NCBI GenBank assembly: GCA_002378195.1
Contig: DFRJ01000002.1
Coordinates: 129,054-193,053, forward strand
DNA length: 64,000 nt
DNA from: Patescibacteria group bacterium UBA3466
GTDB taxonomy: Bacteria > Patescibacteriota > Minisyncoccia > Phycocordibacterales > UBA918
Direction of reading: 5' to 3'
This document shows, one piece after another, positions 1 to 64,000 of the stretch. Numbering within the stretch: the stretch's first letter is position 1; the number at the start of each line of letters is the position of its first letter. The notes beneath the pieces are model-generated. The model saw only the letters and a program-made list of their open reading frames with translations. It searched no databases and had not been told where the DNA came from. The translations under genes and the position numbers were made by a program.

Positions 1-2
1 GA

Positions 3-227
3 GAACAATTACTGAAATTAGCCAAGAGCAAGCTGGAAGATGCTCGCATCACGGTGCGGAGTATTCGTGATGATGCTATGAAAGCGATCGATAAAGAGGA
101 GAAAGATGGTGACATCAGCGAAGATGAAAAATTCACCCAAAAAGAAGCTGTGCAAAAGCAAATCGACGGAGCGAACAAAGAGCTGGAAGAGTTATTTGCT
201 AGCAAAGAGAGCGAACTAAAACAATAA
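3..227 (+). CDS. frr: Ribosome recycling factor, C-terminal fragment (5' end outside window)
   Basis: Frame-3 translation runs open from the window edge to TAA at 225-227 and reads ...KLEDARITVRSIRDDAMKAIDKEEKDGDISEDEKF...ELEELFASKESELKQ. Charged helical C-terminus typical of RRF. Confidence 0.55.
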   Translation, partial: EQLLKLAKSKLEDARITVRSIRDDAMKAIDKEEKDGDISEDEKFTQKEAVQKQIDGANKELEELFASKESELKQ

Positions 228-231
228 GAAC

Positions 232-1350
232 ATGGCTGTCCTACTCTCTATTTTAGTTTCGGCTGCCATCTTCCTATTAGTTATTTTTTTCCTGGTGTTG
301 GTACATGAATGGGGTCACTTTATCGTAGCTAAAAAGACCGGTATGAGAGTGGATGAGTTTGCGATCGGCTTTCCGCCAAAGATTTTTGGTATCAAAAAAG
401 GGGAGACAGAATACACTTTTAACTGGCTCCCAATTGGTGGCTTCGTCCGTATTTTCGGGGAGAATGGAGAAGATAAGTTGACCGGAGCTGATCACAATGC
501 CGACTCACGATCCTTCAACTCAAGACCGCGGTGGGCCCAAGCACTAGTGCTAATTGCCGGAGTGGTGATGAATGTTATCACTGCTTGGTTCTTGTTTAGT
601 ATTGTCTTGATGATGGGTGTGCCGACTGAGGTAGAAGAGAGTCTGGCTACCGCCGAGGCGGACCTGTATGTAACTGGCGTTTTACCTGATAGTCCAGCTG
701 CTAGTTTGCCAGTGGGTTCAGTAATTACACAGGTGTCATCCGGAGATGTGACGATTAATGATCCGTTACCGAGTGAGTTTAGTAAAATCGTGGTGGAGGC
801 TGGAGCAGAGCCACTGACCATATCGTATGAGGTTGGTGGCGAAACTGCCAAAGTCGATCTGGTGGCTGAACAAGGTTTGATAGAAGATGAGCCCGACCGA
901 TTCGCGATTGGCGTGGCCTATGCTCTAGTGGAAATGGAATCTTTGCCGGTTCATCAGGCTGTTGTTGGTGCTATCGGGGTGACTTATGATCGATTGGGTG
1001 AAGTAGTGGTTGGTTTTGGATCTTTGGTGAGTGACATGTTTGTGGGGGAGGCTGATTTATCAAATGTCGCAGGTCCAATCGGTATCGGAGCGATGGTGGA
1101 TGATGTTGCCTCACTTGGTCTAGCTAGTTTACTAACTTTCACTGCCATTATCTCTCTCAATCTAGCAGTGATTAATTTACTGCCATTTCCAGCGCTCGAC
1201 GGTGGTCGATTGTTGTTTGTATTGATTGAAGCGATTACCAGACGAGATATTCCACCCGTCTGGGCTGGTCGACTTAATTTGATCGGATTTGCATTATTAA
1301 TGGTATTAATGATAGTGGTAACAGTAAATGATATCTTAAGGCTTACTTAA
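232..1350 (+). CDS. rseP: RseP-like M50 site-2 zinc metalloprotease with PDZ domain
   Basis: HEWGH (HExxH) motif near the N-terminal TM helix; central PDZ-like segment; NLLPFPALDGG (LDG motif); multiple TM segments. Confidence 0.85.
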   Translation: MAVLLSILVSAAIFLLVIFFLVLVHEWGHFIVAKKTGMRVDEFAIGFPPKIFGIKKGETEYTFNWLPIGGFVRIFGENGEDKLTGADHNADSRSFNSRPRWAQALVLIAGVVMNVITAWFLFSIVLMMGVPTEVEESLATAEADLYVTGVLPDSPAASLPVGSVITQVSSGDVTINDPLPSEFSKIVVEAGAEPLTISYEVGGETAKVDLVAEQGLIEDEPDRFAIGVAYALVEMESLPVHQAVVGAIGVTYDRLGEVVVGFGSLVSDMFVGEADLSNVAGPIGIGAMVDDVASLGLASLLTFTAIISLNLAVINLLPFPALDGGRLLFVLIEAITRRDIPPVWAGRLNLIGFALLMVLMIVVTVNDILRLT

Positions 1351-1358
1351 ACTAATTT

Positions 1359-2609
1359 ATGCGACAAACAAAACTTTTCACCAAAACTCAAAAAGAAGCC
1401 CCTTCAGATGAAGAGGCGTTGAATGCGCAGCTTCTTATTCGAGCTGGCTATATTCATAAGGAAATGGCAGGTGTGTATCAATTGCTCCCACTTGGTTTGA
1501 TGGTGGTGCAGAAAATCAAGCAAATTGTAAGAGAGGAGATGAGTGATCTTGGTACTAACGAAATGCTGGCCACTAGTTTGCAACCTAAGGAATTGTGGCA
1601 ACGTACTGATCGTTGGGATGATGAGAAGGTTGATGTTTGGTTTAAGTCAGCACTGCAAGCTGGAGGTGAGGTTGGCTTTGGGTGGAGTCACGAAGAGCCG
1701 CTCGCCAACATGATGAAAAATCATATTTCAAGTTATAAAGATCTACCGCTTGGTATCTATCAATTCCAAAATAAGTTGCGTAATGAAGTGCGGGCCAAGA
1801 GCGGCATGATGCGTGGGCGTGAGTTTATTATGAAAGACGCTTACTCATTTGCCGCCACTGAAGAACAGCATGAAGACTTCTATACTCGCAGCCAAACCGC
1901 TTACATGAATGTATTTAAGCGCCTGGGAATTGGCGACGACACTTACATGACCTACGCAGCTGGCGGCGCTTTTACTGAGTTTTCTCATGAGTTCCAAACT
2001 GTCTGCGAAGCCGGTGAAGACGTGACGTATATTAACAAAGAAAAGGGTGTGGCCATCAACGAAGAGGTGGTAGATACGGCGGACCTTGAAGCGCTTGGAG
2101 TGACCAAGGATGAACTAGTGGCTACTAAGACTGCTGAGGTGGGAAATATCTTTAACTTTGGGCGCAGTAAAGCGGAAGAAGTCGGGTTATTTTTCAAAGA
2201 TGAAAATGGTGAGAGAACGCCGGTGTGGATGGGTTCATACGGTATTGGTATTACGCGGCTAATGGGAGTGTTGGTAGAAAAGATGGCGGATGAAAAGGGG
2301 ATTGTCTGGCCAGAGAGTGTGGCCCCATATAAAGTGCACTTGGTGGCTTTGAATACCGATGATCAAGAAATTTCTGACTGGGCTGACGGAGTGTATTCTA
2401 GTCTTAAAGACCAAGGTATTACAGTTTTGTATGACGACCGCGATGCACGTCCGGGTGAAAAATTTGCTGATAGTGATCTGCTTGGCTTGCCGTACCGAGT
2501 GGTGGTAAGTAAGAAAGGGAAGGAAGCGGGCACCTTTGAGGTGGTCACTAGAGCTACTGGAGAAGTGCGTAATCTGACCGAAGAAGAACTGTACGCAGAT
2601 TTCTCTTAA
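1359..2609 (+). CDS. proS: Prolyl-tRNA synthetase (class II)
   Basis: Class II aaRS motif 2 (FRNEVRAKSGMMRGREFIMKD); anticodon-binding C-terminal region; ProRS-like overall architecture. Confidence 0.8.
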   Translation: MRQTKLFTKTQKEAPSDEEALNAQLLIRAGYIHKEMAGVYQLLPLGLMVVQKIKQIVREEMSDLGTNEMLATSLQPKELWQRTDRWDDEKVDVWFKSALQAGGEVGFGWSHEEPLANMMKNHISSYKDLPLGIYQFQNKLRNEVRAKSGMMRGREFIMKDAYSFAATEEQHEDFYTRSQTAYMNVFKRLGIGDDTYMTYAAGGAFTEFSHEFQTVCEAGEDVTYINKEKGVAINEEVVDTADLEALGVTKDELVATKTAEVGNIFNFGRSKAEEVGLFFKDENGERTPVWMGSYGIGITRLMGVLVEKMADEKGIVWPESVAPYKVHLVALNTDDQEISDWADGVYSSLKDQGITVLYDDRDARPGEKFADSDLLGLPYRVVVSKKGKEAGTFEVVTRATGEVRNLTEEELYADFS

Positions 2610-2614
2610 TAGTT

Positions 2615-2655
2615 GAAAAAGCCGGTGAAGCAAAGCTTCACCGGCTTTTTTGTTA
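2615..2655 (+). terminator. Rho-independent terminator after proS
   Basis: 11-bp stem GCCGGTGAAGC/GCTTCACCGGC with loop AAA, followed by TTTTTTGTTAT. Confidence 0.7.
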
Positions 2656-2699
2656 TGTTACGTGAATTTATATACGGTGAGGAGCTAGTGTCTTAGAGG

Positions 2700-2728
2700 T
2701 TGACAAAACATCTTAAATATTTAGTATT
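2700..2728 (+). promoter_or_regulatory. Sigma70-like promoter
   Basis: TTGACA, 16-17-nt spacer, then TAGTAT/AGTATT upstream of the 2757-3527 gene; AGGAGG RBS at ~2767. Confidence 0.5.
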
Positions 2729-2756
2729 CTAGGTCAGTGTTCTTTAATATGTATAT

Positions 2757-3527
2757 TTGCCAAACAAGGAGGCAATAATGGTTGATTATCACTCTGAAGA
2801 GCTGTGGAATAATAAAAAAGGAGAGTTTGAACTTAATCCTAATTACATCCCTGGTTGCAACAGGACGAGATTAGTGCAAAGACTTAAGCGTCCGCGAGCT
2901 TCTGGCATGTTCTCATTTGGAGGAGCTGGTTATATCAACGGTGGTTTTACCGACGAAGGCTGGAAAATAGTGAAAGAACTGTGTTCATTTGCGTATATGG
3001 GCAGCGCAGAATTTGAGTTTGGAGCAGTACCTGAGGCATTCGAAAAAATGTCTGGAAACTATGACCAGCTTGAAGGGTATGTTGTTGATATCATCGGCAA
3101 CCCTTATTTTCCCTTTGGGTTTAGAAATAAAATCGGAGCGCTTGATTACCAGGTTAAGGAAGATTTATCTGAGCGTCACGTGCTCGAAGGGTCAGTCTTT
3201 GTGATAGCGCCTAGTGCTCTTCATGCGCATGTATGTGAGACTATTAAGACTCTTGCTCTTGATGAATATGCCTCACTTAAAGAGAACTCAGAATTGCAGC
3301 AAGTATTTTTCATTAACCCTCAATGGGAAGAGGCGTGTGTAAGTAGCGACACCTGTGGCTGGCTCGAGCTCGACAACGGCTTCATGTTCTTTAAAGATAG
3401 AGGGATGTGGCAAAATTTTTGCCAGTTGTTTGAGGTGGATATCTCAATGATTCCTGATGATGTAAAAGAGGTCGATTTCAGTGCGGTTGATGCTGAGATC
3501 CAGACACTGCTTGGACAAGCTGGATAA
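2757..3527 (+). CDS. Hypothetical protein (likely true start ATG ~2778 after the AGGAGG RBS)
   Basis: Long ORF with strong RBS and its own promoter; no recognisable motif. Flanked by two near-identical terminators. Confidence 0.6.
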   Translation: MPNKEAIMVDYHSEELWNNKKGEFELNPNYIPGCNRTRLVQRLKRPRASGMFSFGGAGYINGGFTDEGWKIVKELCSFAYMGSAEFEFGAVPEAFEKMSGNYDQLEGYVVDIIGNPYFPFGFRNKIGALDYQVKEDLSERHVLEGSVFVIAPSALHAHVCETIKTLALDEYASLKENSELQQVFFINPQWEEACVSSDTCGWLELDNGFMFFKDRGMWQNFCQLFEVDISMIPDDVKEVDFSAVDAEIQTLLGQAG

Positions 3528-3537
3528 CTAGGAGTGT

Positions 3538-3575
3538 CCGCCGGTGAAGCTTCGCTTCACCGGCTTTTTTGTTAT
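3538..3575 (+). terminator. Rho-independent terminator (near-copy of the proS terminator)
   Basis: Same 11-bp stem GCCGGTGAAGC/GCTTCACCGGC, loop TTC, same TTTTTTGTTAT tail. Confidence 0.7.
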
Positions 3576-3605
3576 TCCGGTCTATTCATAGTAAAATACC
3601 CCTAA

Positions 3606-4676
3606 ATGAACGTATTTTCGCGACAATTAAGCGCGCTACTTTCAGCTGTATCAACTGATATGGCTATTGATCTGGGTACTGCCAACACACTGGTGTATGT
3701 GAAAGGAAAGGGGATTGTGCTCAACGAGCCGACCATCGTGGCGATTAATAAAAAAACTGGTCAGTTGGTGGCGGTAGGAAATGAAGCAAAAGCAATGCAG
3801 GGGCGTACTCCTGGCCATATTGATGTGGTACGACCATTGGTGGATGGAGTGATTTCTGACTTTGAAGTAGCTGAAGAAATGCTTGCGTATCTCATTGGAA
3901 AAGTTCGAAATGAAATGAAGACATTTATTGCTCCACGTATGTTGATCGGGGTTCCGTCTGGTATTACCAACGTAGAAATGCGAGCGGCTCAAGATGCCGC
4001 CAAGAATGCTGGAGCTCGAGATGTATTTTTAATTGAAGAACCGATGGCCGCTGCCATCGGGGCCAAGTTACCGATCAGAAAAGCGGTGGGTAGCATGATT
4101 ATTGATATTGGCGGTGGTACCACAGATATTGCGGTCATTTCATTAAATGGATTGGTGGTGTCAAAAAATCTGAAAATTGCTGGTGATCACCTTAACGCTT
4201 CGATAGTGTCATACATCAGAGATCAATTTAAGGTTTATGTGGGTGAGAAAACAGCTGAGGATGCCAAGATTGCATTGGCTTCTATTTCACAGTCTGAGGC
4301 CGGAAAAGAGCTGGTGGCACGTGGTCGTGATGTGGTGACAGGTCTGCCACGTGAAGTGGTGATTACTGACACTGATGTACGCGATGCGGTCGCGGGGCAG
4401 GTCGATTCGATTGTTGAAAATGTTCGAAATGTACTAGAAATCACTCCACCTGAAGTGTTGTCAGATATTATGCAAAGGGGCATTCATTTGTCTGGTGGCG
4501 GAGCTTTGATTCCCGGCTTGGCACCCTTGCTTGAGCATGCTCTTGAGGTGCCGGTCGTGGTGGTGCCCGACCCGCTACGAGCAGTGATACGAGGAGCGGG
4601 ATTAGTGATAGAAAATCTTGAGGAGTATAAAGAAATTCTAATTGATCATGAAGACGCAATCGCGACTCAGTTCTAA
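3606..4676 (+). CDS. mreB: Rod-shape determining actin homologue MreB
   Basis: IDLGTANTLVYV phosphate-1 motif; DIGGGTTD phosphate-2; actin/Hsp70 fold signature throughout. Confidence 0.9.
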   Translation: MNVFSRQLSALLSAVSTDMAIDLGTANTLVYVKGKGIVLNEPTIVAINKKTGQLVAVGNEAKAMQGRTPGHIDVVRPLVDGVISDFEVAEEMLAYLIGKVRNEMKTFIAPRMLIGVPSGITNVEMRAAQDAAKNAGARDVFLIEEPMAAAIGAKLPIRKAVGSMIIDIGGGTTDIAVISLNGLVVSKNLKIAGDHLNASIVSYIRDQFKVYVGEKTAEDAKIALASISQSEAGKELVARGRDVVTGLPREVVITDTDVRDAVAGQVDSIVENVRNVLEITPPEVLSDIMQRGIHLSGGGALIPGLAPLLEHALEVPVVVVPDPLRAVIRGAGLVIENLEEYKEILIDHEDAIATQF

Positions 4677-5556
4677 AAAGAAGCCACACTTAAAAGTAAT
4701 TTTGATTGCTCTTCTGGTGGTTGGTTTAGGCATGTTGCTGCCCAAAGTGGTTTCTGTAACGGCCGCTATAGTTACTTACCCTGCTCACGCTATAAATAAT
4801 TGGATAAATGATTCCTCGAGTTTAGTTCCATCATTTATCAGGGATCGACGTGATTTAGAGAATCAAATTACAGAGTTGGAAAATCAATTGGTAGTTGCGG
4901 CTAGTCTCGACGTTACACAGCGTCGTTTGATTGAAGAGAATACGCGATTGCGACAACTGCTCGGAAAAGAGGATGAGGAAAGAACTTTGGCGGCAGTGAT
5001 CGCTCGCCCATCTGAATTGCCGTTTGATTTATTGCAGATTGACCGAGGAAGTAATCAAGGAATTGAGGTGGGGGCACCAGTGTTTGTGGGCAAGGATACG
5101 GTGCTGGGTTTGGTGGTTTATACTGCACCTGAGTACGCTTTTGTCGAATTGATCACCACACCAGGTTTTGAAGCCACGGCTTTTATATCGGGGCCGAATG
5201 TAGCGGTTGGACTTGAAGGAGTTGGTGGCGGTGTGGCGCGAGTGCGGGTACCGCAGGGGATACCTTTGACTACCGGTCAGCTGGTTTATCTGCCAAGTGT
5301 TGAGCCCGGTCTGTTTGGTCGAATTTCTTACGTTGAGAATGAACCTACTCAGCCCGAGCAGTATGGTTATGTGACTCCAGACGTGCCGTTGTCGGGTCTG
5401 TATCGGGTAGGGGTAGGTAAGCTGTCTCAGATATCCGAGTCGCCAGAGCAAATTGATGTAAACATTCTTGAATTGATGAAGAGTAAGTTGAAAGTCGATA
5501 ACGTAACAGTCGGCACAGTCGGTACTACCAGCAGTTCAACAATCGAGGAAATATAA
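4642..5556 (+). CDS. mreC: Rod-shape determining protein MreC
   Basis: N-terminal TM, coiled-coil, then beta-rich C-terminal domain; sits directly after mreB. Confidence 0.7.
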   Translation: MIMKTQSRLSSKKKPHLKVILIALLVVGLGMLLPKVVSVTAAIVTYPAHAINNWINDSSSLVPSFIRDRRDLENQITELENQLVVAASLDVTQRRLIEENTRLRQLLGKEDEERTLAAVIARPSELPFDLLQIDRGSNQGIEVGAPVFVGKDTVLGLVVYTAPEYAFVELITTPGFEATAFISGPNVAVGLEGVGGGVARVRVPQGIPLTTGQLVYLPSVEPGLFGRISYVENEPTQPEQYGYVTPDVPLSGLYRVGVGKLSQISESPEQIDVNILELMKSKLKVDNVTVGTVGTTSSSTIEEI

Positions 5557-5558
5557 TT

Positions 5559-5813
5559 ATGAAGAAACCACTTATACTGCTACTTATCACTTTATCTATC
5601 ATGCAAAATTGGCTATTTTTCGCCTTTGTCTTGGTTGCCTTCTATAGTTACCGATACGGATCCGGAATACTAATTCCAGTGGCTATCTTGTTGGATGGTT
5701 ACTACGGTAATTATTATCATGTTCCTTATCTCAGTCTGATGGCGATTGTTTGGTATGGCTTTGTTTCTTTTGCTTGTTCGAAAGTGCTGTCTTTAAGATC
5801 GATCACACCATGA
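5559..5813 (+). CDS. mreD: Small polytopic membrane protein, likely MreD
   Basis: Hydrophobic 84-aa ORF between mreC and PBP2, the canonical mreD position. Confidence 0.45.
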   Translation: MKKPLILLLITLSIMQNWLFFAFVLVAFYSYRYGSGILIPVAILLDGYYGNYYHVPYLSLMAIVWYGFVSFACSKVLSLRSITP

Positions 5814-7501
5814 GTAAATTGAGAAATCGATACACTAATCAGGTGGATGTGGAAGAGGTCTTGCTCGATGCCTCTAATATTCCGGAGTTTAATCGTGCCA
5901 GACTCGAAGGTAAGCGAGAGAGACCGATCACCAAGCGTAGTGTCTACACCATCGGAGTGCTATTTGTGGTGGTGGCCATATCCTTCATGGGGAAGATTTT
6001 TGAGCTACAAATAGTCAAGGGAGAAGAGTATCGCACTATAGCGGAAAGGAATAGTGTAGATCAGGCTCTAATTATCGCTGAAAGAGGGGTGGTATATGAC
6101 GCTAGAGGCGAAATGTTAGCCTGGAACGAAGTGGATGATACGGGCGAATATGATTTTCCGATCCGTGCCTACACCGACCGCCTAGGTCTAGGGCAGGTGT
6201 TGGGTTATGTAAGTTATCCCAAAAAAGATGGTCGCGGTTTCTTTTTCCGTACCGATTACTTGGGTCGCAGTGGAGTAGAACTAGCATTTGACGACGACCT
6301 GAAAGGAGTGAATGGGAGAAAGATTGTAGAAGTGGATGCGCTAAATGGGGTAATTAGTGAATATGCCGTCGAGTCACCGATAGAAGGCGGGGCAATCGAG
6401 TTGTCGATTGATGCTGAGTTGTCTGAGGTGATGTACGAAATTATCGCTACGTCGACCGCGCAGGCTAGTTTTCGAAGTGGAGCCGGTGCAATTATGAATA
6501 TCCATACCGGTGAAATCATCGCTCTCACCAGCTTTCCATCCTTTGATCCTGAGGTGATGGCTGACGGTGATGATATAGAGCTGATTCAGCAGTATAACGA
6601 AGATGATCGCTTTCCGTTCTTGAACAAAGTGGTGGGGGGAGCTTATACACCTGGTTCGATTGTGAAACCATTTGTAGCTTACGCAGCGCTTGAAGAGGAA
6701 ATCATTTCTCCTGATAAGACAATAGTCAGTACTGGTGAGATCGTGATCCCAAATCCGTACAACCCTGGCAACCCGTCGATATTTAGAGACTGGCGAGCTC
6801 ATGGCAAGATGACTATGCGAGAAGCAATTGCCTTCTCATCCAACGTTTATTTTTATATTGTCGGCGGTGGATTTGATGGTCAGGAGGGGATTGGTATCAC
6901 CAAAATGGCTGAAAATTACCGGCGTTTTGGTATGGGTGAACTGACGGGTATTAATATTGCTGAGGAGCAAGCTGGGGTGGTGCCTGATCCAGATTGGAAG
7001 CGGGAGGTGTTCGATGATGATTGGCGTCTGGGAGACACTTACTTTACTGCTATTGGGCAGTTTGGTTTCTTGACCACCCCGATACAAATGCTGCGTGCTT
7101 ATGCAGCGATGTCGAATGGTGGTTACTTGGTTGAGCCGCATGTAATTGCCGGGCGTCAGGGCGAAAAAGAAGATATCAATATTGATGCGGCAAAAATGCA
7201 GATTGTCCATGAGGGCATGAGGAAGACGGTTAATTATCCAGGAGGGACAGCCCGTGCTTTAGAACGTAATGATGTCGCAATTGCCGCTAAATCAGGAACT
7301 GCTGAAGTGGGAGCCGGAAACGCCTTTGTAAACTCTTGGGCGGCTGGTTTTTGGCCTTATGAGGAGCCTGAGTATGCTTTTATACTAATGATGGATCGAG
7401 CACCTCGGTCTAATGCGCTTGGTGCCACGAGAATTATGGGTGATGTGGTGGAGTGGATGAGTGAGAACCGCCCTGAGTATCTTGGTATTGAAGAGATATA
7501 A
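5750..7501 (+). CDS. mrdA: Penicillin-binding protein 2 (elongasome transpeptidase); likely start ~5810 (MSKLRN...)
   Basis: N-terminal TM plus PBP dimerisation domain; transpeptidase motifs (SxxK region, SxN, KSGT: AAKSGTAEV). Confidence 0.85.
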   Translation: MVWLCFFCLFESAVFKIDHTMSKLRNRYTNQVDVEEVLLDASNIPEFNRARLEGKRERPITKRSVYTIGVLFVVVAISFMGKIFELQIVKGEEYRTIAERNSVDQALIIAERGVVYDARGEMLAWNEVDDTGEYDFPIRAYTDRLGLGQVLGYVSYPKKDGRGFFFRTDYLGRSGVELAFDDDLKGVNGRKIVEVDALNGVISEYAVESPIEGGAIELSIDAELSEVMYEIIATSTAQASFRSGAGAIMNIHTGEIIALTSFPSFDPEVMADGDDIELIQQYNEDDRFPFLNKVVGGAYTPGSIVKPFVAYAALEEEIISPDKTIVSTGEIVIPNPYNPGNPSIFRDWRAHGKMTMREAIAFSSNVYFYIVGGGFDGQEGIGITKMAENYRRFGMGELTGINIAEEQAGVVPDPDWKREVFDDDWRLGDTYFTAIGQFGFLTTPIQMLRAYAAMSNGGYLVEPHVIAGRQGEKEDINIDAAKMQIVHEGMRKTVNYPGGTARALERNDVAIAAKSGTAEVGAGNAFVNSWAAGFWPYEEPEYAFILMMDRAPRSNALGATRIMGDVVEWMSENRPEYLGIEEI

Positions 7502-7512
7502 ATTGAGTAAAT

Positions 7513-7848
7513 ATGAAATTACATAACAAACGAGCAAAAAAACCAGGCATGAATACCTGGGGCGAATTAAAAGGAATGGATATTAGGATTAATTTTGGTG
7601 TGATAGATAAAGGAGATTCGTTTCCAGAGGAGGCATTGCACTATCACAAAAGCCGAAATACATATTTTTGTGTAATTACCGGAAGTTTGCAAATTGAAGT
7701 TGAAGGACAAATCATAGAGGTTACAAATGAAGCTATGCTACAGGTTTTTCCGAATGAGAAGTATCGAGTCGTGTCAGTAGGTGACGATGGTGCCACGTAT
7801 GTGGTGGTCGGAGATCACGCTGAAGCTGATAAAGTAACGCTAGATTAG
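7513..7848 (+). CDS. Cupin-domain small protein
   Basis: Short beta-barrel-like sequence with His residues (HYHKSRNTYFCVITGSLQIEVEG), cupin motif style. Confidence 0.5.
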   Translation: MKLHNKRAKKPGMNTWGELKGMDIRINFGVIDKGDSFPEEALHYHKSRNTYFCVITGSLQIEVEGQIIEVTNEAMLQVFPNEKYRVVSVGDDGATYVVVGDHAEADKVTLD

Positions 7849-7902
7849 TCCTCATTTGACCGCGCCACTTACATAAGTATAATTGAAGGAAATTTTTAAC
7901 AT

Positions 7903-8373
7903 ATGAATGATACACAAGCTTTCCTAACTCCCGAAAAGTTCGACGAACTGAAAAAGGAACTGGACCAACTGAAGACAGTAAGAAGAAAAGAAGTTGCTGA
8001 ATCGCTAGAATACGCTCGTAGCCTGGGAGATCTCTCAGAAAACGCTGAGTACCAAGAAGCTCGCGATATGCAAGCTGCTATCGAGGAGCGAATCGGTTAC
8101 CTAGAAAAGACCATTAAAGAAGCCAAGATTGTCTCACACGACAAGCATGGTGACGTAGTTGGATTGGGGTCAATTGTCACTATTCAGAAAGATAAAGACA
8201 AGGATAAGAAAGAATACACTATTGTCGGTTCTGATGAAGCAAACATTCATGATCGAAAGCTTTCATACCTTTCACCGCTCGGTGAAGCGTTGATGGGGAA
8301 GAAGAAGGGTGACGAGTTTGAGTTTGAGACTCCAGCTGGGAAGCAGAAATACAAGGTGATGAAAGTAGCGTAA
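7903..8373 (+). CDS. greA: Transcription elongation factor GreA (carries a KDKDKDKK insertion)
   Basis: N-terminal coiled coil with conserved acidic tip (LSENAEYQEARD); C-terminal FKBP-like domain. Confidence 0.85.
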   Translation: MNDTQAFLTPEKFDELKKELDQLKTVRRKEVAESLEYARSLGDLSENAEYQEARDMQAAIEERIGYLEKTIKEAKIVSHDKHGDVVGLGSIVTIQKDKDKDKKEYTIVGSDEANIHDRKLSYLSPLGEALMGKKKGDEFEFETPAGKQKYKVMKVA

Positions 8374-8381
8374 TAAAAAGA

Positions 8382-8418
8382 AAAGGCCGGCTCCTACGGA
8401 GCCGGCCTTTTCTTTTTG
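8382..8418 (+). terminator. Rho-independent terminator after greA
   Basis: AAAAGGCCGGCTCC-tacg-GAGCCGGCCTTTTCTTTTT. Confidence 0.7.
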
Positions 8419-8443
8419 CCTGTATCACGCTAGGATATCAAGC

Positions 8444-9898
8444 ATGTCAAACATAGAAGACCTCCGAGGAGATAGAGAACAAAAGATCAATAAGCTGCGT
8501 GAAGCAGGGATAAACCCGTACCCCAGCGCTACCAACCGAACACATACAGTGGCTGATGTGATCGGAGATTTTGAAGCACTAGAATCTAGTCAGGAAGTAG
8601 TTACCATCACCGGGCGCATGATGGCTTTTCGTGAGCACGGCGCGATTGCTTTTGTTGATATTCAAGATGGAACCGGCAAGATTCAAGGCTTCTGTTCAAA
8701 GGAAGAGATGGGAGAAGACAACTTCGACTCTCTTCTTGGATTTATGAGTACTGCCGATTTTATTGAAGTGAAGGGGGTGGCGTATGTCACAAAGCGAGGC
8801 ACTCAAGCAGTGTTGGTTAAAGAGTGGCGCCCACTTGCCAAAGCGCTGCAAAATATCCCAACTGAGCACTTTGGTATCAAGGATGAAGATGAGCGTCTTA
8901 GAAAGCGCTACCTCGACCTGCTCTTAAGTGAGGAGCAGCGTGATCTTTTTGTGAAGAAAGCCAAGTTCTGGGATGTGACCAGAAGCTTCATGAAAGAGCA
9001 TGGTTTCCTAGAGGTCGAGACACCATTTATTGAAACCACTACCGGTGGAGCTGAAGCGCGTCCGTTTGCTACACATCACAACGATTTTGATCTCGATGTC
9101 TTCATGCGTATCTCAGTGGGAGAACTGTGGCAGAAACGCCTGATGGCCGGAGGCTTCGATAAGACCTTTGAGGTGGGGAAAGCGTTTCGAAATGAAGGAT
9201 CGAGCCCAGAGCACTTGCAAGAGTTTACCAATATGGAGTTCTACTGGGCCTACGCCAACTACGAAGATGGTATGAGGCTGGTGCGCGATCTTTATATCAG
9301 AATTGCTCAGGAAGTGTTTGGAACTACAAAATTTAACGTACGTGATCACGAGTTTGATCTAGCGGGTGAGTGGCAGCTGATTGATTATGTGGAAGAGGTT
9401 GAGAACAAGACCGGCGTCAATGTGATTACTGCGTCAGAAGATGAAATGAAAGCGAAGCTGGAAGAACTGGGTGTACAGTACGAGGGTGACAACAAGGAAC
9501 GACTCACTGACACTTTGTGGAAGTACTGTCGGAAGCAAATTTCTGGCCCGGCCTTTCTGGTCCACCATCCAAAGTTAGTAGCGCCACTGGCGAAGGTGCG
9601 AGAGGATGGGGTGACGGTAGAGCGCTTCCAGCCAATCATTGCCGGTAGCGAAGTGGGTAATGGCTACAGCGAGCTGAATGACCCAGTCGATCAGCGAGAA
9701 CGCTTTGAATTACAGCAAAAACTAATTGAATCAGGAGATGAAGAAGCTATGATGCCCGACTGGGAGTTTGTCGAAATGCTTGAGCACGGAATGCCGCCAA
9801 CTTGTGGCTTTGGCTTCGGTGAGCGACTCTTCTCATTTTTAGCGGGGCTACCAATCAGAGAGACTCAACTTTTCCCACTAGTAAAGCCAAAAGACTAG
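8444..9898 (+). CDS. lysS: Lysyl-tRNA synthetase, class II
   Basis: N-terminal OB anticodon-binding domain; class II motifs (FRNEG, GGAEARPF, GFGFGERL). Confidence 0.9.
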   Translation: MSNIEDLRGDREQKINKLREAGINPYPSATNRTHTVADVIGDFEALESSQEVVTITGRMMAFREHGAIAFVDIQDGTGKIQGFCSKEEMGEDNFDSLLGFMSTADFIEVKGVAYVTKRGTQAVLVKEWRPLAKALQNIPTEHFGIKDEDERLRKRYLDLLLSEEQRDLFVKKAKFWDVTRSFMKEHGFLEVETPFIETTTGGAEARPFATHHNDFDLDVFMRISVGELWQKRLMAGGFDKTFEVGKAFRNEGSSPEHLQEFTNMEFYWAYANYEDGMRLVRDLYIRIAQEVFGTTKFNVRDHEFDLAGEWQLIDYVEEVENKTGVNVITASEDEMKAKLEELGVQYEGDNKERLTDTLWKYCRKQISGPAFLVHHPKLVAPLAKVREDGVTVERFQPIIAGSEVGNGYSELNDPVDQRERFELQQKLIESGDEEAMMPDWEFVEMLEHGMPPTCGFGFGERLFSFLAGLPIRETQLFPLVKPKD

Positions 9899-9901
9899 AG
9901 T

Positions 9902-9929
9902 TTGACAAAACAATTTTTGTACGTATAAT
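9902..9929 (+). promoter_or_regulatory. Near-consensus sigma70 promoter
   Basis: TTGACA-16 nt-TATAAT, then GGAGGT RBS and ATG at 9962. Confidence 0.6.
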
Positions 9930-9949
9930 CTTAATAAACACTAAGTACT

Positions 9950-10300
9950 TTGGAGGTAACTATGTCCGAGGTTATTGAGCCTGATCGTATCTTAATCACA
10001 TCTGATGAGATTGAGCACGAAAGGCCAAAGGGAGTACAAATCGCTCTCTCGGTTTGTCAGTGCTACGCGAGCGAGACTTTAGTATTTGTCACTGAACCCA
10101 CCCGCCAAGTGGCTAGTATACTAGATATGGCAGAGGAAGATCTTAAGCACAAAGCTATAGCAGCAATGCTGTCCGGAAATGATCAGATTGTGGGCTGCTT
10201 CAAGAGTCAGGATATTGGCGAAACCCGCCACGGGCAACTCGAAGCCATCACACCTTTCATTGCAAGAGCTTGTCACAGCTTCGAGATCATCTACGAATAG
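9950..10300 (+). CDS. Hypothetical protein (probable start ATG 9962, MSEVIEPDRI...)
   Basis: ORF with consensus promoter and RBS; no recognisable motif. Confidence 0.55.
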   Translation: MEVTMSEVIEPDRILITSDEIEHERPKGVQIALSVCQCYASETLVFVTEPTRQVASILDMAEEDLKHKAIAAMLSGNDQIVGCFKSQDIGETRHGQLEAITPFIARACHSFEIIYE

Positions 10301-10319
10301 CACACAACATTCATTCAAC

Positions 10320-10350
10320 AGCTAACTAATCGTTAGCTGTTTTTGTTTGT
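10320..10350 (+). terminator. Rho-independent terminator
   Basis: CAGCTAACTAATCGTTAGCTG hairpin followed by TTTTTGTTTG. Confidence 0.6.
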
Positions 10351-10357
10351 GTGAGAG

Positions 10358-10446
10358 TTGTGGACAAAGTGGTTGCCAGTGGGGCAAAGTGTTATAGAAT
10401 GTATGAGTGGTGGGAGATAGTGGTATACTTTAGAAATAAAGTATAC
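10358..10446 (+). promoter_or_regulatory. mraZ promoter region: GTGG direct-repeat array (putative MraZ operators) plus a 9-bp-arm palindrome
   Basis: GTGG(G) repeats at ~10360, 10369, 10379, 10389 (degenerate), 10407/10411 and 10420, i.e. ~10-bp periodicity. They overlap TTGCCA-N16-TAGAAT. GTATACTTT-agaaat-AAAGTATAC lies at ~10422-10445. Confidence 0.5.
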
Positions 10447-10585
10447 AGGGAGAGCTGGTTTCCAAACCCGCTACAACTCTCCACACAGAGGGGATAAAAT
10501 CTGAGGCCTGGATTACCAAAGTTTTCAGATTTCATTAACTCTGCTGTTGTAGACGGTTTGGAGATCAGCTCGAGGCTATCAAGTT

Positions 10586-11020
10586 ATGTTAATCGGAGAA
10601 TACAAGCACACGTTGGATCCCAAGAAACGGCTGTCCTTGCCGTCCAAGTGGCGCAAGGAACTTGGGAAAAAGCTTGTAGTAACCCGAGGACTTGATAACT
10701 GTCTCTTTGTATATCCTCTGAATGAGTGGCAGAAGATAACCGATAAGGTTGGACAACTGCCACTTGGTCAGGCGGATACAAGAAGTTTCAATCGATTCTT
10801 CTTATCGGGAGCAGTAGAAGTGGAGGTAGATTCAGTTGGACGTATTCTCGTGCCAGATTTCTTGAAAGATTTTGGCCACTTGGACACAAAAGTAGTCCTT
10901 GCCGGCATTCACAATCGTATCGAGATTTGGGATGAGAAGAAATGGGAGACCTATAAACGCGGAATCGAAAAGCAAGCCGACTCGTTGGCAGAAAAGCTTG
11001 GAGAGATTGGCGTCCTATAA
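10586..11020 (+). CDS. mraZ: Division/cell wall cluster transcriptional regulator MraZ
   Basis: Duplicated SpoVT/AbrB-like halves (LDPKKRLSLPSKWRKEL and VDSVGRILVPDFL). Confidence 0.9.
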   Translation: MLIGEYKHTLDPKKRLSLPSKWRKELGKKLVVTRGLDNCLFVYPLNEWQKITDKVGQLPLGQADTRSFNRFFLSGAVEVEVDSVGRILVPDFLKDFGHLDTKVVLAGIHNRIEIWDEKKWETYKRGIEKQADSLAEKLGEIGVL

Positions 11021-11069
11021 TCTTTGCCTCACTCCACAATAGAGGCACCACAAAATAAATACCCTCCGT

Positions 11070-11969
11070 ATGCAACACACAACCGTATTACTGCACGAAG
11101 CAGTAGAAGGTCTAAATTTGTCACCAAGTGACACAGTCGTTGATGCAACGTTTGGTAGTGGAGGACACGCCAAGCTTATTTCGCAATCATTAAGTGAAGA
11201 CGGCTGTTATATCGGAATTGATGCAGATGCTACAGCTTTAGACAAAAGCAAGCTCGCAGGTGTTTCTCCACAAATTCACCTGATCAATGACAATTTCAGC
11301 AATATAACAAACATTCTAAGTTCTTTAGATATTGAGAAGGTTGATGCAATTTTGGCAGACCTGGGATGGAGAATGGAGCAATTTGCAGACGGCGAGAAAG
11401 GATTCTCGTTTATGCATGATGGTCCATTACATATGACATTTGGTGATCCAAATGAATATCCATTCACTGCGGAAGACATCATTAATGAGTGGGAAGAAGA
11501 CGTTATAGCAAATGTCATCTATGGCTATGCCGAAGAGCGTTTTGCTAGGCGAATTGCTAAAGCAATTGTTGAGGAACGAAAGACTGATCGCATTACCACT
11601 ACGACGAAGTTGGTTGAGGTGATCAAAAACGCTTTACCAAAAGCGGCATTACGATCAAAAACTCATCCTGCCACCAAAACCTTCCAAGCTTTACGGATCG
11701 CTGTTAATGACGAACTTACAGTCCTAGAAAAATTTATCAAGGAAGCATTTACTGCTCTTGATGAGGGAGGAAGACTAGCCATCATTAGCTTCCACAGTAT
11801 TGAAGATCGGATAGTAAAGCATTCCTTTCGAGAACTTAAAGACGCTGATATGGGCCAGTTGGTTACTAAAAAACCGATCGCTCCAGCTGCAGAAGAGCTA
11901 AAAACGAACCCAAGAGCCAGAAGTGCAAAATTGAGAATTATTGAAAAATTAGAAAATCATGAAAAATAG
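11070..11969 (+). CDS. rsmH: 16S rRNA (cytosine1402-N4)-methyltransferase
   Basis: HxPVLL-like start (HTTVLLHEAVEGL), SAM-binding DATFGSGGH; follows mraZ. Confidence 0.9.
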   Translation: MQHTTVLLHEAVEGLNLSPSDTVVDATFGSGGHAKLISQSLSEDGCYIGIDADATALDKSKLAGVSPQIHLINDNFSNITNILSSLDIEKVDAILADLGWRMEQFADGEKGFSFMHDGPLHMTFGDPNEYPFTAEDIINEWEEDVIANVIYGYAEERFARRIAKAIVEERKTDRITTTTKLVEVIKNALPKAALRSKTHPATKTFQALRIAVNDELTVLEKFIKEAFTALDEGGRLAIISFHSIEDRIVKHSFRELKDADMGQLVTKKPIAPAAEELKTNPRARSAKLRIIEKLENHEK

Positions 11970-12264
11970 TCGCGCAAAAATTAAAGCTTCAAACATAACC
12001 ATCGCTTGCGTTGGGTTGCTGATAAGTACAGTGGTGCTGTATTTATACTTCCTAAACATGTCAGTGGTGCAGGTTGTTATACGAACAGAGCATGTTCAAA
12101 AACAGCATAATTTAAATACTGAAATAGCTATGCTTGAAGCTACTTATATTGAGTCACAGCACAAGATTGCAAGTCGCATTGCTACACTTGAGGGTTACAA
12201 CAGCGATACACCAAAAGTTTTTGTTTCAAGAGACCAGGCTAGTTTGGTTTTGAGTAGTAACTAG
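11959..12264 (+). CDS. ftsL: FtsL/DivIC-like small bitopic division protein
   Basis: Single N-terminal TM then a short coiled-coil; sits between rsmH and ftsI. Confidence 0.45.
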   Translation: MKNSRAKIKASNITIACVGLLISTVVLYLYFLNMSVVQVVIRTEHVQKQHNLNTEIAMLEATYIESQHKIASRIATLEGYNSDTPKVFVSRDQASLVLSSN

Positions 12265-12300
12265 CTTTGTTTGCTGACGTTCTTATCTTAAAATAAATCT

Positions 12301-14022
12301 ATGAAGCGTGACCAGCTTACTTTTAGAATCAGGCTACTGTCTGGCATTATTGTTTTAGGCGCTCTGTTAATAACAGCCCGTCTATATTTCATTCAAGTGG
12401 TTAGCGCTGATCATTATGCTGAAAAAGCCGAAAAGCAGTATGTGCACACCAAGACTGATTTGTATTCAAGGGGTTCTATTATGTTTACGACTAGAGATGG
12501 TGCGAAGCTATCTGCGGCGGCGATCCAGAGCGGCTTTGTGCTCGCTGCCAACCCAAACCATCTGACCATTCCACCTAGCGAATTTTGCGAGTCACTCTCT
12601 GATTACATTGAGACATCGCTCGAACGGTGTACTGAACGCATCTCTACACCGGGTCGAGTTTATGTTGAGTTAGCTAGTCGCATAAGCAACGATGAAGCGG
12701 ATGAAATTGAGTTGCTAAATATTGACGGTGCTCTTTTGTATAAAAATCAGTGGCGTTATTATCCAGGTGGCTCCTTAGCGGCTCGGTCCATTGGTTTTGT
12801 TGGTTTTACTGACGATGGGGTAGAGCTGAGAGGAAAGTATGGTCTCGAGCGACAGTATGACAGTACCTTGTTTGAGAAACGGCAAGTATTATCGGTTAAT
12901 TTTTTTGCCGAGCTGTTTAGTAACTTGGGCGAGCTAGTTTATCGCAAGGAAGAAAATAAAAGTGGTGACATTGTGACGACCTTAGAGCCGTCTGTGTCAC
13001 GCATGCTGGATACTGTCTTGTTGGAAACTAATGAAAAATATGAGAGTAAGCTTACTGGCGCAATTGTGATGCGACCAGACACGGGAGAGATCGTGGCCAT
13101 GAATGCCGTGCCCGGTTTTGACCTTAATGACCGTAGTGGCGCAACAATAGATCAGTTCCAGAATCCACTAGTGGAGAATGTGTATGAGTTTGGTTCAACG
13201 ATTAAGGCACTGACCATGGCAGCTGGGTTAGATTCAGGTGCAATTGTACCGTCCACCACCTACTACGATTCAGGTTCTATTGAACTAGATACTTTCACTA
13301 TCAGAAACTTCGATGGTCGGGGTAGAGGTACCGTACCGATGCAGGAAGTCTTGAATCAGTCTTTGAACACAGGCGTATCGTTCATCGTGCAAGAGATGGG
13401 TAAGGATGAGTTTCGTGACTATTTTAAAGGTTTTAAATTGGGAAGTGAAACAGGTATAGATTTACCAAATGAAGCCCATGGCTTGGTCGATAACCTTGAT
13501 TCGCCTCGTGATGTTGAGTATGCAACAGCTTCATTTGGACAAGGTATTGCTATGACACCAATTGCAGCCACTAGAGCTTTGGCTACCCTTGGTAACGGGG
13601 GAAAATTAGTGACCCCGCATCTAGTAACGGAAATTCAATATAATAATGGTGACGTCAAAGAAATAAATTACCCTGACGGAAAGAATGTATTGACTGCCGA
13701 AACCAGTGAAGAGATATCTCGCATGTTAGTTAATGTGGTTGATGATGCTTTAAAAGGAGGGAAGGTGGCCTTGCCAAATCATACGATTGGAGCAAAGACC
13801 GGTACAGCTCAGATCCCAGATCCGGTTAACGGTGGTTACTATGAAGACAAGTTCCTACACTCATTTTTTGGCTATTTTCCAGCTTTTGAGCCAGAATTTA
13901 TCGTTTTCATGTATACTGTAGAGCCACAAGGTGTGCGCTATGCGTCTGAGACGTTGACCGACCCATTTATGGATATTACTAAGTTTTTGATCAACTATTA
14001 TTCAATTCCGCCTGACCGTTAG
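12301..14022 (+). CDS. ftsI: Penicillin-binding protein FtsI-like (class B transpeptidase)
   Basis: N-terminal TM; transpeptidase motifs STIK, SLN, KTGT; dcw-cluster position. Confidence 0.85.
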   Translation: MKRDQLTFRIRLLSGIIVLGALLITARLYFIQVVSADHYAEKAEKQYVHTKTDLYSRGSIMFTTRDGAKLSAAAIQSGFVLAANPNHLTIPPSEFCESLSDYIETSLERCTERISTPGRVYVELASRISNDEADEIELLNIDGALLYKNQWRYYPGGSLAARSIGFVGFTDDGVELRGKYGLERQYDSTLFEKRQVLSVNFFAELFSNLGELVYRKEENKSGDIVTTLEPSVSRMLDTVLLETNEKYESKLTGAIVMRPDTGEIVAMNAVPGFDLNDRSGATIDQFQNPLVENVYEFGSTIKALTMAAGLDSGAIVPSTTYYDSGSIELDTFTIRNFDGRGRGTVPMQEVLNQSLNTGVSFIVQEMGKDEFRDYFKGFKLGSETGIDLPNEAHGLVDNLDSPRDVEYATASFGQGIAMTPIAATRALATLGNGGKLVTPHLVTEIQYNNGDVKEINYPDGKNVLTAETSEEISRMLVNVVDDALKGGKVALPNHTIGAKTGTAQIPDPVNGGYYEDKFLHSFFGYFPAFEPEFIVFMYTVEPQGVRYASETLTDPFMDITKFLINYYSIPPDR

Positions 14023-14025
14023 AGT

Positions 14026-15318
14026 ATGAAAGATCTATTTAAATCAGTTGTTGTTAAGGTGCTAACTTTCGAGGCTAAGCTAATTCTAAAGCGGCACAAG
14101 CCGCGTATCATTGCTGTGACTGGTAGTGTTGGAAAAACATCAACTAAGGATGCGATTTATACTGCTATAAAGAATAACGTTTACACCAGAAAGAGCCAAA
14201 AAAGTTTTAATTCTGAGATCGGCGTACCGTTAACCGTGCTCGGCTTACCAAACCGCTGGAGCAACCCAGTTTTGTGGTTGAAGAATTTAGTCGATGGCTT
14301 GTTTGCTTGTTTGTTCTCGAAAAGCTACCCAGAGGTTTTGGTACTCGAAACCGGAATTGACCGCAAAGGGGACATGGATCAACTAACTCGTTGGCTTAAG
14401 CCAGATATTGTAGTGCTAACCCGACTACCCGAAGTGCCGGTGCACGTAGAATACTTTTCATCACCAGACGAGGTGGTTGAAGAGAAAATGAAAATAGTAT
14501 CAGCCATGCCACCCGATGGTGTTTTGGTGTACAACCATGACGACACCATTATTAAGAATCAATTGCCTGATGTGCTGCAGAAGCAGGTCGGTTTTGGTCG
14601 CTATTTAGATACTGACTTTACTGCTCGAGCTGACAAAGTTTTTTACAAAGATGACCAGCCGATGGGAGTTGAGTTCAAGGTGTCACATATGGGAGCTGAG
14701 CATAAAGTGGCAATTGGTGGCACGGTCGGTACGCAACATGTCTATTCTTGTGTAGCAGCTCTAGCTGTTGCTGACACCCTTTCAGTACCACTTGCTAGTG
14801 CCGCTGAATCGTTGCTTTCCTTAGAAACTCCACCGGGCCGCATGCGAATCGTGCCGGCCATCAAATCAAGTATCATCATTGATGAAACATACAACTCTTC
14901 ACCAATTGCCTGTGAGCAAGCCCTACAAGCTCTAAATGAAGTTAAGTACGCCAAACGACGAATCGCTATTCTGGGGGACATGCTGGAACTAGGTAAGTTT
15001 TCTGTGGCGGAACACAAAAGAATTGGGGGGTTGGTGCCAGATGCGTGCGATATTTTGTTTACCGTCGGCGTACGAGCGCGAGATTTTGCTGATGGGGCGC
15101 TAAATGCTGGTATGTCTGAAAAGAATATAAGACAATACGACGATGTAGCTCGAGCTGGTCGAGAATTACAGAATTTTCTTGAGCCAGGTGATGTAGTGCT
15201 GGTTAAAGCCTCGCAAGGTATAAGAGCAGAACGGATCGTGGAAGAGGTTATGAGCCAGCCCGAACAGGCGGTAGACATTTTGGTACGCCAAGACTCAGCT
15301 TGGAAAAATATTGCTTAA
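14026..15318 (+). CDS. murF: Mur ligase, probably UDP-MurNAc-tripeptide--D-Ala-D-Ala ligase
   Basis: P-loop AVTGSVGKTSTKD; Mur ligase middle and C-terminal domain pattern; follows ftsI. Confidence 0.7.
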   Translation: MKDLFKSVVVKVLTFEAKLILKRHKPRIIAVTGSVGKTSTKDAIYTAIKNNVYTRKSQKSFNSEIGVPLTVLGLPNRWSNPVLWLKNLVDGLFACLFSKSYPEVLVLETGIDRKGDMDQLTRWLKPDIVVLTRLPEVPVHVEYFSSPDEVVEEKMKIVSAMPPDGVLVYNHDDTIIKNQLPDVLQKQVGFGRYLDTDFTARADKVFYKDDQPMGVEFKVSHMGAEHKVAIGGTVGTQHVYSCVAALAVADTLSVPLASAAESLLSLETPPGRMRIVPAIKSSIIIDETYNSSPIACEQALQALNEVKYAKRRIAILGDMLELGKFSVAEHKRIGGLVPDACDILFTVGVRARDFADGALNAGMSEKNIRQYDDVARAGRELQNFLEPGDVVLVKASQGIRAERIVEEVMSQPEQAVDILVRQDSAWKNIA

Positions 15319-16211
15319 TTTTCAATCTGTGGCATAGTAAGGGCAATATGAAATTGTCAAATACAGTAAGGAATCTTGCGGCGGTATTTTTGGTGGTTGG
15401 TATGCTTGTGCAGCCAGCCACTGCTTTCGCCGACAATCAATCAACTTTTAACAGTCTATCTCAGTCAGAGAAGATTGCTTATTTGTTGGGTATGATCGCT
15501 CAGCTGCAGGACATGCTAGACCGCAGTTATGACAACAATTACTATTATTATTCAGACGCTCGCGTTGTGTCCGTGCGGTCGGGAAATTCTAATAGTCGCA
15601 GCTCATCGAGACTTATCGATGTGGAGACACTTTCAGCTACAAATATTAGAGATGATGAAGCTAAGTTGAGAGGCGAACTTGACCTAGACGGTGAGGATGA
15701 AGCACTAGTTTGGTTTGAATATGGTGAAGACGATGACGATCTAGATGATCGCACAGCCAAGCGTCGGGTGACTGATTCGCGTGGAGATGACGTTAGCTTC
15801 ACTGCTACTATTGAGGATCTTGATGAAGATGAGAAATATTACTTCCGGGCGGTAGCCGAAGACGAAGATGGTGATCGAGAGTACGGACGCATTCGCTCAT
15901 TTACCACCGATGATGATGATCGAAATAGTTACGACTATTCCTTAACTATCAGTGATCGTTCTGTTGATGAAGATGATTGGGTTGAGGTTGATTGGGAATT
16001 GCCACGTAGAGAAGAGGGGAGAGATAACTGGATCGGTCTTTACGAAAGAGGTGATGACAATGATGAGTATATACATTACGAATACTTAGAAGATGATGAT
16101 CACGGAACAGTAACTTTCCAAATGAGAGAGCGGGGAACTTTTGAATTTCGCCTATTCCTAGATAATAGTTATGATGATGAAATTACTAGTGCTCGAGTAG
16201 AGGTTGATTAG
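15300..16211 (+). CDS. Secreted hyper-acidic repeat protein (probable start ATG ~15347, signal peptide MKLSNTVRNLAAVFLVVGMLVQPATAFA)
   Basis: Signal peptide; YYYY tract; two Fn3/Ig-like beta modules packed with D/E runs (EDEDGDREYGRIRSFTTDDDD; DWVEVDWELPRREEGRDNWIGLYERGDDNDE). Confidence 0.6.
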   Translation: MEKYCLIFNLWHSKGNMKLSNTVRNLAAVFLVVGMLVQPATAFADNQSTFNSLSQSEKIAYLLGMIAQLQDMLDRSYDNNYYYYSDARVVSVRSGNSNSRSSSRLIDVETLSATNIRDDEAKLRGELDLDGEDEALVWFEYGEDDDDLDDRTAKRRVTDSRGDDVSFTATIEDLDEDEKYYFRAVAEDEDGDREYGRIRSFTTDDDDRNSYDYSLTISDRSVDEDDWVEVDWELPRREEGRDNWIGLYERGDDNDEYIHYEYLEDDDHGTVTFQMRERGTFEFRLFLDNSYDDEITSARVEVD

Positions 16212-16215
16212 AGGT

Positions 16216-16249
16216 TAAAAAAGAGGCGCCGGCAAAGCCGGCGCCTCTT
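16216..16249. terminator. Bidirectional hairpin terminator
   Basis: AAAAAGAGGCGCCGGC-aaa-GCCGGCGCCTCTTTTT between the convergent acidic-protein gene and tsaC. Confidence 0.7.
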
Positions 16250-16250
16250 T

Positions 16251-17252
16251 TTAAACATCAAATATATCTGATGCTGCTTTTTCTAAACGATTCATTATGG
16301 CATGTCCCATGTCTTCATAGGAATATCCCTGAATTACAATTTTATCGACGGACTGACGGTCGATGGTTCTAAGTAGGTTGAATATTTCCGGACCCGCCTC
16401 AAAGGGATTTGCAGGGAGGCGAATTATTAGATCCGATTCAGTGAGTTTGGCAGTGTGATACAAAATAGCGGTTTTATGATCATTGGTATGCTTGATCAGA
16501 GCGGCGGCAGTGTCTTTAGTAGAACCTCGGTATAAGATAATTGGTGCTTCTGTGGCGTAGTGTCGGTACTTCATACCGGGCGACACTGCTTTATCGCCAG
16601 CTTCTACGTTGCGTACATTGGGTAGTAATTCCTGTATCATTTCAAGTGTAATGGAACCAGGGCGCAATATCACTGGTTGTTTTTGAGTGCAGTCAATCAC
16701 GGTGGATTCTAGTCCATACTCTATTGGTCCACCGTCTAGGATGAGCGGTATCTGACCGTCCATGTCTTCGAGTACGTGTTCGGCTCTGGTGGGGCTAACT
16801 TTACCTGAGGTGTTGGCAGAGGGAGCCACAATGGGCGAACCTAGATGTGTAATGAGGGCTCTAGCAACCGCATGGTCTGGCATTCTGACTACAACCGTAT
16901 CCAGTCCGGTCAGAGCACTAGAGTCTAAGTCAGGGTGACGATTGAAGACAATACTAAGCGGTCCTGGCCAAAATTTTTCCATTAGCTTCTTGGCTGACTT
17001 GGGTATTTTATCGACAACAATTTTAAGCTGAGTGAGGTCGCTTATATGAACAATAAGCGGATTGTCCGACGGTCTATTTTTGGCACGATAAATTTTCTTG
17101 ATCGCCGTGTCGTTAAATAAGTCTGCACCCAGGCCGTAGACTGTTTCAGTCGGAAAGGCTACGATTTGACCGCGTTTTAATTTGTTTGCGGCATACTTAA
17201 CAAGCTCAGATTCTTGTTTCGGATCTACAATTTTTATTACTTCAGTTCTCAT
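16251..17252 (-). CDS. tsaC: L-threonylcarbamoyladenylate synthase (YrdC/Sua5 family, with Sua5 C-terminal domain)
   Basis: YrdC-fold N-terminal domain (VAFPTETVYGLGAD) plus ~130-aa Sua5-type C-terminal extension. Confidence 0.85.
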   Translation of the reverse strand: MRTEVIKIVDPKQESELVKYAANKLKRGQIVAFPTETVYGLGADLFNDTAIKKIYRAKNRPSDNPLIVHISDLTQLKIVVDKIPKSAKKLMEKFWPGPLSIVFNRHPDLDSSALTGLDTVVVRMPDHAVARALITHLGSPIVAPSANTSGKVSPTRAEHVLEDMDGQIPLILDGGPIEYGLESTVIDCTQKQPVILRPGSITLEMIQELLPNVRNVEAGDKAVSPGMKYRHYATEAPIILYRGSTKDTAAALIKHTNDHKTAILYHTAKLTESDLIIRLPANPFEAGPEIFNLLRTIDRQSVDKIVIQGYSYEDMGHAIMNRLEKAASDIFDV

Positions 17253-17350
17253 TAGCCTAACCAGTTTGCCAATTATGGATAAAAACGCAAGTAGTATTAA
17301 GGTTGGGTATAACGATTAAAAATTTGTTCAATTTTTATTAGAATGAAGGT

Positions 17351-18769
17351 ATGCCAACAAAACTATTTACCACTAAATTGGTGGTCCTAATATCAGCTGC
17401 GGTGATTATGACTGTCGCCATCGCAGTGCTGGTGTTTGGCGGAGTCGGTGAGCGTATAAATGCCACTCAAACTGGTGAAGGTGCTGAACAGCTAACCACC
17501 GGAGACTTAAACCCTGGAGTGACTGAGACCGAATTTGATGCTGGTGTATCTATTAACGAGCCAGATCCTATATCAGCTGAAGTGTTTGATTACGGTGATG
17601 TGATTGTGACGCAGTATGAATATGGTGGCAATCCGGCTCCATACGGGGGTGAAGGAGAAGACTACGAGGCTTTCCGGCGGGCGCAGCTTGGTTTGGGGCC
17701 AGAAGATCCTTTGCCAAGCGGCTATTCATATACGGCACCAGCTTATGATCCAGTTTATTCGAGGGAAACATATAATTACGAACTGACACCAGAGCAGCAA
17801 GCGATCTTTGATGAATACAGTGCGTTATTTGAGTCCGGAGCTCTCTCAGCCGAAGACTTCAACCTCACCCCAGAGCAACAGGCTCAGGTGGATGAGTTTA
17901 GCAGTTCGCACCAGCCGTCCCCATCACCTCTGGCGCTTAGTCGAGAAGAAATATTAGAGTTGGCTTACACTGGAGAGTTGGATGATTTCTTTCTTGATAA
18001 TTACCTTGGTGATGAGCAGGAGCTAACCCCTGAACAAAAAGCCTTTTTTGCCAACATGGCGACGAATCCGAGTCAGTTCGCGAGTGCGGAAGATCTAAGA
18101 GCCGTTTCAAATGATATTTACGAGATGTTTTATGCCCCTAAGCCTCTGCCGTTTTCAATCGGCGGACCAAGTTGTGGGACTGCTGCATCTGGAAATTTTA
18201 GTTCTGCCGAAGAAATGTTTGATACCTTGAAGAAAAGTGAAACTTACGTTTGTGTCGGCAAGAAGCAGGTGCATGGTTGTCAGCCTTCCAGTGTGTCGTC
18301 ATCTGACGGCACTTCCTTCCACGTCCAAGAAGCGCCAGGTTTTGGTTGTTCATATGCTATTGAAACCAATATCAACGATACGGTTGTAGTGTGCCCGTTT
18401 AGAATTAGTGATTCGTTGCTCGAACAGCTGGAAGAGCTTGGTATTAAAAGGGGTGATGCAGTAGAAGAGTTGGCTGATAAGGTGGCTGAGTTGAGTTCGA
18501 CCGAATCGGCTCTGTCTGCTGCTCGAGCAGATCTTAAGGCTGCTCAAGATAGCTTAGAAGCAGCCGAGGGGGCTGAAGAAATCGCTGCTCTGCAAACAGA
18601 AGTGAATGATCTCGAGGCGATTGTATTAGCCCTAGAGTTAAGGGTTGAAGAGATAAATAAGGAGATCGAAGAAATTGACGAACTGACTGATGAGACTTAT
18701 GCCTTAATCGCATTAACAGCAGACAGCGGTACAGATTGCGGCTATTATTCTTTACCAGCAGAAGATTAA
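17351..18769 (+). CDS. Membrane-anchored acidic repeat / coiled-coil protein
   Basis: N-terminal TM; three LTPEQ(Q/K)A repeats; C-terminal heptad-rich coiled coil. Confidence 0.55.
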   Translation: MPTKLFTTKLVVLISAAVIMTVAIAVLVFGGVGERINATQTGEGAEQLTTGDLNPGVTETEFDAGVSINEPDPISAEVFDYGDVIVTQYEYGGNPAPYGGEGEDYEAFRRAQLGLGPEDPLPSGYSYTAPAYDPVYSRETYNYELTPEQQAIFDEYSALFESGALSAEDFNLTPEQQAQVDEFSSSHQPSPSPLALSREEILELAYTGELDDFFLDNYLGDEQELTPEQKAFFANMATNPSQFASAEDLRAVSNDIYEMFYAPKPLPFSIGGPSCGTAASGNFSSAEEMFDTLKKSETYVCVGKKQVHGCQPSSVSSSDGTSFHVQEAPGFGCSYAIETNINDTVVVCPFRISDSLLEQLEELGIKRGDAVEELADKVAELSSTESALSAARADLKAAQDSLEAAEGAEEIAALQTEVNDLEAIVLALELRVEEINKEIEEIDELTDETYALIALTADSGTDCGYYSLPAED

Positions 18770-20016
18770 TTAATTGGCCTAAAAGTCAACTCATTATTCG
18801 AGTCTTGCAGCAGGCAGTACTCGCTATAACCAGCTGCTGCGAGTTCGGTTAGCTGTTGTGTCATATTTTTTCTTTGTTTTTGCACGGACACGATGCTGGT
18901 GTTCTTTCGCTCATTGCGGGCTATTTCAAGAACCTCTGTGTCGGTCATGGTGTCTGCATAGATAACAACTTTTTTAGTTGGTTGTTCATTAAGTGTAGCG
19001 CGCTCTTTTAAGATTGTGATAATTCTCTCAAAGCCGATTGAGAAACCGCAGGCTGGTACTGATTCTCGTAGATATTTACCAATCATATTGTCGTAACGGC
19101 CACCACCGGCAATAGACGACGATAGTTCGTTAGCTGATATTTCAAAAATTGCACCGGTGTAGTAACCCATGCCTCGCACCAAAGTAGGGTCAAAGACAAT
19201 GCTGCAGCCTTCGGGTAGAGTAGCTTTAACCGCTTCAATTATATCGTTCACTTCTGTTAGTACTGGTGTGCATTCAGCTGGGAGCTGGTTTGTATTATTT
19301 AAATAACTTGCTAGTGTCGCAACAGCGTCTTCATTAGAAAAAGTCTTATTTAGTTCAGCAATCACTCCGTCCATTCCAATTTTGTCCAACTTATCGATGA
19401 TGATAAAGACTTGATCATACTGATCTTCACCGAAGCCGCTGGCCGCCGCTAGACTTTGAAGAATACGTCTATCATTTACTCTAATCGTAAAGTCATCAAA
19501 ACCAATATTACCTAAGGCGTCTGCAGTCGCCATGATGAGCTCCTTCTCTGCAATGGTGGACGCTTCACCAATAATATCTATGTCGCATTGGGTAAATTGA
19601 CGATAACGACCTTTTTGTTGTCTTTCAGCTCGAAATACACTACCGGTTTGAATAGACTTAAAAGGAGAGGGGAGCAGGGCTTGGTTGTTGGCGTAATAGC
19701 GAGCCAAAGGCACAGTTAGATCAAAACGTAATCCGCCGTCTGCCAGATCAAAAGCTTGTTCTGCTTGCTGGATATCTTCAGCTGCCAGTCCACGCTTCAT
19801 GACCGGAAAGATTAATTTTTCATTGTCGGCCCCTTCGCCGGTGGTGAGAAGTTCTTTGCGCTCCACCACAGGTGTTTCTACTTCGGAAAAACCATAGCTA
19901 GTGTACACATCAAGAATCTTTGTCATGACCGCTCGGCGCAGCGACACTTCATCCGGAAGCAGGTCTCGCATGCCGCGCATTGGCACAGCTGATACTTTGT
20001 CTTTATTTTCGCTCAT
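18766..20016 (-). CDS. hisS: Histidyl-tRNA synthetase
   Basis: Class II HisRS motifs (motif 2 FRAERQQKGRYRQFTQ; GGGRYD motif 3); anticodon-binding C-terminal region. Confidence 0.9.
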   Translation of the reverse strand: MSENKDKVSAVPMRGMRDLLPDEVSLRRAVMTKILDVYTSYGFSEVETPVVERKELLTTGEGADNEKLIFPVMKRGLAAEDIQQAEQAFDLADGGLRFDLTVPLARYYANNQALLPSPFKSIQTGSVFRAERQQKGRYRQFTQCDIDIIGEASTIAEKELIMATADALGNIGFDDFTIRVNDRRILQSLAAASGFGEDQYDQVFIIIDKLDKIGMDGVIAELNKTFSNEDAVATLASYLNNTNQLPAECTPVLTEVNDIIEAVKATLPEGCSIVFDPTLVRGMGYYTGAIFEISANELSSSIAGGGRYDNMIGKYLRESVPACGFSIGFERIITILKERATLNEQPTKKVVIYADTMTDTEVLEIARNERKNTSIVSVQKQRKNMTQQLTELAAAGYSEYCLLQDSNNELTFRPIN

Positions 20017-20073
20017 ATTTGCACACTATTGTAACACTTATCAGGTTAATGATCATAGCAGAAAGCATCAACC

Positions 20074-20110
20074 TTGTTACGTAGCATGTTACGTAACATG
20101 CTACGTAACA
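20074..20110. repeat. 37-bp repeat (copy 1) containing a perfect 36-bp palindrome TGTTACGTAGCATGTTACGTAACATGCTACGTAACA
   Basis: Read directly: self-complementary over 36 bp. Identical 37-mer at 58692-58728. Made of three 12-bp units TGTTACGTAGCA / TGTTACGTAACA / TGCTACGTAACA. Confidence 0.9.
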
Positions 20111-20130
20111 GCCTCTAAGAAGCGTGCAGT

Positions 20131-20400
20131 CTAGCTAACTAAGGCTGGTACTTTTTCGTTGGTGCGATTGATGCAGATAGTAGATCTTTCAATGTTGCTG
20201 CAGGTGGTTGTGGTAAGTGAAGTTGGAAGGTTGTCCAGTTGCTTTTGGTGCTCAACAGCGGATTGAGGGAAGGCGATACCGAGCTTAACTGAGCCAGTTT
20301 CTTTAGCTACGATACTAACTGTAACCAGAGTTTGCTTCTTGAAGGTTCTGATTTGTACATTGTTCACTTGCATCGTACTAGGGTTGAAGATCACGTGCAA
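20131..20400 (-). CDS. Hypothetical small protein
   Basis: 89-aa ORF between the palindrome and the recombinase remnant; no motif recognised. Confidence 0.35.
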   Translation of the reverse strand: MHVIFNPSTMQVNNVQIRTFKKQTLVTVSIVAKETGSVKLGIAFPQSAVEHQKQLDNLPTSLTTTTCSNIERSTICINRTNEKVPALVS

Positions 20401-20523
20401 CTCCTCACATTGTTTGTTTGATAGTGAGTGCTGCAGTAGGAAATTGATAGTTTCCTCTTTACCATAGTTTAGAGTAGGGGCTTTGAATAAGTTTAGTTTT
20501 GATACGTAAGGGCTGGTAAGTGA

Positions 20524-21675
20524 ATTGTTGTCTGCGAAAAGCGAGAGTCGTACTCAGCTAAAGCGTCTGGCAAGCGACCTGTATTTCAAGAGCTACTCAA
20601 TGAAATAGATTCAGGAAAATATAACGGAATACTCACATGGGCACCTGATAGATTGAGTCGTAATGCTGGTGACCTAGGTTCAGTCGTTGACTTAATGGAT
20701 GCGAAGAAGTTAGTTCATATACAAACCTATGGGCAAACTTTCAGTAACTCACCAAACGAGAAGTTTCTCCTAATGATTTTATGTTCTCAAGCAAAACTAG
20801 AGAACGATAACAAAAGTCAGAATGTACGACGAGGACTCCGAGCTAGGGTTGAAATGGGATTATGGCCGTGCCGACCACCGACTGGCTATACTAAATTCAA
20901 ACGTATGGATCAGAAGTGTGAATCTGTAATTGATCCAGAACGAGCGCCAATCATTAAGCAGATATTTGAGAAGATTGGTTATGATGGCTGGAGTGGTCGC
21001 AAACTCCATATCTGGCTTCGGGATGAATTAGATTTCAAAACTGAGAATGGTAAGCATCTCAGCCTAGGTAATCTTTATCGTATTCTTGAAAACCATTTCT
21101 ACTACGGACGGTTTGAATATCCAAAGAATTCAGGGAAATGGTATGACGGCGCACATGAACCAATCATTACCAAAGAGTTATTCATCATTGTTCAAGAGCA
21201 GATTAAGAGTCAAATACTTGAACCACGTTCACAACAAAAAGAATTTGCGTTTACCAAAGTAATGACGTGCGGACTCTGTGGATCAGGAATCACTGCTGAC
21301 GAGAAATTCAAGAAACAAAAGAATGGCAACGTCCACCGCTATGTCTATTACAAATGCACTCGCACTAAAGATCCTAATTGTGACTGTGGCTTCATCAATG
21401 AAAACGACCTCATATCACAACTACAAAACCTGATTGATGATATTGACATCAAAGTAGTGCCGATGAGAGACAAGATTACTTCTGAGGTTAAAAGATATAA
21501 ACAATTTCAGCACATGTTACTGGGAAAAGAAGAAAAGATTGCTGTTAGTAATATTGATATTAGGAATTATGCGAAGTTCATTTTACAAGAGGGCGATATA
21601 GAAGAAAAAAGAGAGTTTCTACGGTGCTTAAAAAGTGCAGTTGTGCTGAATAAAAAAGAAGTCTCACTCGTCTAG
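20524..21675 (+). pseudogene. Large serine recombinase, 5'-truncated (N-terminal catalytic Ser region missing)
   Basis: In-frame translation from 20524 gives ...YSAKASGKRPVFQELLNEIDSGKYNGILTWAPDRLSRNAGDLGSVV..., i.e. the resolvase catalytic-domain C-terminal half, then recombinase domain and zinc ribbon (CGLCGS...YYKCTRTKDPNCDC). In-frame stop at 20521 and no YxRVST nucleophile segment in any upstream frame. The ORF track only starts at TTG 20653. Confidence 0.6.
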
Positions 21676-21805
21676 TCCATAGGCCATCATTTGCTTTTTT
21701 TGGACTAAAGTGTTTCACTATTTGAGTATACGTTGCTCCAATACTTTTTGCCTCACACATTTTCTCCGAGGTACTTACAATTTAACTAATTAAATAAATA
21801 TATAT

Positions 21806-22624
21806 ATGATCGAATGGTTTTTAGCCTTGGGTCCTGTGACTCAAGCGCTCTTAGCAGGTTGTTTTACTTGGCTCGTTACTGCACTCGGTGCATCAGGAGT
21901 AATCTTCTTTAAAGAAATTAACAAAAAAGTTTTAAACGGAATGCTAGCCTTTGCGGCTGGTGTGATGATTGCGGCCAGTTTTTGGTCGTTACTCTCTCCG
22001 GCAATTGAATTATCAGAAGGCGGTCCACTGCCAAAATGGTTACCACCTTTAATAGGATTCTTACTCGGTGCTGCAACTTTGTGGGTAATGGACAAAGTAA
22101 TACCTCACTTACATCTCGGTGCACCTATGTCAGAAGTTGAAGGGGTGAAAACATCTTGGCATCGAAGTTTGCTTCTGGTTTCATCAATTACACTTCATAA
22201 CATCCCTGAAGGATTGGCTATTGGTGTTGCTTTTGGAGCGGCAGCGGCAGGTATTGAAGGAGCAACAGTTGCAGCAGCGATTGCTCTAGCAGTTGGTATT
22301 GGTATACAGAATTTCCCAGAAGGTGCAGCAGTTTCCGTTCCACTGAGACGAGAAGGGTTTACTCGCTTGAAAGCGTTTTGGTATGGTCAATTTTCAGGAA
22401 TGGTTGAACCAATCTCAGCGGTGTTAGGAGCTGCGTTGGTGATAACGTTCTCACCCGTTTTGCCGTATGCACTCGCTTTTGCTGCTGGAGCTATGATGTT
22501 TGTAGTTGTGGAAGAATTGATTCCTGAAGCCCAGCGCGGTGGTCCAGGTATGGCAGACTTCGCAACAGTTGGAGCGATGATTGGTTTTGCTGTAATGATG
22601 TCATTAGACGTAGGATTAGGTTAA
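21806..22624 (+). CDS. zupT: ZIP-family zinc transporter (ZupT-like)
   Basis: 8-TM ZIP topology with [10 protein letters not shown] and [10 protein letters not shown] metal-binding motifs. Confidence 0.8.
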
Positions 22625-22629
22625 AAAAT

Positions 22630-23535
22630 ATGTCACACAACCATCATCACGGACGTGGACACCATCATCACCACGTAGGTAGAGGTGGCAATATTTTGTT
22701 TGCTGCCATCCTAAACCTTTCTTTCACCATCATTGAAATCATTGGTGGTATTTTGACCAATAGCGTTGCTATCCTTTCTGACGCACTTCATGACTTAGGT
22801 GACAGTATTGCTTTGTTTACTGCCTATATTGCTGAGAAACAATCCGAACGCTCACCAGATAAAAAACGCACCTTCGGGTATGCTCGCATTTCAGTTTTCT
22901 CAGCCCTCTTTAGTGCCGTGATTCTGATTGTTGGTTCAATCTTTATTTTGACGGAGGCTATTCAGAGATTATTCAGTCCGGAACCAGTTCACGCTACTGG
23001 AATGATTCTATTAGCAATCTTTGGAGTAGGGGTAAACCTTGTGGCGTTCTTTAGATTAAGCAAAGGAATGAGTGCCAATGAAAAAGTGCTGTCATGGCAC
23101 TTACTTGAAGACGTGATTGGCTGGGCAGCTGTACTGGTTGGAGCCATCATCATCTACTTCACAGATTTCTATCTCATTGACCCAATCCTAACCGTTGGCT
23201 ACACCCTGTTCATTCTTTGGGGTGTTTATGGGGGTCTCAAAAATGTCATCAATATCTTCATGCAGGGGACACCGGCCTCGGTTGATATAGAAAAAATCAA
23301 AGAGGCGATTCTAGAAGTTTATGAAGTTCAATCAGTTCACGATATTCACGTGTGGTCGCTAGATGGTGAGCACAATGTTTTGACCTGTCACGTAGTACTT
23401 GATAATGGCACTATAGCTGAAACGAAGAGGATCAAGGAGAGTATAGAAGATAAAATGAAATCATTCCACGTCAACCACACAACAATTGAGTGTGAGATTG
23501 AAGGAGAGTGTGTTGGAAAAGACTGTAGTCACTAG
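22630..23535 (+). CDS. czcD: Cation diffusion facilitator Zn/Co/Cd efflux protein with His-rich N-terminus
   Basis: MSHNHHHGRGHHHHH tail; 6 TM with HxxxD motifs (LSDALHDLGD); C-terminal cytoplasmic domain. Confidence 0.85.
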   Translation: MSHNHHHGRGHHHHHVGRGGNILFAAILNLSFTIIEIIGGILTNSVAILSDALHDLGDSIALFTAYIAEKQSERSPDKKRTFGYARISVFSALFSAVILIVGSIFILTEAIQRLFSPEPVHATGMILLAIFGVGVNLVAFFRLSKGMSANEKVLSWHLLEDVIGWAAVLVGAIIIYFTDFYLIDPILTVGYTLFILWGVYGGLKNVINIFMQGTPASVDIEKIKEAILEVYEVQSVHDIHVWSLDGEHNVLTCHVVLDNGTIAETKRIKESIEDKMKSFHVNHTTIECEIEGECVGKDCSH

Positions 23536-23598
23536 TTTGTTGGAATGTAGACATATCGTTTAATCTTATGTATTTATCTGATAAAATGGTCAGGATAT

Positions 23599-24003
23599 AT
23601 GCGGAAATTACTTAGTGCTAATTCGATACGTAGAATACTAATTTTCTTCGGAATTGGTTTTTTCTTGTTGGCAGTGACCCTGTGCGCGCACTTTGCCAAC
23701 CCTACTGATCACGCTAGTGATACCAGTGCTGTTACGTGTGATTTGTCGGAAATAATCTCATCAGTTTCTGTATCAAATAAAAGCATGGGACTATTGTTCC
23801 TGTTAACGCTTTTAACACTAGCGTCCCTTGCTTTACCTACCATTTCTTCATACCCAAAAGCAGAGGTATGTTTGAAGTCACTACATCTACAAACCTATTC
23901 AATTACAAATGAATCTTGGTACAAAGTTTTAGATCCTTTTTTACTTGCGCTCCGTAAAGGAATCATACATCCTAAGCTATACAATACAGCGATAATTAGC
24001 TAA
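23599..24003 (+). CDS. Hypothetical membrane protein
   Basis: Two hydrophobic segments; no motif. Confidence 0.3.
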   Translation: MRKLLSANSIRRILIFFGIGFFLLAVTLCAHFANPTDHASDTSAVTCDLSEIISSVSVSNKSMGLLFLLTLLTLASLALPTISSYPKAEVCLKSLHLQTYSITNESWYKVLDPFLLALRKGIIHPKLYNTAIIS

Positions 24004-24105
24004 CGATTCACGGCTGCTGATAAGTCAGCTTTTCGTGATATATGTTGGCTTTTTTGCTATTCATTTATTTGCTCTAGAACGTTAAACACAAAACCTATTA
24101 ATTTT

Positions 24106-24864
24106 ATGGAAGAAACTATTACACAGAAACCCACCAACCCGTACCTGATACCCTTGGCTATCGTTGTTGCTGGCGGGTTGATTGCAGGAGCGTTGTATTT
24201 CGGCACAAGTGGAAACGCGGTAGCTCCAGTAGCGGTAAACAATAATGCTGAACAACCAGCCCAACCAACACCACAGCCAACTGGTTCAACCGATGCTGTT
24301 AAACCAGTTACAAGTGAAGATCATATTAAGGGAAATCCCAATGCGCCAATAAAAATTGTTGAATACTCAGATTTTGAATGCCCATTCTGTAAGCGGTTCC
24401 ACGACACGATGAATGAAGTCATGGATAAATACGGTGAGAGTGGCGAAGTCGCTTGGGTATTTAGACAATTCCCATTAGAGCAGTTACATCCAGTAAAAGC
24501 TCAGCGAGCAGCGGTTGCATCAGAGTGTGCAGCAGAATTGGGAGGAAACGATGCGTTCTGGTCGTTTACTGACGGATACTTCGTAGACCCCTCAACTGGA
24601 AACAACCGGACTAATCAAGACGTGTTAATTCCTGAATTAGCAGCTGCAGCTGGCCTGGACAGTAATCAGTTTAATGAATGTCTTGAAAGCAGTAAGTACG
24701 ACGATCATATCGCGGCTGATATCGCCAATGCGGTCGAAACTGGCGGGCGCGGAACTCCGTGGAGTGTCATGATTGGTCCTGATGGTGCAACGTACCCAAT
24801 TAACGGTGCGCAACCCCTAGCGGCAGTTGAGCAACTCATCTCAATTGCGAAAGACGGTCAGTAA
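24106..24864 (+). CDS. DsbA/BdbD-like thiol:disulfide oxidoreductase, membrane-anchored
   Basis: N-terminal TM; thioredoxin fold with CPFC active site (DFECPFCKRFHD). Confidence 0.75.
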   Translation: MEETITQKPTNPYLIPLAIVVAGGLIAGALYFGTSGNAVAPVAVNNNAEQPAQPTPQPTGSTDAVKPVTSEDHIKGNPNAPIKIVEYSDFECPFCKRFHDTMNEVMDKYGESGEVAWVFRQFPLEQLHPVKAQRAAVASECAAELGGNDAFWSFTDGYFVDPSTGNNRTNQDVLIPELAAAAGLDSNQFNECLESSKYDDHIAADIANAVETGGRGTPWSVMIGPDGATYPINGAQPLAAVEQLISIAKDGQ

Positions 24865-24869
24865 CTATC

Positions 24870-25418
24870 ATGTACCTCAAGACGTTTAAGCAAGTTCTGG
24901 CAAAATCCGTCTATGCGGGACTGTTTCTAGCGGTGAGTTTTTTTGTGCTGTCGATTGCCATCTTGTTGCCACACATCGGACTGTTAAAAACCTTATGGCA
25001 GTACGAATCAGTGTCGTTACTCGAAATCGGGTTGATGACTGTGAATCTCTACGGTTCACTAGGAACAAATTTTTCGTTTCTGTCAGCAACATACACGATA
25101 CTCATTGCCGTATTATTTGGTCTACAAGTAACTCTTCTCACCTATTACGTCAGGAGTATACGGAGCAAAATAACCAATCTCACCAGCGTAGGTGCTAGTA
25201 GTATCGGCGGCCTCGTTAGTGGATTTTTCGGCATTGGTTGTGCCGCTTGTGGAACTTTCTTACTGTCTTCAATTCTTGTTTTGTTTGGTGCAGGTGGCTT
25301 ACTCGCTTGGCTACCCTTTGGTGGAGAAGAGTTCGGTTTGCTTGGTGTGGGGCTGCTCTTGTATGCCAATCACATCGTCGTAAAGAAAATAAATGCACCA
25401 CTAGTGTGTGCATCGTAA
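24870..25418 (+). CDS. Polytopic membrane protein with intramembrane CxxC (GIGCAACGTF)
   Basis: 4-5 TM helices; CAAC within a helix; directly downstream of the DsbA-like gene, so possibly its redox partner. Confidence 0.4.
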   Translation: MYLKTFKQVLAKSVYAGLFLAVSFFVLSIAILLPHIGLLKTLWQYESVSLLEIGLMTVNLYGSLGTNFSFLSATYTILIAVLFGLQVTLLTYYVRSIRSKITNLTSVGASSIGGLVSGFFGIGCAACGTFLLSSILVLFGAGGLLAWLPFGGEEFGLLGVGLLLYANHIVVKKINAPLVCAS

Positions 25419-25445
25419 TCAAAATTTATTCTTAAGTAATTAAAC

Positions 25446-25979
25446 ATGAAACCATTAATAATTATTGTTGGTCTATCAGTACTCCTTCTCGTAGGTGGTT
25501 CGTGGTGGTCAAACAACGCACAACAGAAAGTATACGAACAAGAAATTGTCGGTATTACATCTACTATTGTGACAGATCGTAGCCATGTACAGACTGAAGT
25601 AGACTACAAAGACACTCCTCCGGTTGGTGGGAATCATCATCCTGTCTGGTTGAGCTGTAATGGCGACATCTACGATGAGCCAGTGGTAGATGAAAATGCG
25701 GTTCATTCACTTGAGCATGGTGCCGTCTGGATTACCTATCAGCCAGAACTTGCTGCCGAACAAATTGAAATTCTCAAAGGTAAAGTGAAAGGATACTCTT
25801 TCATGAGTCCGTACCCAGAACAAGAGTCACCAATTATGCTCACAGCGTGGGGTGTACAACTTCCACTTGATGCAGCTGATGATCCTCGGATAGATCAGTT
25901 TCTAGCAAAATTCCGCCAAGGACCACAAACGCCTGAGCCGGGTGCAACCTGTAATGCCATTCCGGGAGGAATGCAGTAA
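25446..25979 (+). CDS. DUF3105-family secreted/anchored protein
   Basis: N-terminal anchor; GGNHHPVW...HSLEHGAVWITYQP pattern typical of DUF3105. Confidence 0.55.
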   Translation: MKPLIIIVGLSVLLLVGGSWWSNNAQQKVYEQEIVGITSTIVTDRSHVQTEVDYKDTPPVGGNHHPVWLSCNGDIYDEPVVDENAVHSLEHGAVWITYQPELAAEQIEILKGKVKGYSFMSPYPEQESPIMLTAWGVQLPLDAADDPRIDQFLAKFRQGPQTPEPGATCNAIPGGMQ

Positions 25980-25987
25980 ACTGAACT

Positions 25988-26611
25988 ATGAATTATCAAG
26001 CTATTAAAAGACAGTTGCCAGCCCTCCTTATCGGGATTGTTGTTGGTGTTGGAATGTTCTTGCTCGGTCAGAATTCTATTCCACTCGATAAACCAAATGA
26101 GGCAGAGATTGGTTTTGCACAGGACATGAGTGTTCACCATCAACAAGCAATCGAAATGTCATTTCTTGTTCGAGAAAAAACCGATGATCAAGAGATTCGC
26201 GGTTTTGCCTTTGACATCATTAACACCCAAGCCAACCAGCGTGGCATGATGCTTGGTTGGCTGGATTTGTGGCAACAGCCACTCTCAACCACTAAAACGC
26301 CAATGATGTGGATGATGGATGATATGTCTTCTATGGATCACAGTCAGATGACAAAAGACTTTACCTCTGGAGCATACATGCCCGGCATGGCAACCAGTGA
26401 CGAAATGCAGACACTTGTTGAAGCGAGCGGAACAGACGCTGAGCAGTTATTTCTCGAGCTGATGATTCGCCATCATAAAGGCGGTGTCATGATGGCAGAC
26501 GGGGTTATAAAGCGCAGTGAGAATGAAACAGTCACTCGCTTGGCGCAAACCATGGTCAACGGTCAACAGGCAGAGATTGATTACATGAATGAGTTATTAA
26601 CAAACTACTAA
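25988..26611 (+). CDS. DUF305-family metal-binding protein
   Basis: Two His-rich helical repeats (MSVHHQQAIEMS; MIRHHKGGVMMA). Confidence 0.6.
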   Translation: MNYQAIKRQLPALLIGIVVGVGMFLLGQNSIPLDKPNEAEIGFAQDMSVHHQQAIEMSFLVREKTDDQEIRGFAFDIINTQANQRGMMLGWLDLWQQPLSTTKTPMMWMMDDMSSMDHSQMTKDFTSGAYMPGMATSDEMQTLVEASGTDAEQLFLELMIRHHKGGVMMADGVIKRSENETVTRLAQTMVNGQQAEIDYMNELLTNY

Positions 26612-26620
26612 AGAAATAAT

Positions 26621-27280
26621 ATGGAAGAAACACAAATAAGCGAAGATCCTGTTAAACATAACGAGATAGAAACTCCTGCTACAGCAGTAAAGATTCAACA
26701 AAAACCACTGCTAATGTACGGTGCAGTTGTTTTAGTTGTCGTCTTGATACTAGGTGCACTTTTATACTCGCAAGGAATTATTGTGGCAGCCAAAGTAAAT
26801 GGCGAGTCCATTAGTCGTCTTAGCGTTCTTAGTGAATTAGAAGATCAAGCTGGAGCAGCGGTACTTGATTCTCTTATCTCAGATATCCTGATTGAACAAG
26901 CTGCGACTGAAGCGGGTGTTACTGTAACTGATGCTGATGTGGTAACAGAGATAGCGGCCATCGAATCACAAATTTCTGGACAGGGTGGAACTCTCGAGGA
27001 TGTGTTGGCGCAACAGGGATTAACCCGAGAAAGTCTCACGAAGCAAATCAGAACACAAAAGATGTTAGAGACGTTATTGGCCTCAGACATTACGGTCACT
27101 GAGGAAGAAGTTAACGCGTTTATTGAAGCCAATGGACCCTTACCAGAAGGGCAAGAAGAAGCACTGCGTCCGCAGATAGAAGAACAAATCAAAAGTCAGA
27201 AATTTAGCACTGCTGCACAAAGCTACATTACCGGTTTACGCACACAGGCAAACATTCAGTACTTCGTAGACTATGAATAG
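26621..27280 (+). CDS. SurA N-terminal-domain-like periplasmic chaperone-type protein
   Basis: N-terminal TM then helical domain resembling the SurA/PpiD N-domain; no PPIase catalytic domain. Confidence 0.35.
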   Translation: MEETQISEDPVKHNEIETPATAVKIQQKPLLMYGAVVLVVVLILGALLYSQGIIVAAKVNGESISRLSVLSELEDQAGAAVLDSLISDILIEQAATEAGVTVTDADVVTEIAAIESQISGQGGTLEDVLAQQGLTRESLTKQIRTQKMLETLLASDITVTEEEVNAFIEANGPLPEGQEEALRPQIEEQIKSQKFSTAAQSYITGLRTQANIQYFVDYE

Positions 27281-28535
27281 TATGAAATATATTTTATTTA
27301 GCTTACTGGTGTTTTCTTTGCTCGGCGGCTTGTTTGCAACCATACACAACTCAGAAGTAACCACTGTTACCTATAAACGTGATACTCCTAGTGCCACGAC
27401 AGAAGTGGTCACCCAAATAGCTGAACCAGAAGAAGCAGTTGAGGAACCAGTTGTATCGACCTCAAACCAAGTAAAAGAAATTGAAATTCAGCCTGGCGAT
27501 ACCTTCTCTACCATTATGGAAGAAGTAGCTGTTACCGCTGAAGATCAGAGTTCAATTCTCGCTGCTGTTCAAGATGTCTATGACTTCACCAAACTGCAAG
27601 CTGGCAAACTGATACACGTTGTCTTTGCACAGGACGCATTAGCATCGGTTGACTATGACTTGAATGACGACAAGAAGATTGTAATTGAAAATGTTGACGG
27701 TGAATTTGTAGCCAAAGAAGAAGCGATTGAGTATGACGTTACTGAAGTGGTACGCAGTGCCACAATTGAGTCTTCGTTATTCTACGACGGTGCAAGTGCT
27801 GGCTTGTCCGACAAGACTCTGGTTGAACTAGCCGAAATCTTTCAGTGGGACATAGACTTCAGTACTGACATCCAGATTGACGACTCGTTTGTTGTTTTGT
27901 ATGAAGAGCGAAAAACAAAAGATGGTGAAGAAGCCAGTGCCGGAAAAATTCTCGCTGCTCAGTTCACTAATCAAGGCGAGACGTACGAGGCGTACTACTT
28001 TGAAACATCAACTAGTACAGGTGGTTACTACGCTGCCAACGGTGAGAGTGTTGAACGCCAGTTCTTAAGCTCACCAATTGGAGTTGGGTACGTGAGTTCA
28101 GGTTTCAGTTATAGCCGACTGAATCCAATTACCAAACGTGTGACACCACACCGAGCTATCGACTACGCTGCTCCACACGGTACGCCAATCGTGGCTATTG
28201 CGGACGGCGAAGTTACTTTGTCAGGAAACAGAGGTCCACTTGGTATTGCCATTGATATCGAACACGGACAGTACATGAGCCAGTACGCTCACATGTCTAG
28301 TATCGACTCTGCGGTGAAGAAAAATCCTGAAGTGAAACAAGGACAGGTTATCGGATACGTTGGTTCAACTGGTCAATCAACTGGTCCTCACTTGCACTAC
28401 ACACTCTTTAAAGATGGAAACCCTATCAATCCAGCTGACATTGATATGCCAGTCGGTGAATTACTCACCGAAACAGAGCTTGATGACTTTCAGGTCGTTG
28501 CTGACGGCTATAAGATTCAATTGGGTGTAAATTAA
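27273..28535 (+). CDS. M23-family peptidoglycan endopeptidase
   Basis: C-terminal LytM domain motifs (HRAIDYAAPHGTPI; GSTGQSTGPHLHYTLF); N-terminal anchor. Confidence 0.75.
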   Translation: MNSMKYILFSLLVFSLLGGLFATIHNSEVTTVTYKRDTPSATTEVVTQIAEPEEAVEEPVVSTSNQVKEIEIQPGDTFSTIMEEVAVTAEDQSSILAAVQDVYDFTKLQAGKLIHVVFAQDALASVDYDLNDDKKIVIENVDGEFVAKEEAIEYDVTEVVRSATIESSLFYDGASAGLSDKTLVELAEIFQWDIDFSTDIQIDDSFVVLYEERKTKDGEEASAGKILAAQFTNQGETYEAYYFETSTSTGGYYAANGESVERQFLSSPIGVGYVSSGFSYSRLNPITKRVTPHRAIDYAAPHGTPIVAIADGEVTLSGNRGPLGIAIDIEHGQYMSQYAHMSSIDSAVKKNPEVKQGQVIGYVGSTGQSTGPHLHYTLFKDGNPINPADIDMPVGELLTETELDDFQVVADGYKIQLGVN

Positions 28536-28549
28536 TCTAATTTATTAGT

Positions 28550-30505
28550 ATGACTGAAAAACATAACAACAATGCAGCTGTCTGTGATGACTGTGGAGCT
28601 GGGGACGAGACTACTCCTGCTACCGGCCTACGATCACTCTTCTCTCGCAGTGGTGCACTTAAAATGCTTACGCCTATTTCGGGAATGTTGCTTGTTTTGG
28701 CGTTTTTGAGTTCATACTCGCTACCACAACCGCAGTTTGCCACGTTGTTCTATATCCTTTCAATTGCGACCGGTTCAGTCTTTGTGGTGCAAAGTGCAGT
28801 GCGTGGACTTATTAAACAGCGTTTTCTCAACATCAGCTTTTTGGTGGTTATCGCTTCGCTTGGAGCCTTGTACATCGGTGAGTACGCTGAGGCAGCGGCG
28901 GTGGTATTTCTCTTTGCCTTAGCGGAACTCTTTGAAAGTTACGGCGTTGAACGCTCACGGCGAGCAGTAGCAGCATTGATTAAAAAATCACCCAAAGTAG
29001 CTCGAATGGTAGATGGTACTACTATGCCGGTTGAGAAAGTGGTTGTTGGAACCATTGTTGCTGTAAAGCCTGGAGAGCAGATTCCGTTAGATGGTGTGGT
29101 TGTCAAAGGTGAGTCGACCATTGATGAGGCGTCCATTACAGGCGAATCTATTCCAGTTGATAAAACTATTGATGATCAAGTGTTTGCCAGCACTATGAAT
29201 GTGCAAGGGTATCTTGAGATTAGGGTTGAGAAAGCTAGCCAAGACTCAACGTTTGCTCGGATTATTACTCTCATCGAAGAAGCTCAAGCATCGCGGGCAC
29301 CTACTCAGGCGTTCATCGACAAGTTTGCCCGCTACTACACGCCAGCCGTTGTCATATTGTCAATTTTAATTGCGGTGATACCAACCTTAGTCTTTGGTCT
29401 GCCGTTTGAAGATTGGCTCTATCGAGCGCTGATTCTCTTAGTGATTGCTTGCCCGTGTGCATTGGTGATTGCTACACCAGTGGCGATTGCTTCAGCGATT
29501 GGCGGTGCGTCACGTAGTGGCATTCTGATAAAGGGTGGAAAGTATCTTGAAAAATTAGCTAGCGTTAAAGTGGTGGCGTTTGATAAGACTCGTACCCTCA
29601 CTTATGGCACCCATACTGTTACTGATGTCATTGCTTTTGGTTCGCATAGTAAAGAAAAGGTCATTGCCGATGCTGCGGGTATTGAATTATTTTCTTCGCA
29701 TCCACTGGCTGAAGCAATTATTGCGTACGCAAAAGAACAGAGTATCGAGCCACATAAAATGGACTCCTATGAGAACGTGGCTGGCAAGGGTGGACGAGCG
29801 CAATGCTTGGTGTGTGAAGCCGACAGTTATATCGGTAACAGAAAACTACTGACCGAAAGCGGTATCGACAGTACGGCATTTGAAGCAGACGTAGAGCGCT
29901 TAGAAAAAGAAGGTAAAACGGTGGTGTTGGTAGCTGAAGGTAAGGAAGTAATTGGAGCGCTCGCGATTTCCGATCAAGTTCGTGAAGAAGCATCAGAAGT
30001 AATTGATGTACTCAGAAGAAGGGGTGTTGAGAGCGCAATGCTTACTGGTGACAACGAGCATAGTGCAGCCTACGTTGCTAATCTGATTGGTATAAATGAC
30101 GTTAAAGCCTCATTACTGCCTGAAGAAAAAGTAACCAGCGTGAAAGAACTAAGAGACAAGTATCACTCAGTGGCGATGGTTGGTGATGGAGTAAATGACG
30201 CTCCATCACTCGTTACATCAGACGTGGGGTTTGCTATTGGTGCTGGTGGTACCGATGCTGCTATAGAATCAGCTGACATAACTCTGTTATCTGGAGACTT
30301 ACGGACTATCCCACAGTCAATCAAACTAGCTCGCGCTACGGTTAAAACTATTCGAACAAACATTATTCTCGCACTTGGTATAAAAATCCTCTTCCTCATT
30401 CTCGTGCCGTTTGGTTTAACTAACCTGGTGTTCGCCATTGCCGCTGATTCAGGTATGGCTATTGTCGTAATTCTTAACAGTCTGAGACTCTTTGCGGTTA
30501 AATAA
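28550..30505 (+). CDS. zntA: P1B-type heavy-metal (Zn/Cd/Pb-type) translocating ATPase
   Basis: N-terminal CDDC metal site; CPC in TM6 (IACPCALVIATP); GDGVNDAP hinge; HP motif (SSHPLAEA). The phosphorylation loop reads DKTRTLT rather than canonical DKTGT. Confidence 0.85.
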   Translation: MTEKHNNNAAVCDDCGAGDETTPATGLRSLFSRSGALKMLTPISGMLLVLAFLSSYSLPQPQFATLFYILSIATGSVFVVQSAVRGLIKQRFLNISFLVVIASLGALYIGEYAEAAAVVFLFALAELFESYGVERSRRAVAALIKKSPKVARMVDGTTMPVEKVVVGTIVAVKPGEQIPLDGVVVKGESTIDEASITGESIPVDKTIDDQVFASTMNVQGYLEIRVEKASQDSTFARIITLIEEAQASRAPTQAFIDKFARYYTPAVVILSILIAVIPTLVFGLPFEDWLYRALILLVIACPCALVIATPVAIASAIGGASRSGILIKGGKYLEKLASVKVVAFDKTRTLTYGTHTVTDVIAFGSHSKEKVIADAAGIELFSSHPLAEAIIAYAKEQSIEPHKMDSYENVAGKGGRAQCLVCEADSYIGNRKLLTESGIDSTAFEADVERLEKEGKTVVLVAEGKEVIGALAISDQVREEASEVIDVLRRRGVESAMLTGDNEHSAAYVANLIGINDVKASLLPEEKVTSVKELRDKYHSVAMVGDGVNDAPSLVTSDVGFAIGAGGTDAAIESADITLLSGDLRTIPQSIKLARATVKTIRTNIILALGIKILFLILVPFGLTNLVFAIAADSGMAIVVILNSLRLFAVK

Positions 30506-30507
30506 AT

Positions 30508-30966
30508 ATGGATGAAGTAATAGTATTCTTAGCTAGTAAATTACATGTAGCTATTGTTGTTATTGCAATCATTACATTCCTGCTCTCCACCAAGAAGCAA
30601 AGAATGGCACTTGCTCTAACTGCAATGACGGCATTACCACTATCGTATCTACTAGGAAAAATAGCGAGTTTCTTCTATTACACCGAGCGACCGTTTTCTG
30701 AACTTGGTATCGCTTCACTTGTACCACACATTGCTGATAATGGTTTTCCTTCAGAACATACACTCTATGCGATGGTGATTGCGGCTGCAGTATTCTCGAT
30801 ACGCAAAAACTGGGGTCTACTGCTCATTGCCCTCGCTATCCTAGTTGGAGTAGGTCGTGTTCTTGCTTATGTACATAATCCAATTGATATTGTCGGCTCT
30901 GTATTCATAGCAAGCATTGCTGTCTTTAGTTCAGTTTATGTATTGCACCGAATCAATGTGCAATAA
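30508..30966 (+). CDS. PAP2-superfamily membrane phosphatase
   Basis: KxxxxxxRP-like (YYTERPF), PSEH and GRxxxxxHxxxD (GRVLAYVHNPID) motifs. Confidence 0.6.
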   Translation: MDEVIVFLASKLHVAIVVIAIITFLLSTKKQRMALALTAMTALPLSYLLGKIASFFYYTERPFSELGIASLVPHIADNGFPSEHTLYAMVIAAAVFSIRKNWGLLLIALAILVGVGRVLAYVHNPIDIVGSVFIASIAVFSSVYVLHRINVQ

Positions 30967-30993
30967 GAAATTGAGTTATCTAACGATTGCACA

Positions 30994-31012
30994 TGAGACC
31001 CCCTGGGGGTAT
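30994..31012. promoter_or_regulatory. Putative CsoR operator (G/C-tract inverted repeat)
   Basis: aGACCCCCtGGGGGTaT immediately upstream of the csoR start. Confidence 0.45.
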
Positions 31013-31021
31013 ACTGACAAT

Positions 31022-31291
31022 GTGAAAAAAGAATTAAAATCAAAAATCGAACGACAACTAAAAGTGATTGAGGGTCAAGTGCGAGGTTTGCAAAAAATGG
31101 TGACAGAAGACAAATACTGCGTTGATATAATTACGCAAACTTCGGCTATTCGAAACTCACTTAGTTCAGTTGAAGAAAAAATGCTTGAAAGTCATCTTGA
31201 TACTTGCGTGGCAACGCAGATGAAGGGAAAAAATAAAAATAAAGCCATCGCTGAAGTTTTGTCAGTCTATAAACTGGCAAAACGAAAATAA
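31022..31291 (+). CDS. csoR: CsoR/RcnR-family copper-sensing repressor (ORF track 30917..31291; GTG 31022 preferred)
   Basis: Cys...His-x3-Cys ligand pattern (YCVDIITQ...ESHLDTC); ~90-aa all-helical. The longer ORF would overlap the PAP2 gene. Confidence 0.7.
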   Translation: MKKELKSKIERQLKVIEGQVRGLQKMVTEDKYCVDIITQTSAIRNSLSSVEEKMLESHLDTCVATQMKGKNKNKAIAEVLSVYKLAKRK

Positions 31292-31292
31292 T

Positions 31293-32459
31293 ATGAAACA
31301 GACCCACTCATACCTGATGTTAGGAGTTTGTCTAACTCTACTACTCGTAGTATTTGCTGGTATATACACAAGTGCAACTCAAGAGAAGTCGTATGACGCA
31401 AATACTGTTAGTGGAGATGTGCTTACGTCCCGTGCAACGTTAATTGTGCAGCCACAATCTGATGCTGACACAGTGCTGGTCGATCGTGTAACTCTTACTG
31501 AGGGAGGGTTCCTTGCTGTGAGGGCTATTGACGACAATCGCCTCGGACAAATTGTTGAAATAAGTGAATACCTCGCACCTGGTACGCATAATAACTTATC
31601 GATCCCGCTTGGCGAATTCTATGATGGTGGCGAAGAGCTTATTGTCATGATGTATGAAGACGCTGGTAATGACAAAATCTTTAACGATCTGGATCAGCCA
31701 TATGAGGAGGACGGAATTCCCATTGCAGTCTATGTAGCAACTGGCGAAAAAGTCCCGGAATTTATAGTAACCAACACTAGTACTCCTGAGGGGATTTCGC
31801 TCATGGATATGGGAACCATGGAATTTATCAGCTACACCGACTCAGGCTTCGAGCCAAAAGACGTGACGATATCCCTTGGCACGATGGTTCATTTTGTGAA
31901 CGAAAGTTCAGTTGATATGTGGGTGGCTTCAGATGATCATCCGGCTCACACTGACTTGCCAACCTTTGATCAGTTTAAGGGTAGCGGTCCTGGTGAACAG
32001 TACGTCTACATATTTGACCAGGTTGGTGAATGGAAGTATCACGATCATCTTAATCCACCGGCGGTGGGAACCATACTTGTTACTGAGGCTGCTGATACTG
32101 AAGTAAAGCTTCCGACTTCCAAAAATGATTCAGGATATTACAGTATTGACAGCGATAATTTTTCTCAGTTGGTTGACGACCCAGAGGTGACAACCGTAAA
32201 TGTACACATTCCTTACGGCGGAGAAATCGCCGGCACCGAGGCCTTTGTTCCATACAATGATACCCAGGCGCTGCTGGCAGCTTTGCCGAGTGATACAACT
32301 GCACCAGTAGCTCTCTACTGTCGAAGTGGCAGCATGAGTGCAATTGCAGCTAAAGCTGTAGTCGCTGCTGGATATACCAGTGTATATGATTTAACTGGTG
32401 GTATGAATGCGTACCGGGTTAGTGGTCGTGACGTACTGGTAAAAGAACAAAATAACTAA
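31293..32459 (+). CDS. Secreted/anchored protein with cupredoxin-like middle domain and C-terminal rhodanese domain
   Basis: N-terminal TM; EWKYHDHLNPPAVGTILV resembles a cupredoxin C-terminal strand but without Cys/Met; rhodanese loop YCRSGSMS with catalytic Cys. Confidence 0.55.
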   Translation: MKQTHSYLMLGVCLTLLLVVFAGIYTSATQEKSYDANTVSGDVLTSRATLIVQPQSDADTVLVDRVTLTEGGFLAVRAIDDNRLGQIVEISEYLAPGTHNNLSIPLGEFYDGGEELIVMMYEDAGNDKIFNDLDQPYEEDGIPIAVYVATGEKVPEFIVTNTSTPEGISLMDMGTMEFISYTDSGFEPKDVTISLGTMVHFVNESSVDMWVASDDHPAHTDLPTFDQFKGSGPGEQYVYIFDQVGEWKYHDHLNPPAVGTILVTEAADTEVKLPTSKNDSGYYSIDSDNFSQLVDDPEVTTVNVHIPYGGEIAGTEAFVPYNDTQALLAALPSDTTAPVALYCRSGSMSAIAAKAVVAAGYTSVYDLTGGMNAYRVSGRDVLVKEQNN

Positions 32460-32465
32460 TCACGT

Positions 32466-33179
32466 ATGTTACTAGGAATTAAAAGTACCAAAGTAGCTTT
32501 ACTTCGCCATCTAGGCGTGGCAATAGTCGGTGGGCTACTTATTTATCTTGTCTGGTCACTCAATAGCACCTGGAGTCCTGATATGAGACTCTGGAAGGCT
32601 TTTGGTGGCGCTTCGTTCTTCTTGCTGTGGTTTGCAATATTCATTGGACCCGCAGCTAAGTTACTACCCGCCCTTAATGTGGTGCTTTCGTATCGACGTG
32701 AAGCTGGAGTCTGGTTTTTCTTAATTGCGCTCGTTCATGGCTATCTCATCCTCGATGGATGGGTGCGGTGGAGCGTTTGGGAGTTTTTCGGCTATCAATA
32801 CATTGCAGAGATTGATACCTACTTGCGAGTAGAGTCTGGTTTTGGCCTCGCCAACCTCTTGGGCTTTGTTGCCTTAACGTTTGCTCTAGCACTCGCAGCT
32901 ACTTCATTCGATAAAGCGGTAAATTGGCTTGGTATACAGTCATGGAAATGGCTGCACGGATTTGCGTACGTTGTTTTCTATCTCGGCGCAATACATGTCG
33001 TCTATTTTGCCTTTATCCATTACACTCCATCGCTTACAAGAGCTATGCAGGGTCTGCAAACCAACTATCCTGACAATCCACTCAAGTATTACTACCTGTT
33101 TATGCTCCTCAGTGTACTAGTGGTTCAGATACTTGCTTTCATCCAGACGGTCCGTCGTAATCGCAATACAAGTTGGTAA
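32466..33179 (+). CDS. Ferric-reductase-like transmembrane domain protein (haem-binding 6-TM)
   Basis: Six TM helices with paired conserved His on alternate helices (LVHGY..., IHVVYFAFIHY). Confidence 0.5.
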   Translation: MLLGIKSTKVALLRHLGVAIVGGLLIYLVWSLNSTWSPDMRLWKAFGGASFFLLWFAIFIGPAAKLLPALNVVLSYRREAGVWFFLIALVHGYLILDGWVRWSVWEFFGYQYIAEIDTYLRVESGFGLANLLGFVALTFALALAATSFDKAVNWLGIQSWKWLHGFAYVVFYLGAIHVVYFAFIHYTPSLTRAMQGLQTNYPDNPLKYYYLFMLLSVLVVQILAFIQTVRRNRNTSW

Positions 33180-33864
33180 CTGTATGGTATTTGAAACGCA
33201 CATCACGGCTCATAAAGAAGTAGCTAAGGGTACTCACGAAGTGACACTCGGGCGTCCAACGTCATTTGTCTTCAAGGCGGGACAGTATACCCAAGTGGCT
33301 GTCCCAAAATTGACACACTCTGATCCGAAAGGCCGATCGAGACAATTCTCAATCGCCTCTTCGCCATACGACATGGACGAGATCAAGGTTGTCTTTAGAA
33401 ACTCAGGTAGTGGCTTCAAGGAGACACTCCTACACACGTCAATTGGTGCTTCGGTGCAGATTGAACAAGCGGCGGGCAGTTTTCTCTTACCTCAAAAGGT
33501 TACCCGACCGCAGGTGTTTGTAGCTGGTGGTGTCGGGATTGCTCCGTTAATGAGTTACTTGCACCAAAGGATAGATGATGTGTGGGAACAACCCGTCACA
33601 TTACTCTACGGTAATCAAAACCCTGAGAGCGCTGCATATTTAGGAGAATTACAACAGATGAGCAAGCAACACCGTCAATTTTCCCTAGACAACATCTACA
33701 AGCGACCCACTCCCGGACTCTTTGCAAAGTTGGCTGAAAAGCATCAGGTTGCAGTGTGGTGGGTAGTTGGCCCACCTGGCATGGTGTCTGTGACGGTTAA
33801 CGGTTTACATCTGGGAGGAATTTCGGCAGACAAGATTATGACTGAATCGTTTGATGGATATTAG
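33133..33864 (+). CDS. FNR-like FAD/NAD(P)-binding oxidoreductase domain protein (probable start ATG ~33184, MVFETHI...)
   Basis: RQFSIASSP (RxYS FAD motif); GGVGIAPLMS NAD(P)-binding glycine motif. Immediately follows the ferric-reductase TM gene, so a split NOX/FRE-type reductase. Confidence 0.65.
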   Translation: MLSSRRSVVIAIQVGNCMVFETHITAHKEVAKGTHEVTLGRPTSFVFKAGQYTQVAVPKLTHSDPKGRSRQFSIASSPYDMDEIKVVFRNSGSGFKETLLHTSIGASVQIEQAAGSFLLPQKVTRPQVFVAGGVGIAPLMSYLHQRIDDVWEQPVTLLYGNQNPESAAYLGELQQMSKQHRQFSLDNIYKRPTPGLFAKLAEKHQVAVWWVVGPPGMVSVTVNGLHLGGISADKIMTESFDGY

Positions 33865-33905
33865 CAGAAAGTATTAAATGTAAATTAATAACGTAATAAA
33901 TCTGT

Positions 33906-34373
33906 ATGGAATCATTATTTCCCCTAGGTATAGAACAATATCTCGTTGGTGGACTACTGGTTGGTTTAGGTATTTCTTTTGTCTATATTATGACCGGCTT
34001 AGTCTCAGGTGTTTCGACTGCCTTTACATCAACGTGGTCCTTTTTTTCACGAGATACAACATCTTTTTTCAGACGAGAAAAATTTCTCTCTTCACGAACC
34101 TGGCGTCTTTCTTTGGTCACTGGCTTGATGCTTGGTGGTCTTGTATATCTTGTTTTTATCAACGGAGGTGAATCGACAGTTGCTTCACTTTCAATGACCA
34201 GACTGTTCTTTGGAGGGCTGTTGGTGGGGATAGGTACCCGCATGGCGGCAGGTTGTCCGTCTGGTCACGGTATATGTGGCAACGCTATGCTTGAGAAGAC
34301 CTCGTTCATCTCTACTGTCACATTTTTATCAGTTGGTATTGTTGTTGCTTTGTTAACGCAATCAATTTTCTAA
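33906..34373 (+). CDS. YeeE/YedE (DUF395) sulfur-compound transporter half
   Basis: 4-TM half-transporter with conserved Cys motif (GCPSGHGICG). Confidence 0.6.
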   Translation: MESLFPLGIEQYLVGGLLVGLGISFVYIMTGLVSGVSTAFTSTWSFFSRDTTSFFRREKFLSSRTWRLSLVTGLMLGGLVYLVFINGGESTVASLSMTRLFFGGLLVGIGTRMAAGCPSGHGICGNAMLEKTSFISTVTFLSVGIVVALLTQSIF

Positions 34374-34378
34374 AACTT

Positions 34379-34816
34379 ATGCATATGAATACTAAAAAAC
34401 ACATTGCAATCATCCTCGGAGGAACACTGTTTGGTTTTGGTTTGGCTTATTCAGGAGCAGCTGTGCCAGAAATCGTATTGTCCTTTTTGAGGCTTGAAGA
34501 CTTTGGCTTAGTGTTGGTAATTGGTGGCGCGCTTCTAGTGACACTGATTACATTCCAGCTGATACCAAAATTATTGTCGAAACCTTTGCTGAACGGAACA
34601 TTTGCCACTTCGTCTCGACTGTCAGTATCAAAATGGAATGTTATTGGTGCGGCAGTCTTTGGTGCCGGCTGGGGTATCTCAGGTCTTTGTCCAGGGACCT
34701 CATTCGCAGCCATTGGTATGGGTAACTGGCCGATACTTATTGGTATTATCGGTATGTTTATCGGAGCGTATGTATACGGAACACTTCGCAATAAAGGATT
34801 GACTGGAATTGAATAA
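34379..34816 (+). CDS. YeeE/YedE (DUF395) sulfur-compound transporter half
   Basis: Second 4-TM half with GLCPGTSF motif; adjacent to the first half. Confidence 0.6.
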   Translation: MHMNTKKHIAIILGGTLFGFGLAYSGAAVPEIVLSFLRLEDFGLVLVIGGALLVTLITFQLIPKLLSKPLLNGTFATSSRLSVSKWNVIGAAVFGAGWGISGLCPGTSFAAIGMGNWPILIGIIGMFIGAYVYGTLRNKGLTGIE

Positions 34817-36824
34817 CATGGAACATAAACATACAGACAATCATTGTCATAGTCATGGCAGCCCGGGTATGGGACACGGGTCAGCAGGTACATTTCTAAA
34901 GCGGTTTTGGATCGTCACGTTTCTTTTGATTCCGCTTGTCTTTGCTAATGAGATGGTCATGAATGCACTTGGTCTTGATGCATATACTCTTAGCAAATGG
35001 ATAGGTTTTGGTATCGCCACTATTATTTTCGGTTTCGCACTCATTTTCTTTGAGCACGCACTACATGAAATAAAGGCCCGAGCTTATGGCATGATGACTT
35101 TGGTTTCTATTGCGGTTGCAGCTGGATATTTGTTTTCAGTGGCAGCGACTTTTTTACCGTCACTTGAAGCTGATTTTTATTTGGAAATATCAACCTTGAT
35201 TTGGGTGCTTCTATTTGGTCACTACTTAGAAGCAAAATCTGGTGCCGCAGCCGGTGACTCGTTGGCCGAAGTGGCTAAGCTTTTGCCGAAGCAAGCTCAT
35301 AAGTTAATCAATGGTGTAGAAACTGATGTCGACATCAGTGATTTAGCTGATGGGGATTTGGTTCTTGTTAAACCTGGTGAGAAAATACCAGCTGACGGGA
35401 TGATCATAGAAGGTTCAGCCAACGTTGATGAGGCACTGATCAGCGGTGAGTCAACTCCAGTACAGAAAAAAGCTAAAGATGAGGTGGTGGCAGGGTCAAT
35501 TTGTCTTGACGGTTCACTTACTATCTCACTTACAAGAGTTGGTGAACATTCAACTATTGGTCAAATTCAAAATCTCATTGCTACTGCACAGCAAACCAAA
35601 CCTAAGTCGCAACGACTGGCTGATAAAGCAGCGGGTATTCTTACGTTTGTAGCTGGTATTACTGCACTACTCACACTGCTTATTTGGACATTTGTGATTG
35701 GTCAACCATTTGTATTCGGGGCAACACTGGCAATCACAGTGCTGGTGATTGCGTGTCCACACGCACTAGGATTAGCTATTCCAACGGTCACTACCATCAC
35801 TACTTCGTTGGCGGTGAAAAATGGATTCTTTATTAAGAACCTTGCTAAGCTTGAAGTTATTAAAAAAGCTGACTACGTAGTTTTTGATAAAACCGGCACA
35901 TTAACTACAGGAGTATTTGGGGTTACTGATTTAGTGGCTGTGGGAGATGTTGCGGAAGATGAGGTGTTACGAATCGCTGCTTCACTTGAACAACATTCTT
36001 CTCACATTATTGGTGAATCAATTGTATCTCACGCTAAGGAACAGTCAGTTACAATGTCTGATATTTCAGCCTTTAAGAATGTTGCTGGTAAAGGCATTGT
36101 TGCTGAGATTGATGGTAAGAAATATGTGGCTGGTAACCGAGCCTTGATTGAATTCTTGGATATTTCGTTCACTAAAGCTGAATCTCCATATAATGAATTG
36201 ATATCGAACGGCAAAACTACAATCTTTGTTGCTGATGAATCAACCGTGATTGGTCTAGTGGCTCTGTCTGACGCTATCAAGCCTGAGTCTTATGAAGCAG
36301 TAAAACGTTTGCATGAGCTTGATGTGAAGGTGGCTATGTTGACTGGTGACAATACGCAGGTGGCACAAAGTGTGGCAAAAGAACTTAATATCGACACGTT
36401 TTTTGCTGAGGTTTTGCCCGAAGACAAGTACGCTCATATTAAGGAATTACAGGAATCAGGATCAGTAATCTTGATGGTTGGTGATGGAGTCAACGATGCG
36501 CCTGCCCTAACGCAGGCAGATGCTGGGATTGCTATTGGAGCAGGAACTGATGTGGCGGTTGAGGCGGGAGATGTTGTCTTAACTCGAAACAATCCCGAGG
36601 ATATTGTTCGACTTATTACGCTTTCACGAAAAGTGTATATAAAAATGATACAAAACCTTGTGTGGGCACTTGGGTATAACGTGATTGCTATCCCAGCCGC
36701 TGCCGGTGTGTTTGCCAGCCTCGGTTTCTTTTTACGGCCTGAGATTGGAGCATTTGTAATGAGTCTCTCAACGGTGATTGTGGTCGCTAATGCGATGTTG
36801 CTGAAGCGTATAGATTTAACGTAA
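34809..36824 (+). CDS. copB: CopB-type (P1B-3) copper-exporting ATPase with His-rich N-terminus
   Basis: N-terminal HKHTDNHCHSHGSPGMGHG; CPH in TM6 (IACPHALGLAIP); DKTGTLT; GDGVNDAP. Confidence 0.85.
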   Translation: MNNMEHKHTDNHCHSHGSPGMGHGSAGTFLKRFWIVTFLLIPLVFANEMVMNALGLDAYTLSKWIGFGIATIIFGFALIFFEHALHEIKARAYGMMTLVSIAVAAGYLFSVAATFLPSLEADFYLEISTLIWVLLFGHYLEAKSGAAAGDSLAEVAKLLPKQAHKLINGVETDVDISDLADGDLVLVKPGEKIPADGMIIEGSANVDEALISGESTPVQKKAKDEVVAGSICLDGSLTISLTRVGEHSTIGQIQNLIATAQQTKPKSQRLADKAAGILTFVAGITALLTLLIWTFVIGQPFVFGATLAITVLVIACPHALGLAIPTVTTITTSLAVKNGFFIKNLAKLEVIKKADYVVFDKTGTLTTGVFGVTDLVAVGDVAEDEVLRIAASLEQHSSHIIGESIVSHAKEQSVTMSDISAFKNVAGKGIVAEIDGKKYVAGNRALIEFLDISFTKAESPYNELISNGKTTIFVADESTVIGLVALSDAIKPESYEAVKRLHELDVKVAMLTGDNTQVAQSVAKELNIDTFFAEVLPEDKYAHIKELQESGSVILMVGDGVNDAPALTQADAGIAIGAGTDVAVEAGDVVLTRNNPEDIVRLITLSRKVYIKMIQNLVWALGYNVIAIPAAAGVFASLGFFLRPEIGAFVMSLSTVIVVANAMLLKRIDLT

Positions 36825-36851
36825 GTCAAATAGTATAATCGATACATCCAT

Positions 36852-37247
36852 ATGGGACAAAAATTGGGTACATCAATAGTGACGCTACTATTTCTTGGAG
36901 CTATGTTCGGGGGTCTTTTTCACATGGCGGGAATGGAAATGAGTGGTGGGATGACTGACTGTCCATACATGTCTCAACAAGAAACAATTTGTGCTATGAG
37001 CGTGTCTGAGCACTTGGGTGCCTGGCAGTCCACTTTTACATCTATCGCACCAACTCTGTTTACAATCCTAGGGCTGCTGTTTGTAGCTGTCGCAGTAGCT
37101 CAAATTGCACCGAATTTATTACGGAAAGTTAGACTAGCGTTAATCCGTTTATCGAGCACACAGTCAAGCAGTCGTGATTTCAATTTTGTAGCCAGACCGC
37201 TACAAGAACTATTCTCTAGCGGCATCCTACACCCCAAACTCTTCTAG
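36852..37247 (+). CDS. Small Met/Cys-rich membrane-associated protein (possible Cu-binding)
   Basis: HMAGMEMSGGMTDCPYMSQQETICAMS Met-rich cluster; hydrophobic segments. Confidence 0.4.
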   Translation: MGQKLGTSIVTLLFLGAMFGGLFHMAGMEMSGGMTDCPYMSQQETICAMSVSEHLGAWQSTFTSIAPTLFTILGLLFVAVAVAQIAPNLLRKVRLALIRLSSTQSSSRDFNFVARPLQELFSSGILHPKLF

Positions 37248-37295
37248 CTAATAAAAACAGCAGAGCATTCTGCATTTATTAGCTTAGAAATATGT

Positions 37296-37955
37296 ATGAA
37301 TAAAAAATTAATCCTTGGAGCAATACTGTTTGTTCCAACAGTATCGTTCGCGCACGATAGCGAACATGTAACGACAGCGTGGTATCAAAATCCATTAGTG
37401 CTCACGTTAACTGTTTTAACAGTTATTGCTCTTGGCACACTCTGCTACGGGTGGGTATCGAAAAGAAAAAACTTACAGATAGTACCTGCAGTGGCTCTCG
37501 TAGTAATCGCTGTCACCAGTTTCGCTATGTTTAGCCAACCAGTTGATACTTATGAACCAGAATTAGCAATGGCTGATTTTGGCACTGGCCAAACAGTCAC
37601 GTTGTATAAAAGTCCAAATTGTGGCTGCTGTAGTGGTCACGCTAAAGCACTCGAAGAAGCAGGCTTTGCTGTTAACATAGTTGAAACAGACGAGCTTGAT
37701 CAAATTAAAAGTGAACAAAATATTCCACCTACAGGCGCAAGTTGTCACACGTCAGTCATTGGTGACTATGTAGTTGAAGGTCATGTTCCCTTGGAGGCAA
37801 TTGAGAAATTACTGACTGAAAAACCCGATGTGGCCGGTATTGGACTACCAGGAATGCCTATCGGAACGCCTGGAATGCCAGGCAGGAAAACAGCACCCTA
37901 CGAGGTATATCAGCTATCGGAAGACGGGCAAATGTCACCGTACATGACAATCTAA
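37296..37955 (+). CDS. DUF411-family periplasmic copper-binding protein
   Basis: Signal peptide; CxCC motif (SPNCGCCSGH); C-terminal Met/Pro segment (GLPGMPIGTPGMPG). Confidence 0.7.
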   Translation: MNKKLILGAILFVPTVSFAHDSEHVTTAWYQNPLVLTLTVLTVIALGTLCYGWVSKRKNLQIVPAVALVVIAVTSFAMFSQPVDTYEPELAMADFGTGQTVTLYKSPNCGCCSGHAKALEEAGFAVNIVETDELDQIKSEQNIPPTGASCHTSVIGDYVVEGHVPLEAIEKLLTEKPDVAGIGLPGMPIGTPGMPGRKTAPYEVYQLSEDGQMSPYMTI

Positions 37956-37974
37956 TAACAAAAGTAAATAAAAT

Positions 37975-39690
37975 ATGAAATATATAAGCATTGCAGTACT
38001 CGCTCTCGTTCTGATTGGAGGAGGAGCGTGGTACTACACAAATAACATGCATTCCATGATGAATATGGACGGCATGATGATGGGACAAGAAATCCCTGAA
38101 AAAGAAAACTTATCAATCCTACATGACTCAGATGTTCCAGAGGTAAAACCAACAGAAGTCGTTGAGCTCAAGGATGGCGACACTTTTGACCTCACTGCTT
38201 CAATCGTGAAGCAGAAAGTTGGCAATCGAGAAGTAAAACGACTGGCATATAACGGTCAAATTCCTGGACCAATTCTTAAAGTGGAAAAGGGTTCAGAGGT
38301 GACCGTGAACTTCACGAATAACATCGATATGGAAACGTCGCTCCACTCACACGGTTTGCGAGGAGACTGGCAGATGGATGGTGCAGTGCCGATCACTCCA
38401 CCAGTAGAAATTGGCGAGACGTTTAGCTATCAACTCGAATTTCCTGACACTGGGGTCTTCTGGTATCACCCGCATGTTCGTGAGGACTACCAGCAAGACA
38501 TGGGCCTCTATGGCAACATGATTGTTGAAGAAGATGGATATTGGAACGAAGTAGACCAAGAGGAGTATCTCATCATTGATGATCTTCTTGAAGACGGTGA
38601 ATATAATCGTGCAATGGTCACTAATACACTGATGGGTCGTTTTGGTGACACTTTGCTCATTAATGATACAGAAGACTACGAACTCACGGTCAATCAAGGA
38701 GAAATTACTCGTGCGTTTATCACTAATGTAGCGAATACTAGAACCTTTGAGCTTGAATTTGAAGGAGCTGAGATGAAGCTAGTTGGTGGTGACTTAGGGC
38801 GTATTGAGCAGGAGGAAATGATTGAACATCAAATCATCGCTCCAGCGGAACGATACATCATTGAACTCTACTATGATACTCCAGGCACATACGCCATTGA
38901 CCACCGTGGTGAATCAATCGGAACAGTGACTGTGCAGCCGTCAGGTACAAACCAACAAGCTGAATTCTCGCAATTGCGGTCAAATGCTGGTGATTATGCA
39001 GAACTTCGAGCAAACACGTCAGCGTTGCTAGCAAAAGCACCAGACAAGAATCTTCGACTTGATATCGAAATGAAAGGTATGGGTGGTATGCAAATGATGC
39101 AGCAGATGATGGGAGGAGATTCTGACGGTGAAACCGTAAACCTTATGGGGATGGAAATGAACCGTGAGCAAGCTATTGAGCATTGTCAGATGATGCCAGG
39201 TATGGCTGGCTGCGAACCGTTCCTAAACGCTGAAGAAGAGTCAGATAGCATGGGAGGGATGGTGATGGGAGGAGATGAAGAACATAGTGAAGATGGAATT
39301 GAATGGGAAGATGATATGGCTATGATGAACAATATGAGTAACGACGAGATGATGGAATGGGTCATTGAAGACACTGATACTGGTGCTAAGAATGACGAGA
39401 TCGACTGGTCGTTTGAGACTGGTGATTTGGTGAAGGTGCGTGTATACAATGATGAAAATGGCATGCACCCAATGCAACACCCACTCCACTTCCACGGACA
39501 ACGTTTTGTTGTGTTGGCTACTGACGATGAACTTAACGAAAACATGCAGTGGAAAGATACTGTGTTGATTCCTAAGGGACAGACAGTAGATCTACTGGTC
39601 GACATGAGCAACCCAGGTAAATGGATGGCGCATTGTCACATTGCTGAACACCTGCACTCAGGGATGATGTTTAACTTTGAAGTGAAATAG
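37975..39690 (+). CDS. Multicopper oxidase (CueO/CopA-like) with Met-rich insertion
   Basis: Four Cu-site motifs (HSHG, WYHPH, HPLHFHG, HCHIAEHLHSGMM); long Met-rich insert (MGGMQMMQQMMGG...MMPGMAGC...MAMMNNMSNDEMMEW). Confidence 0.85.
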   Translation: MKYISIAVLALVLIGGGAWYYTNNMHSMMNMDGMMMGQEIPEKENLSILHDSDVPEVKPTEVVELKDGDTFDLTASIVKQKVGNREVKRLAYNGQIPGPILKVEKGSEVTVNFTNNIDMETSLHSHGLRGDWQMDGAVPITPPVEIGETFSYQLEFPDTGVFWYHPHVREDYQQDMGLYGNMIVEEDGYWNEVDQEEYLIIDDLLEDGEYNRAMVTNTLMGRFGDTLLINDTEDYELTVNQGEITRAFITNVANTRTFELEFEGAEMKLVGGDLGRIEQEEMIEHQIIAPAERYIIELYYDTPGTYAIDHRGESIGTVTVQPSGTNQQAEFSQLRSNAGDYAELRANTSALLAKAPDKNLRLDIEMKGMGGMQMMQQMMGGDSDGETVNLMGMEMNREQAIEHCQMMPGMAGCEPFLNAEEESDSMGGMVMGGDEEHSEDGIEWEDDMAMMNNMSNDEMMEWVIEDTDTGAKNDEIDWSFETGDLVKVRVYNDENGMHPMQHPLHFHGQRFVVLATDDELNENMQWKDTVLIPKGQTVDLLVDMSNPGKWMAHCHIAEHLHSGMMFNFEVK

Positions 39691-39707
39691 TCATTCACTT
39701 CTCATAC

Positions 39708-39740
39708 AAAAACAGCCTCAAATGAGGCTGTTTTTGTATG
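39708..39740. terminator. Bidirectional hairpin terminator
   Basis: AAAAACAGCCTCA-aat-GAGGCTGTTTTTG between the MCO gene and the convergent 2TM gene. Confidence 0.65.
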
Positions 39741-39805
39741 CTTCTCGTGCTAGCACGAATTGGTGACCCACATTAGTTTAAATTGGAACCAAATAAGTCA
39801 ATCTA

Positions 39806-40726
39806 TTAGGTCTTTAGTTTGAATTTGTTAGTCATCTGGTACTTGTATAGTTTTTCAACGAAGTTCTTTTTTTCTTTCTTGTAGAAAGTTTCTTCTTTTT
39901 CAAAAAGTTTATTAATTCTTTCTTGTAGAGCAAGTGATATTATCTCAAGCATAAAAAGCGTCAGAAAAATAAGCAGGATAAGTATTGGGTTTGAAGCTGA
40001 GAAGTCTCCAAATGGCCAATTTTGCCAAGAAATAATCCCGCCTATAAAGCTAATCAACAGTACTGAGAACAATAGGTTCTTTGAAATATAAAAATAATTA
40101 AAGAATGGCTCAATATCTTTCTGCTTCACCAGTTCTTCTTTAGTCCCTTGTTGAAAATGATAAATATCGATCGAAAGCTGTGCTCTCGATTCATATTTTT
40201 TGTTAGCTAACCAAAAAACAAACTTCAAAATAAGTTCATTTAAGGTGTTAAGTTTTCTTTTCCAAAACATTCTGTCTGAAAGGTGGTTGCTTTCTAAGAC
40301 CTCCACAAAGTCATTTATAGATATTTCCTTTCCTGTTTTTAAAACTTTAACCTTTTTGTCTGCAGTAAATTCAAATTCGCGATCTCTTTCAACTTCTCCG
40401 GATGAATAATAATTCGTCACTCTTTTTTTGTACTTGTCTCCATCAGTTATAGAATATGATATTTCAGGCTCTTCACCCTTGGGTTCAGTCATGTTTACTG
40501 AGTACGATATTTTTTCACCTTCAACTGAAACCTTGATGAACATTTTCATGTTGTCTTCAAAGTATTTTGTTTCTTCTGGGTAGTCTCTAATTATTGAAAA
40601 ACCGACACCGTCAATAAAACCGACAGTTTTCTCGTCTCTTTCTTTTTTAGTATATAGTTTTAATAATTCACTAGAATCCATTAGTTTGATTATGTAGACT
40701 TTACTCTTTATGTTATATCTTTTCAA
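39806..40726 (-). CDS. Hypothetical protein: soluble N-terminal domain plus C-terminal 2-TM hairpin
   Basis: AT-rich, Lys/Asn-rich; two hydrophobic helices near the C-terminus; co-directional with and 117 nt downstream of the NERD gene. Confidence 0.5.
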   Translation of the reverse strand: MKRYNIKSKVYIIKLMDSSELLKLYTKKERDEKTVGFIDGVGFSIIRDYPEETKYFEDNMKMFIKVSVEGEKISYSVNMTEPKGEEPEISYSITDGDKYKKRVTNYYSSGEVERDREFEFTADKKVKVLKTGKEISINDFVEVLESNHLSDRMFWKRKLNTLNELILKFVFWLANKKYESRAQLSIDIYHFQQGTKEELVKQKDIEPFFNYFYISKNLLFSVLLISFIGGIISWQNWPFGDFSASNPILILLIFLTLFMLEIISLALQERINKLFEKEETFYKKEKKNFVEKLYKYQMTNKFKLKT

Positions 40727-40842
40727 GCATGAAATATTCAGAAGAGATCATTGCAGAGTATAAGACTCTAATGAAACGTGACTATGACCACAAAGTCACA
40801 GACGACGAAGCTCAGTTGGAACTAAACAGTTTGGTAAAAGTT

Positions 40843-41673
40843 CTATTTGGTTGTGCTGGCAGTGACTCCAGTTTGTGTACTGAGAGGTATAGGAGTTAGT
40901 CCTTCTCCAGAATGTATAACTTCCAGATTTTCTGCGTGTTGCTCAGCGGTAACTTGTGTCTGGCAAAGAACGGAAAGTTTTCCTATGGCCATCAGTAACT
41001 CACCTTCACTTACAATTTCTTTTTTCTTTGATTCTATGTAATCGACTAAATCATCACCATGCATTACAGATGGTGGCATTTCAGTTTTAAACTCACTTTC
41101 TTCAGAAAAAACTATCACACTGTAGAAGCTTTTCTTCAAGAAAGGCATATGTTCTTTAAGGGCTGAGACATGAGCAAAGTTCTGAAGTATAGGGTTTTGG
41201 AAATGTGATTTCTTTCCCCAAAGTGTCTGAGTCCATTTCTTTTGGTTCTTGTGTCCAAATATCCATCCACTGTAATCTTTATTTTCAATTACAAAGATTC
41301 CGTACTTAGATACAATTATGTGGTCAATTTGTGTAGTTACAGTAACCGAAGAAGGAATGGTTATGTTGTTGAATATGTAATACTCTTTTGGATCCAAGTG
41401 TTCAGCTAAGTGCTTTACTAGTAGATACTCATAGCTTGTTAAATCATCTATGTAGCATCTGTGCCCATGCATCTCATTATTTGAAATACCCGTATCTGTT
41501 GACCACTTAGCAGTATGATTTGATCGAATACTTTGAGCTTCGGAGAGACGTCTTTTTATGTCTAAGCTTTCAGTTTCTGAATATGGGTTTCTCTTTTTTC
41601 GATTCTTAATCTTCTTGTATATCCATACAAAAAAGATTATCCAAAGAACACTAATAAAAAAGTCCTGATCCAT
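40843..41673 (-). CDS. NERD (nuclease-related domain) protein with N-terminal TM
   Basis: N-terminal TM; NERD-like core (HIIVSKYGIFVIENKDYSGWIFG). Confidence 0.65.
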   Translation of the reverse strand: MDQDFFISVLWIIFFVWIYKKIKNRKKRNPYSETESLDIKRRLSEAQSIRSNHTAKWSTDTGISNNEMHGHRCYIDDLTSYEYLLVKHLAEHLDPKEYYIFNNITIPSSVTVTTQIDHIIVSKYGIFVIENKDYSGWIFGHKNQKKWTQTLWGKKSHFQNPILQNFAHVSALKEHMPFLKKSFYSVIVFSEESEFKTEMPPSVMHGDDLVDYIESKKKEIVSEGELLMAIGKLSVLCQTQVTAEQHAENLEVIHSGEGLTPIPLSTQTGVTASTTK

Positions 41674-41715
41674 TAAGTCTAGTATATCAACGTAATTTTT
41701 CAGTAGTTGTTACAT

Positions 41716-41807
41716 ATACACCATCTTTAGCCGTGAAATCCCTCCTTTCGCTACGAAGCTTCGCGCTGCGAGCTTGCGAGCAGTGTGAAGGCGAAATGAA
41801 CGGCTAA
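41716..41807. repeat. Structured GC-rich intergenic element: 15-bp inverted repeat enclosing CGAAGCTTCG palindrome and GCGAGC direct repeats
   Basis: CACCATCTTTAGCCG ... CGGCTAAAGATGGTG arms flank ...TTTCGCTACGAAGCTTCGCGCTGCGAGCTTGCGAGCAG. Confidence 0.5.
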
Positions 41808-41809
41808 AG

Positions 41810-42571
41810 ATGGTGCATTTATTCACTTTTTATAGTACTTTGCTTCTAATGAACACAGTTGAAGAAGAAATGATTAAAGTTTTGGAATTGGTAGCTTTTA
41901 AATATGCTAAATGGGAAAAGCATAAGCTTGAGAACAATTCTGACCTACCAGAAATATCTCTGTATAAAGATGATTTTGAGGAAATGGGAATTACATATCA
42001 AGCAGCTTTGTTGCCTTTAAAGCAGCTTGAAGGTAAGGGAATGCTGATGATTGATCATATCTCTGATCCGCTTACCTTTGATCCAGAAAAGGATCCATTC
42101 GATGAAGAAGATATTGTTAATGGAAAATTGAGGGTCATGGTCTACAACTTAATTGTTGGAGGTTCATCTGTGTATCGCTACTTAGATGGTCTTAAGAATG
42201 GTTTTGAAGAGGACGAGTACACAAATAACTCACATGAAGCTAGCTTTGAGGAAGATGAGAGTATTTTAAATGTTGCTGGATATCAGATTAAAATCGCTTT
42301 GCAGGACAAGATAACTAACGACCATAAGATTTTAAACTACATCTTAAATCATGATGATGAAGAGGTTTACTATAAAGACATTGCGCAAAATGAATTTGGA
42401 GAGATAGCATATGGTGACAAAGATACTTCATGGAAGCGATACCATACATCTTGTAAATCAATCAACGATAAGGTTAGAGAGGTAACAAAAGGGAAGATCA
42501 ATGACTTTCTTATTTTTAATACAGGCAATAAAGGTAGAGTTAGAATTAATGGACTATACAGACATTCATAA
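41810..42571 (+). CDS. Hypothetical acidic protein
   Basis: AT-rich ORF flanked on both sides by GCGAGC-type repeats; no motif. Confidence 0.45.
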   Translation: MVHLFTFYSTLLLMNTVEEEMIKVLELVAFKYAKWEKHKLENNSDLPEISLYKDDFEEMGITYQAALLPLKQLEGKGMLMIDHISDPLTFDPEKDPFDEEDIVNGKLRVMVYNLIVGGSSVYRYLDGLKNGFEEDEYTNNSHEASFEEDESILNVAGYQIKIALQDKITNDHKILNYILNHDDEEVYYKDIAQNEFGEIAYGDKDTSWKRYHTSCKSINDKVREVTKGKINDFLIFNTGNKGRVRINGLYRHS

Positions 42572-42663
42572 AAGTTTACAGAATTTTAGGTAACTTCCTA
42601 GAACATAAAAAGAGTAACGTAGCACCATCGAGAGATGTGTGTTTTTTCTTTCGATCAACAGCC

Positions 42664-42722
42664 TAGGTCATTGTGCGAGCTTTCGCTTCGAAGCCTAGCG
42701 TGCGAGCGAAGCTCGCACGTGT
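42664..42722. repeat. Iteron-like GC-rich repeats upstream of the Rep gene
   Basis: ...TGTGCGAGCTTTCGCTTCGAAGCCTAGCGTGCGAGCGAAGCTCGCACG: GCGAGC direct and inverted copies and a CGAAGC motif. ~80% similar to the repeat at 41741-41789. Confidence 0.5.
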
Positions 42723-42746
42723 AGGACTTGATTAAAGGCATAGATA

Positions 42747-43604
42747 ATGAGAATGACAGAATATACTAATACAAAAATAGTTGCCGCTGGTCAGATTGTA
42801 CGCGTGACAAGGTATCTTGATGAGCCTGTCGCTTACAATTTTAAACGTAAAAAGGAAATTCCAATCGAAGGAATGTCTACTCGTGCTGAAAGAAGACGGG
42901 TGGCAAAAGAGGTTTATTGGACTCCTGAACGTCTCGAGAAAGAGCGTGAGCTAAACAGGAAGAAAGCAATGATCTCTGCAGCATCCCGCTTAAGAGACTG
43001 GGTGAACGCTAATGCGTGGCAGTATCGAGATGTGAATGGCCGTTTGTATCTGCCGGTGTTTGTGACGCTGACTTTTCGTGAGGATGTCAGAGATATAGAA
43101 ACAGCCAATGAGATTTTTACTTTATTTATAAAAAGATTAAATTTTTTCGTTCTTAAAGATAAGAGAGCAGAACTCAAGTATGTGAATGTTATTGAGTTTC
43201 AAGATAAGACTCGTGATGGAGTGATTCACTACCACACTCTCTTTTTCAATCTTCCATTTGTATACAAGAAAAAGCTCGAGAAGATTTGGGATCAAGGGTT
43301 TGTGAAAATTAAAAAGGTAGACAAGGTTAAGAATCTTGCTGGGTATATGACCAAGTACATGGTCAAAGGTTTTGATGATCCTCGTCTAGATGGCAAGAAA
43401 CGATATTTTCCTAGTAGAAACCTCATTAAGCCAACTGTGATTAGAGATGAGCTCACTGCAAAAGCTGTTCTGTTTCAATTGCCCGAAAAGAATCTTCATA
43501 AGGTTCGTGAGTTTGAAAGTGTTCATGTTGGCAAGGTAAAGGCTATGGACTTCATTCTCGATAAGGGTGAAACACTCCAAGACGTCATTGATTTTGTTAT
43601 ATGA
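42747..43604 (+). CDS. HUH-endonuclease rolling-circle replication initiator / relaxase-like protein
   Basis: HUH motif (VIHYHTLFF) followed by a Tyr-containing motif (AGYMTKYMVKG); upstream iteron-like repeats. Confidence 0.55.
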   Translation: MRMTEYTNTKIVAAGQIVRVTRYLDEPVAYNFKRKKEIPIEGMSTRAERRRVAKEVYWTPERLEKERELNRKKAMISAASRLRDWVNANAWQYRDVNGRLYLPVFVTLTFREDVRDIETANEIFTLFIKRLNFFVLKDKRAELKYVNVIEFQDKTRDGVIHYHTLFFNLPFVYKKKLEKIWDQGFVKIKKVDKVKNLAGYMTKYMVKGFDDPRLDGKKRYFPSRNLIKPTVIRDELTAKAVLFQLPEKNLHKVREFESVHVGKVKAMDFILDKGETLQDVIDFVI

Positions 43605-43779
43605 TCACCTTGTCTCGAATTAGAGAAATTGAACCCTCGTTGAGAGATGCTTCTGATGAAGAAGTTGCTCAAATTCGTGACCAAATCTATGGTTTAGCCC
43701 AGCTTGCTTATGATTGTTACAAAAAAGAGAATGATTCCAAATTCCCCATGGGGTCATTGCAAGTAGACGATATGAAGTA
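43600..43779 (+). CDS. Possible small helical protein (59 aa) between Rep and the recombinase
   Basis: ATG overlaps the Rep stop (ATATGA); ends TAG 3 nt before the recombinase ATG. Absent from the ORF track (short). Placement suggests a possible RDF/Xis-like protein. Confidence 0.25.
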
Positions 43780-43782
43780 GCT

Positions 43783-45321
43783 ATGTATGATAATCCTATG
43801 AAAGCAGGTAATGCAGTGATCTATTGTCGTGTATCGTCCCTAGAACAGGTTGAAGGAACCAGTCTTGAGTCTCAGGAACGTATGTGTCGAGACTACGCTA
43901 AAAGAGAAGGAATGGCTGTCTCAGAGGTGTTTATAGATCGTGGTGAGTCTGCTAAAACAGCAGATCGTACAGAATTTTTAAATGCCATATCGTACTGCTC
44001 CAAAAAGAAGAATGATGTCAGTCACTTCGTCGTATACAAGTTAGATCGCTTTGCCCGTAACCAAGAAGACCACATAGGAGTTCGTGCCAAGCTGAAACAA
44101 TATGGTGTCCAACTGCGCTCAGTCACTGAGCCGATTGATGATTCTCCAATGGGTAAGATGATGGAAGGTATCCTCTCTACTTTTGCAGAGTTCGACAACA
44201 ACGTTCGTACTGAAAGAAGCACAAACGGAATGAAAGAACGTCTTAAGAAAGGAATTTGGGTCTGGTCAGCACCACTTGGATACAAGCGTCTAGAGAAAGG
44301 TGGAAATTTAGTTCCTGATGAAGCAAACGCACACTACGTACGCATGGTTTTTGATGAGTATTCCAAAGGTGTTCATACATACAAAACACTAGCCACACTT
44401 TTATTTGAAAAAGGGTTTCGTTCCAAAGGTGGTAAAAAGATTCCGTTTCAAACTTACGAGAAGATGCTTAAGAATCCACTCTACTGCGGAATCATTAAGG
44501 TTGATACGTGGGGAGTTGAGATGAGAGGAGATTTTGAACCAATCATTTCAGAAGACCTCTTCAGGAAGTGTCAGGAGTCAGGTCGCACACACAAATCATT
44601 TTCAAAACTGACCAAGAACCCCGATTTTCCATTGAGGAAGATTGTTGTTTGTGAATGGTGTGGTGCTCCACTAACCGGTAGTTATTCAACTGGTCGTCAT
44701 GGAAAGAAGTATGGTTACTATCATCACCACAAGCAAGGTTGCCCTTGTGCTAGCTCGATCAGGAAGGATGATTTGGAGAAAGATTTTGTTTCTTTACTGG
44801 AAGAGATCAATCCGACTGTGCAGTACGCAAATCTGTTTAAAGAGGCATTCATGGAGATCTACAATGAAGAAAATAAGAAAAGCGAAGAGACTAGCGCTGC
44901 GGCTCAGAAAGAGCTTGAGAAACTGAAAGATAAGAAAGCTCATATCTATAACAACTTTGAAGATGGTGTGTACACCAAGACAGAGTTTTTAGAGCGTAAG
45001 AGGGAAGTAGACAAGCTTATCATTGCTGGAGAGTCAGTTATTGCAACTGAGGATACGTCAGACGTCGATATCGAGAAAGCGCTCGACTACTGCCTGAGCT
45101 TTGTTACTGACACACCAAACAAATGGAGTGAATTGGCAAAATACCCTGAAGAACGCTTGCGGTTCCAAAATTTTATTTTTGACGGCAATATTCCGTATAC
45201 ACAAAACAACGGTTTTGGAACCGCTGTTTTGTCGCCTATTTATTCGATATATCAGCATTGGCAGGCTGATAATTCTTCTTTGGTGATCCCACGGGGAATC
45301 GAACCCCGATTTCCAGGATGA
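43783..45321 (+). CDS. Large serine recombinase (integrase), intact
   Basis: N-terminal resolvase catalytic domain with nucleophile Ser (AVIYCRVSSLEQ) and KLDRFARN; recombinase domain; zinc ribbon (CEWCGAPL...GCPC); coiled coil. The 3' end overlaps the tRNA-Glu 3' end. Confidence 0.85.
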   Translation: MYDNPMKAGNAVIYCRVSSLEQVEGTSLESQERMCRDYAKREGMAVSEVFIDRGESAKTADRTEFLNAISYCSKKKNDVSHFVVYKLDRFARNQEDHIGVRAKLKQYGVQLRSVTEPIDDSPMGKMMEGILSTFAEFDNNVRTERSTNGMKERLKKGIWVWSAPLGYKRLEKGGNLVPDEANAHYVRMVFDEYSKGVHTYKTLATLLFEKGFRSKGGKKIPFQTYEKMLKNPLYCGIIKVDTWGVEMRGDFEPIISEDLFRKCQESGRTHKSFSKLTKNPDFPLRKIVVCEWCGAPLTGSYSTGRHGKKYGYYHHHKQGCPCASSIRKDDLEKDFVSLLEEINPTVQYANLFKEAFMEIYNEENKKSEETSAAAQKELEKLKDKKAHIYNNFEDGVYTKTEFLERKREVDKLIIAGESVIATEDTSDVDIEKALDYCLSFVTDTPNKWSELAKYPEERLRFQNFIFDGNIPYTQNNGFGTAVLSPIYSIYQHWQADNSSLVIPRGIEPRFPG

Positions 45322-45355
45322 GAACCTGGCGTCCTAGCCGTTAGACGATGGGACC
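45281..45355 (-). tRNA. tRNA-Glu (anticodon CUC), CCA encoded
   Basis: Minus-strand sequence GGTCCCATCGTCTAACGGCTAGGACGCCAGGTTCTCATCCTGGAAATCGGGGTTCGATTCCCCGTGGGATCACCA folds by hand into a cloverleaf: 7-bp acceptor, D arm, anticodon loop UUCUCAU, 5-bp T stem CGGGG/CCCCG with TTCGATT loop. Confidence 0.85.
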
Positions 45356-45410
45356 TGTTGGTAGCCAAAGAATACTAGCAAATTAAAGTAAAAACTTAAA
45401 GCAGTTTTAT

Positions 45411-45437
45411 AAGAAAAATCGCCGAGAAATCGGCGAT
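45411..45437. terminator. Bidirectional hairpin terminator
   Basis: AAAAATCGCCGA-gaa-ATCGGCGATTTT just downstream of the minus-strand oxidase gene. Confidence 0.6.
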
Positions 45438-45438
45438 T

Positions 45439-47292
45439 TTAGTTTGTAGTTCGCATGGTTTCCTTAATGTCAAAGCGAGGGTTTACTTTCTTACCAGGGT
45501 TGAAAATGTCGTTGGGATCAAAGAGGTTTTCAGTCCTCTCAAACAGACCGAGCATTTTCTTAGAAAACATTTTGTTTAGGTGGGGAGTGCGGATGATGCC
45601 GTCGTTGTGTTCGCCACAGATATTGCCCTCAAACTTAACGGCAGTACTGAAGAATTTTTCAGACATTTTTTCTACCAGCTTTGGTGTGGTCTTATTGGTG
45701 AAGTCCAAAAGGGGATAGAAGTGGAAGTGACCATTTCCACCGTGGCCATGGACAGCGGCAGTGATATTGAATTCCTTGAGGAGCTTCTTAATCTGGATGA
45801 AGAACTTGGAGAGGTTCTCAGGTGGAACTGTCATGTCTTCAAGGAAGGCCGCTGGTCGCTTGGAGGTGTCCTGGAACTTAGAAAGGGTGTAGCTAGCTCG
45901 TCTGATTTGCCAATACATTTCAGATTCAATAGGGTTGGTTACCACTCGGGGCTTAACTGACCCTTTGCCAATTTTTTTGGCAATCTCGGCGGCTGGGGTT
46001 TTGTCAGTAGTCGCTTCATCAAGAGTGACCAAAACAGTAAATTCGGGCACCTTGCGACGGAAGCGGACGTGGTAGGTGGAGTACATTGAAAACATCACCT
46101 TGTAGTAGTCTGACTTACTTAGTCGATCCTTAAAGAAACCAGGGTTTTGCAAGGCCAAGTTGAAGGTGAGAGAGTCAAAAACTTCGACATTGATAGGATT
46201 AAATTTAAGGGTTTTCACAATGCAGTCAGCTGCATCTTCTAGGTCGAAGATCGGTAGTGCAATGAGAGTGGTGTTCTCCGGAATAGGAAGAGCTCGTAGG
46301 GTCATGTTGGTGATAATACCAATGGTGCCCTGACTGCCAGAGATAAGTCGAGTGAGATCGAAAGTGCCTTCACCTTTTTTGAATTTATTAACTCCTTGTG
46401 GCATTACGCTCCAAAGCGGGTAGCCCGCGCTGTTCTTTTTGGTGTGCGGCGCATTTTTCTTGATCTCTTTCTCGTTTTTGTTGATCAGGTCAAAAATTTC
46501 CTTAGCTACTCGGGCGTGTTCATGGTCTTGCTTGATGAGCAGTTTGTACTCGCGGTAGGTAATTGGCTTGATGGTGTAGGTGTGTCCGTCGTGTAGGGTA
46601 ACGTCTAGGGATTCAACCCAGTCAGCACAGTGGCCGTGGCGAAGAGAGTCAGGTCCAGCTGCGTTGTTAGCGATGGATCCGCCGACACTACAAATATCCT
46701 TTGAAGCAGGGTAAGGAGGTAGGTAAACGTTGCTAGCTTTTAGTTTCTTTTCAACATCCTTCCACATCGCGCCAGGTTCACAGGTAAAGGTGGTCTTATC
46801 CTTTTTTGTGATTACGTCACCAATCTTATTGAGGTGAGCGCAAACGTCGATGACGATTGAGTCCGTTAGGGAGCCGCCGCCAAGACCAGTTCCGGCTGCT
46901 CTAGGGGTAAGTGAAAGTGAAGGGAAGCGCTTGGTCTCCTCAGCGATAACCTTAGTGGCAATTTCAACGTCGCCACGGTTCTTTGGTTGGATCACTACTT
47001 GTGGTCGGATTGAAAAAATACTTTCATCGGTACTGTAGGCATCGAGGAGAGCTTTCTTGCTAGAGATACCGCCTCGAAAACCAGCTTCACGCAGCATTTT
47101 TTCAACTAGTAGGTGAGCTAGTGGGTTGCGCTTAATGGCGGCTGTCTTCTCAATTTTCTTGGCGGTTTGGCGGATGCTGGCTGTAGTGGTTTTAGGAGTG
47201 CTCTTTTTTCGAGCAGTCTTTTTAGCCGGCGCTTTTTTCTTGGTAGCGCGTTTGGTTGACGACTTCTTTACCGCCGTAGAAGAACGTGACAT
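45439..47292 (-). CDS. FAD-linked oxidase (GlcD / D-lactate dehydrogenase family) with Lys/Ala/Thr-rich N-terminal tail
   Basis: FAD-binding PCMH domain and C-terminal FAD-oxidase domain; first ~60 aa MSRSSTAVKKSSTKRATKKKAPAKKTARKKSTPKTTT... are histone-H1-like low complexity. Confidence 0.8.
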   Translation of the reverse strand: MSRSSTAVKKSSTKRATKKKAPAKKTARKKSTPKTTTASIRQTAKKIEKTAAIKRNPLAHLLVEKMLREAGFRGGISSKKALLDAYSTDESIFSIRPQVVIQPKNRGDVEIATKVIAEETKRFPSLSLTPRAAGTGLGGGSLTDSIVIDVCAHLNKIGDVITKKDKTTFTCEPGAMWKDVEKKLKASNVYLPPYPASKDICSVGGSIANNAAGPDSLRHGHCADWVESLDVTLHDGHTYTIKPITYREYKLLIKQDHEHARVAKEIFDLINKNEKEIKKNAPHTKKNSAGYPLWSVMPQGVNKFKKGEGTFDLTRLISGSQGTIGIITNMTLRALPIPENTTLIALPIFDLEDAADCIVKTLKFNPINVEVFDSLTFNLALQNPGFFKDRLSKSDYYKVMFSMYSTYHVRFRRKVPEFTVLVTLDEATTDKTPAAEIAKKIGKGSVKPRVVTNPIESEMYWQIRRASYTLSKFQDTSKRPAAFLEDMTVPPENLSKFFIQIKKLLKEFNITAAVHGHGGNGHFHFYPLLDFTNKTTPKLVEKMSEKFFSTAVKFEGNICGEHNDGIIRTPHLNKMFSKKMLGLFERTENLFDPNDIFNPGKKVNPRFDIKETMRTTN

Positions 47293-49061
47293 TACATTTA
47301 GTATACACTTTTAGTTTTGAAGGAAGAGTGGTTTTTCACAGTTTAGGTGGGCGTGGTATTCTTACGGCTATGACTCAAGACCGTGCCTTAGATATTTTGA
47401 AGACCGGAGCTAATGTGTTTCTCACTGGTGAACCGGGGGCGGGTAAAACATATGTAATCAACCAGTATGTAGCTTGGCTCGAAGCGGCTGGATTGAATGT
47501 GGCAGTGACCGCTTCGACGGGGATTGCTGCTACGCACATTGGTGGTATGACCATTCATTCGTGGAGTGGCGTGGGTATCAAGGACACGCTTTCGCCGCAA
47601 GACCTTGATGTGATTGTCTCTAGAGAAAAAATCGTCAAACGCGCTAAGCGAGCACAGGTTTTGATTATCGATGAGATTTCGATGCTTGATGGCAAGGTAC
47701 TCAATATGGTCGACAAGATTTTGAAGACTATCCGTCAAAGTGAAGAAGCTTTTGGTGGTATTCAGGTGGTTTGTATCGGAGATTTTTTTCAGCTACCACC
47801 AGTGACACGTCAGGGCGATGTGATGCAGTATGCTTTTATGTCGGAAGCGTGGCTAGCTCTAAAGCCACTTATTTGCTACTTGAGTGAACAGCATCGACAG
47901 GAAGATGAGTTGTTTCTGAGTTTGCTGGGCTCGATTCGCACTGGAGAGATCGAGGAAGATCACTACACCTTGCTGCAAGAACAGGTGGATATTGGCTATG
48001 AAGATATCGAACCAACGCGTTTGTATACCCACAATGCCGATGTAGATGCGGTGAACAGTCAGAAGCTGTCTGAATTGCCAAGTCCAGCACACAAATATCA
48101 AATGGAGGGGAAGGGCGGTAAACACCTCATTGAAGGATTGGTAAAAAACTGTCTGTCGCCAGAGATGTTGGTCTTGAAGGAAGATGCGATGGTGATGTTT
48201 ACCAAAAATAATTTTGAGGCTGGGTATGTAAACGGGACGCTTGGTCGGGTGGTGCGCTTTAAGGACGGATATCCGGTTGTCGAAACTACCGAAGGCAAAG
48301 AAATCGATGTGACAACCACTACCTGGGAGGTGGCTGAAGACGGAAAGATCTTAGCGTCGATCGAACAACTGCCAATTCGTCTGGCGTGGGCGATTACCGT
48401 CCATAAGAGTCAAGGAATGTCACTCGATGCAGCAGAAATTGATCTTTCAAAAGCGTTTGTTTACGGGCAGGGCTACGTGGCGCTGTCTCGGGTCCGTTCC
48501 CTTGAAGGACTTAAGGTCTTGGGTATGCATCCAAATGCTTTGCAGGTTGATCCTTTGGTGATACGGGCTGATCAGCGGTTTCGCGAACTGACCGAAGAAG
48601 CTGATGATGCTTTTTCGGCTATGGAGGATGACGAGGTGGAGGAAATGCACGAACGGTTTGTGGTGGCTCATGGTGGCAAGGTACCAACGGGAGAGATAGT
48701 GCCAGCCTCAAATATTGAACGCCTGAAGAAGACTAGTACTTATGAAGAGACCAAGCGACTCTTACTGGAGGGTAGGTCGACAGAGCAGATTGCGAAAGAG
48801 CGAGGGATTGCGCCAAGTACGGTTTGGACACACTTTGAAAAATTGGCAGAGGACGGTGCGTTTGATGCGGCCGATATTAAGAAGCTTGAGCCAACCGATT
48901 GGTCTGATATCAAACCTGAGCTATTTAGAGCACTCGATAAGTACGGTGCTGAAAAGCTGAAGCCTATTTATGACGAATGTGACGAAAAGTATGATTATGA
49001 TCTGGTCCGCTTGGCTCGGATGCAGTACCGCTTAGAAGGGAAGGAAGAAGTGGTGTTTTAA
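47286..49061 (+). CDS. SF1B PIF1/RecD-family helicase with C-terminal HTH region (probable start ATG ~47370, MTQDRALD...)
   Basis: Walker A GEPGAGKT; Walker B DEISM; helicase motifs through VHKSQG; C-terminal helical domain. Confidence 0.8.
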   Translation: MTLHLVYTFSFEGRVVFHSLGGRGILTAMTQDRALDILKTGANVFLTGEPGAGKTYVINQYVAWLEAAGLNVAVTASTGIAATHIGGMTIHSWSGVGIKDTLSPQDLDVIVSREKIVKRAKRAQVLIIDEISMLDGKVLNMVDKILKTIRQSEEAFGGIQVVCIGDFFQLPPVTRQGDVMQYAFMSEAWLALKPLICYLSEQHRQEDELFLSLLGSIRTGEIEEDHYTLLQEQVDIGYEDIEPTRLYTHNADVDAVNSQKLSELPSPAHKYQMEGKGGKHLIEGLVKNCLSPEMLVLKEDAMVMFTKNNFEAGYVNGTLGRVVRFKDGYPVVETTEGKEIDVTTTTWEVAEDGKILASIEQLPIRLAWAITVHKSQGMSLDAAEIDLSKAFVYGQGYVALSRVRSLEGLKVLGMHPNALQVDPLVIRADQRFRELTEEADDAFSAMEDDEVEEMHERFVVAHGGKVPTGEIVPASNIERLKKTSTYEETKRLLLEGRSTEQIAKERGIAPSTVWTHFEKLAEDGAFDAADIKKLEPTDWSDIKPELFRALDKYGAEKLKPIYDECDEKYDYDLVRLARMQYRLEGKEEVVF

Positions 49062-49067
49062 TGATTC

Positions 49068-49499
49068 ATGTACTGGATTAGACGAAGGCGCCGGAAGTGG
49101 GCGAGTAGTGTCACGAAGCACTACCAAGAGCATAAGGAAGAGGCGCGCTCCCGCGTGCTCGCGCGCCTCGAGCACTTCAATCAACATTATCAGCTTGAGT
49201 GGAATCGAGTGGCGATTCGCAACCAACGTCGGTGTTGGGGAAGTTGTTCCTCTCTAAAAAATCTAAATTTTAATTACAAAATTATCTTGCTGCCACCACA
49301 CCTGGCAGACTACATTATCGTGCATGAGATGTGTCATTTGGTGCATTTACACCACCGTCAGGAGTTTTGGGACTTGGTAGCGGAGCAGGTGCCAGATTAT
49401 AAAAGGCGCGTAGCGGAGCTACGCGCCATCGATAAGCTGGGTGGCTCGGTTTCAGCGCTCACAAAAGTTCAAGAGCAATACTTGGCTGAGCTAAATTAA
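49068..49499 (+). CDS. YgjP/DUF45 (M48/WLM-like) metal-dependent hydrolase
   Basis: HEMCH zinc motif (IIVHEMCHLVHLHH). Confidence 0.7.
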   Translation: MYWIRRRRRKWASSVTKHYQEHKEEARSRVLARLEHFNQHYQLEWNRVAIRNQRRCWGSCSSLKNLNFNYKIILLPPHLADYIIVHEMCHLVHLHHRQEFWDLVAEQVPDYKRRVAELRAIDKLGGSVSALTKVQEQYLAELN

Positions 49500-49646
49500 G
49501 TTTGGTCTATGGGGCCGGATTGCTTGCAATCCGGCCCTTTTTGCATTCTTCACTCTGCCAAGTGGGGAATGAAGTGAAATATTTTTCCAGCGAAGCAGTA
49601 TTATTAAATGTAAAGTCAATTTAACATTTAGTTTTTAATTATTTTT

Positions 49647-50966
49647 ATGGATTTCTTTAGTAGTTTATTTTTATCAATCGCCAGCTTTTTCGGAATGAGC
49701 ACTGAGCCCGAACCAATCGTGGTTGAGCCCGCAGCTGTCGAAGAAGTGGCAGAAATGCCAGGTGAGATGGTGGATGGCATGGATACAGAAGAAGTTGCTG
49801 AAGAAACAGTAGCTGAACCCTCGGAATCGGTAGTGGTGATTGATTCTGAACCCGAACCGGAGCCAGAGTTAGAAGAGGAGGTCGAAGTGTCGATGGTCGG
49901 ATCGGCACCGGTAAGTACTGAAGTGGCCCTCGAGCCAGACATTAGGACCATGATCGTGGCTGGCGGCTGCTTCTGGTGTGTCGAGGCTGACCTAGAAAAG
50001 ACTAATGGAGTAATTGAAGCTGTCTCCGGGTACTCAGGTGGCACTACCGACAATCCTACCTACAAAAACTACGGTAGTGGCGGACACCGCGAGGTGGTGG
50101 AGGTTACCTACGACGCCAATCAGATCTCATTTGAAGAAGTGTTGATTGTGACCATGAAGACTACCGACCCAACAGATGATGACGGCACTTTTGCCGATCG
50201 TGGAGATAAGTACTCAGCGGCCTTTTACTACGAGACTGATGAACAAAAAGAAATTATTGAAAACTTGATTGCAGAAGTGGATGAGTTTGGTCCCTACGAC
50301 GCGCCATTGGCGATCGATGTGGAGCCACGTGCTACTTTCTGGAAAGCAGAAGATAACCACCAAGACTACTACAAAGGCGCCTTCACTCAGTTAAAATATC
50401 AGTATTATCGTAATGCCTCAGGCCGTACCGACTTTATTGAAAAATATTGGGGAGTAAATGATCATAGTCCTGAACTACCATGGAGAACAGAGCAGACTAA
50501 TAACAATAATCAAACTTATATGTGGAGTAATTATGTAAAGCCGAGTAAAGATGAATTGGAGAATGTTTTAGACCCGCTAGCGTTCAAGGTGACGCAGGAG
50601 GATGGTACAGAGCGAGCTGGTACCAGTCCGCTAGACAAGAACTGGGAAGATGGAATCTACGTAGATATCCTCTCTGGTGAGCCACTTTATTCATCAAAAG
50701 ATAAATTTGACTCAGGTACCGGTTGGCCGTCATTTGTGAAGCCGATCACTCCCGAGGCTATTACTTACCATGAAGACCGTAAGCTATTTAGTGTGCGCAC
50801 GGAGACACGTTCGGCAATCGCCGACAATCACCTCGGACATGTGTTCAGTGACGGTCCGGCCGATAGAGGAGGGAAGCGGTACTGCATGAATGGTGCGGCG
50901 CTAGAGTTTGTCCCGAAGGCTGAGATGGAGGAGCGAGGGTATGGAGAGTTCTTACAATTTATCTAA
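49647..50966 (+). CDS. msrAB: Bifunctional peptide methionine sulfoxide reductase MsrA-MsrB fusion with acidic N-terminal linker
   Basis: MsrA active site GGCFWCVEA; MsrB RYCMNGAAL and Cys pairs; N-terminal hydrophobic anchor plus Glu/Pro-rich linker. Confidence 0.85.
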   Translation: MDFFSSLFLSIASFFGMSTEPEPIVVEPAAVEEVAEMPGEMVDGMDTEEVAEETVAEPSESVVVIDSEPEPEPELEEEVEVSMVGSAPVSTEVALEPDIRTMIVAGGCFWCVEADLEKTNGVIEAVSGYSGGTTDNPTYKNYGSGGHREVVEVTYDANQISFEEVLIVTMKTTDPTDDDGTFADRGDKYSAAFYYETDEQKEIIENLIAEVDEFGPYDAPLAIDVEPRATFWKAEDNHQDYYKGAFTQLKYQYYRNASGRTDFIEKYWGVNDHSPELPWRTEQTNNNNQTYMWSNYVKPSKDELENVLDPLAFKVTQEDGTERAGTSPLDKNWEDGIYVDILSGEPLYSSKDKFDSGTGWPSFVKPITPEAITYHEDRKLFSVRTETRSAIADNHLGHVFSDGPADRGGKRYCMNGAALEFVPKAEMEERGYGEFLQFI

Positions 50967-50995
50967 AAACCTAGTCTCGTGTTAGCATAGTAGCC

Positions 50996-52225
50996 ATGAT
51001 TAAAAAAATATTTAGATTTCTATCACTGATAGTTCTGTTGATGCCGTTAGCTTTGCCACTTACCTCTACAGCTGAAGAGGTGGTAAATAGCGATCCTACT
51101 GTTTTTATGTTTGGTCGGGACGATTGTGGTTTTTGTAAGGCGCAGTCTGCTTGGCTGAATGAGGAGGGGATTGACTACGAATATCTAAATATTATCGAAG
51201 ATCGGCAGGCTCGAGATTGGTACAATCAAGTGGCTGAGAAACATGAGGTGTCAAAGGTAACCCCGATTACAGTCATCGGTGAACGAGTGGTGGTCGGTTT
51301 TAATGGTCCGGAAACCACGGGTGCTAGTATCAAACAAGCGATCGAGCTGGCTAAGCAAACCGAAGTGAATACCATTGAGGCTCATATTCAAGAAGCACCA
51401 CAGCAGGCGGTGATTCTAGGTGGCGGTTGTTCTGATATGGGTTGTTCAATGGGTACAGATAGTGCCTATGTTTTTGATTTGCCTTTGTTGGGCATGATTG
51501 ACCTGCGATCTTTCTCACTATTTTCACTGTCGGCGGTGTTGGGAGTGATTGATGGTTTTAATCCGTGTGCTATGTGGGTCTTGATCACTTTCTTGACGCT
51601 GCTCTCGCAAGCCGGCAGTCGGAAGCGCATGATCATGCTGGCGGGAATCTTTATTCTGGCGCAAGGTATTATGTACAACCTGATTCTCAATGTTTGGTAC
51701 AAAACTTGGGATTTTGTAGCACTCGATCAGTACGTAACACCAGTAGTAGGTTTCTTGGCTTTGGGTGGAGGTATTTTCTTTTTGTGGCGGTGGAATAAAA
51801 ACAGAGCCGAAGCTAATCAGTTGGTGTGCGATATCACCGATATCGAAACTCAGTCTAAGACTATTAGTAAGTTTCAGGAAATTGTCTCGAAGCCAGTGAC
51901 TATCGCTTCGATTCTTGGAATCTTAGTAATTGCGTTCTCAGTGAATGTAATTGAGTTTGCGTGTTCAATTGGTATTCCTCAGGCATACACTAAGATTCTT
52001 GAACTTAATATGCTGACCTTCCTCGAAAGACAGTGGTACATCTTGGTATTCTCCATCGGTTATATGATTGATGACGTGATTGTGTTTGGGTTGGCAATTT
52101 GGGGTTATGGCAAGTTGCAGGCGCATGGTGGAAAGTATGCGCAAATGTCGCTCTTGATTGGTGGAGTGTTGATGCTGGTGCTCGGCGCCGTCTTGGTGCT
52201 CAACCCTTCTTTACTAGTGTTGTAG
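50996..52225 (+). CDS. Membrane protein: N-terminal glutaredoxin/thioredoxin-like domain (CGFC) plus polytopic CcdA/DsbD-like domain
   Basis: Signal sequence; GRDDCGFCKAQ active site; TM domain with FNPCAMW motif; sits directly after msrAB. Confidence 0.5.
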   Translation: MIKKIFRFLSLIVLLMPLALPLTSTAEEVVNSDPTVFMFGRDDCGFCKAQSAWLNEEGIDYEYLNIIEDRQARDWYNQVAEKHEVSKVTPITVIGERVVVGFNGPETTGASIKQAIELAKQTEVNTIEAHIQEAPQQAVILGGGCSDMGCSMGTDSAYVFDLPLLGMIDLRSFSLFSLSAVLGVIDGFNPCAMWVLITFLTLLSQAGSRKRMIMLAGIFILAQGIMYNLILNVWYKTWDFVALDQYVTPVVGFLALGGGIFFLWRWNKNRAEANQLVCDITDIETQSKTISKFQEIVSKPVTIASILGILVIAFSVNVIEFACSIGIPQAYTKILELNMLTFLERQWYILVFSIGYMIDDVIVFGLAIWGYGKLQAHGGKYAQMSLLIGGVLMLVLGAVLVLNPSLLVL

Positions 52226-52244
52226 TAGGGTATACTCTAGAAAT

Positions 52245-53195
52245 ATGGAAATAATGCAGTTACTACAATGGTCAGGTATTCTGATCTTCTCTTTATACGT
52301 ATTAGTTCGCGGGGCAGATTTATTTGTTGAGGGAGCTAAGCAGATTGGTGCTTCATTGGGTATGAGTGCGTTTGCAATTGGTGTATTGATAGTTGGGCTT
52401 GGCACCTCCTTGCCAGAGCTGGCCTCATCTTTAGCAGCGGTATTTGCTGATTCAACCGAGATTGTTATTGCGAATGCGGTCGGTTCTAATATCACTAATA
52501 TACTCTTGATTGTGGGGGTGTTGGCGATGCTGGGTGGGCCAGTGATGATTAATAAAAATTTGCTTAAGAGCGAATTGCCAATTTTCTTTATCGCCACTGT
52601 TCACTTTGTGGCTAGTGTGTTTGATGGAGTGATCGATCGGATTGAAGCTGTCTTGCTGTTCGGTACTTTGTGCGCATATATTTGGTATCTGTTTTCTTCA
52701 GGTAATAAAGCCAAGGAAGAGATGGAGGTGAAGCCGCGTCGGAAGAAACTCAAAGTGAAGGATGTGGTTTTTGTGGTGCTGGGGATTGCTGCAGTATTGG
52801 TAGGAGCTCACTATACAGTGCAGATGGCGGTGAATATTGCTACAGGCTTGTCAGTACCAATTGGTTTGGTGTCGATTGGGGCAATTGCGATTGGTACATC
52901 ATTGCCAGAGTTATTCGTATCGCTGCAGGCTATCAAGACTAAAGAGATCGATCTGGCAATCGGAAATATCTTTGGTTCAAATGCTTTTAATATTTTGATG
53001 GTGGTCGGTATTCCCGGCATTATTATGCCGCTACATGCAGGTGAGGTGGTAATGCAGCTAGGTCTTTGGGTCTTGGTGGCAGCCTCATTAATTTTGTTTG
53101 TTAACGGATTAGCACGACAGGTGCAAAAGTGGGAAGGAATCGCGATGATTCTTTTCTTTTGTTTCTTTCTCGTAAAGCTCGTTGATTTTGTGTAA
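52245..53195 (+). CDS. CaCA-family Na+/Ca2+ (cation) exchanger
   Basis: Two alpha-repeats with GTSLPE(L) motifs (GLGTSLPELASS; AIGTSLPELFVS). Confidence 0.8.
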   Translation: MEIMQLLQWSGILIFSLYVLVRGADLFVEGAKQIGASLGMSAFAIGVLIVGLGTSLPELASSLAAVFADSTEIVIANAVGSNITNILLIVGVLAMLGGPVMINKNLLKSELPIFFIATVHFVASVFDGVIDRIEAVLLFGTLCAYIWYLFSSGNKAKEEMEVKPRRKKLKVKDVVFVVLGIAAVLVGAHYTVQMAVNIATGLSVPIGLVSIGAIAIGTSLPELFVSLQAIKTKEIDLAIGNIFGSNAFNILMVVGIPGIIMPLHAGEVVMQLGLWVLVAASLILFVNGLARQVQKWEGIAMILFFCFFLVKLVDFV

Positions 53196-53239
53196 GTAAG
53201 TGACTCGTATTATTCACACGCTCCGACGTACATGTTACT

Positions 53240-53974
53240 TTGATTGGCGTTTGGCACCACCTACTTATTTATATGGATCAAGTTGAAATATTATTGATAG
53301 ATAAACCGCACGGGATCACGTCATTTGATGTGATTCGTCGTTTGCGCCGCCGCTATAGTGACTCACATGGAGGTCAAAAAGCTCCCAAGCTGGGACATTC
53401 CGGCACATTAGATCCTTTGGCGACTGGTCTGATGGTGCTTGGTGTCGGGAAGGGTACTAAGAAGCTTGCTGAGCTTATAAAGCTTGATAAGGAGTATGTC
53501 GCAGAAGTATTGATAGGAGAAAGTCGCACTACGGGCGATATGGAAGGGGAGGTAGTGGAAGAAAAACGGGTGGAGGAGACGGAGGAAATTTTGCGTAGCA
53601 AAATTTCCTCCGCCCTCACCGAGTTGGTCGGAGAGATCGAACTGCCAGTCTCTGCCTATAGTGCAATCAAGGTAGATGGGGTGCCGATGTATAAAAGAGC
53701 CCGCAAGGCTGAGAAGAGTGGCGAAGTGGTGGATGAGGTGCCGATGCGAGTAATGAAGGTGTACGAGGCAGAGCTGCTTAGCTTGGAAGTAGGCGGCGAC
53801 CGAGCGGTAGCGACAATTAGGTTTTCGGTAGCCAGCGGAACCTACATTAGATCACTAGGCGAAGAGCTTGGTCGCCGCCTTGGCTACCCGGCCTGCCTTA
53901 AGAACCTGCGTCGCACTAAGGTGGGAGAGTTTGATATTAAAGATGCAAAGCAGATAGAAGAGGTGTTTAAATAA
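53240..53974 (+). CDS. truB: tRNA pseudouridine55 synthase (probable start ~53273, MDQVEILLIDKP...)
   Basis: GxxHSGTLDPxAxG-type catalytic motif (GHSGTLDPLATG) with catalytic Asp. Confidence 0.85.
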   Translation: MIGVWHHLLIYMDQVEILLIDKPHGITSFDVIRRLRRRYSDSHGGQKAPKLGHSGTLDPLATGLMVLGVGKGTKKLAELIKLDKEYVAEVLIGESRTTGDMEGEVVEEKRVEETEEILRSKISSALTELVGEIELPVSAYSAIKVDGVPMYKRARKAEKSGEVVDEVPMRVMKVYEAELLSLEVGGDRAVATIRFSVASGTYIRSLGEELGRRLGYPACLKNLRRTKVGEFDIKDAKQIEEVFK

Positions 53975-54010
53975 AAAACCGCCCAAGCTTACGCTGGGCG
54001 GTCGGAGACC
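53975..54010 (+). terminator. Rho-independent terminator after truB
   Basis: AAAAAACCGCCCAGC-ttac-GCTGGGCGG hairpin. Confidence 0.55.
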
Positions 54011-54023
54011 AGAAGGTTCGAGC

Positions 54024-54236
54024 TCAGTGAACGCGGGCTGCGTTACACTTTGCACCGTGGCGAGACAGGAAGTCTGCTACCTTGCGATCTGTGTGCTCGT
54101 CGTCACACTCTACATGAACGGTGTTTCCGCCTTGCATTGTGATGTCGAGCTTACTGTCGAAGATGGCTTGAAGACATTCGGCATCTGCGACAGTGGTAAT
54201 TTCTGCTTGTCCTGCGGGCGAGGTCCAAGTGCTCAT
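54024..54236 (-). CDS. Small hypothetical protein (70 aa)
   Basis: GGGAG RBS; shares a ~35-bp conserved promoter/5'UTR with the neighbouring small gene. Confidence 0.35.
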   Translation of the reverse strand: MSTWTSPAGQAEITTVADAECLQAIFDSKLDITMQGGNTVHVECDDEHTDRKVADFLSRHGAKCNAARVH

Positions 54237-54305
54237 TTATTTTCTCCCAATGATCATGCACGAAATTGTGCACTTATATTAAAACACATTTCAGGAAAAA
54301 GTAAA

Positions 54306-54331
54306 GAAATATGGGGTGCTGCAGCAGTGCA
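54306..54331. terminator. Bidirectional hairpin terminator
   Basis: GGGGTGCTGCA-gcag-TGCAGCACCCC (11-bp stem). Confidence 0.5.
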
Positions 54332-54345
54332 GCACCCCATTTTGC

Positions 54346-54636
54346 TTAGTGGCAGGTAGACTTCATTCGTTGGTTCACATTCCAAGGATCGCGCATGCGA
54401 CTGAAGATTCTAGCCTGCGGATTCTCTTCTGAAAGGTAATCCATGTATTCGGATATCTGCTGAGTCGTCTTCTCGTCGTAGGCGTGAAGTTGGCCCCAAC
54501 GATCGGCACCCACCTGTTCTGGTTCGGATATCGAAACGTTACTTTCGAATCGGCGGATGAATGCTTCAACATCATCTGCTCCACAGGGGAATAGTTCGTC
54601 GAACTTAAAACCCCAAACCCTTACCTTATTGTCCAT
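54346..54636 (-). CDS. Small hypothetical protein (96 aa)
   Basis: AAGGAG RBS; paralogous upstream region shared with the 54024-54236 gene. Confidence 0.4.
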   Translation of the reverse strand: MDNKVRVWGFKFDELFPCGADDVEAFIRRFESNVSISEPEQVGADRWGQLHAYDEKTTQQISEYMDYLSEENPQARIFSRMRDPWNVNQRMKSTCH

Positions 54637-54694
54637 TTACTTCTCCTTAAGAAGGACCAAATCACCAATAATATTAAAACACAATTTAGTAAAA

Positions 54695-54726
54695 AGTAAA
54701 GAAAAAGACCGCCTCCTTGCGGTCGT
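54695..54726 (-). terminator. Rho-independent terminator for the minus-strand gene 54727-55473
   Basis: Minus strand reads GACCGCAAGGAGGCGGTC followed by TTTTTCTTTACTTTTT. Confidence 0.55.
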
Positions 54727-55473
54727 TTAGCTGAGATGAAGAAATTTTTGTGGGCCGCGCATTTTATCTATGGCTTTAGCTTGCGATCGCTTCACTTGCT
54801 GTCTCTTTGCACCAGCGGCGATAGCTCGCATCAGGTCGTTTGACAGGTTTGTGAGAGTATCTTTCAGACGGGGCGGCAAGATTCCAAGTTGTCTTCCATC
54901 GTGGTCATAGAGTCCTGTGGGTAGGAAGTTTAGTACGCTCCCGTCGAACCTAAATCTTACTCTGGTAGCTGAGAAAGATAGTAGTTCGATATCCCAAAGT
55001 GAAACACCTCTCAGTGGTCGCACTTTCGGCTGTTTCAGATACTCCTCACGCACGCATAGATCAGTCTGCAGGTTCCAGTTTATGGGCGGGGGAGCCGGAG
55101 TAATCTCCGGTATCAGTTCAGGATTGATGCGTGCAAAATCGAGGTCTTCCAGATAACGATCTCTGGCCCTGCGTCCGCGGGCAATACTCCAGCCTTCATG
55201 CAGTTTGGAGTACAGCTCTTCGGTGAGTAGCTCCATGATCTGTTTGGTTTCTCGATCGAGTTGAGAAACGGTATTACTTGGTTTAGCGCGAGTGTTTATA
55301 AGATCAAAGTAGAAGAGTTCTCTTCTAAATTGAAATATCGCTTCATCTTCGTTGTACGAGACGACCCGAAAGCCTTCTCGATTGTATGTGTACTTGTGGA
55401 ACAGGGAGAAGAAGACGTTTGGACGCTTACTCTCTTTCTGTTGCATGTATATATTTCTTGCCTTGGTCGGCAT
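54727..55473 (-). CDS. Hypothetical protein
   Basis: 248-aa ORF with Pro-rich middle (ITPAPPPINW); no motif. Confidence 0.45.
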   Translation of the reverse strand: MPTKARNIYMQQKESKRPNVFFSLFHKYTYNREGFRVVSYNEDEAIFQFRRELFYFDLINTRAKPSNTVSQLDRETKQIMELLTEELYSKLHEGWSIARGRRARDRYLEDLDFARINPELIPEITPAPPPINWNLQTDLCVREEYLKQPKVRPLRGVSLWDIELLSFSATRVRFRFDGSVLNFLPTGLYDHDGRQLGILPPRLKDTLTNLSNDLMRAIAAGAKRQQVKRSQAKAIDKMRGPQKFLHLS

Positions 55474-55545
55474 GGTGTGCCTCCAGAAAACAGAAAACCC
55501 TAGATTTTATAGTACAAATCTAGGGTTTTGTAAATGCGGAAGTGT

Positions 55546-55920
55546 CTAGTGCAAGACGTCTGGTCGCTCAAGCATCGCTTTAATTTTGGCGATTTCTTGC
55601 TTGGCTTCTTCGGGTGGCAAGATGTCGCCGTCGTTGGTCTTCAGATAGAGACTATCTGCACCTTCCGTGAAGATGTCGGTAGCGGCCATGAGTGCATTTG
55701 CTTGAAGCTGGTCTGGGATTTCGGCAGGACCAACTTGTTTGACTAGATTGGCAAAAGAGCGCAGTTTGACCGTTTGGTCGCTAGGGTCTCGGTAGTAGAT
55801 AAACCGCCAGTCTTCGGTGTCGACTTGTACGGCATTACCGTCATCGATGACTTCACATGTCATACCAGAGAGTTTTTCTGATTTATCATCTGGGTTGGGA
55901 ATATTGAATGATTCACGCAT
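55546..55920 (-). CDS. Hypothetical acidic protein
   Basis: 124-aa ORF; no motif. Confidence 0.45.
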   Translation of the reverse strand: MRESFNIPNPDDKSEKLSGMTCEVIDDGNAVQVDTEDWRFIYYRDPSDQTVKLRSFANLVKQVGPAEIPDQLQANALMAATDIFTEGADSLYLKTNDGDILPPEEAKQEIAKIKAMLERPDVLH

Positions 55921-55928
55921 AATGTTAC

Positions 55929-56384
55929 CTATTCGAAAAGGGCTTCTACTACACTTTTTACATCACTTCCGTCGGCTTTACCAGTTAGTTCTTTCATAAC
56001 GGCACCAACCAACATACCCATCTTTGATTTGTCGTCAATGCCGAGCTCCGCTTTCTTGGCTTCGGCCACTGGTTTGATTTCTTCAGTGCTCATCATTTGT
56101 GGAAGATAGGCTTCGAGGACTTCAAGTTCTTCCTTTTCTGGTTCGGCTAATTCTGGGCGATCCGCAGCCTCATACTGAGTAATTGATTCCTTTCGCTGCT
56201 TGGCTAGTCGCTTAATGACTGCCATAGTTTCGTCGTCGGTGAGAAACTCTTGCGGGGTGCGGTTGGAAGCTACTAGTTCATTGGTGGCGGCACTAAGGAT
56301 AAAACGAATCGTGCGCAGTTTGGCGGCTTCTTTGTTTTTCATGGCTTCTTTCAGCTCTGCTTTGATGGTTTCGTGTAGGGTCAT
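55929..56384 (-). CDS. yqeY: GatB/YqeY-domain protein (ORF track extends to 56672; start at MTLHETIKAELKEA preferred)
   Basis: Two GatB/YqeY helical repeats (LRTIRFILSAATNELVASN...; ...MGMLVGAVMKELTGKADGSDVKSVVEALF). The N-terminal 96-aa His/Gln-rich extension overlaps the divergent rmuC ORF. Confidence 0.7.
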   Translation of the reverse strand: MTLHETIKAELKEAMKNKEAAKLRTIRFILSAATNELVASNRTPQEFLTDDETMAVIKRLAKQRKESITQYEAADRPELAEPEKEELEVLEAYLPQMMSTEEIKPVAEAKKAELGIDDKSKMGMLVGAVMKELTGKADGSDVKSVVEALFE

Positions 56385-57518
56385 ATGATTTTGCTTATTT
56401 TCACCATTATATCGCATGGTGGTACAATAGTCAGCATGGAAATGATTTTGATTGGATTGGTGGTGGTTTTGCTGCTCGTGAATGCTTTTGTGGTTTATAA
56501 GCTCTTGAATCCAGCTGTGATTGAGGATGATAAAGATGACAAGGAAGCTTTGCTGGTGATGCAGCGAATTGAAGAACTGTCGCGTACGGTAGACAGCAAG
56601 CTGAGCGAGGCTAATAAAACCATGCGAGAGGGGAGTCAGATACAATTTCGGGAGAGTCGAGAGTTGATTCAAGACATTAATAAAGAAATGAATGAACAGC
56701 TTCGTAATGTGGTGAAGGGAGTATCAGAAGTAGGAGAGAGTTCGAAGCAGGTATTTCAGGTGGCAGACCAACTGAAAGAGCTGCAGGATATTCTCAAGAA
56801 TCCTAAGCAAAGAGGTATTTTGGGTGAGTATTACCTAGAGACCGTGCTACAGAATGTGCTGCCGCCAGAGAGCTTTCAGATGCAGTATGGGTTTGAGGAT
56901 GGCGAGATTGTAGATGCGGTGGTGCATGTAAAGGGGAAGGTGATTCCGGTGGACTCGAAGTTTTCGCTCGATAATTATAATCGATTGATTGAGGCTAAGG
57001 ATCCAGCCGACAAAGCGATTCATGAAAAAGCGTTTATCAATGACTTGAAGCTGCGTATTACCGAAACCGCTAAATACATTCGCCCGACTGAGAAGACGAC
57101 TGACTTTGCTTTTATGTTTATTCCGCACGAAGGAATCTACTACGATCTGCTATCTAATAAGGTGGGGGCTGGTGAGGATAATCTTATCCAACGCTCAGCG
57201 GGAAAGCATAAGGTGATCATTGTATCGCCGACTTCCTTCTTGGCGTATTTGCAGACTGTACTCCAAGGACTTAAAGCTTTGGAAATTGAAGAGAAGGCGC
57301 AAGATATTATTAAAAATGTAGAGAAGCTCTCGGGGCATATTGCCAAGTATGAGGACTTTTACCAGAAGCTAGGTAACACTCTCAGCACCACCGTCAATCA
57401 CTATAATGCTGGCTACAAGGAGCTGAATAAGATAGACAAGGATGTTACAAAAATTACCGGAGAGTCAGTGGGAGTAGATGTCTTGACTATAGATAAGCCA
57501 CAAAAGCAGGATGATTAA
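56385..57518 (+). CDS. rmuC: DNA recombination protein RmuC (probable start ~56436, MEMILIGL...)
   Basis: N-terminal TM, long coiled coil, C-terminal RmuC nuclease-like domain. Confidence 0.8.
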   Translation: MILLIFTIISHGGTIVSMEMILIGLVVVLLLVNAFVVYKLLNPAVIEDDKDDKEALLVMQRIEELSRTVDSKLSEANKTMREGSQIQFRESRELIQDINKEMNEQLRNVVKGVSEVGESSKQVFQVADQLKELQDILKNPKQRGILGEYYLETVLQNVLPPESFQMQYGFEDGEIVDAVVHVKGKVIPVDSKFSLDNYNRLIEAKDPADKAIHEKAFINDLKLRITETAKYIRPTEKTTDFAFMFIPHEGIYYDLLSNKVGAGEDNLIQRSAGKHKVIIVSPTSFLAYLQTVLQGLKALEIEEKAQDIIKNVEKLSGHIAKYEDFYQKLGNTLSTTVNHYNAGYKELNKIDKDVTKITGESVGVDVLTIDKPQKQDD

Positions 57519-57521
57519 AAA

Positions 57522-57551
57522 GTGGGCGGTGGACCGAAGGTCCACCGCCCA
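57522..57551. terminator. Bidirectional hairpin terminator after rmuC
   Basis: GGGCGGTGGACC-gaa-GGTCCACCGCCC; the T-tract lies on the minus side (AAAAAGT on plus). Confidence 0.6.
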
Positions 57552-57760
57552 GCTGCACACTAACGCCTTCTTCGTCGTGATTTCTGGTCGGGACGAGCTT
57601 TGGTTCGTCTGACGTGCGATTTCACGGCCGCGCGTAGTCTGCACTTGTTTGGTTCAGTTGGTGTGTCTGACACTCTACTTCCTCTTTTTTGTTTCTGCCC
57701 GATTTGGCAGGCAAGCAAAGTATCACAAAACTGTTGGTGAGGGAAGTGGATATAGATAAA

Positions 57761-57805
57761 CCCCGTAATGGAGATTATCTCCTCCAGTACGGGGTTGTTT
57801 TTATT
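57761..57805 (+). terminator. Rho-independent terminator (plus strand), bounding an untranslated ~200-nt interval
   Basis: CCCCGTAATGGAG-attatc-TCCTCCAGTACGGGG followed by TTGTTTTTATTG. Confidence 0.55.
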
Positions 57806-57840
57806 GTCGCAGCTCAGGCTGGATGTGCTTGGGTCGGGGC

Positions 57841-58010
57841 CTAGCGAAGGGTTGTGGAAGCGTGATAATCTGCATCCACAGCTTGGTCTTGGCTCTCGCA
57901 GCCATATTGTCGCGCTTGGTCTTCCACAAATCTTTTGTCGGCTGATCGCTGAGAGTGCCTAACACTCTTTTTTTCACGCTTCTTAACGGCGTGACGCTTA
58001 TTTCTTGGCA
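57841..58010 (-). CDS. Possible small basic protein (MPRNKRHAVKKREKKSVRHSQRS...)
   Basis: GAGGAAAC RBS 6 nt upstream of the ATG at 58010 (minus); very basic N-terminus. The ORF track lists a longer 57841..58152 version. No confident family match. Confidence 0.3.
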
Positions 58011-58085
58011 TGAAAGTTTCCTCGTATGGAATGAGCTTGCTTTTGCTAGCATAGCAATAAATCGGGTTTTTTGGCAACAAAAGCG

Positions 58086-58113
58086 TTGCAAAACTGTTAA
58101 TTTCTTGTATACT
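58086..58113 (+). promoter_or_regulatory. Sigma70-like promoter for rplU
   Basis: TTGCAA-16 nt-TATACT about 90 nt upstream of the rplU ATG. Confidence 0.5.
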
Positions 58114-58120
58114 CATGCCC

Positions 58121-58176
58121 ACTACAACCAAGCGAGCAAGAGTTGCAGGCAATTAATTTGACTACAACCAAGCGAG
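58121..58176 (+). repeat. Two 16-bp direct repeats ACTACAACCAAGCGAG in the rplU 5' leader
   Basis: Copies at ~58121-58136 and ~58161-58176, 40 bp apart, between the promoter and the rplU start. Confidence 0.6.
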
Positions 58177-58201
58177 TGAAGGGTGTATAAATTCTATTTA
58201 T

Positions 58202-58534
58202 ATGGCAACAGAAACAACAAATTCAGCACCATTTGCAGTGATCGCTACCGGCGGGAAGCAATATGTCGTGCGTGAAGGTGATACTCTGCTAGTGGAACTC
58301 CTTGGTGATCATAAGGAAGGTGACAAGATTGAATTCGACACTGTACTAATGACTGACGATGGGAAGTCTGCCAAAGTTGGTACACCTCATACTGGAACAA
58401 AAGTTTCAGCTACCTATCTAGGTGAAAAGAAGGGTAAGAAGATCACTATCGTTCGATACAAGGCTAAGAGTAACCGAGATCGACGAATTGGTCACCGACA
58501 GCAGTACGCTGAGATCAAGATCGACAAAATCTAA
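58202..58534 (+). CDS. rplU: 50S ribosomal protein L21
   Basis: FAVIATGGKQYVVREGDTLLVE...IVRYKAKSNRDRRIGHRQQYAEIKI typical bL21. Confidence 0.9.
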   Translation: MATETTNSAPFAVIATGGKQYVVREGDTLLVELLGDHKEGDKIEFDTVLMTDDGKSAKVGTPHTGTKVSATYLGEKKGKKITIVRYKAKSNRDRRIGHRQQYAEIKIDKI

Positions 58535-58543
58535 AATACCAGA

Positions 58544-58575
58544 AACCGGTGCATTTGCACCGGTTTCGCTTTTGT
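58544..58575 (+). terminator. Rho-independent terminator after rplU
   Basis: AACCGGTGCA-tt-TGCACCGGTT followed by a T-rich tail. Confidence 0.6.
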
Positions 58576-58691
58576 ATTTAGTCACTGTACGTTTGTACGT
58601 TTTCTTCATACAAAAACTCCAACCGACACAACTACATCCGGTTTCTGAAATTTTAATAATAATCTGCAGTTGCGGTGGCTTTGTCTAACTT

Positions 58692-58728
58692 TTGTTACGT
58701 AGCATGTTACGTAACATGCTACGTAACA
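58692..58728. repeat. 37-bp repeat (copy 2) containing the same 36-bp palindrome; palindrome extends to 40 bp here (58691-58730)
   Basis: Identical to 20074-20110; lies between the convergent rplU and recR, 28 bp past the recR stop. Confidence 0.9.
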
Positions 58729-58755
58729 AATAACCTCGAGGTCTAACCCCGGAAT

Positions 58756-59376
58756 TTATTGGGTCTGGCGGTTTTGGAAGGCGTTTTTGATGGTTTCGGC
58801 GTCGGCGTACTCGAGTTCGCTTCCGGTTGAGAGTCCGCGACCGAGATAAGTGACCGAGACCCCCTTTTCCTTTAGGGTTTCACCAATGATTGACTCAACA
58901 AAGCGCGCGGTATTTTCTCCATCGGGGTTTACGGCAAAACCTAAGGTGACCTCACTTAGTCCTTCTTCGAGTCTTTTCTCAACGGTTGCCTTGAGAGCTG
59001 AGCCGCGGAGTTTATTATTATCTTTAGCATTCAAAAGCGGTAGGGTTCCACCAAACACAAAGTATAGACCGTCATAAACTCCAGCTCTTTCAATTGCCTG
59101 AATATCAGAGTCTTGCGCCACCACCAGAAGTTTTTGGTGATTGCGGGTGCTGGAGGTGCAGATTGAGCACATGGCTTCATTGGTGACGGTAGAAAAGTAG
59201 CGGTGACAACTCGAGCATTCCACAACTGAACCTTTAAGCTCACCAACCAAGCGAGACAGCTCTTTCGAGTCAGCTTCGTTCATGGTGAGCACATGAAACG
59301 CAAAACGCTTGGCTTGCCGCGCTCCGACCCCGGGAAATTTTTCAAATTGTGATATGAGTTTATCGAGATTGTTCAT
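58756..59376 (-). CDS. recR: Recombination protein RecR
   Basis: HhH, C4 zinc finger (CSSCHRYFSTVTNEAMCSIC), Toprim domain. Confidence 0.9.
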   Translation of the reverse strand: MNNLDKLISQFEKFPGVGARQAKRFAFHVLTMNEADSKELSRLVGELKGSVVECSSCHRYFSTVTNEAMCSICTSSTRNHQKLLVVAQDSDIQAIERAGVYDGLYFVFGGTLPLLNAKDNNKLRGSALKATVEKRLEEGLSEVTLGFAVNPDGENTARFVESIIGETLKEKGVSVTYLGRGLSTGSELEYADAETIKNAFQNRQTQ

Positions 59377-59379
59377 AAA

Positions 59380-60774
59380 TTAGAAGTCGTCATCTCCTGT
59401 ACCGGGGGCAGCAGCATGGTGGGTGTCGAGGTTGAGGAAGCGTACGTGCTGGCCGTCGAAGTATAGTTCGGCGACTCCAACAGCACCGTTACGGTGCTTT
59501 TCAACCATAATCTCTGCAATGTTTGGTCGCTCAGCTTCTTTGTCCTTGTTCATCTTATCCTCACGGTGAATGAACATCACCACGTCTGCATCTTGCTCGA
59601 TAGATCCTGAGTCACGCAAGTCTGACAAGCGTGGTTTACCACCACGTTGCTCTACCGCACGAGATAGCTGTGAGAGGGCAATGACCGGGATGTTCATCTC
59701 TTTGGCGAGGATCTTGAGTGATCGCGAGATTTCGGTGATTTGCTGTACCATCGAGTCGCTATTTTTGGTGGCGGTAGGGGACATCAGTTGGAGGTAGTCT
59801 ACGATGAGTAGATCAACCCCGTGCTCATTCATAAGGCGACGAGTTGCAGAGCGCATCTTTACAATATTCATATCAGCATCGTCAATGATGTGAATCGGCG
59901 CTTCGTTTAGCTTTTGCATAGCTTCTTGCAGAGCCTCGTACTCGCTATCATTTGAGAGGCGACCGGTTCGTAGTTTCCATGAATCAACGCCAGATTCAGC
60001 AGCCAACATACGATCTACCAACTGCTGGTCGCTCATCTCTAGTGAGAAGATACCAACTGAGGCTCCGTGCTTAAGAGCGGCACCGCGTGCGAGGTCAAGA
60101 GCAAAGGTTGTCTTACCCATGGCTGGTCGTGCGGCGAGAATAATTAGGTCTGATTTTTGGAAACCAGCCAGTACGTTATCAAGGGCTGTAAAGCCAGATG
60201 GTACACCACGCTTGTCCTCTGGGTTGGCACTGAGATGCTCGAAGCGCTCCCACGCTTCGGTCAGTGCACTACCAATTGGTCGAAATTTTTGTGCCGATGG
60301 TGCCTGAGTAGCTTGAAATACTTTCTTTTCAGCCTGATCAAGGGCTTCATCAACCACTTCTGGGTCTGAGTAGCCAATCTCAGCGATATCATCGGCAGCA
60401 TGAATCAGATTGCGAAGAGTAGACTTATCGCTTACTTGGCGCGCGTAGTACATGGCGTTGCCGGCCGCTGGCACGGTCTCAATAAGTTCTGTGATATACG
60501 AAGCACCACCAACCCGCTCGAGCTGATTCATGTCCTTGAGTTTGGTGACTACTGAAATAGTATCGACCGGATCACCTTTAGAAAAAATCTGTTGGATAGC
60601 ATCGTAGATAGCGCGGTGCTTATCAGCATAAAAACTTTCTGGATAGACTGTCACCGATACGTCGTGCATCACGTCGGGCTTCAAGATAATCGCTCCCAAC
60701 AACGCTTTCTCAGCGTCTACGTTCTGAGGCGGTTTGCGCAGTGATCGGTTGTGCTCTTCAGCCATAGGAATCAC
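59380..60774 (-). CDS. dnaB: Replicative DNA helicase DnaB
   Basis: N-terminal DnaB domain; Walker A GARPAMGKT; RecA-fold motifs through LSQLSR. Confidence 0.9.
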   Translation of the reverse strand: MIPMAEEHNRSLRKPPQNVDAEKALLGAIILKPDVMHDVSVTVYPESFYADKHRAIYDAIQQIFSKGDPVDTISVVTKLKDMNQLERVGGASYITELIETVPAAGNAMYYARQVSDKSTLRNLIHAADDIAEIGYSDPEVVDEALDQAEKKVFQATQAPSAQKFRPIGSALTEAWERFEHLSANPEDKRGVPSGFTALDNVLAGFQKSDLIILAARPAMGKTTFALDLARGAALKHGASVGIFSLEMSDQQLVDRMLAAESGVDSWKLRTGRLSNDSEYEALQEAMQKLNEAPIHIIDDADMNIVKMRSATRRLMNEHGVDLLIVDYLQLMSPTATKNSDSMVQQITEISRSLKILAKEMNIPVIALSQLSRAVEQRGGKPRLSDLRDSGSIEQDADVVMFIHREDKMNKDKEAERPNIAEIMVEKHRNGAVGVAELYFDGQHVRFLNLDTHHAAAPGTGDDDF

Positions 60775-60844
60775 AGTTTACCATGAAAACTACCTTGACG
60801 ATTTCGGGCTAGTCTGGGAGAAAGCAGAAATAAGATGTGGATTA

Positions 60845-62296
60845 TTACACTTTAGTCACCTTCGGCCCATGTGCTGTATCCTCAAGTTCGTAGCCCTTGA
60901 GCTTGATTTGATCACGGAGAATGTCAGCGCGGTCCCAGTTGCGGGCGATGCGGGCTACTTCGCGCTCATCTATTAAGGTTTGTACCTCCTCAGGAATGTC
61001 ATCCACGTCTACCACACCGAGCGAGCGAGTACCTTCGTCGAGTTGGTCAGACAGACCGATGTCGAGAATTTCGTCCATGGCGAATAAAGTACCGCACTTG
61101 GTTTTGTCATCTAGGGTGTCATCTTTTAGCATGTCCCACATGATGGCGATGGCGCCTGGTGTATCGAAGTCGTCTGCCAGTCGGTCATCAAAGGCGTCTA
61201 GGTGCTGGGCGCTTGGGGTGGCTGTCTTTTGGCCGAAATCTTCATACATAATGCGCTTCAATCGGAATAAGGCTTGCTTGGCAGCCTTCAAAGCTTCCCA
61301 GGTAAAATTAACTTGCGAACGGTAGTGGGCGGTAAGTAGCCAGTAGCGGTAGTCGTCGCCAGAAAAGCCCCTGTCACGTAGGTGTTGAAGGGTAATTGAG
61401 TTGCCGAGTGATTTGGCTACTTTTGTGCTGTCGATGGTAATGAAAGCGTTGTGTAACCAGTACTTTGAAAAACACTTGCCGGTGACCGCTTCAGATTGAG
61501 CGATCTCGGCGTTGTGGTGAATCGGTACATGATCTTCACCTCCAGTATGAATGTCGATTTGTTTGCCGAGCGTGTCCATAGCCATAGCCGAACATTCGAT
61601 GTGCCAGCCAGGAAAACCTTTGCCCCATTGACTGTTCCAGCCTAGGTCACCTTTCTTCCAAATAGCAAAATCAGCTGGGTGTTTCTTTTCTTTATTTACC
61701 TCCACCCTGGCACCACTCTTGAGTTTATCTAAATCGATATTGCCTAGTCGGCCATATTTGGGGAACTTGCTAATGTCGAAGTATAGACCGTCAGAAGTCT
61801 CATAAGTAAAACCTTTTTCGTCTAGGGTTTTAATAAGATTGATTTGTTTTTTTATGTAGTCGCTGGCTCGGGCCCAGGTGTCTGGCGGTAAAATTCGGAG
61901 TTCCTCGACATCATCTTCAAAGGCTTTGATGTAGCGGTCAGAGAGCTGGCGCATAGAGTCTAGATTGATTTCTAAACCTTCACGCTTCAAACCTTTCATC
62001 ATTTTGTCTTCGCCTTCGTCACCGTCGCTGGTGAGGTGGCCAAAGTCGGTGAGATTGATGGTGTGCTTGACTGGGTAACCGTTTCGAATCAGTACGCGCT
62101 TTACAATATCGGCAAAGACATAAGAGCGTAGATTTCCGATGTGAGCGTAGTCATAGACGGTGGGGCCGCAGGAGTACATTTTTACTTCTTTTTGATTGAG
62201 CGGCTTAAAAATCTCTTTGCGTTTTGACTCGGTGTTAAATAGTTGTATATCGCGGGTATGCACCGGTGTTTTGTTGAAGAATAAGTCAGCAAACAT
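60845..62296 (-). CDS. cysS: Cysteinyl-tRNA synthetase
   Basis: Class I HIGH (AHIGNLRSY) and KMSKS-like (KVAKSLGN); Zn-binding Cys. Confidence 0.9.
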   Translation of the reverse strand: MFADLFFNKTPVHTRDIQLFNTESKRKEIFKPLNQKEVKMYSCGPTVYDYAHIGNLRSYVFADIVKRVLIRNGYPVKHTINLTDFGHLTSDGDEGEDKMMKGLKREGLEINLDSMRQLSDRYIKAFEDDVEELRILPPDTWARASDYIKKQINLIKTLDEKGFTYETSDGLYFDISKFPKYGRLGNIDLDKLKSGARVEVNKEKKHPADFAIWKKGDLGWNSQWGKGFPGWHIECSAMAMDTLGKQIDIHTGGEDHVPIHHNAEIAQSEAVTGKCFSKYWLHNAFITIDSTKVAKSLGNSITLQHLRDRGFSGDDYRYWLLTAHYRSQVNFTWEALKAAKQALFRLKRIMYEDFGQKTATPSAQHLDAFDDRLADDFDTPGAIAIMWDMLKDDTLDDKTKCGTLFAMDEILDIGLSDQLDEGTRSLGVVDVDDIPEEVQTLIDEREVARIARNWDRADILRDQIKLKGYELEDTAHGPKVTKV

Positions 62297-62406
62297 AGTA
62301 GAGCTAGTGTACCAGAAACTGTGGCGTTATAAAATTAGCAGGACTGTCCAGTTGTCTTTTGGCAGCGTCTCACTAGTGTGATAATATCGTACTAAATAAG
62401 TATCTA

Positions 62407-63747
62407 TTGTTTATGAGTAGCAGTTTTAGTCCTAGTCACACCCTTAGAAACAAGCAAAAGCGTGGTCTTGGTATTTTTTTGGCATTCTGCTTCGCGTTAG
62501 GGGCTTTTGGGTCAGGTCTGTTTTTGGGTGCTGGTGATTTCTCGCTCACTCAAACTGCCAGTATCTTCAATATCTTTGCTGCTGAACCGGAAGTGGCTGT
62601 TGTAGATGATGGAGATCGGCCTAGTCTGAATGAATTTTGGGAAGTATGGGAGCTATTGGATGAAAAATTCGCCAACTCCAGTACTACTGACGAAATAACC
62701 GCAGAAGAAAAATTGCAGGGCGCGATTGATGGCTTGGTGGATGCCTACGATGATCCATACACTGTGTACTTTACGCCAGTAGATACCGAAGCCTTTAATG
62801 AAAATATTTCCGGTAATTTTAGCGGAGTAGGTATGGAGGTGGGTATCCGTGAGGGTCTAGTGACGGTGATTGCGCCGTTGCCTGATACTCCAGCAGAACA
62901 GGCTGGTGTGCTAGCCGGAGATGTAATCGTGCAGATTGATGAGGTGACTACTGAAGATATGCGTATCGACGAAGCGGTGAAGCTGATTCGGGGTGAAAAG
63001 GGAACGGAAGTGGTGTTGCGGGTATTCAGGGAGGGTGAATCAGAGTTTATTGATATTCCAATTATTCGCGACACAATTGCGATCCCGACTGTGAAAACCG
63101 AAGTGATAGATGATGTGTTCGTGATCTCTCTTTATAGTTTCAATGCTATTGCTGAAGCAGAAATGAGTAAAGCCTTCATTGAATATATTGAAAGTGGGGC
63201 AGGACCACTGGTCTTGGATCTGCGGGGTAACCCAGGCGGCTATCTTCAGGGGGCGGTATCGATTGCTAGCTACTTCTTGCCGGCTGGTAAGGTGGTGGTG
63301 ACTGAGGAGTTTGGTGATGAGACTCTAAATGACGTATTTAGGAGTCGTGGACGGCAGCTAAGAGATTTTCATACTGAAGACATGGTGGTGTTGGTTGACA
63401 ACGGATCAGCTTCAGCATCTGAGATTTTGGCTGGTGCTCTGAAGGATCACGGGGTGGCCACCGTAATCGGGACACAAACGTTTGGAAAGGGTTCGGTGCA
63501 AGAGGTGGTTGATTTGGATAACGGATCGTCTTTGAAAGTGACTGTAGCACGTTGGCTAACTCCAAACGGGGTATCAATTTCAGATGGGGGACTGGCGCCT
63601 GACATTGTTATTTCGCGGACTCCTGCAGATAGGCTGGCTGACACTGATCCGCAGCTTGATGCAGCAGTGCGGTTCTTGCAAGGATTTGAGGTAGTGAGTG
63701 AGACTTTTGAAGCAGAGGTGGCGGCCGGCGAAGAGGCTGGAGAGTAG
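62407..63747 (+). CDS. ctpA: C-terminal processing peptidase (S41) with PDZ domain
   Basis: N-terminal TM; PDZ; S41 motifs GNPGGYL and TFGKGSVQ. Confidence 0.85.
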   Translation: MFMSSSFSPSHTLRNKQKRGLGIFLAFCFALGAFGSGLFLGAGDFSLTQTASIFNIFAAEPEVAVVDDGDRPSLNEFWEVWELLDEKFANSSTTDEITAEEKLQGAIDGLVDAYDDPYTVYFTPVDTEAFNENISGNFSGVGMEVGIREGLVTVIAPLPDTPAEQAGVLAGDVIVQIDEVTTEDMRIDEAVKLIRGEKGTEVVLRVFREGESEFIDIPIIRDTIAIPTVKTEVIDDVFVISLYSFNAIAEAEMSKAFIEYIESGAGPLVLDLRGNPGGYLQGAVSIASYFLPAGKVVVTEEFGDETLNDVFRSRGRQLRDFHTEDMVVLVDNGSASASEILAGALKDHGVATVIGTQTFGKGSVQEVVDLDNGSSLKVTVARWLTPNGVSISDGGLAPDIVISRTPADRLADTDPQLDAAVRFLQGFEVVSETFEAEVAAGEEAGE

Positions 63748-63816
63748 GCGTTAATTTTGTTAATATTGATGCCAATTAGCACTTTTGTGCAGGTTGGTAA
63801 GTAATTTAGATTGAAT

Positions 63817-64000
63817 ATGAAAGTAATACTTTTACAAGATGTGGCCAAGATCGGAAAGCGAGGAGAAGTGGCTGAAGTGCCTGATGGATACGCTAGAAAC
63901 CAGCTAATTCCAAAGATGATGGCTGAGCCGGCTACGAAAGCAAATATGAAGAAGGTGGAGCGAAAGCAAAGTATGGCTAGCGCTTCTTCAGCAGCTTCAG
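63817..64000 (+). CDS. rplI: 50S ribosomal protein L9, N-terminal part (3' end outside window)
   Basis: [33 protein letters not shown] typical bL9 N-domain. Confidence 0.8.

Follow-up and report, generated by a model that had tools for sequence, protein, structure and literature searches.

A NERD nuclease-domain protein and a two-helix membrane protein as cargo of a tRNA-Glu integrative element in Patescibacteria

The gene pair considered here lies in a 64,000-nucleotide stretch of Patescibacteria DNA (the window; contig DFRJ01000002.1, genome UBA3466), and its first member encodes a NERD (nuclease-related) protein. The closest described relatives are the stand-alone membrane-anchored NERD proteins (PF08378), reportedly described by Grynberg and Godzik in 2004, which have the same single NERD domain, the same E...D...ExK residues, an N-terminal transmembrane (TM) helix and a similar length. 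We know of no member of this subfamily with a tested function. PglW (BREX type 2/Pgl), MkoA (Mokosh), MAD6 (MADS) and ZwsA (Zowangsin) also have a NERD domain in common with the window protein, but they are multidomain proteins of 600-1600 aa with kinase, helicase, S4 or other domains, whereas the window protein has 276 aa. Defence by ZwsA requires its E-D-E-K catalytic tetrad (bioRxiv 10.64898/2026.04.06.716636), and these residues, E535/D567/E580/K582, are matched by E82/D117/E130/K132 in the window protein. Shedu SduA is a single-gene PD-(D/E)xK nuclease module that occupies the equivalent cargo position in a sister element described below (L082); it is soluble, whereas the window protein is membrane-anchored, and the latter had no sequence match among the SduA models of PADLOC.

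For the second protein, here called the 2-TM protein, two kinds of described systems are relevant. Membrane-disrupting abortive-infection effectors, such as RexB and the TM effectors of CBASS, Thoeris or retron systems, likewise combine a cytoplasmic domain with a short TM hairpin and are encoded on mobile genetic elements or in defence islands. However, the 2-TM protein resembles them neither in sequence nor in fold and has no conserved signalling partner, and membrane disruption by it is putative. PrrC is an accessory suicide gene embedded in the EcoprrI Type I restriction-modification (R-M) locus; many homologues of the 2-TM gene are likewise additional genes within an R-M operon or at its end. 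The PrrC product is a soluble protein, an ABC-ATPase/anticodon nuclease dedicated to a single Type I system, whereas the 2-TM protein is membrane-inserted, lacks nuclease and ATPase domains and is found with R-M systems of at least six types.

The two genes and their products

Both genes were recovered where the first-pass annotation had placed them, and its description of two co-directional AT-rich genes was correct: both lie on the minus strand in a low-GC stretch (GC is 0.346-0.348 at 40-42 kb, whereas the outer flanks of the window have about 0.43-0.48 and the sequence immediately beside the element that carries the genes has 0.41-0.45).

39806..40681, minus strand: 2-TM protein, 291 aa, with N-terminal beta-rich domain, helical linker, TM hairpin and basic C-tail; start taken from the alignment with 26 homologues
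40843..41673, minus strand: membrane-anchored stand-alone NERD (PD-(D/E)xK-type nuclease-related) protein, 276 aa; Pfam NERD

The open reading frame listed for the 2-TM protein (39806-40726) used a TTG at 40726, but the alignment with the homologues starts at the ATG at 40681 (MDSSELL...) in all 26 cases, and we therefore regard this ATG as the true start and 39806-40681 as the gene. The intergenic gap is then 161 nt (116 nt with the TTG start). Since full-length homologues exist for both proteins, at 54-74% identity for the NERD protein, which has more than 2400 homologues, and at 42-48% for the 2-TM protein, both reading frames are real genes and not chance ones. A consensus scan for promoter- and terminator-like sites gave a count no higher than in shuffled sequence. 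An antisense 56-aa reading frame (40729-40899), which some metagenome records annotate as a gene, has no homologues and was therefore treated as spurious.

The NERD protein is a member of Pfam NERD (PF08378; 101.9 bits, cutoff 22.1, E 3.8e-29, residues 85-190) and keeps the full E-D-ExK catalytic set; E82, D117, E130 and K132 are each unchanged in 98% or more of 120 homologues. Its single N-terminal hydrophobic helix (residues 4-22) is followed by KKIKNRKKR, so that the NERD domain should face the cytoplasm; the protein is accordingly predicted to be anchored on the cytoplasmic side of the membrane. An N-terminal hydrophobic segment was found in 95 of the 120 close homologues, and the earlier view of a TM-anchored NERD-domain protein is borne out by helix and Pfam match alike. 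The C-terminal topoisomerase-type zinc ribbon (PF01396) of many relatives is lacking, and the neighbourhoods of close homologues look like housekeeping regions rather than defence islands. Models of the large defence proteins did match (PADLOC PglW, 8.9e-06, and MkoA, 2.7e-04; NCBIfam MAD6, 2.4e-11), but the NCBIfam scores were far below the cut-offs (MAD6 42.9 vs 460, PglW 20.7 vs 990) and the PADLOC matches took in no more than about 65-120 residues, whereas the models have 1400-1600 positions. None of the partner genes of BREX-2/Pgl, Mokosh, MADS or Zowangsin is present, and judged by architecture and score the protein is not a full-length member of the PglW, MkoA, MAD6 or ZwsA systems.

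The 2-TM protein has hydrophobic segments at residues 198-221 and 224-254, followed by a basic tail with 12 K/R against 5 D/E. Both segments are present in 27/27 family members, in agreement with the soluble N-domain and C-terminal 2-TM hairpin first described. A profile search of 1.84 billion protein representatives gave a family of 95 representatives at 50% identity, in which the full-length proteins have about 265-312 aa and none is longer; only relatives of the same architecture were found, with no fusions and no bridge to a known family. In a genome collection with a single genome per species (185,579 species) the family occurred in 21 contigs, a patchy and rare distribution, and it was absent from viral contigs (IMG/VR). 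Nearly all members of this small and uncharacterised family, to which the 2-TM protein belongs, come from Patescibacteria (CPR). Remote-homology searches, which the first-pass annotation had proposed for both proteins, assigned the NERD protein to Pfam NERD and left the 2-TM protein with nothing significant: there was no family match in Pfam, PHROGs or NCBIfam, no PADLOC-DB 2.0 model at E<=0.1 and nothing significant in a profile search of the N-domain against PDB sequences. The AF2 model reached pLDDT >90 at residues 1-60 and 101-130, and in Foldseek searches its best matches had E 0.34 (PDB) and 0.22 (BFVD), none of them reaching E<=0.001. Atg10 (E 0.34) and Glr1262 (E 0.008, over 60 residues) were considered as relatives of the N-domain and treated as chance matches. 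Our literature search found no paper on this family or on an R-M-linked membrane protein in Patescibacteria, an absence that proves nothing by itself.

An element at tRNA-Glu with a swappable cargo slot

The NERD and 2-TM genes are carried, in a cargo slot of variable content, by a 5.5-kb element that is integrated at tRNA-Glu (about 39772-45292) and has a conserved backbone of a replication initiator (Rep), a 59-aa reading frame and a large serine recombinase.

39703..39740, no strand: perfect 18-nt hairpin (inverted repeat I2, 100% complementary), between a multicopper oxidase and the element
39760..39789, plus strand: putative attL, a displaced tRNA 3'-end remnant TTGGTGACCCAC, then N9, then AATTGGAAC; coincides with the GC fall towards 0.35
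41810..42571, plus strand: ORF253, divergent from the NERD gene; no family match
42747..43604, plus strand: replication initiator (REP_ORF2-G2P, rolling-circle type), first backbone gene; Pfam 8.9e-21, with PHROG matches to rolling-circle replication initiation
43601..43780, plus strand: 59-aa backbone reading frame between Rep and recombinase; 61% identical in L082, 41% in L086
43783..45321, plus strand: large serine recombinase (Resolvase + Recombinase + Zn_ribbon_recom); its 3' end reads into tRNA-Glu
45281..45355, minus strand: tRNA-Glu(CTC), integration target, attR side; ARAGORN, Rfam tRNA 60.4 bits

Related elements whose Rep is 88%, 82% or 43% identical retain all three backbone genes and end in tRNA-Glu, and the overlap of the recombinase C-terminus with tRNA-Glu recurs in two of the related contigs (L085 and L086). 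DNA homology with the sister elements starts at 42699 and the cargo side is not shared. Both the NERD and the 2-TM gene are absent from the sisters, as is ORF253, which was therefore counted in the variable region. In the sister L082, whose Rep is 88% identical, a Shedu SduA gene (PADLOC 4.9e-29) stands where the window has NERD. The element in the window is an integrative one that targets a tRNA gene, encodes a large serine recombinase and combines a conserved backbone with swappable cargo, and backbone, tRNA-Glu and sister elements together confirm the earlier placement of both genes inside a mobile module. Its host has a marine genome, and both the 2-TM family and the named Rep homologues suggest Patescibacteria.

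The left end is assigned provisionally. In L086 a TTTGTGACCCAC-N9-AATTGGAAC arrangement lies 5.1 kb from tRNA-Glu, and the motif GTGACCCAC-N9-AATTGGAAC is common to the window and L086. The 12-mer match by itself is at chance level, and we accept the 12-nt tRNA remnant as attL because L086 has the motif, again with AATTGGAAC, at the corresponding position. No long att direct repeats were found at the element and no empty site or circular form of it, and an Rfam scan of the element gave the tRNA only. An alternative boundary, 37291-45183, based on conflicting junctions in contig L005, was rejected as the canonical element, since the reading of the recombinase C-terminus into tRNA-Glu is kept in L085 and L086 and the L005 junctions have no common crossover dinucleotide. 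The hairpin at 39703-39740 is likely the original bidirectional terminator between the oxidase and tRNA-Glu genes.

Gene context of the 2-TM family

Homologues of the 2-TM gene are usually the last gene of an R-M operon, translationally coupled or closely spaced, and otherwise follow a small HTH regulator (HTH-2TM operons in L010-13, L025 and L030). The R-M systems concerned are of Types I, II, IIG, III, ISP and IV. The upstream gene was co-directional in 34/39 cases, with a gap of 50 nt or less in 22, and most homologues had an upstream gap of -34 to 50 nt. Domain matches of the upstream proteins were N6_N4_Mtase (9), N6_Mtase (6), Eco57I (6), D12 (3), Methylase_S (3), EcoRI_methylase (2), MvaI_BcnI (2), GmrSD (2), ResIII (2) and Type_ISP_C (1). 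DNA methyltransferase domains were found in about 21 of 92 upstream proteins compared to about 2 of 67 downstream (the downstream count being inferred from clustering), and the genes downstream were mostly housekeeping. Of about 33 distinct loci whose flanks were long enough, about 24 had R-M genes within about three genes on the upstream side or just downstream, as a raw tally. The 2-TM gene often overlapped the stop codon of the preceding gene or began 0-30 nt past it, as was seen behind Type IIG (L039, L042, L051), Type ISP (L038), Type I S (L018) and GmrSD (L020, L045) genes. It was placed more loosely behind Type III Res operons (L037, L053, L063), and in L065 it followed a Dam methylase. 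Some homologues lie behind housekeeping genes (DAO, DFP/aldolase and a 3-demethylubiquinone methyltransferase-like gene). Serine recombinases were found nearby in four loci (L010, L021, L030, L062), whereas most homologues are in R-M operons with neither Rep nor recombinase nearby. The 2-TM family is thus recurrently placed beside known defence genes in unrelated genomes, and this association with R-M systems is the only lead here worth following.

Distribution of the pair and possible roles

Co-occurrence of the two families was examined with a NERD HMM and a 2-TM HMM on six-frame translations of fetched loci, with a threshold of E<=1 for NERD. The NERD HMM gave no match at E<=1 in 59 loci (424,850 bases, about 48 independent loci) around 2-TM homologues, and the 2-TM HMM gave none in 10 loci from five sets of close NERD homologues (54-74% identity). 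Outside the window, NERD and 2-TM were found together only in 100%-identical copies of the same element in marine metagenomes. The first-pass annotation had proposed the two genes as a defence or abortive-infection pair and had named failure to co-occur elsewhere as grounds against it; since in the loci examined the families do not co-occur in either direction outside identical element copies, the locus is best seen as holding two separate hitch-hiking genes and not one two-part system. That NERD, as sensor or nuclease, and 2-TM, as membrane effector, form one obligate two-gene system is accordingly very improbable. The genes are adjacent, co-directional, both low in GC and both cargo of a mobile element, and their architecture resembles that of known nuclease-plus-TM-effector systems, but each family is complete and widespread by itself and the gap of 161 nt differs from that before most 2-TM homologues. 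The pair should therefore not be propagated as a candidate two-gene system. Being adjacent and co-directional, the two genes may nevertheless be co-transcribed and interact at this particular locus.

We favour, at a probability of roughly 55%, that NERD and 2-TM are independently distributed single-gene modules which are chance neighbours in the cargo slot of the tRNA-Glu element and are plausibly defensive. Neither gene needs the other, as in the loci examined each family occurs alone outside the identical element copies. While the proposal of one paired system fell with the lack of co-occurrence, its defence-type role stays plausible in view of SduA in the sister's slot and the link of the 2-TM family to R-M operons; for both genes the argument is guilt by association. 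As accessory anti-phage or anti-mobile-element cargo, both would give an advantage to the host of the element. NERD would act as a membrane-proximal nuclease on incoming nucleic acid, and the 2-TM protein could be a self-contained sensor-effector whose cytoplasmic N-domain senses infection or restriction failure and whose hairpin then perturbs the membrane, following abortive-infection logic. Counted against this explanation were the absence of a PADLOC model for 2-TM, the restriction of the NERD matches to domain level, the housekeeping-looking neighbourhoods of close NERD homologues and the 2-TM homologues that follow housekeeping genes.

The R-M context could also mean that 2-TM is a promiscuous accessory partner of restriction-type nucleases, working with the nuclease encoded upstream of it, whatever its kind; it might be a membrane tether, or a backup suicide effector that steps in once restriction is blocked, after the logic of PrrC/EcoprrI, with NERD in the restriction position here. 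Its final place in Type IIG, ISP, Type I S and GmrSD loci and, more loosely, after Type III Res, the upstream bias of methyltransferase domains and the PD-(D/E)xK type of the upstream gene in the window speak for this. However, such mechanistically unrelated R-M types make a specific protein contact unlikely, some loci have only an HTH or housekeeping gene upstream, NERD is not a 2-TM partner elsewhere, and tight spacing can come from compact CPR genomes and island structure, so that we consider this partnership unlikely. We give somewhat lower odds to 2-TM being a new Patescibacteria-specific family of membrane effectors that is wired to restriction systems of any type and plugged behind a NERD nuclease here. 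As a second line it would sense restriction failure, inhibition or DNA products and kill or arrest the cell via the membrane, a principle similar to the R-M guard PrrC but type-agnostic and membrane-based. CRISPR systems are uncommon in this phylum.

Equally improbable, in our estimate, is the absence of any defence role, with NERD a general membrane-associated nucleic-acid-processing protein, 2-TM serving an unrelated membrane function and both carried passively. The housekeeping-type surroundings of close NERD homologues and the lack of a recognisable domain in 2-TM would fit this, but the 2-TM family is patchy, rare and R-M-linked, Shedu occupies the equivalent slot of a sister element, and NERD domains occur in several validated defence proteins. 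One or both genes might instead serve maintenance or competition of the element and not host defence against phages, through post-segregational killing, exclusion of related elements or membrane-associated DNA handling. An element this small with its own Rep and integrase, and the serine recombinases near some 2-TM homologues, are consistent with such selfish functions, but the genes lie outside the conserved backbone, both are missing from the sister elements, and the many 2-TM homologues in R-M operons without Rep or recombinase make this distinctly improbable.

The 2-TM family, with a confidently modelled N-domain that matches nothing in PDB or BFVD and a place at the 3' end of many R-M operon types, would reasonably be tested as a candidate, on the defence-island reasoning through which new systems have been discovered before. 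Membrane-anchored stand-alone NERD proteins are very common, and their occurrence as mobile-element cargo beside defence genes adds a hint on their role. The 5-kb tRNA-Glu Rep/serine-recombinase elements, with relatives in Parcubacteria/Patescibacteria genomes, exchange Shedu, NERD and unknown genes as cargo and may be seen as a small natural "defence shuttle".

The NERD and 2-TM genes and their proposed pairing

The two genes under study are co-directional and lie in a stretch of low GC content (about 0.35 at 40-42 kb vs about 0.43-0.48 in the outer flanks of the window and 0.41-0.45 directly beside the element carrying them), as the first-pass annotation had described; its reading of a membrane-anchored NERD protein and a second protein with a C-terminal pair of transmembrane segments likewise held.

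39806-40681, minus strand: 2-TM gene, 291 aa, start ATG at 40681
40843-41673, minus strand: NERD ORF, 276 aa, Pfam NERD (PF08378)

The NERD protein is a member of PF08378 (101.9 bits, E 3.8e-29) but not of PglW, MkoA, MAD6 or ZwsA, to which the matches are at domain level only and far below the cut-offs. A single hydrophobic helix at its start (residues 4-22) is followed by KKIKNRKKR, an arrangement expected to tether the NERD domain to the membrane on its cytoplasmic side. E82, D117, E130 and K132, each kept in at least 98% of an alignment of the 120 best homologues, make up the PD-(D/E)xK-type set, and the activity of the NERD defence nuclease ZwsA needs the same tetrad (preprint, bioRxiv 10.64898/2026.04.06.716636). 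Since an N-terminal hydrophobic segment is also present in 95 of these 120 homologues, there is nothing unusual about the protein within the large subfamily of stand-alone NERD proteins with a membrane anchor. Close homologues (five sets, 54-74% identity) are single genes in varied, mostly housekeeping-looking surroundings. In two loci fetched around NERD homologues (L071, 5787-7070; L078, 3314-4747) the gene is followed by a membrane protein combining Zn-ribbon and RDD domains, an adjacency that may reflect shared synteny rather than a functional link.

The 2-TM gene had been listed from a TTG at 40726, but the alignment of each of its 26 homologues begins at the ATG at 40681, which is therefore taken as the start. 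The protein has hydrophobic segments at 198-221 and 224-254 and a lysine-rich tail, a layout common to 27/27 family members. These 27 were the only relatives in a collection of 5.8 billion proteins; among 1.84 billion proteins the family has 95 representatives at 50% identity, and matches occurred on 21 contigs of a genome collection in which each of 185,579 species is represented by a single genome; none was found in IMG/VR. Full-length representatives have about 265-312 aa and shorter ones match the profile only in part; as no representative exceeds this length, there is no sign of fusion to another domain. Nearly all hosts are Patescibacteria/CPR MAGs (Paceibacterota, Parcubacteria, Ryan-, Yonath-, Yanofsky- and Zambryskiibacteria, and records labelled Saccharibacteria). 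No described family was found in Pfam, PADLOC, PHROGs, NCBIfam or a literature search. In the AF2 model the N-terminal domain is confident (pLDDT >90 at residues 1-60 and 101-130) and the helices moderate; Foldseek searches of PDB and BFVD gave no match at E<=0.001 (best E 0.34 and 0.22), nor did a profile search turn up a meaningful match among PDB sequences.

The first-pass annotation had proposed that the two genes act as a defence or abortive-infection pair, to be checked by co-occurrence across genomes. We fetched 59 loci of the 2-TM gene from genome and metagenome collections and by exact look-ups, representing about 48 distinct genes besides that of the window, and searched their six-frame translations at E<=1 with an HMM built from the 120 NERD homologues. 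No NERD ORF was found in any of the 59 loci, even on the raw translations of 424,850 bases, nor did the 2-TM HMM match the loci of the five sets of close NERD homologues. The genes occur together only in 100%-identical marine-metagenome copies of the very same element, which are not independent evidence. The first-pass annotation had itself named a lack of co-occurrence elsewhere as what would refute the pairing, and this is the outcome observed; on this evidence the two genes do not form the unit that had been proposed. A 56-aa ORF (40729-40899, plus strand) that fills the gap between the genes, antisense to the 3' end of the NERD ORF, is probably spurious, as it has no homologues or family matches; some metagenome records annotate it as a gene.

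Cargo of a small integrative element

Both genes are flanked by the following features.

39760-39789: putative left-end motif, TTGGTGACCCAC, N9, AATTGGAAC, where TTGGTGACCCAC is the tRNA 3' end minus one base
Right of the NERD and 2-TM genes: ORF253, no family match
Right of ORF253: rolling-circle-type Rep (PF23343, 8.9e-21)
Between Rep and recombinase: 59-aa ORF
Right of the 59-aa ORF: large serine recombinase, 3' end running into tRNA-Glu(CTC)

The backbone of Rep, small ORF and recombinase recurs around Rep homologues of 88%, 82% and 43% identity, and in the sister elements L085 and L086 the recombinase likewise ends within a tRNA-Glu gene and its C-terminal peptide is conserved. DNA similarity to the sister elements begins at 42699, just upstream of Rep, and everything to the left (ORF253, NERD, 2-TM) is variable. 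The element probably has its left end near 39772, where the motif directly follows a perfect terminator hairpin behind a multicopper oxidase gene. The 12-mer match to the tRNA 3' end is by itself not significant; it is the composite motif, together with a position shared with L086, where TTTGTGACCCAC-N9-AATTGGAAC is located 5.1 kb from its own tRNA-Glu, that makes this end credible. Given these ends and the variability left of 42699, the two genes are cargo of a 5.5-kb integrative element, in agreement with their earlier assignment to a mobile module.

In the closest relative (L082, Rep 88% identical), the slot holds small unknown ORFs and, in the position of the window's NERD, a 423-aa Shedu SduA homologue (1501-2772, minus strand; Pfam SduA_C; PADLOC 4.9e-29), indicating that such 5-kb Rep/serine-recombinase elements shuttle defence genes; the L086 slot carries unrelated genes without known function. 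The phage-defence interpretation proposed at first is supported in part, in its mobile, defence-like context but not in the pair. Small integrative elements carrying variable cargo of a defence type are already known.

Between the NERD ORF and ORF253, a 19-nt inverted repeat (41716-41818, 95% complementary, no Rfam match) surrounds a GC-rich core, whose motif at 41745-41765 resembles 42680-42700 upstream of Rep; these may represent a replication origin or operator. Within 45159-45232, GCGGTTCCAAAA occurs at the recombinase gene end and again, inverted, in a hairpin that lies about 50-80 nt away from the 3' end of tRNA-Glu, and the TTGGAAC core is also present in the putative left-end (attL) motif (39781-39789); the repeats may be binding sites of the recombinase or an accessory factor.

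Neighbours of the 2-TM gene and readings of function

No partner family is conserved across the 2-TM loci, but the placement of the gene is non-random on its upstream side. The upstream ORF is co-directional in 34 of the 39 loci having one, and in 22 the gap is <=50 nt, often -4 to +3. R-M components dominate the three upstream genes (N6_N4_Mtase 9, N6_Mtase 6, Eco57I 6, D12 3, Methylase_S 3, EcoRI_methylase 2, MvaI_BcnI 2, GmrSD 2, ResIII 2, Type_ISP_C 1), and by raw tally an R-M gene lies near the 2-TM gene in about 24 of the roughly 33 distinct loci whose flanks are long enough. Downstream genes are mostly housekeeping ones, and serine recombinases lie nearby in four loci (L010, L021, L030, L062).

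Table. Gene directly upstream of the 2-TM gene in fetched loci.
Type IIG: L039, L042, L051
Type ISP: L038
Type I S subunit: L018
GmrSD: L020, L045
Dam: L065
DUF3644 protein, behind a Type III Mod/Res pair: L037
Unknown gene behind a methyltransferase: several other loci
Small HTH regulator: L010-13, L016, L025, L030
Housekeeping gene: L029, L031, L032

The most recurrent specific neighbour is c3, a family of 209-aa soluble uncharacterised proteins with no Pfam match, which adjoins the 2-TM gene, before or after it, in seven distinct loci (L019, L021, L023, L041, L042, L043, L058; for example L021 5370-5999). In one lineage (L010-L013) the operon containing the 2-TM gene also encodes an Xre-type HTH ahead of it and, after it, a protein of 1025 aa that lacks a Pfam match and one of about 150 aa; in L010 (6902-9979) this operon adjoins a serine recombinase.

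The best-supported reading is that the NERD and 2-TM genes are independent single-gene modules sharing one cargo slot. With its catalytic set intact and its membrane tether present in sequence, the NERD protein would be a nuclease that attacks incoming nucleic acid close to the membrane. The 2-TM protein would combine sensor and effector in one molecule, in the manner of abortive infection; the HTH-2-TM operons and the varied neighbours support its autonomy. Membrane Abi effectors and R-M-embedded suicide genes such as PrrC exist, and to either the 2-TM protein is at most similar in its presumed working. Its tight coupling to R-M genes keeps alive the rival view that it partners restriction nucleases irrespective of type and that NERD occupies the nuclease position here, although the mechanistic diversity of the R-M partners weakens this view. 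A purely element-selfish role is unlikely, since the sister elements lack both genes, and a role other than defence may apply, especially to NERD, whose close homologues lie outside defence islands. The lead that remains is the 2-TM family of Patescibacteria with its link to R-M genes.

A conflicting boundary and a neighbouring metal-resistance block

One fetched contig, L005 (ERZ840367), is 100% identical to window positions 37291-45183 and has unrelated sequence on each side; L006 stops at 45184, and three contigs (L004, L006 and L007) have an end at 37264-37291. These L005 junctions conflict with the tRNA-Glu boundary, and that at 45183 would cut the recombinase at codon 467; the variant might represent another genomic context of the element, or have arisen by rearrangement or as an artefact of assembly.

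A block of metal-resistance genes ends where the 5.5-kb element begins; it may have accreted near tRNA-Glu as an older island.

21806-39690: metal-resistance block (ZIP, CDF, DsbA-like, DUF3105, two P-type ATPases, DUF411, multicopper oxidase)

This approximately 19-kb block has at its left edge a serine recombinase without the catalytic Resolvase domain (20653-21675, plus strand).

Follow-up and report, generated by a model that had tools for sequence, protein, structure and literature searches.

A probable integrative rolling-circle element at a tRNA-Glu gene of a marine Patescibacteria bacterium

The closest known kinds of mobile DNA to the locus described here are the streptococcal integrative mobilisable elements (IMEs) with pHT926-like Reps and the AICEs of the pSAM2 type. 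The PHA00330-type Reps of the streptococcal IMEs have been interpreted as relaxases (PMC5357655). AICEs reside in tRNA genes, are small (about 9-24 kb) and, once excised, replicate by rolling circle with an initiator of their own, RepSA. Plasmids have rarely been studied in the Patescibacteria (CPR), according to a recent survey (PMC12023590), and the mobile elements of these bacteria are barely charted. The window analysed here, a stretch of 64,000 nt, holds a cleanly delimited example. The host is a marine, ultra-small, Paceibacteria/Kaiserbacteria-like Patescibacteria bacterium, and the island lies in its chromosome. The segment 39767-45286 is probably an integrative rolling-circle element, equivalent to a rolling-circle plasmid in its integrated state, and would work by the mechanism proposed below. 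Like the streptococcal Rel_PHA00330 IMEs (Coluzzi et al. 2017, PMC5357655), it is small and integrated and unites a pHT926-like Rep and a site-specific integrase; some of those IMEs, too, have a serine integrase. Like the AICEs, it occupies a tRNA gene and would replicate by rolling circle after excision.

Insertion site and extent of the island

The island comprises 5,520 bp, inserted in the final 7 bp of a tRNA-Glu(CUC) gene. Across it the GC content drops from about 0.44 to 0.35-0.39. An empty-site contig (L129) is 96.8% identical to window positions 35320-39771, a left flank of 4.46 kb, and then runs straight into the tRNA; because this relative joins the same flank directly to the tRNA, the island boundaries were fixed at the shared TTGGTGA. 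The empty site was found in 10 of the 15 metagenome contigs bearing the 27-nt left flank, and five contigs (L033, L127, L128, L133, and L136) part from the window exactly after TTGGTGA. The arrangement is that of a large serine integrase: the element lies between attL and attR, L129 and other contigs have an empty attB, and the crossover appears to have taken place within the 7-bp TTGGTGA. The host side of attL consists of the conserved tRNA-Glu trailer and terminator. On the element side, the motif of the P' arm recurs in three relatives (L057, L058, and L061), at the left end and equally far from the junction. The tRNA-Glu is still intact after the insertion, and the empty-site contigs have the identical 3' end TGGTGATCCCAC. 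In an Rfam scan of 39000-46000, only the tRNA passed and the hairpins described below matched no RNA family.

Long direct repeats of the tRNA were also considered as att sites, and a 45-nt probe with 3 mismatches matched only the tRNA itself. Generic repeat finding yielded chance matches only; the boundary was taken from the contig comparison. Contig L034, which departs from the window sequence at 45183, was judged to be a low-coverage assembly break and not an alternative junction.

A prior sequence-only reading had placed an integration and replication module at 42664-45355. All of the parts that it named are present where it put them, but these positions hold only the right-hand 2.7 kb, the core of the island, and the element reaches 2.9 kb further left. 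The left third of the island is cargo, and relatives have other defence-type genes there. The leftmost ORF, annotated as 291 aa in public assemblies, had no family match; its product is a membrane protein carried as cargo. The NERD protein gave weak PADLOC matches to the NERD-like parts of PglW and MkoA. The 56-aa backbone ORF is 43% identical (E 4e-13) to a small ORF of relative L001, where it is translationally coupled to a regulator-like ORF. Genes in the position of the 253-aa ORF had a sub-threshold OmpR-type winged-helix match in L001 and L004 (Trans_reg_C, E 1.3e-4 and 0.037, respectively), and the 253-aa protein of the window had no match. The coordinates of all features are given in Table 1.

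Table 1. Features of the island and its insertion site, in window coordinates
Feature	Coordinates	Strand	Basis or remarks
attL identity block TTGGTGA	39760..39766	.	L129 empty site; contig divergence points
Element-side arm of attL (P'), CCCACATTAGTTTAAATTGGAACCAAATA	39767..39795	.	Contains motif AATTGGAAC
Cargo ORF, 306 aa from TTG start	39806..40726	-	C-terminal hydrophobic segments
Conserved backbone ORF, 56 aa	40729..40899	+	
NERD (nuclease-related domain) protein, 276 aa, cargo	40843..41673	-	Pfam PF08378, E 3.8e-29
87-nt imperfect hairpin, candidate single-strand origin or operator	41719..41805	+	DNA fold
253-aa ORF (240 aa from ATG at 41849)	41810..42571	+	Position of variable regulator-like gene
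GC-rich hairpin region	42673..42719	+	Stem 42699-42707 / 42711-42719, GAA loop, GCGAAGC mini-hairpin tip
Predicted double-strand origin core ACTTGATTAAAGGCATAGATA	42726..42746	+	Family consensus; phiX174/pHT926/pGTG5 match
Rep, predicted HUH rolling-circle initiator, two catalytic Tyr in YxxKY	42747..43604	+	PF23343, PHROG, motifs, fold
59-aa helical protein, candidate recombination directionality factor (RDF) or accessory protein	43601..43780	+	Conserved, Rep-coupled
Large serine integrase, 512 aa	43783..45321	+	Resolvase, Recombinase, and Zn_ribbon_recom domains
attR: element-side arm (P) and identity block TTGGTGA (45280-45286)	45250..45286	.	Inside integrase coding sequence
tRNA-Glu(CUC), integration target	45281..45355	-	ARAGORN; Rfam tRNA, 60.4 bits

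Rep, predicted origin, and integration module

The Rep ORF was called at 285 aa; translation probably starts at the second ATG (42753), giving 283 aa as in the homologues. The HUH motif (HYH) and the tyrosine motif YMTKYMVK that the sequence-only reading had picked out in this protein were borne out by family, motif, and fold comparisons. Rep matched Pfam PF23343 (REP_ORF2-G2P; E 8.9e-21, 74.5 bits against a cut-off of 27.8), which was present in all 98 of 98 Rep homologues, and the rolling-circle initiator families phrog_3584 (E 1.5e-21) and phrog_3419 (E 1.8e-20). Motifs I (FVTLTF), II (HYH, H161/H163), and III (YMTKYMVK, Y200/K203/Y204) are conserved: across 30 homologues, which range down to 28% identity, T107, T109, H161, H163, and Y200 never vary, and at least 90% retain K203 and Y204. 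The alignment of 30 Reps (A2) was too diverse for the genome scan, for which alignment A3 was used instead. A fold comparison was needed because a profile of the Rep alignment found no relative among PDB sequences. The AF2 model (pLDDT 86, pTM 0.81) had as its best Foldseek match in the PDB the SIRV1 ORF119 Rep (2x3g; probability 1.00, TM 0.59 on the target), followed by the Rep domains of PCV2, TYLCV, and FBNYV, with weak E-values of at least 7e-3. By its sequence and predicted fold, the protein is a true HUH rolling-circle initiator of the phiX174/pHT926 type. Its core is 40-47% identical to the Reps of plasmids pHT926, pGTG5, and pKH9. Homologues are present on genuine extrachromosomal rolling-circle plasmids, namely these three and two circular contigs, L083 and L094.

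Just ahead of the Rep gene, a hairpin stands directly 5' of the motif ACTTG|ATTA, in which the bar marks the predicted nick, between G42730 and A42731 within GGACTTGATTAAAGG. The sequence-only reading had suggested looking for a nick site or a hairpin in this region; a hairpin and a predicted nick motif are there. The family consensus of the origin, gACTTGATtata..cACACtTAA, matches the phiX174 origin CAACTTG|ATATTAATAACACT, where the nick is annotated at A4306, as well as the sequence that precedes rep in pHT926 and pGTG5, and 37 of 68 distinct relatives have CTTGA[TC] at 8-60 nt before rep. The hairpin has a perfect 9-bp stem, CGTGCGAGC-gaa-GCTCGCACG (42699-42719), with an alternative 10-bp pairing that uses the 5' arm 42673-42682; for the region 42673-42719, z = -4.4. 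GCGAGC occurs at 42675 and 42702 and its inverted copy GCTCGC at 42711, a cluster that is not due to chance, since three copies fall within 42 nt as against 31 (both strands) in the whole 64 kb. On the + strand, GCG[AG]AGC was found in 16 of 83 distinct upstream regions (1.2 expected), an enrichment that is strand-specific. Relatives have hairpins of differing sequence at the same position and keep the nick motif.

The 87-nt hairpin to the left is closed by a perfect 15-bp stem (ACCATCTTTAGCCGT / ACGGCTAAAGATGGT) and holds GCGAGC twice as well as the palindrome CGAAGCTTCG. Its DNA fold has a stability of -30.2 kcal/mol (z = -6.5), which none of 200 shuffled sequences equalled. When the region preceding the regulator-like ORF was inspected in six relatives, no comparable counterpart was found; another non-coding block, which is conserved, was observed instead. 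A promoter scan gave fewer matches than shuffled sequence and was not used.

Judged by its conservation, the 59-aa ORF is a real gene: counterparts of 58-66 aa were found in nearly all Rep loci that keep the Rep-integrase junction and have an integrase of at least 48% identity. It had been described as linked to both neighbours by start/stop overlaps. Its start does overlap the Rep stop as ATGA (translational coupling), whereas the junction with the integrase is adjacent and not overlapping, because the stop lies 2 nt before the integrase ATG. From position alone, its product would be a candidate RDF/Xis. The protein had no Pfam, PHROG, or PADLOC family match and fell in no known RDF family. 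Since a homologue search recovered nothing besides the query, the structure was modelled from one sequence; AF2 gave one long helix, and such a model is uninformative for a fold search.

The 512-aa protein downstream, read as a large serine integrase from the outset, is one by domain architecture (PF00239, E 3.1e-34; PF07508, E 3e-13; PF13408, E 5.1e-8), and its recombination activity is predicted. It also matched phrog_95 (E 1.9e-92) and, among PDB sequences, the integrases of SPbeta, A118, and TP901-1. As had been noticed, the ORF runs into the tRNA-Glu, by 41 nt; in the inserted element, the ORF ends with 13 codons and a stop that are antisense to the tRNA.

Relatives, proposed life cycle, and alternative readings

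The order Rep, small ORF, serine integrase, and opposite-strand tRNA was found in many Patescibacteria genomes. A serine integrase lies immediately downstream of Rep on the same strand in 50 of 80 GTDB Rep loci, 31 of which also have an opposite-strand tRNA just past the integrase. Delimited relatives measure 4.7-7.0 kb. Across the family, the cargo is variable and consists of single genes, such as those for NERD, Shedu, DUF4145, and DUF2726 proteins. Apparently, these elements form a large and widespread family of mini-elements, undescribed so far and minimal in content: a replicon (phiX174-type Rep and origin), a serine integrase aimed at tRNA 3' ends, and variable cargo. If active, they would provide a route for the exchange of defence genes among ultra-small, reduced genomes and would bring together microvirus replication modules, small Gram-positive plasmids, and integrative elements within a single evolutionary scheme. 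Genetic tools, which are few in this phylum, could then also draw on their compact natural components: an attP/attB pair of roughly 50 bp, an integrase, and a small replicon.

In the proposed cycle, the integrase would have recombined attP, reconstructed as ...GATAATTCTTCT-TTGGTGA-CCCACATTAG...AATTGGAAC with the junction AATTCTTCTTTGGTGACCCACATTAGTTTA, with the tRNA 3' end (attB), and a crossover inside TTGGTGA would have restored the tRNA. To excise the island again, this integrase is expected to depend on a directionality factor, and the sole candidate for that role is the 59-aa protein coupled to Rep. Once the element is free as a supercoiled circle, Rep would cut the + strand at the G42730/A42731 step and become linked to the 5' end by Tyr200 or Tyr204. 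A unit-length single strand would then be peeled off by the helicase and polymerase of the host and rejoined by Rep. Synthesis of the complementary strand may start from the 87-nt hairpin. By replicating, the excised form would escape loss, and copies or single strands would become available for transfer.

The sequence-only reading had left the choice between an integrated rolling-circle plasmid and an IME. The HUH Rep and the integration at a tRNA, with an empty site in a near-identical relative, stand; the coupling protein that most IMEs with Rep-type relaxases encode was not found when the island ORFs were compared with Pfam, PHROGs, and PADLOC, and none (TcpA, FtsK, or VirD4-like) was present in the gene lists of the examined relatives. 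A strict IME, in which the Rep-like protein is a non-canonical relaxase, the hairpin and nick motif form an oriT, and the excised single strand is exported via a type IV secretion system encoded elsewhere, is a possible but clearly less likely reading, and one that overlaps with the integrative rolling-circle element because the same protein could do both: Rep could act as a conjugative relaxase instead of, or besides, a replication initiator. An integrase, an HUH protein, and a nick-site hairpin do occur together in att-bounded DNA that has no type IV secretion genes of its own. Streptococcal IMEs pair the same Rep type (PHA00330, pHT926-like) with tyrosine or serine integrases (PMC5357655), Patescibacteria encode type IV secretion systems homologous to the monoderm conjugation machinery (PMC12857230), and plasmid pKH9 joins this Rep type to an FtsK/SpoIIIE protein. 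The closest characterised homologues of Rep, on the other hand, come from 1.5-1.8-kb plasmids that encode only this replication protein, and conjugation genes were not seen in the annotated parts of the window.

A circular form, which the sequence-only reading had suggested looking for, was not found as terminal overlaps in contigs with Rep and integrase, either for this element or for its relatives, and the attP junction 30-mer was absent from the JGI metagenome contigs and IMG/VR. An island once mobile and now fixed in the chromosome for the sake of its cargo would look the same in this respect, and the copies compared, which show 100% identity across the island and without exception occupy the same locus, are likewise what a fixed, inactive island would show. 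Such a remnant is nevertheless unlikely in view of the intact backbone ORFs, the conserved catalytic motifs, origin motif, and both att arms, the different cargo in relatives with Reps 75-88% identical, and the 97%-identical relative that precisely lacks the island, which implies its recent gain or loss.

The Rep and origin of phiX174 type, element sizes that overlap those of microvirus and inovirus genomes, and the existence of capsid-less marine integrative elements packaged in virions (VEIMEs; PMC9618062) would accord with a satellite or defective prophage of a single-stranded DNA phage, whose microvirus-size single-stranded circles are packaged by a helper phage. This is very unlikely here, since Pfam and PHROGs revealed no capsid, scaffolding, morphogenesis (pI/Zot), or packaging gene in the island ORFs, and neither the major capsid protein nor the pI/Zot ATPase with coat proteins that mark Microviridae and Inoviridae prophages. 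As weak negatives, no close relative was found in IMG/VR, where the best viral contigs were 27-29% identical over the Rep core only, and the attP junction was absent from its viral contigs. It is also highly improbable that the Patescibacteria Rep-integrase elements as a group are integrative satellites whose excised 4.7-7-kb circles enter the procapsids of helper single-stranded DNA phages and spread single-gene defence cargo; if true, they would be the first satellite system of such phages.

Finally, the GCGAGC repeats before Rep, a real cluster as first noticed, are most improbably true iterons, repeated sites titrating an initiator as in theta-replicating plasmids: five GCGAGC/GCTCGC and five CGAAGC/GCTTCG copies are clustered in the intergenic stretches 41754-41781 and 42675-42716, so that a DNA-binding protein could recognise them, but the copies make perfect inverted repeats and not a direct-repeat array, forming the arms of a hairpin beside a phiX174/pC194-type nick motif, relatives retain a hairpin at the site but not its sequence, and Rep is of the nicking HUH class and not an iteron-binding initiator.

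Comparison with known systems

The integrative rolling-circle element shares with the streptococcal IMEs, to whose Reps its own is presumably homologous by way of pHT926, the att-bounded organisation and the modular exchange of cargo and integration modules (PMC5357655). Most of those IMEs encode a TcpA (FtsK-like) coupling protein and their Rep is read as a relaxase, whereas the element has no coupling protein; their hosts are Bacillota and not Patescibacteria, and the target here is the extreme tRNA 3' end, with the integrase ORF reading into the tRNA. AICEs rely on a tyrosine integrase with Xis and transfer double-stranded DNA by means of an FtsK-like Tra. With its large serine integrase, no Tra/FtsK-like gene, and a Pfam RepSA match (15.3 bits) far under the cut-off of 34, the element is not classed with them.

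VEIMEs (Eppley et al. 2022, PMC9618062) are likewise marine, small, integrative, and without a capsid; they carry an integrase (sometimes a serine recombinase), replication genes, and interference or defence-like genes, and rolling-circle-like replication has been inferred for them. They are defined as concatemers in virus particles, with mainly Pelagibacter and Prochlorococcus as hosts (PMC9618062), whereas viral contigs yielded no match to the present element.

Plasmids pHT926 (Brevibacillus) and pGTG5 (Geobacillus) and gene A of phiX174 have the same Rep family, with the motifs FxTLT, HUH, and YxxKY, and the two plasmid Reps are 40-43% identical to that of the element. The origin core (ACTTGATTATAG / CAACTTGATATTAATAACACT) lies upstream of rep, or within gene A in phiX174, and is adjoined by a GC-rich hairpin. 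These replicons are autonomous plasmids of 1.5-1.8 kb or a 5.4-kb virus, without an integrase, whereas the element is chromosomal and has an integration module and cargo.

With the phage large serine integrases (A118, SPbeta SprA, TP901-1, and phiC31), the integrase of the element shares the resolvase catalytic domain, recombinase domain, and zinc ribbon, a short attP/attB identity with the crossover in a few shared bases, and an expected directionality factor for excision. It differs in being encoded by a 5.5-kb non-viral element, in having an attP that overlaps its own 3' coding end, and in having the last bases of a tRNA gene as its target, a choice that is usual for tyrosine and not for serine integrases.

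Element boundaries and the tRNA-Glu site

The island is a real, well-delimited integrative rolling-circle element, within which GC content falls from about 0.44 to 0.35-0.39 (between approximately 39.8 and 45.0 kb of the window). All of the features listed in the sequence-only reading (a Rep-like ORF, a 59-aa ORF, an integrase, a tRNA-Glu gene, and GCGAGC copies) were found in the window, and its interpretation as an integrated rolling-circle element held in the main, but not for the proposed iterons, which are the arms of a hairpin.

Features of the element and its junctions (window coordinates)
Feature	Position	Strand	Details
Palindrome TCGTGCTAGCACGA and bidirectional terminator-like hairpin ATACAAAAACAGCCTCAAATGAGGCTGTTTTTGTAT	39703-39759		after the tRNA-Glu gene
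Left TTGGTGA	39760-39766		followed by CCCAC
56-aa ORF	40729-40899	+	overlaps 3' end of NERD gene
NERD gene	40843-41673	-	nuclease-related domain
87-nt hairpin	41719-41805		divergent intergenic region
Regulator-like ORF	41810-42571	+	253 aa
Possible second 5' arm of Rep-proximal hairpin	42673-42682
GCGAGC copies	42675, 42702; inverted at 42711
Rep-proximal hairpin	42699-42719		9-bp stem
Motif ACTTGATTA	42726-42734		6 nt downstream of hairpin, 12 nt before Rep ATG
Rep-like ORF	42747-43604	+	285 aa; homologues begin at third codon, giving 283 aa
59-aa ORF	43601-43780	+	ATG overlaps Rep stop (ATGA)
Integrase ORF	43783-45321	+	512 aa; starts 2 nt past 59-aa ORF stop
Palindrome GGTTTTGGAACC	45211-45222		3' part of integrase gene
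Terminator-like hairpin TATCAGCATTGGCAGGCTGATA	45250-45271		just before the junction
Right TTGGTGA	45280-45286		followed by TCCCAC; tRNA 3' end read on + strand
tRNA-Glu(CTC)	45281-45355	-	ARAGORN; Rfam tRNA, 60.4 bits

A scan of JGI metagenome contigs with the 27-nt left flank matched 15 contigs, and in 10 of these TTGGTGA was joined directly to a tRNA-Glu gene. Contig L129, a close relative with an empty site, matches window 35320-39771 with 96.8% identity along 4.46 kb and then resumes at window 45280-45355 (98.7% identity), where the tRNA was found by ARAGORN. The island was therefore delimited as a 5,520-bp insertion at 39767-45286. The empty host site (attB) reads GCTAGCACGAATTGGTGATCCCACGGGGAATCG, and the crossover was placed inside the 7-bp TTGGTGA because the T that follows it is present in attB and in the right junction (attR) and missing from the left junction (attL). 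The empty-site tRNA-Glu gene (L129 4446-4520) has the anticodon TTC, versus CTC in the occupied window, a change of one wobble base, and to the right of the tRNA the L129 DNA is unrelated to the right flank of the window. The host is a Patescibacteria bacterium: its LysRS has 75-78% identity to proteins labelled Candidatus Kaiserbacteria, Paceibacteria, Parcubacteria, or Patescibacteria. Tara and other marine runs contain this organism, among them ERR599030, ERR599029, and SRR5322099.

The tRNA-Glu site has evidently been used repeatedly for insertion, since two groups of contigs (L033/L127 and L128/L133/L136) follow the flank of the window right up to the end of TTGGTGA and then switch to different DNA. 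Of the other inserts at this site (L033 9794-9913, L127, L128, L133, and L136), one type opens with tandem, degenerate repeats of the tRNA trailer, GCCTTCTCGTGATGCGACCAATAGG..., and another opens with CCCAAT.G..TGGCTTTCAGAACTTT; in L128 the distance from junction to tRNA is only about 700 bp. The palindrome and terminator-like hairpin that follow the tRNA-Glu gene are kept in many Patescibacteria contigs with otherwise unrelated flanks. Contig L034 (8042-8775), which follows the island to window 45183 and then enters unrelated DNA, is a low-coverage SPAdes contig; a second contig of the same sample (L027) ends at the same point, and the departure is probably an assembly break rather than an alternative junction.

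Rep protein and predicted origin

The Rep matched Pfam PF23343 (REP_ORF2-G2P; E 8.9e-21) and PHROG rolling-circle initiator families. In 30 homologues, the most distant at 28% identity, the conserved residues coincide with the three HUH motifs, FVTLTF (T107, T109), HYH (H161, H163), and YMTKY (Y200, K203, Y204), with a two-tyrosine arrangement in common with phiX174 protein A. An AlphaFold model based on 14 homologues (pLDDT 86) gave SIRV1 ORF119 Rep as the best PDB fold match, followed by circovirus and geminivirus Rep domains. Membership of an unrelated, non-HUH family was thus excluded by profile, motifs, and fold, and extrachromosomal homologues were also found. The nearest annotated relatives by tblastn are the Reps of the small rolling-circle plasmids pHT926, pGTG5, and pKH9 (40-47% over the core), followed by microvirus and inovirus-like initiators (26-41%). 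Two circular contigs from Firmicutes bins (L083 and L094; 1.5-1.8 kb, terminal overlaps of 55 and 127 nt), whose sole gene is a homologous Rep, are minimal rolling-circle plasmids of the pGTG5 type.

The GCGAGC copies, previously read as iteron-like repeats, form the arms of a perfect stem with a GAA loop, CGTGCGAGC-GAA-GCTCGCACG (z = -4.4), next to the motif ACTTGATTA. In 68 distinct relatives the upstream region is organised alike, with a GC-rich hairpin whose sequence is unrelated and then gACTTGATtata..cACACtTAA; in 37 of them an exact CTTGA[TC] precedes the start codon by 8-60 nt. Both pHT926 and pGTG5 carry ACTTGATTATAG upstream of their rep genes, as does the predicted origin of the element, and the motif resembles the phiX174 origin, CAACTTGATATTAATAACACT, in which the nick is annotated at A4306, between CTTG and AT. 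Of 83 distinct upstream regions, 16 carry the tip motif GCG[AG]AGC, a G-N-A triloop with a closing C-G pair, on the + strand (1.2 expected; maximum of 5 in 500 shuffles), and only 2 carry it on the opposite strand. We conclude that hairpin and motif are not an iteron array but the putative double-strand origin from which a rolling-circle replicon would start, and the predicted nick falls between G42730 and A42731 (single-stranded sequence, CTTG 5' of the cut: GTGTAGGACTTGATTAAAGGCATAG).

The 87-nt hairpin, a candidate single-strand origin, is closed by a perfect 15-bp stem (DNA fold -30.2 kcal/mol, z = -6.5), and both it and the hairpin region near Rep contain GCGAGC and TTTCGCTNCGAAGC; none of the six relatives looked at showed a counterpart. 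Upstream of the regulator-like ORF, several relatives have a conserved non-coding block (L005 3100-3150; L006 8560-8611; L008 8830-8868; L053, L055, and L061) consisting of ...ATGCC, a small hairpin with the loop TTGCT and arms that vary in a compensatory way, and then GGTTTAGGCTACT. This block, which is missing from the window, may act as a single-strand origin or as a regulatory RNA.

Integrase, attachment arms, and small ORFs

The integrase has resolvase, recombinase, and zinc-ribbon domains, with PDB matches to the SPbeta, A118, and TP901-1 integrases, and the element-side arm of attR lies within its gene. Beyond Leu-Val (TTG GTG) the reading frame continues for 11 further codons antisense to the tRNA (IPRGIEPRFPG), so that its final 41 nt are overlapped by the tRNA gene and its stop TGA is the complement of the anticodon-loop UCA; the integrases of relatives likewise read into the tRNA. 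On an excised circle, translation of the predicted attP junction (CTGATAATTCTTCTTTGGTGACCCACATTAGTTTAAATTGG) would change the integrase tail to THISLNWNQISQSIRSLV. A left-end arm motif, AATTGGAAC, lies some 15-23 nt away from the junction and is also present in the left ends of L057, L058, and L061, whose integrase-side arms carry CAATTC about 25 nt out; together these would give the imperfect inverted pair that the attP of a serine integrase is expected to have. In L058, one element is preceded by two left-end arms, CTAATTATAC[GA]GAATTGGAAC (3467 and 4111), at a spacing of 644 bp, which suggests a tandem remnant of an earlier insertion. Part of the window's left-end arm, TTGGAACC (39782-39789), recurs within the integrase palindrome GGTTTTGGAACC, where it encodes a conserved FGT motif.

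The 59-aa ORF matched no family and is conserved as a 58-66-aa ORF (MIxLxxxRKIxPxLxxxSDxExxxIRxxLYxLxxLAxExY), with a counterpart in nearly all loci that have an integrase at least 48% identical and in which the Rep-integrase junction is held. The protein is predicted to be mostly one long helix, and from its position and coupling to Rep it is a plausible RDF. The 56-aa ORF has a homologue with 43% identity (E 4e-13) among the small ORFs of relative L001 (2795-2971), where translational coupling links it to the regulator-like ORF. The 56-aa ORF is therefore regarded as a conserved backbone gene, and the NERD gene seems to have been inserted between it and its usual neighbour.

Family, mobility, and comparison with known systems

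When one genome per GTDB species was scanned with a Rep profile, 80 Rep loci were obtained, mostly in Patescibacteria lineages. A serine integrase lies directly downstream on the same strand in 50, and 31 of these 50 have an opposite-strand tRNA gene (Glu, Ala, Arg, Asn, Asp, Gln, Gly, Pro, or Ser) just beyond it. The same gene order occurs in metagenome contigs with Reps 41-88% identical, and the relatives that were delimited are 4.7, 5.8, 6.4, and about 6.6 kb long. Cargo comprises the NERD gene and a membrane protein in the window, Shedu SduA in L001 (PADLOC, E 4.9e-29), an 808-aa ATPase in L005, DUF4145 in L006, and DUF2726 in L016-L018. No description of such a Rep-integrase family in Patescibacteria was found in the literature library searched, which is incomplete.

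The island is 100% identical between the copies compared, and the element is always at the same locus. None of the contigs found was a circular Rep-integrase element, and the predicted attP junction was absent from the metagenome and viral contig collections searched; we therefore infer excision, replication, and transfer from the intact conserved parts and the precise presence/absence polymorphism.

The combination of tRNA integration with rolling-circle replication is also that of pSAM2-type AICEs, but membership of that class is excluded because AICEs have a tyrosine integrase, Xis, and an FtsK-like Tra, whereas the integrase here is of the serine type. Life as a satellite, in the manner of marine VEIMEs (PMC9618062), is possible but improbable and has no positive support, and an ssDNA prophage is ruled out because the element is without capsid or morphogenesis genes. 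The nearest described kind is a class of streptococcal IMEs in which the putative relaxase has a pHT926-like PHA00330 domain and the integrase can be of the serine type (PMC5357655); most of these have a TcpA coupling protein, which is absent from the present element. Mobilisation of the integrative rolling-circle element is conceivable, because Patescibacteria possess a conjugation-type T4SS (PMC12857230).
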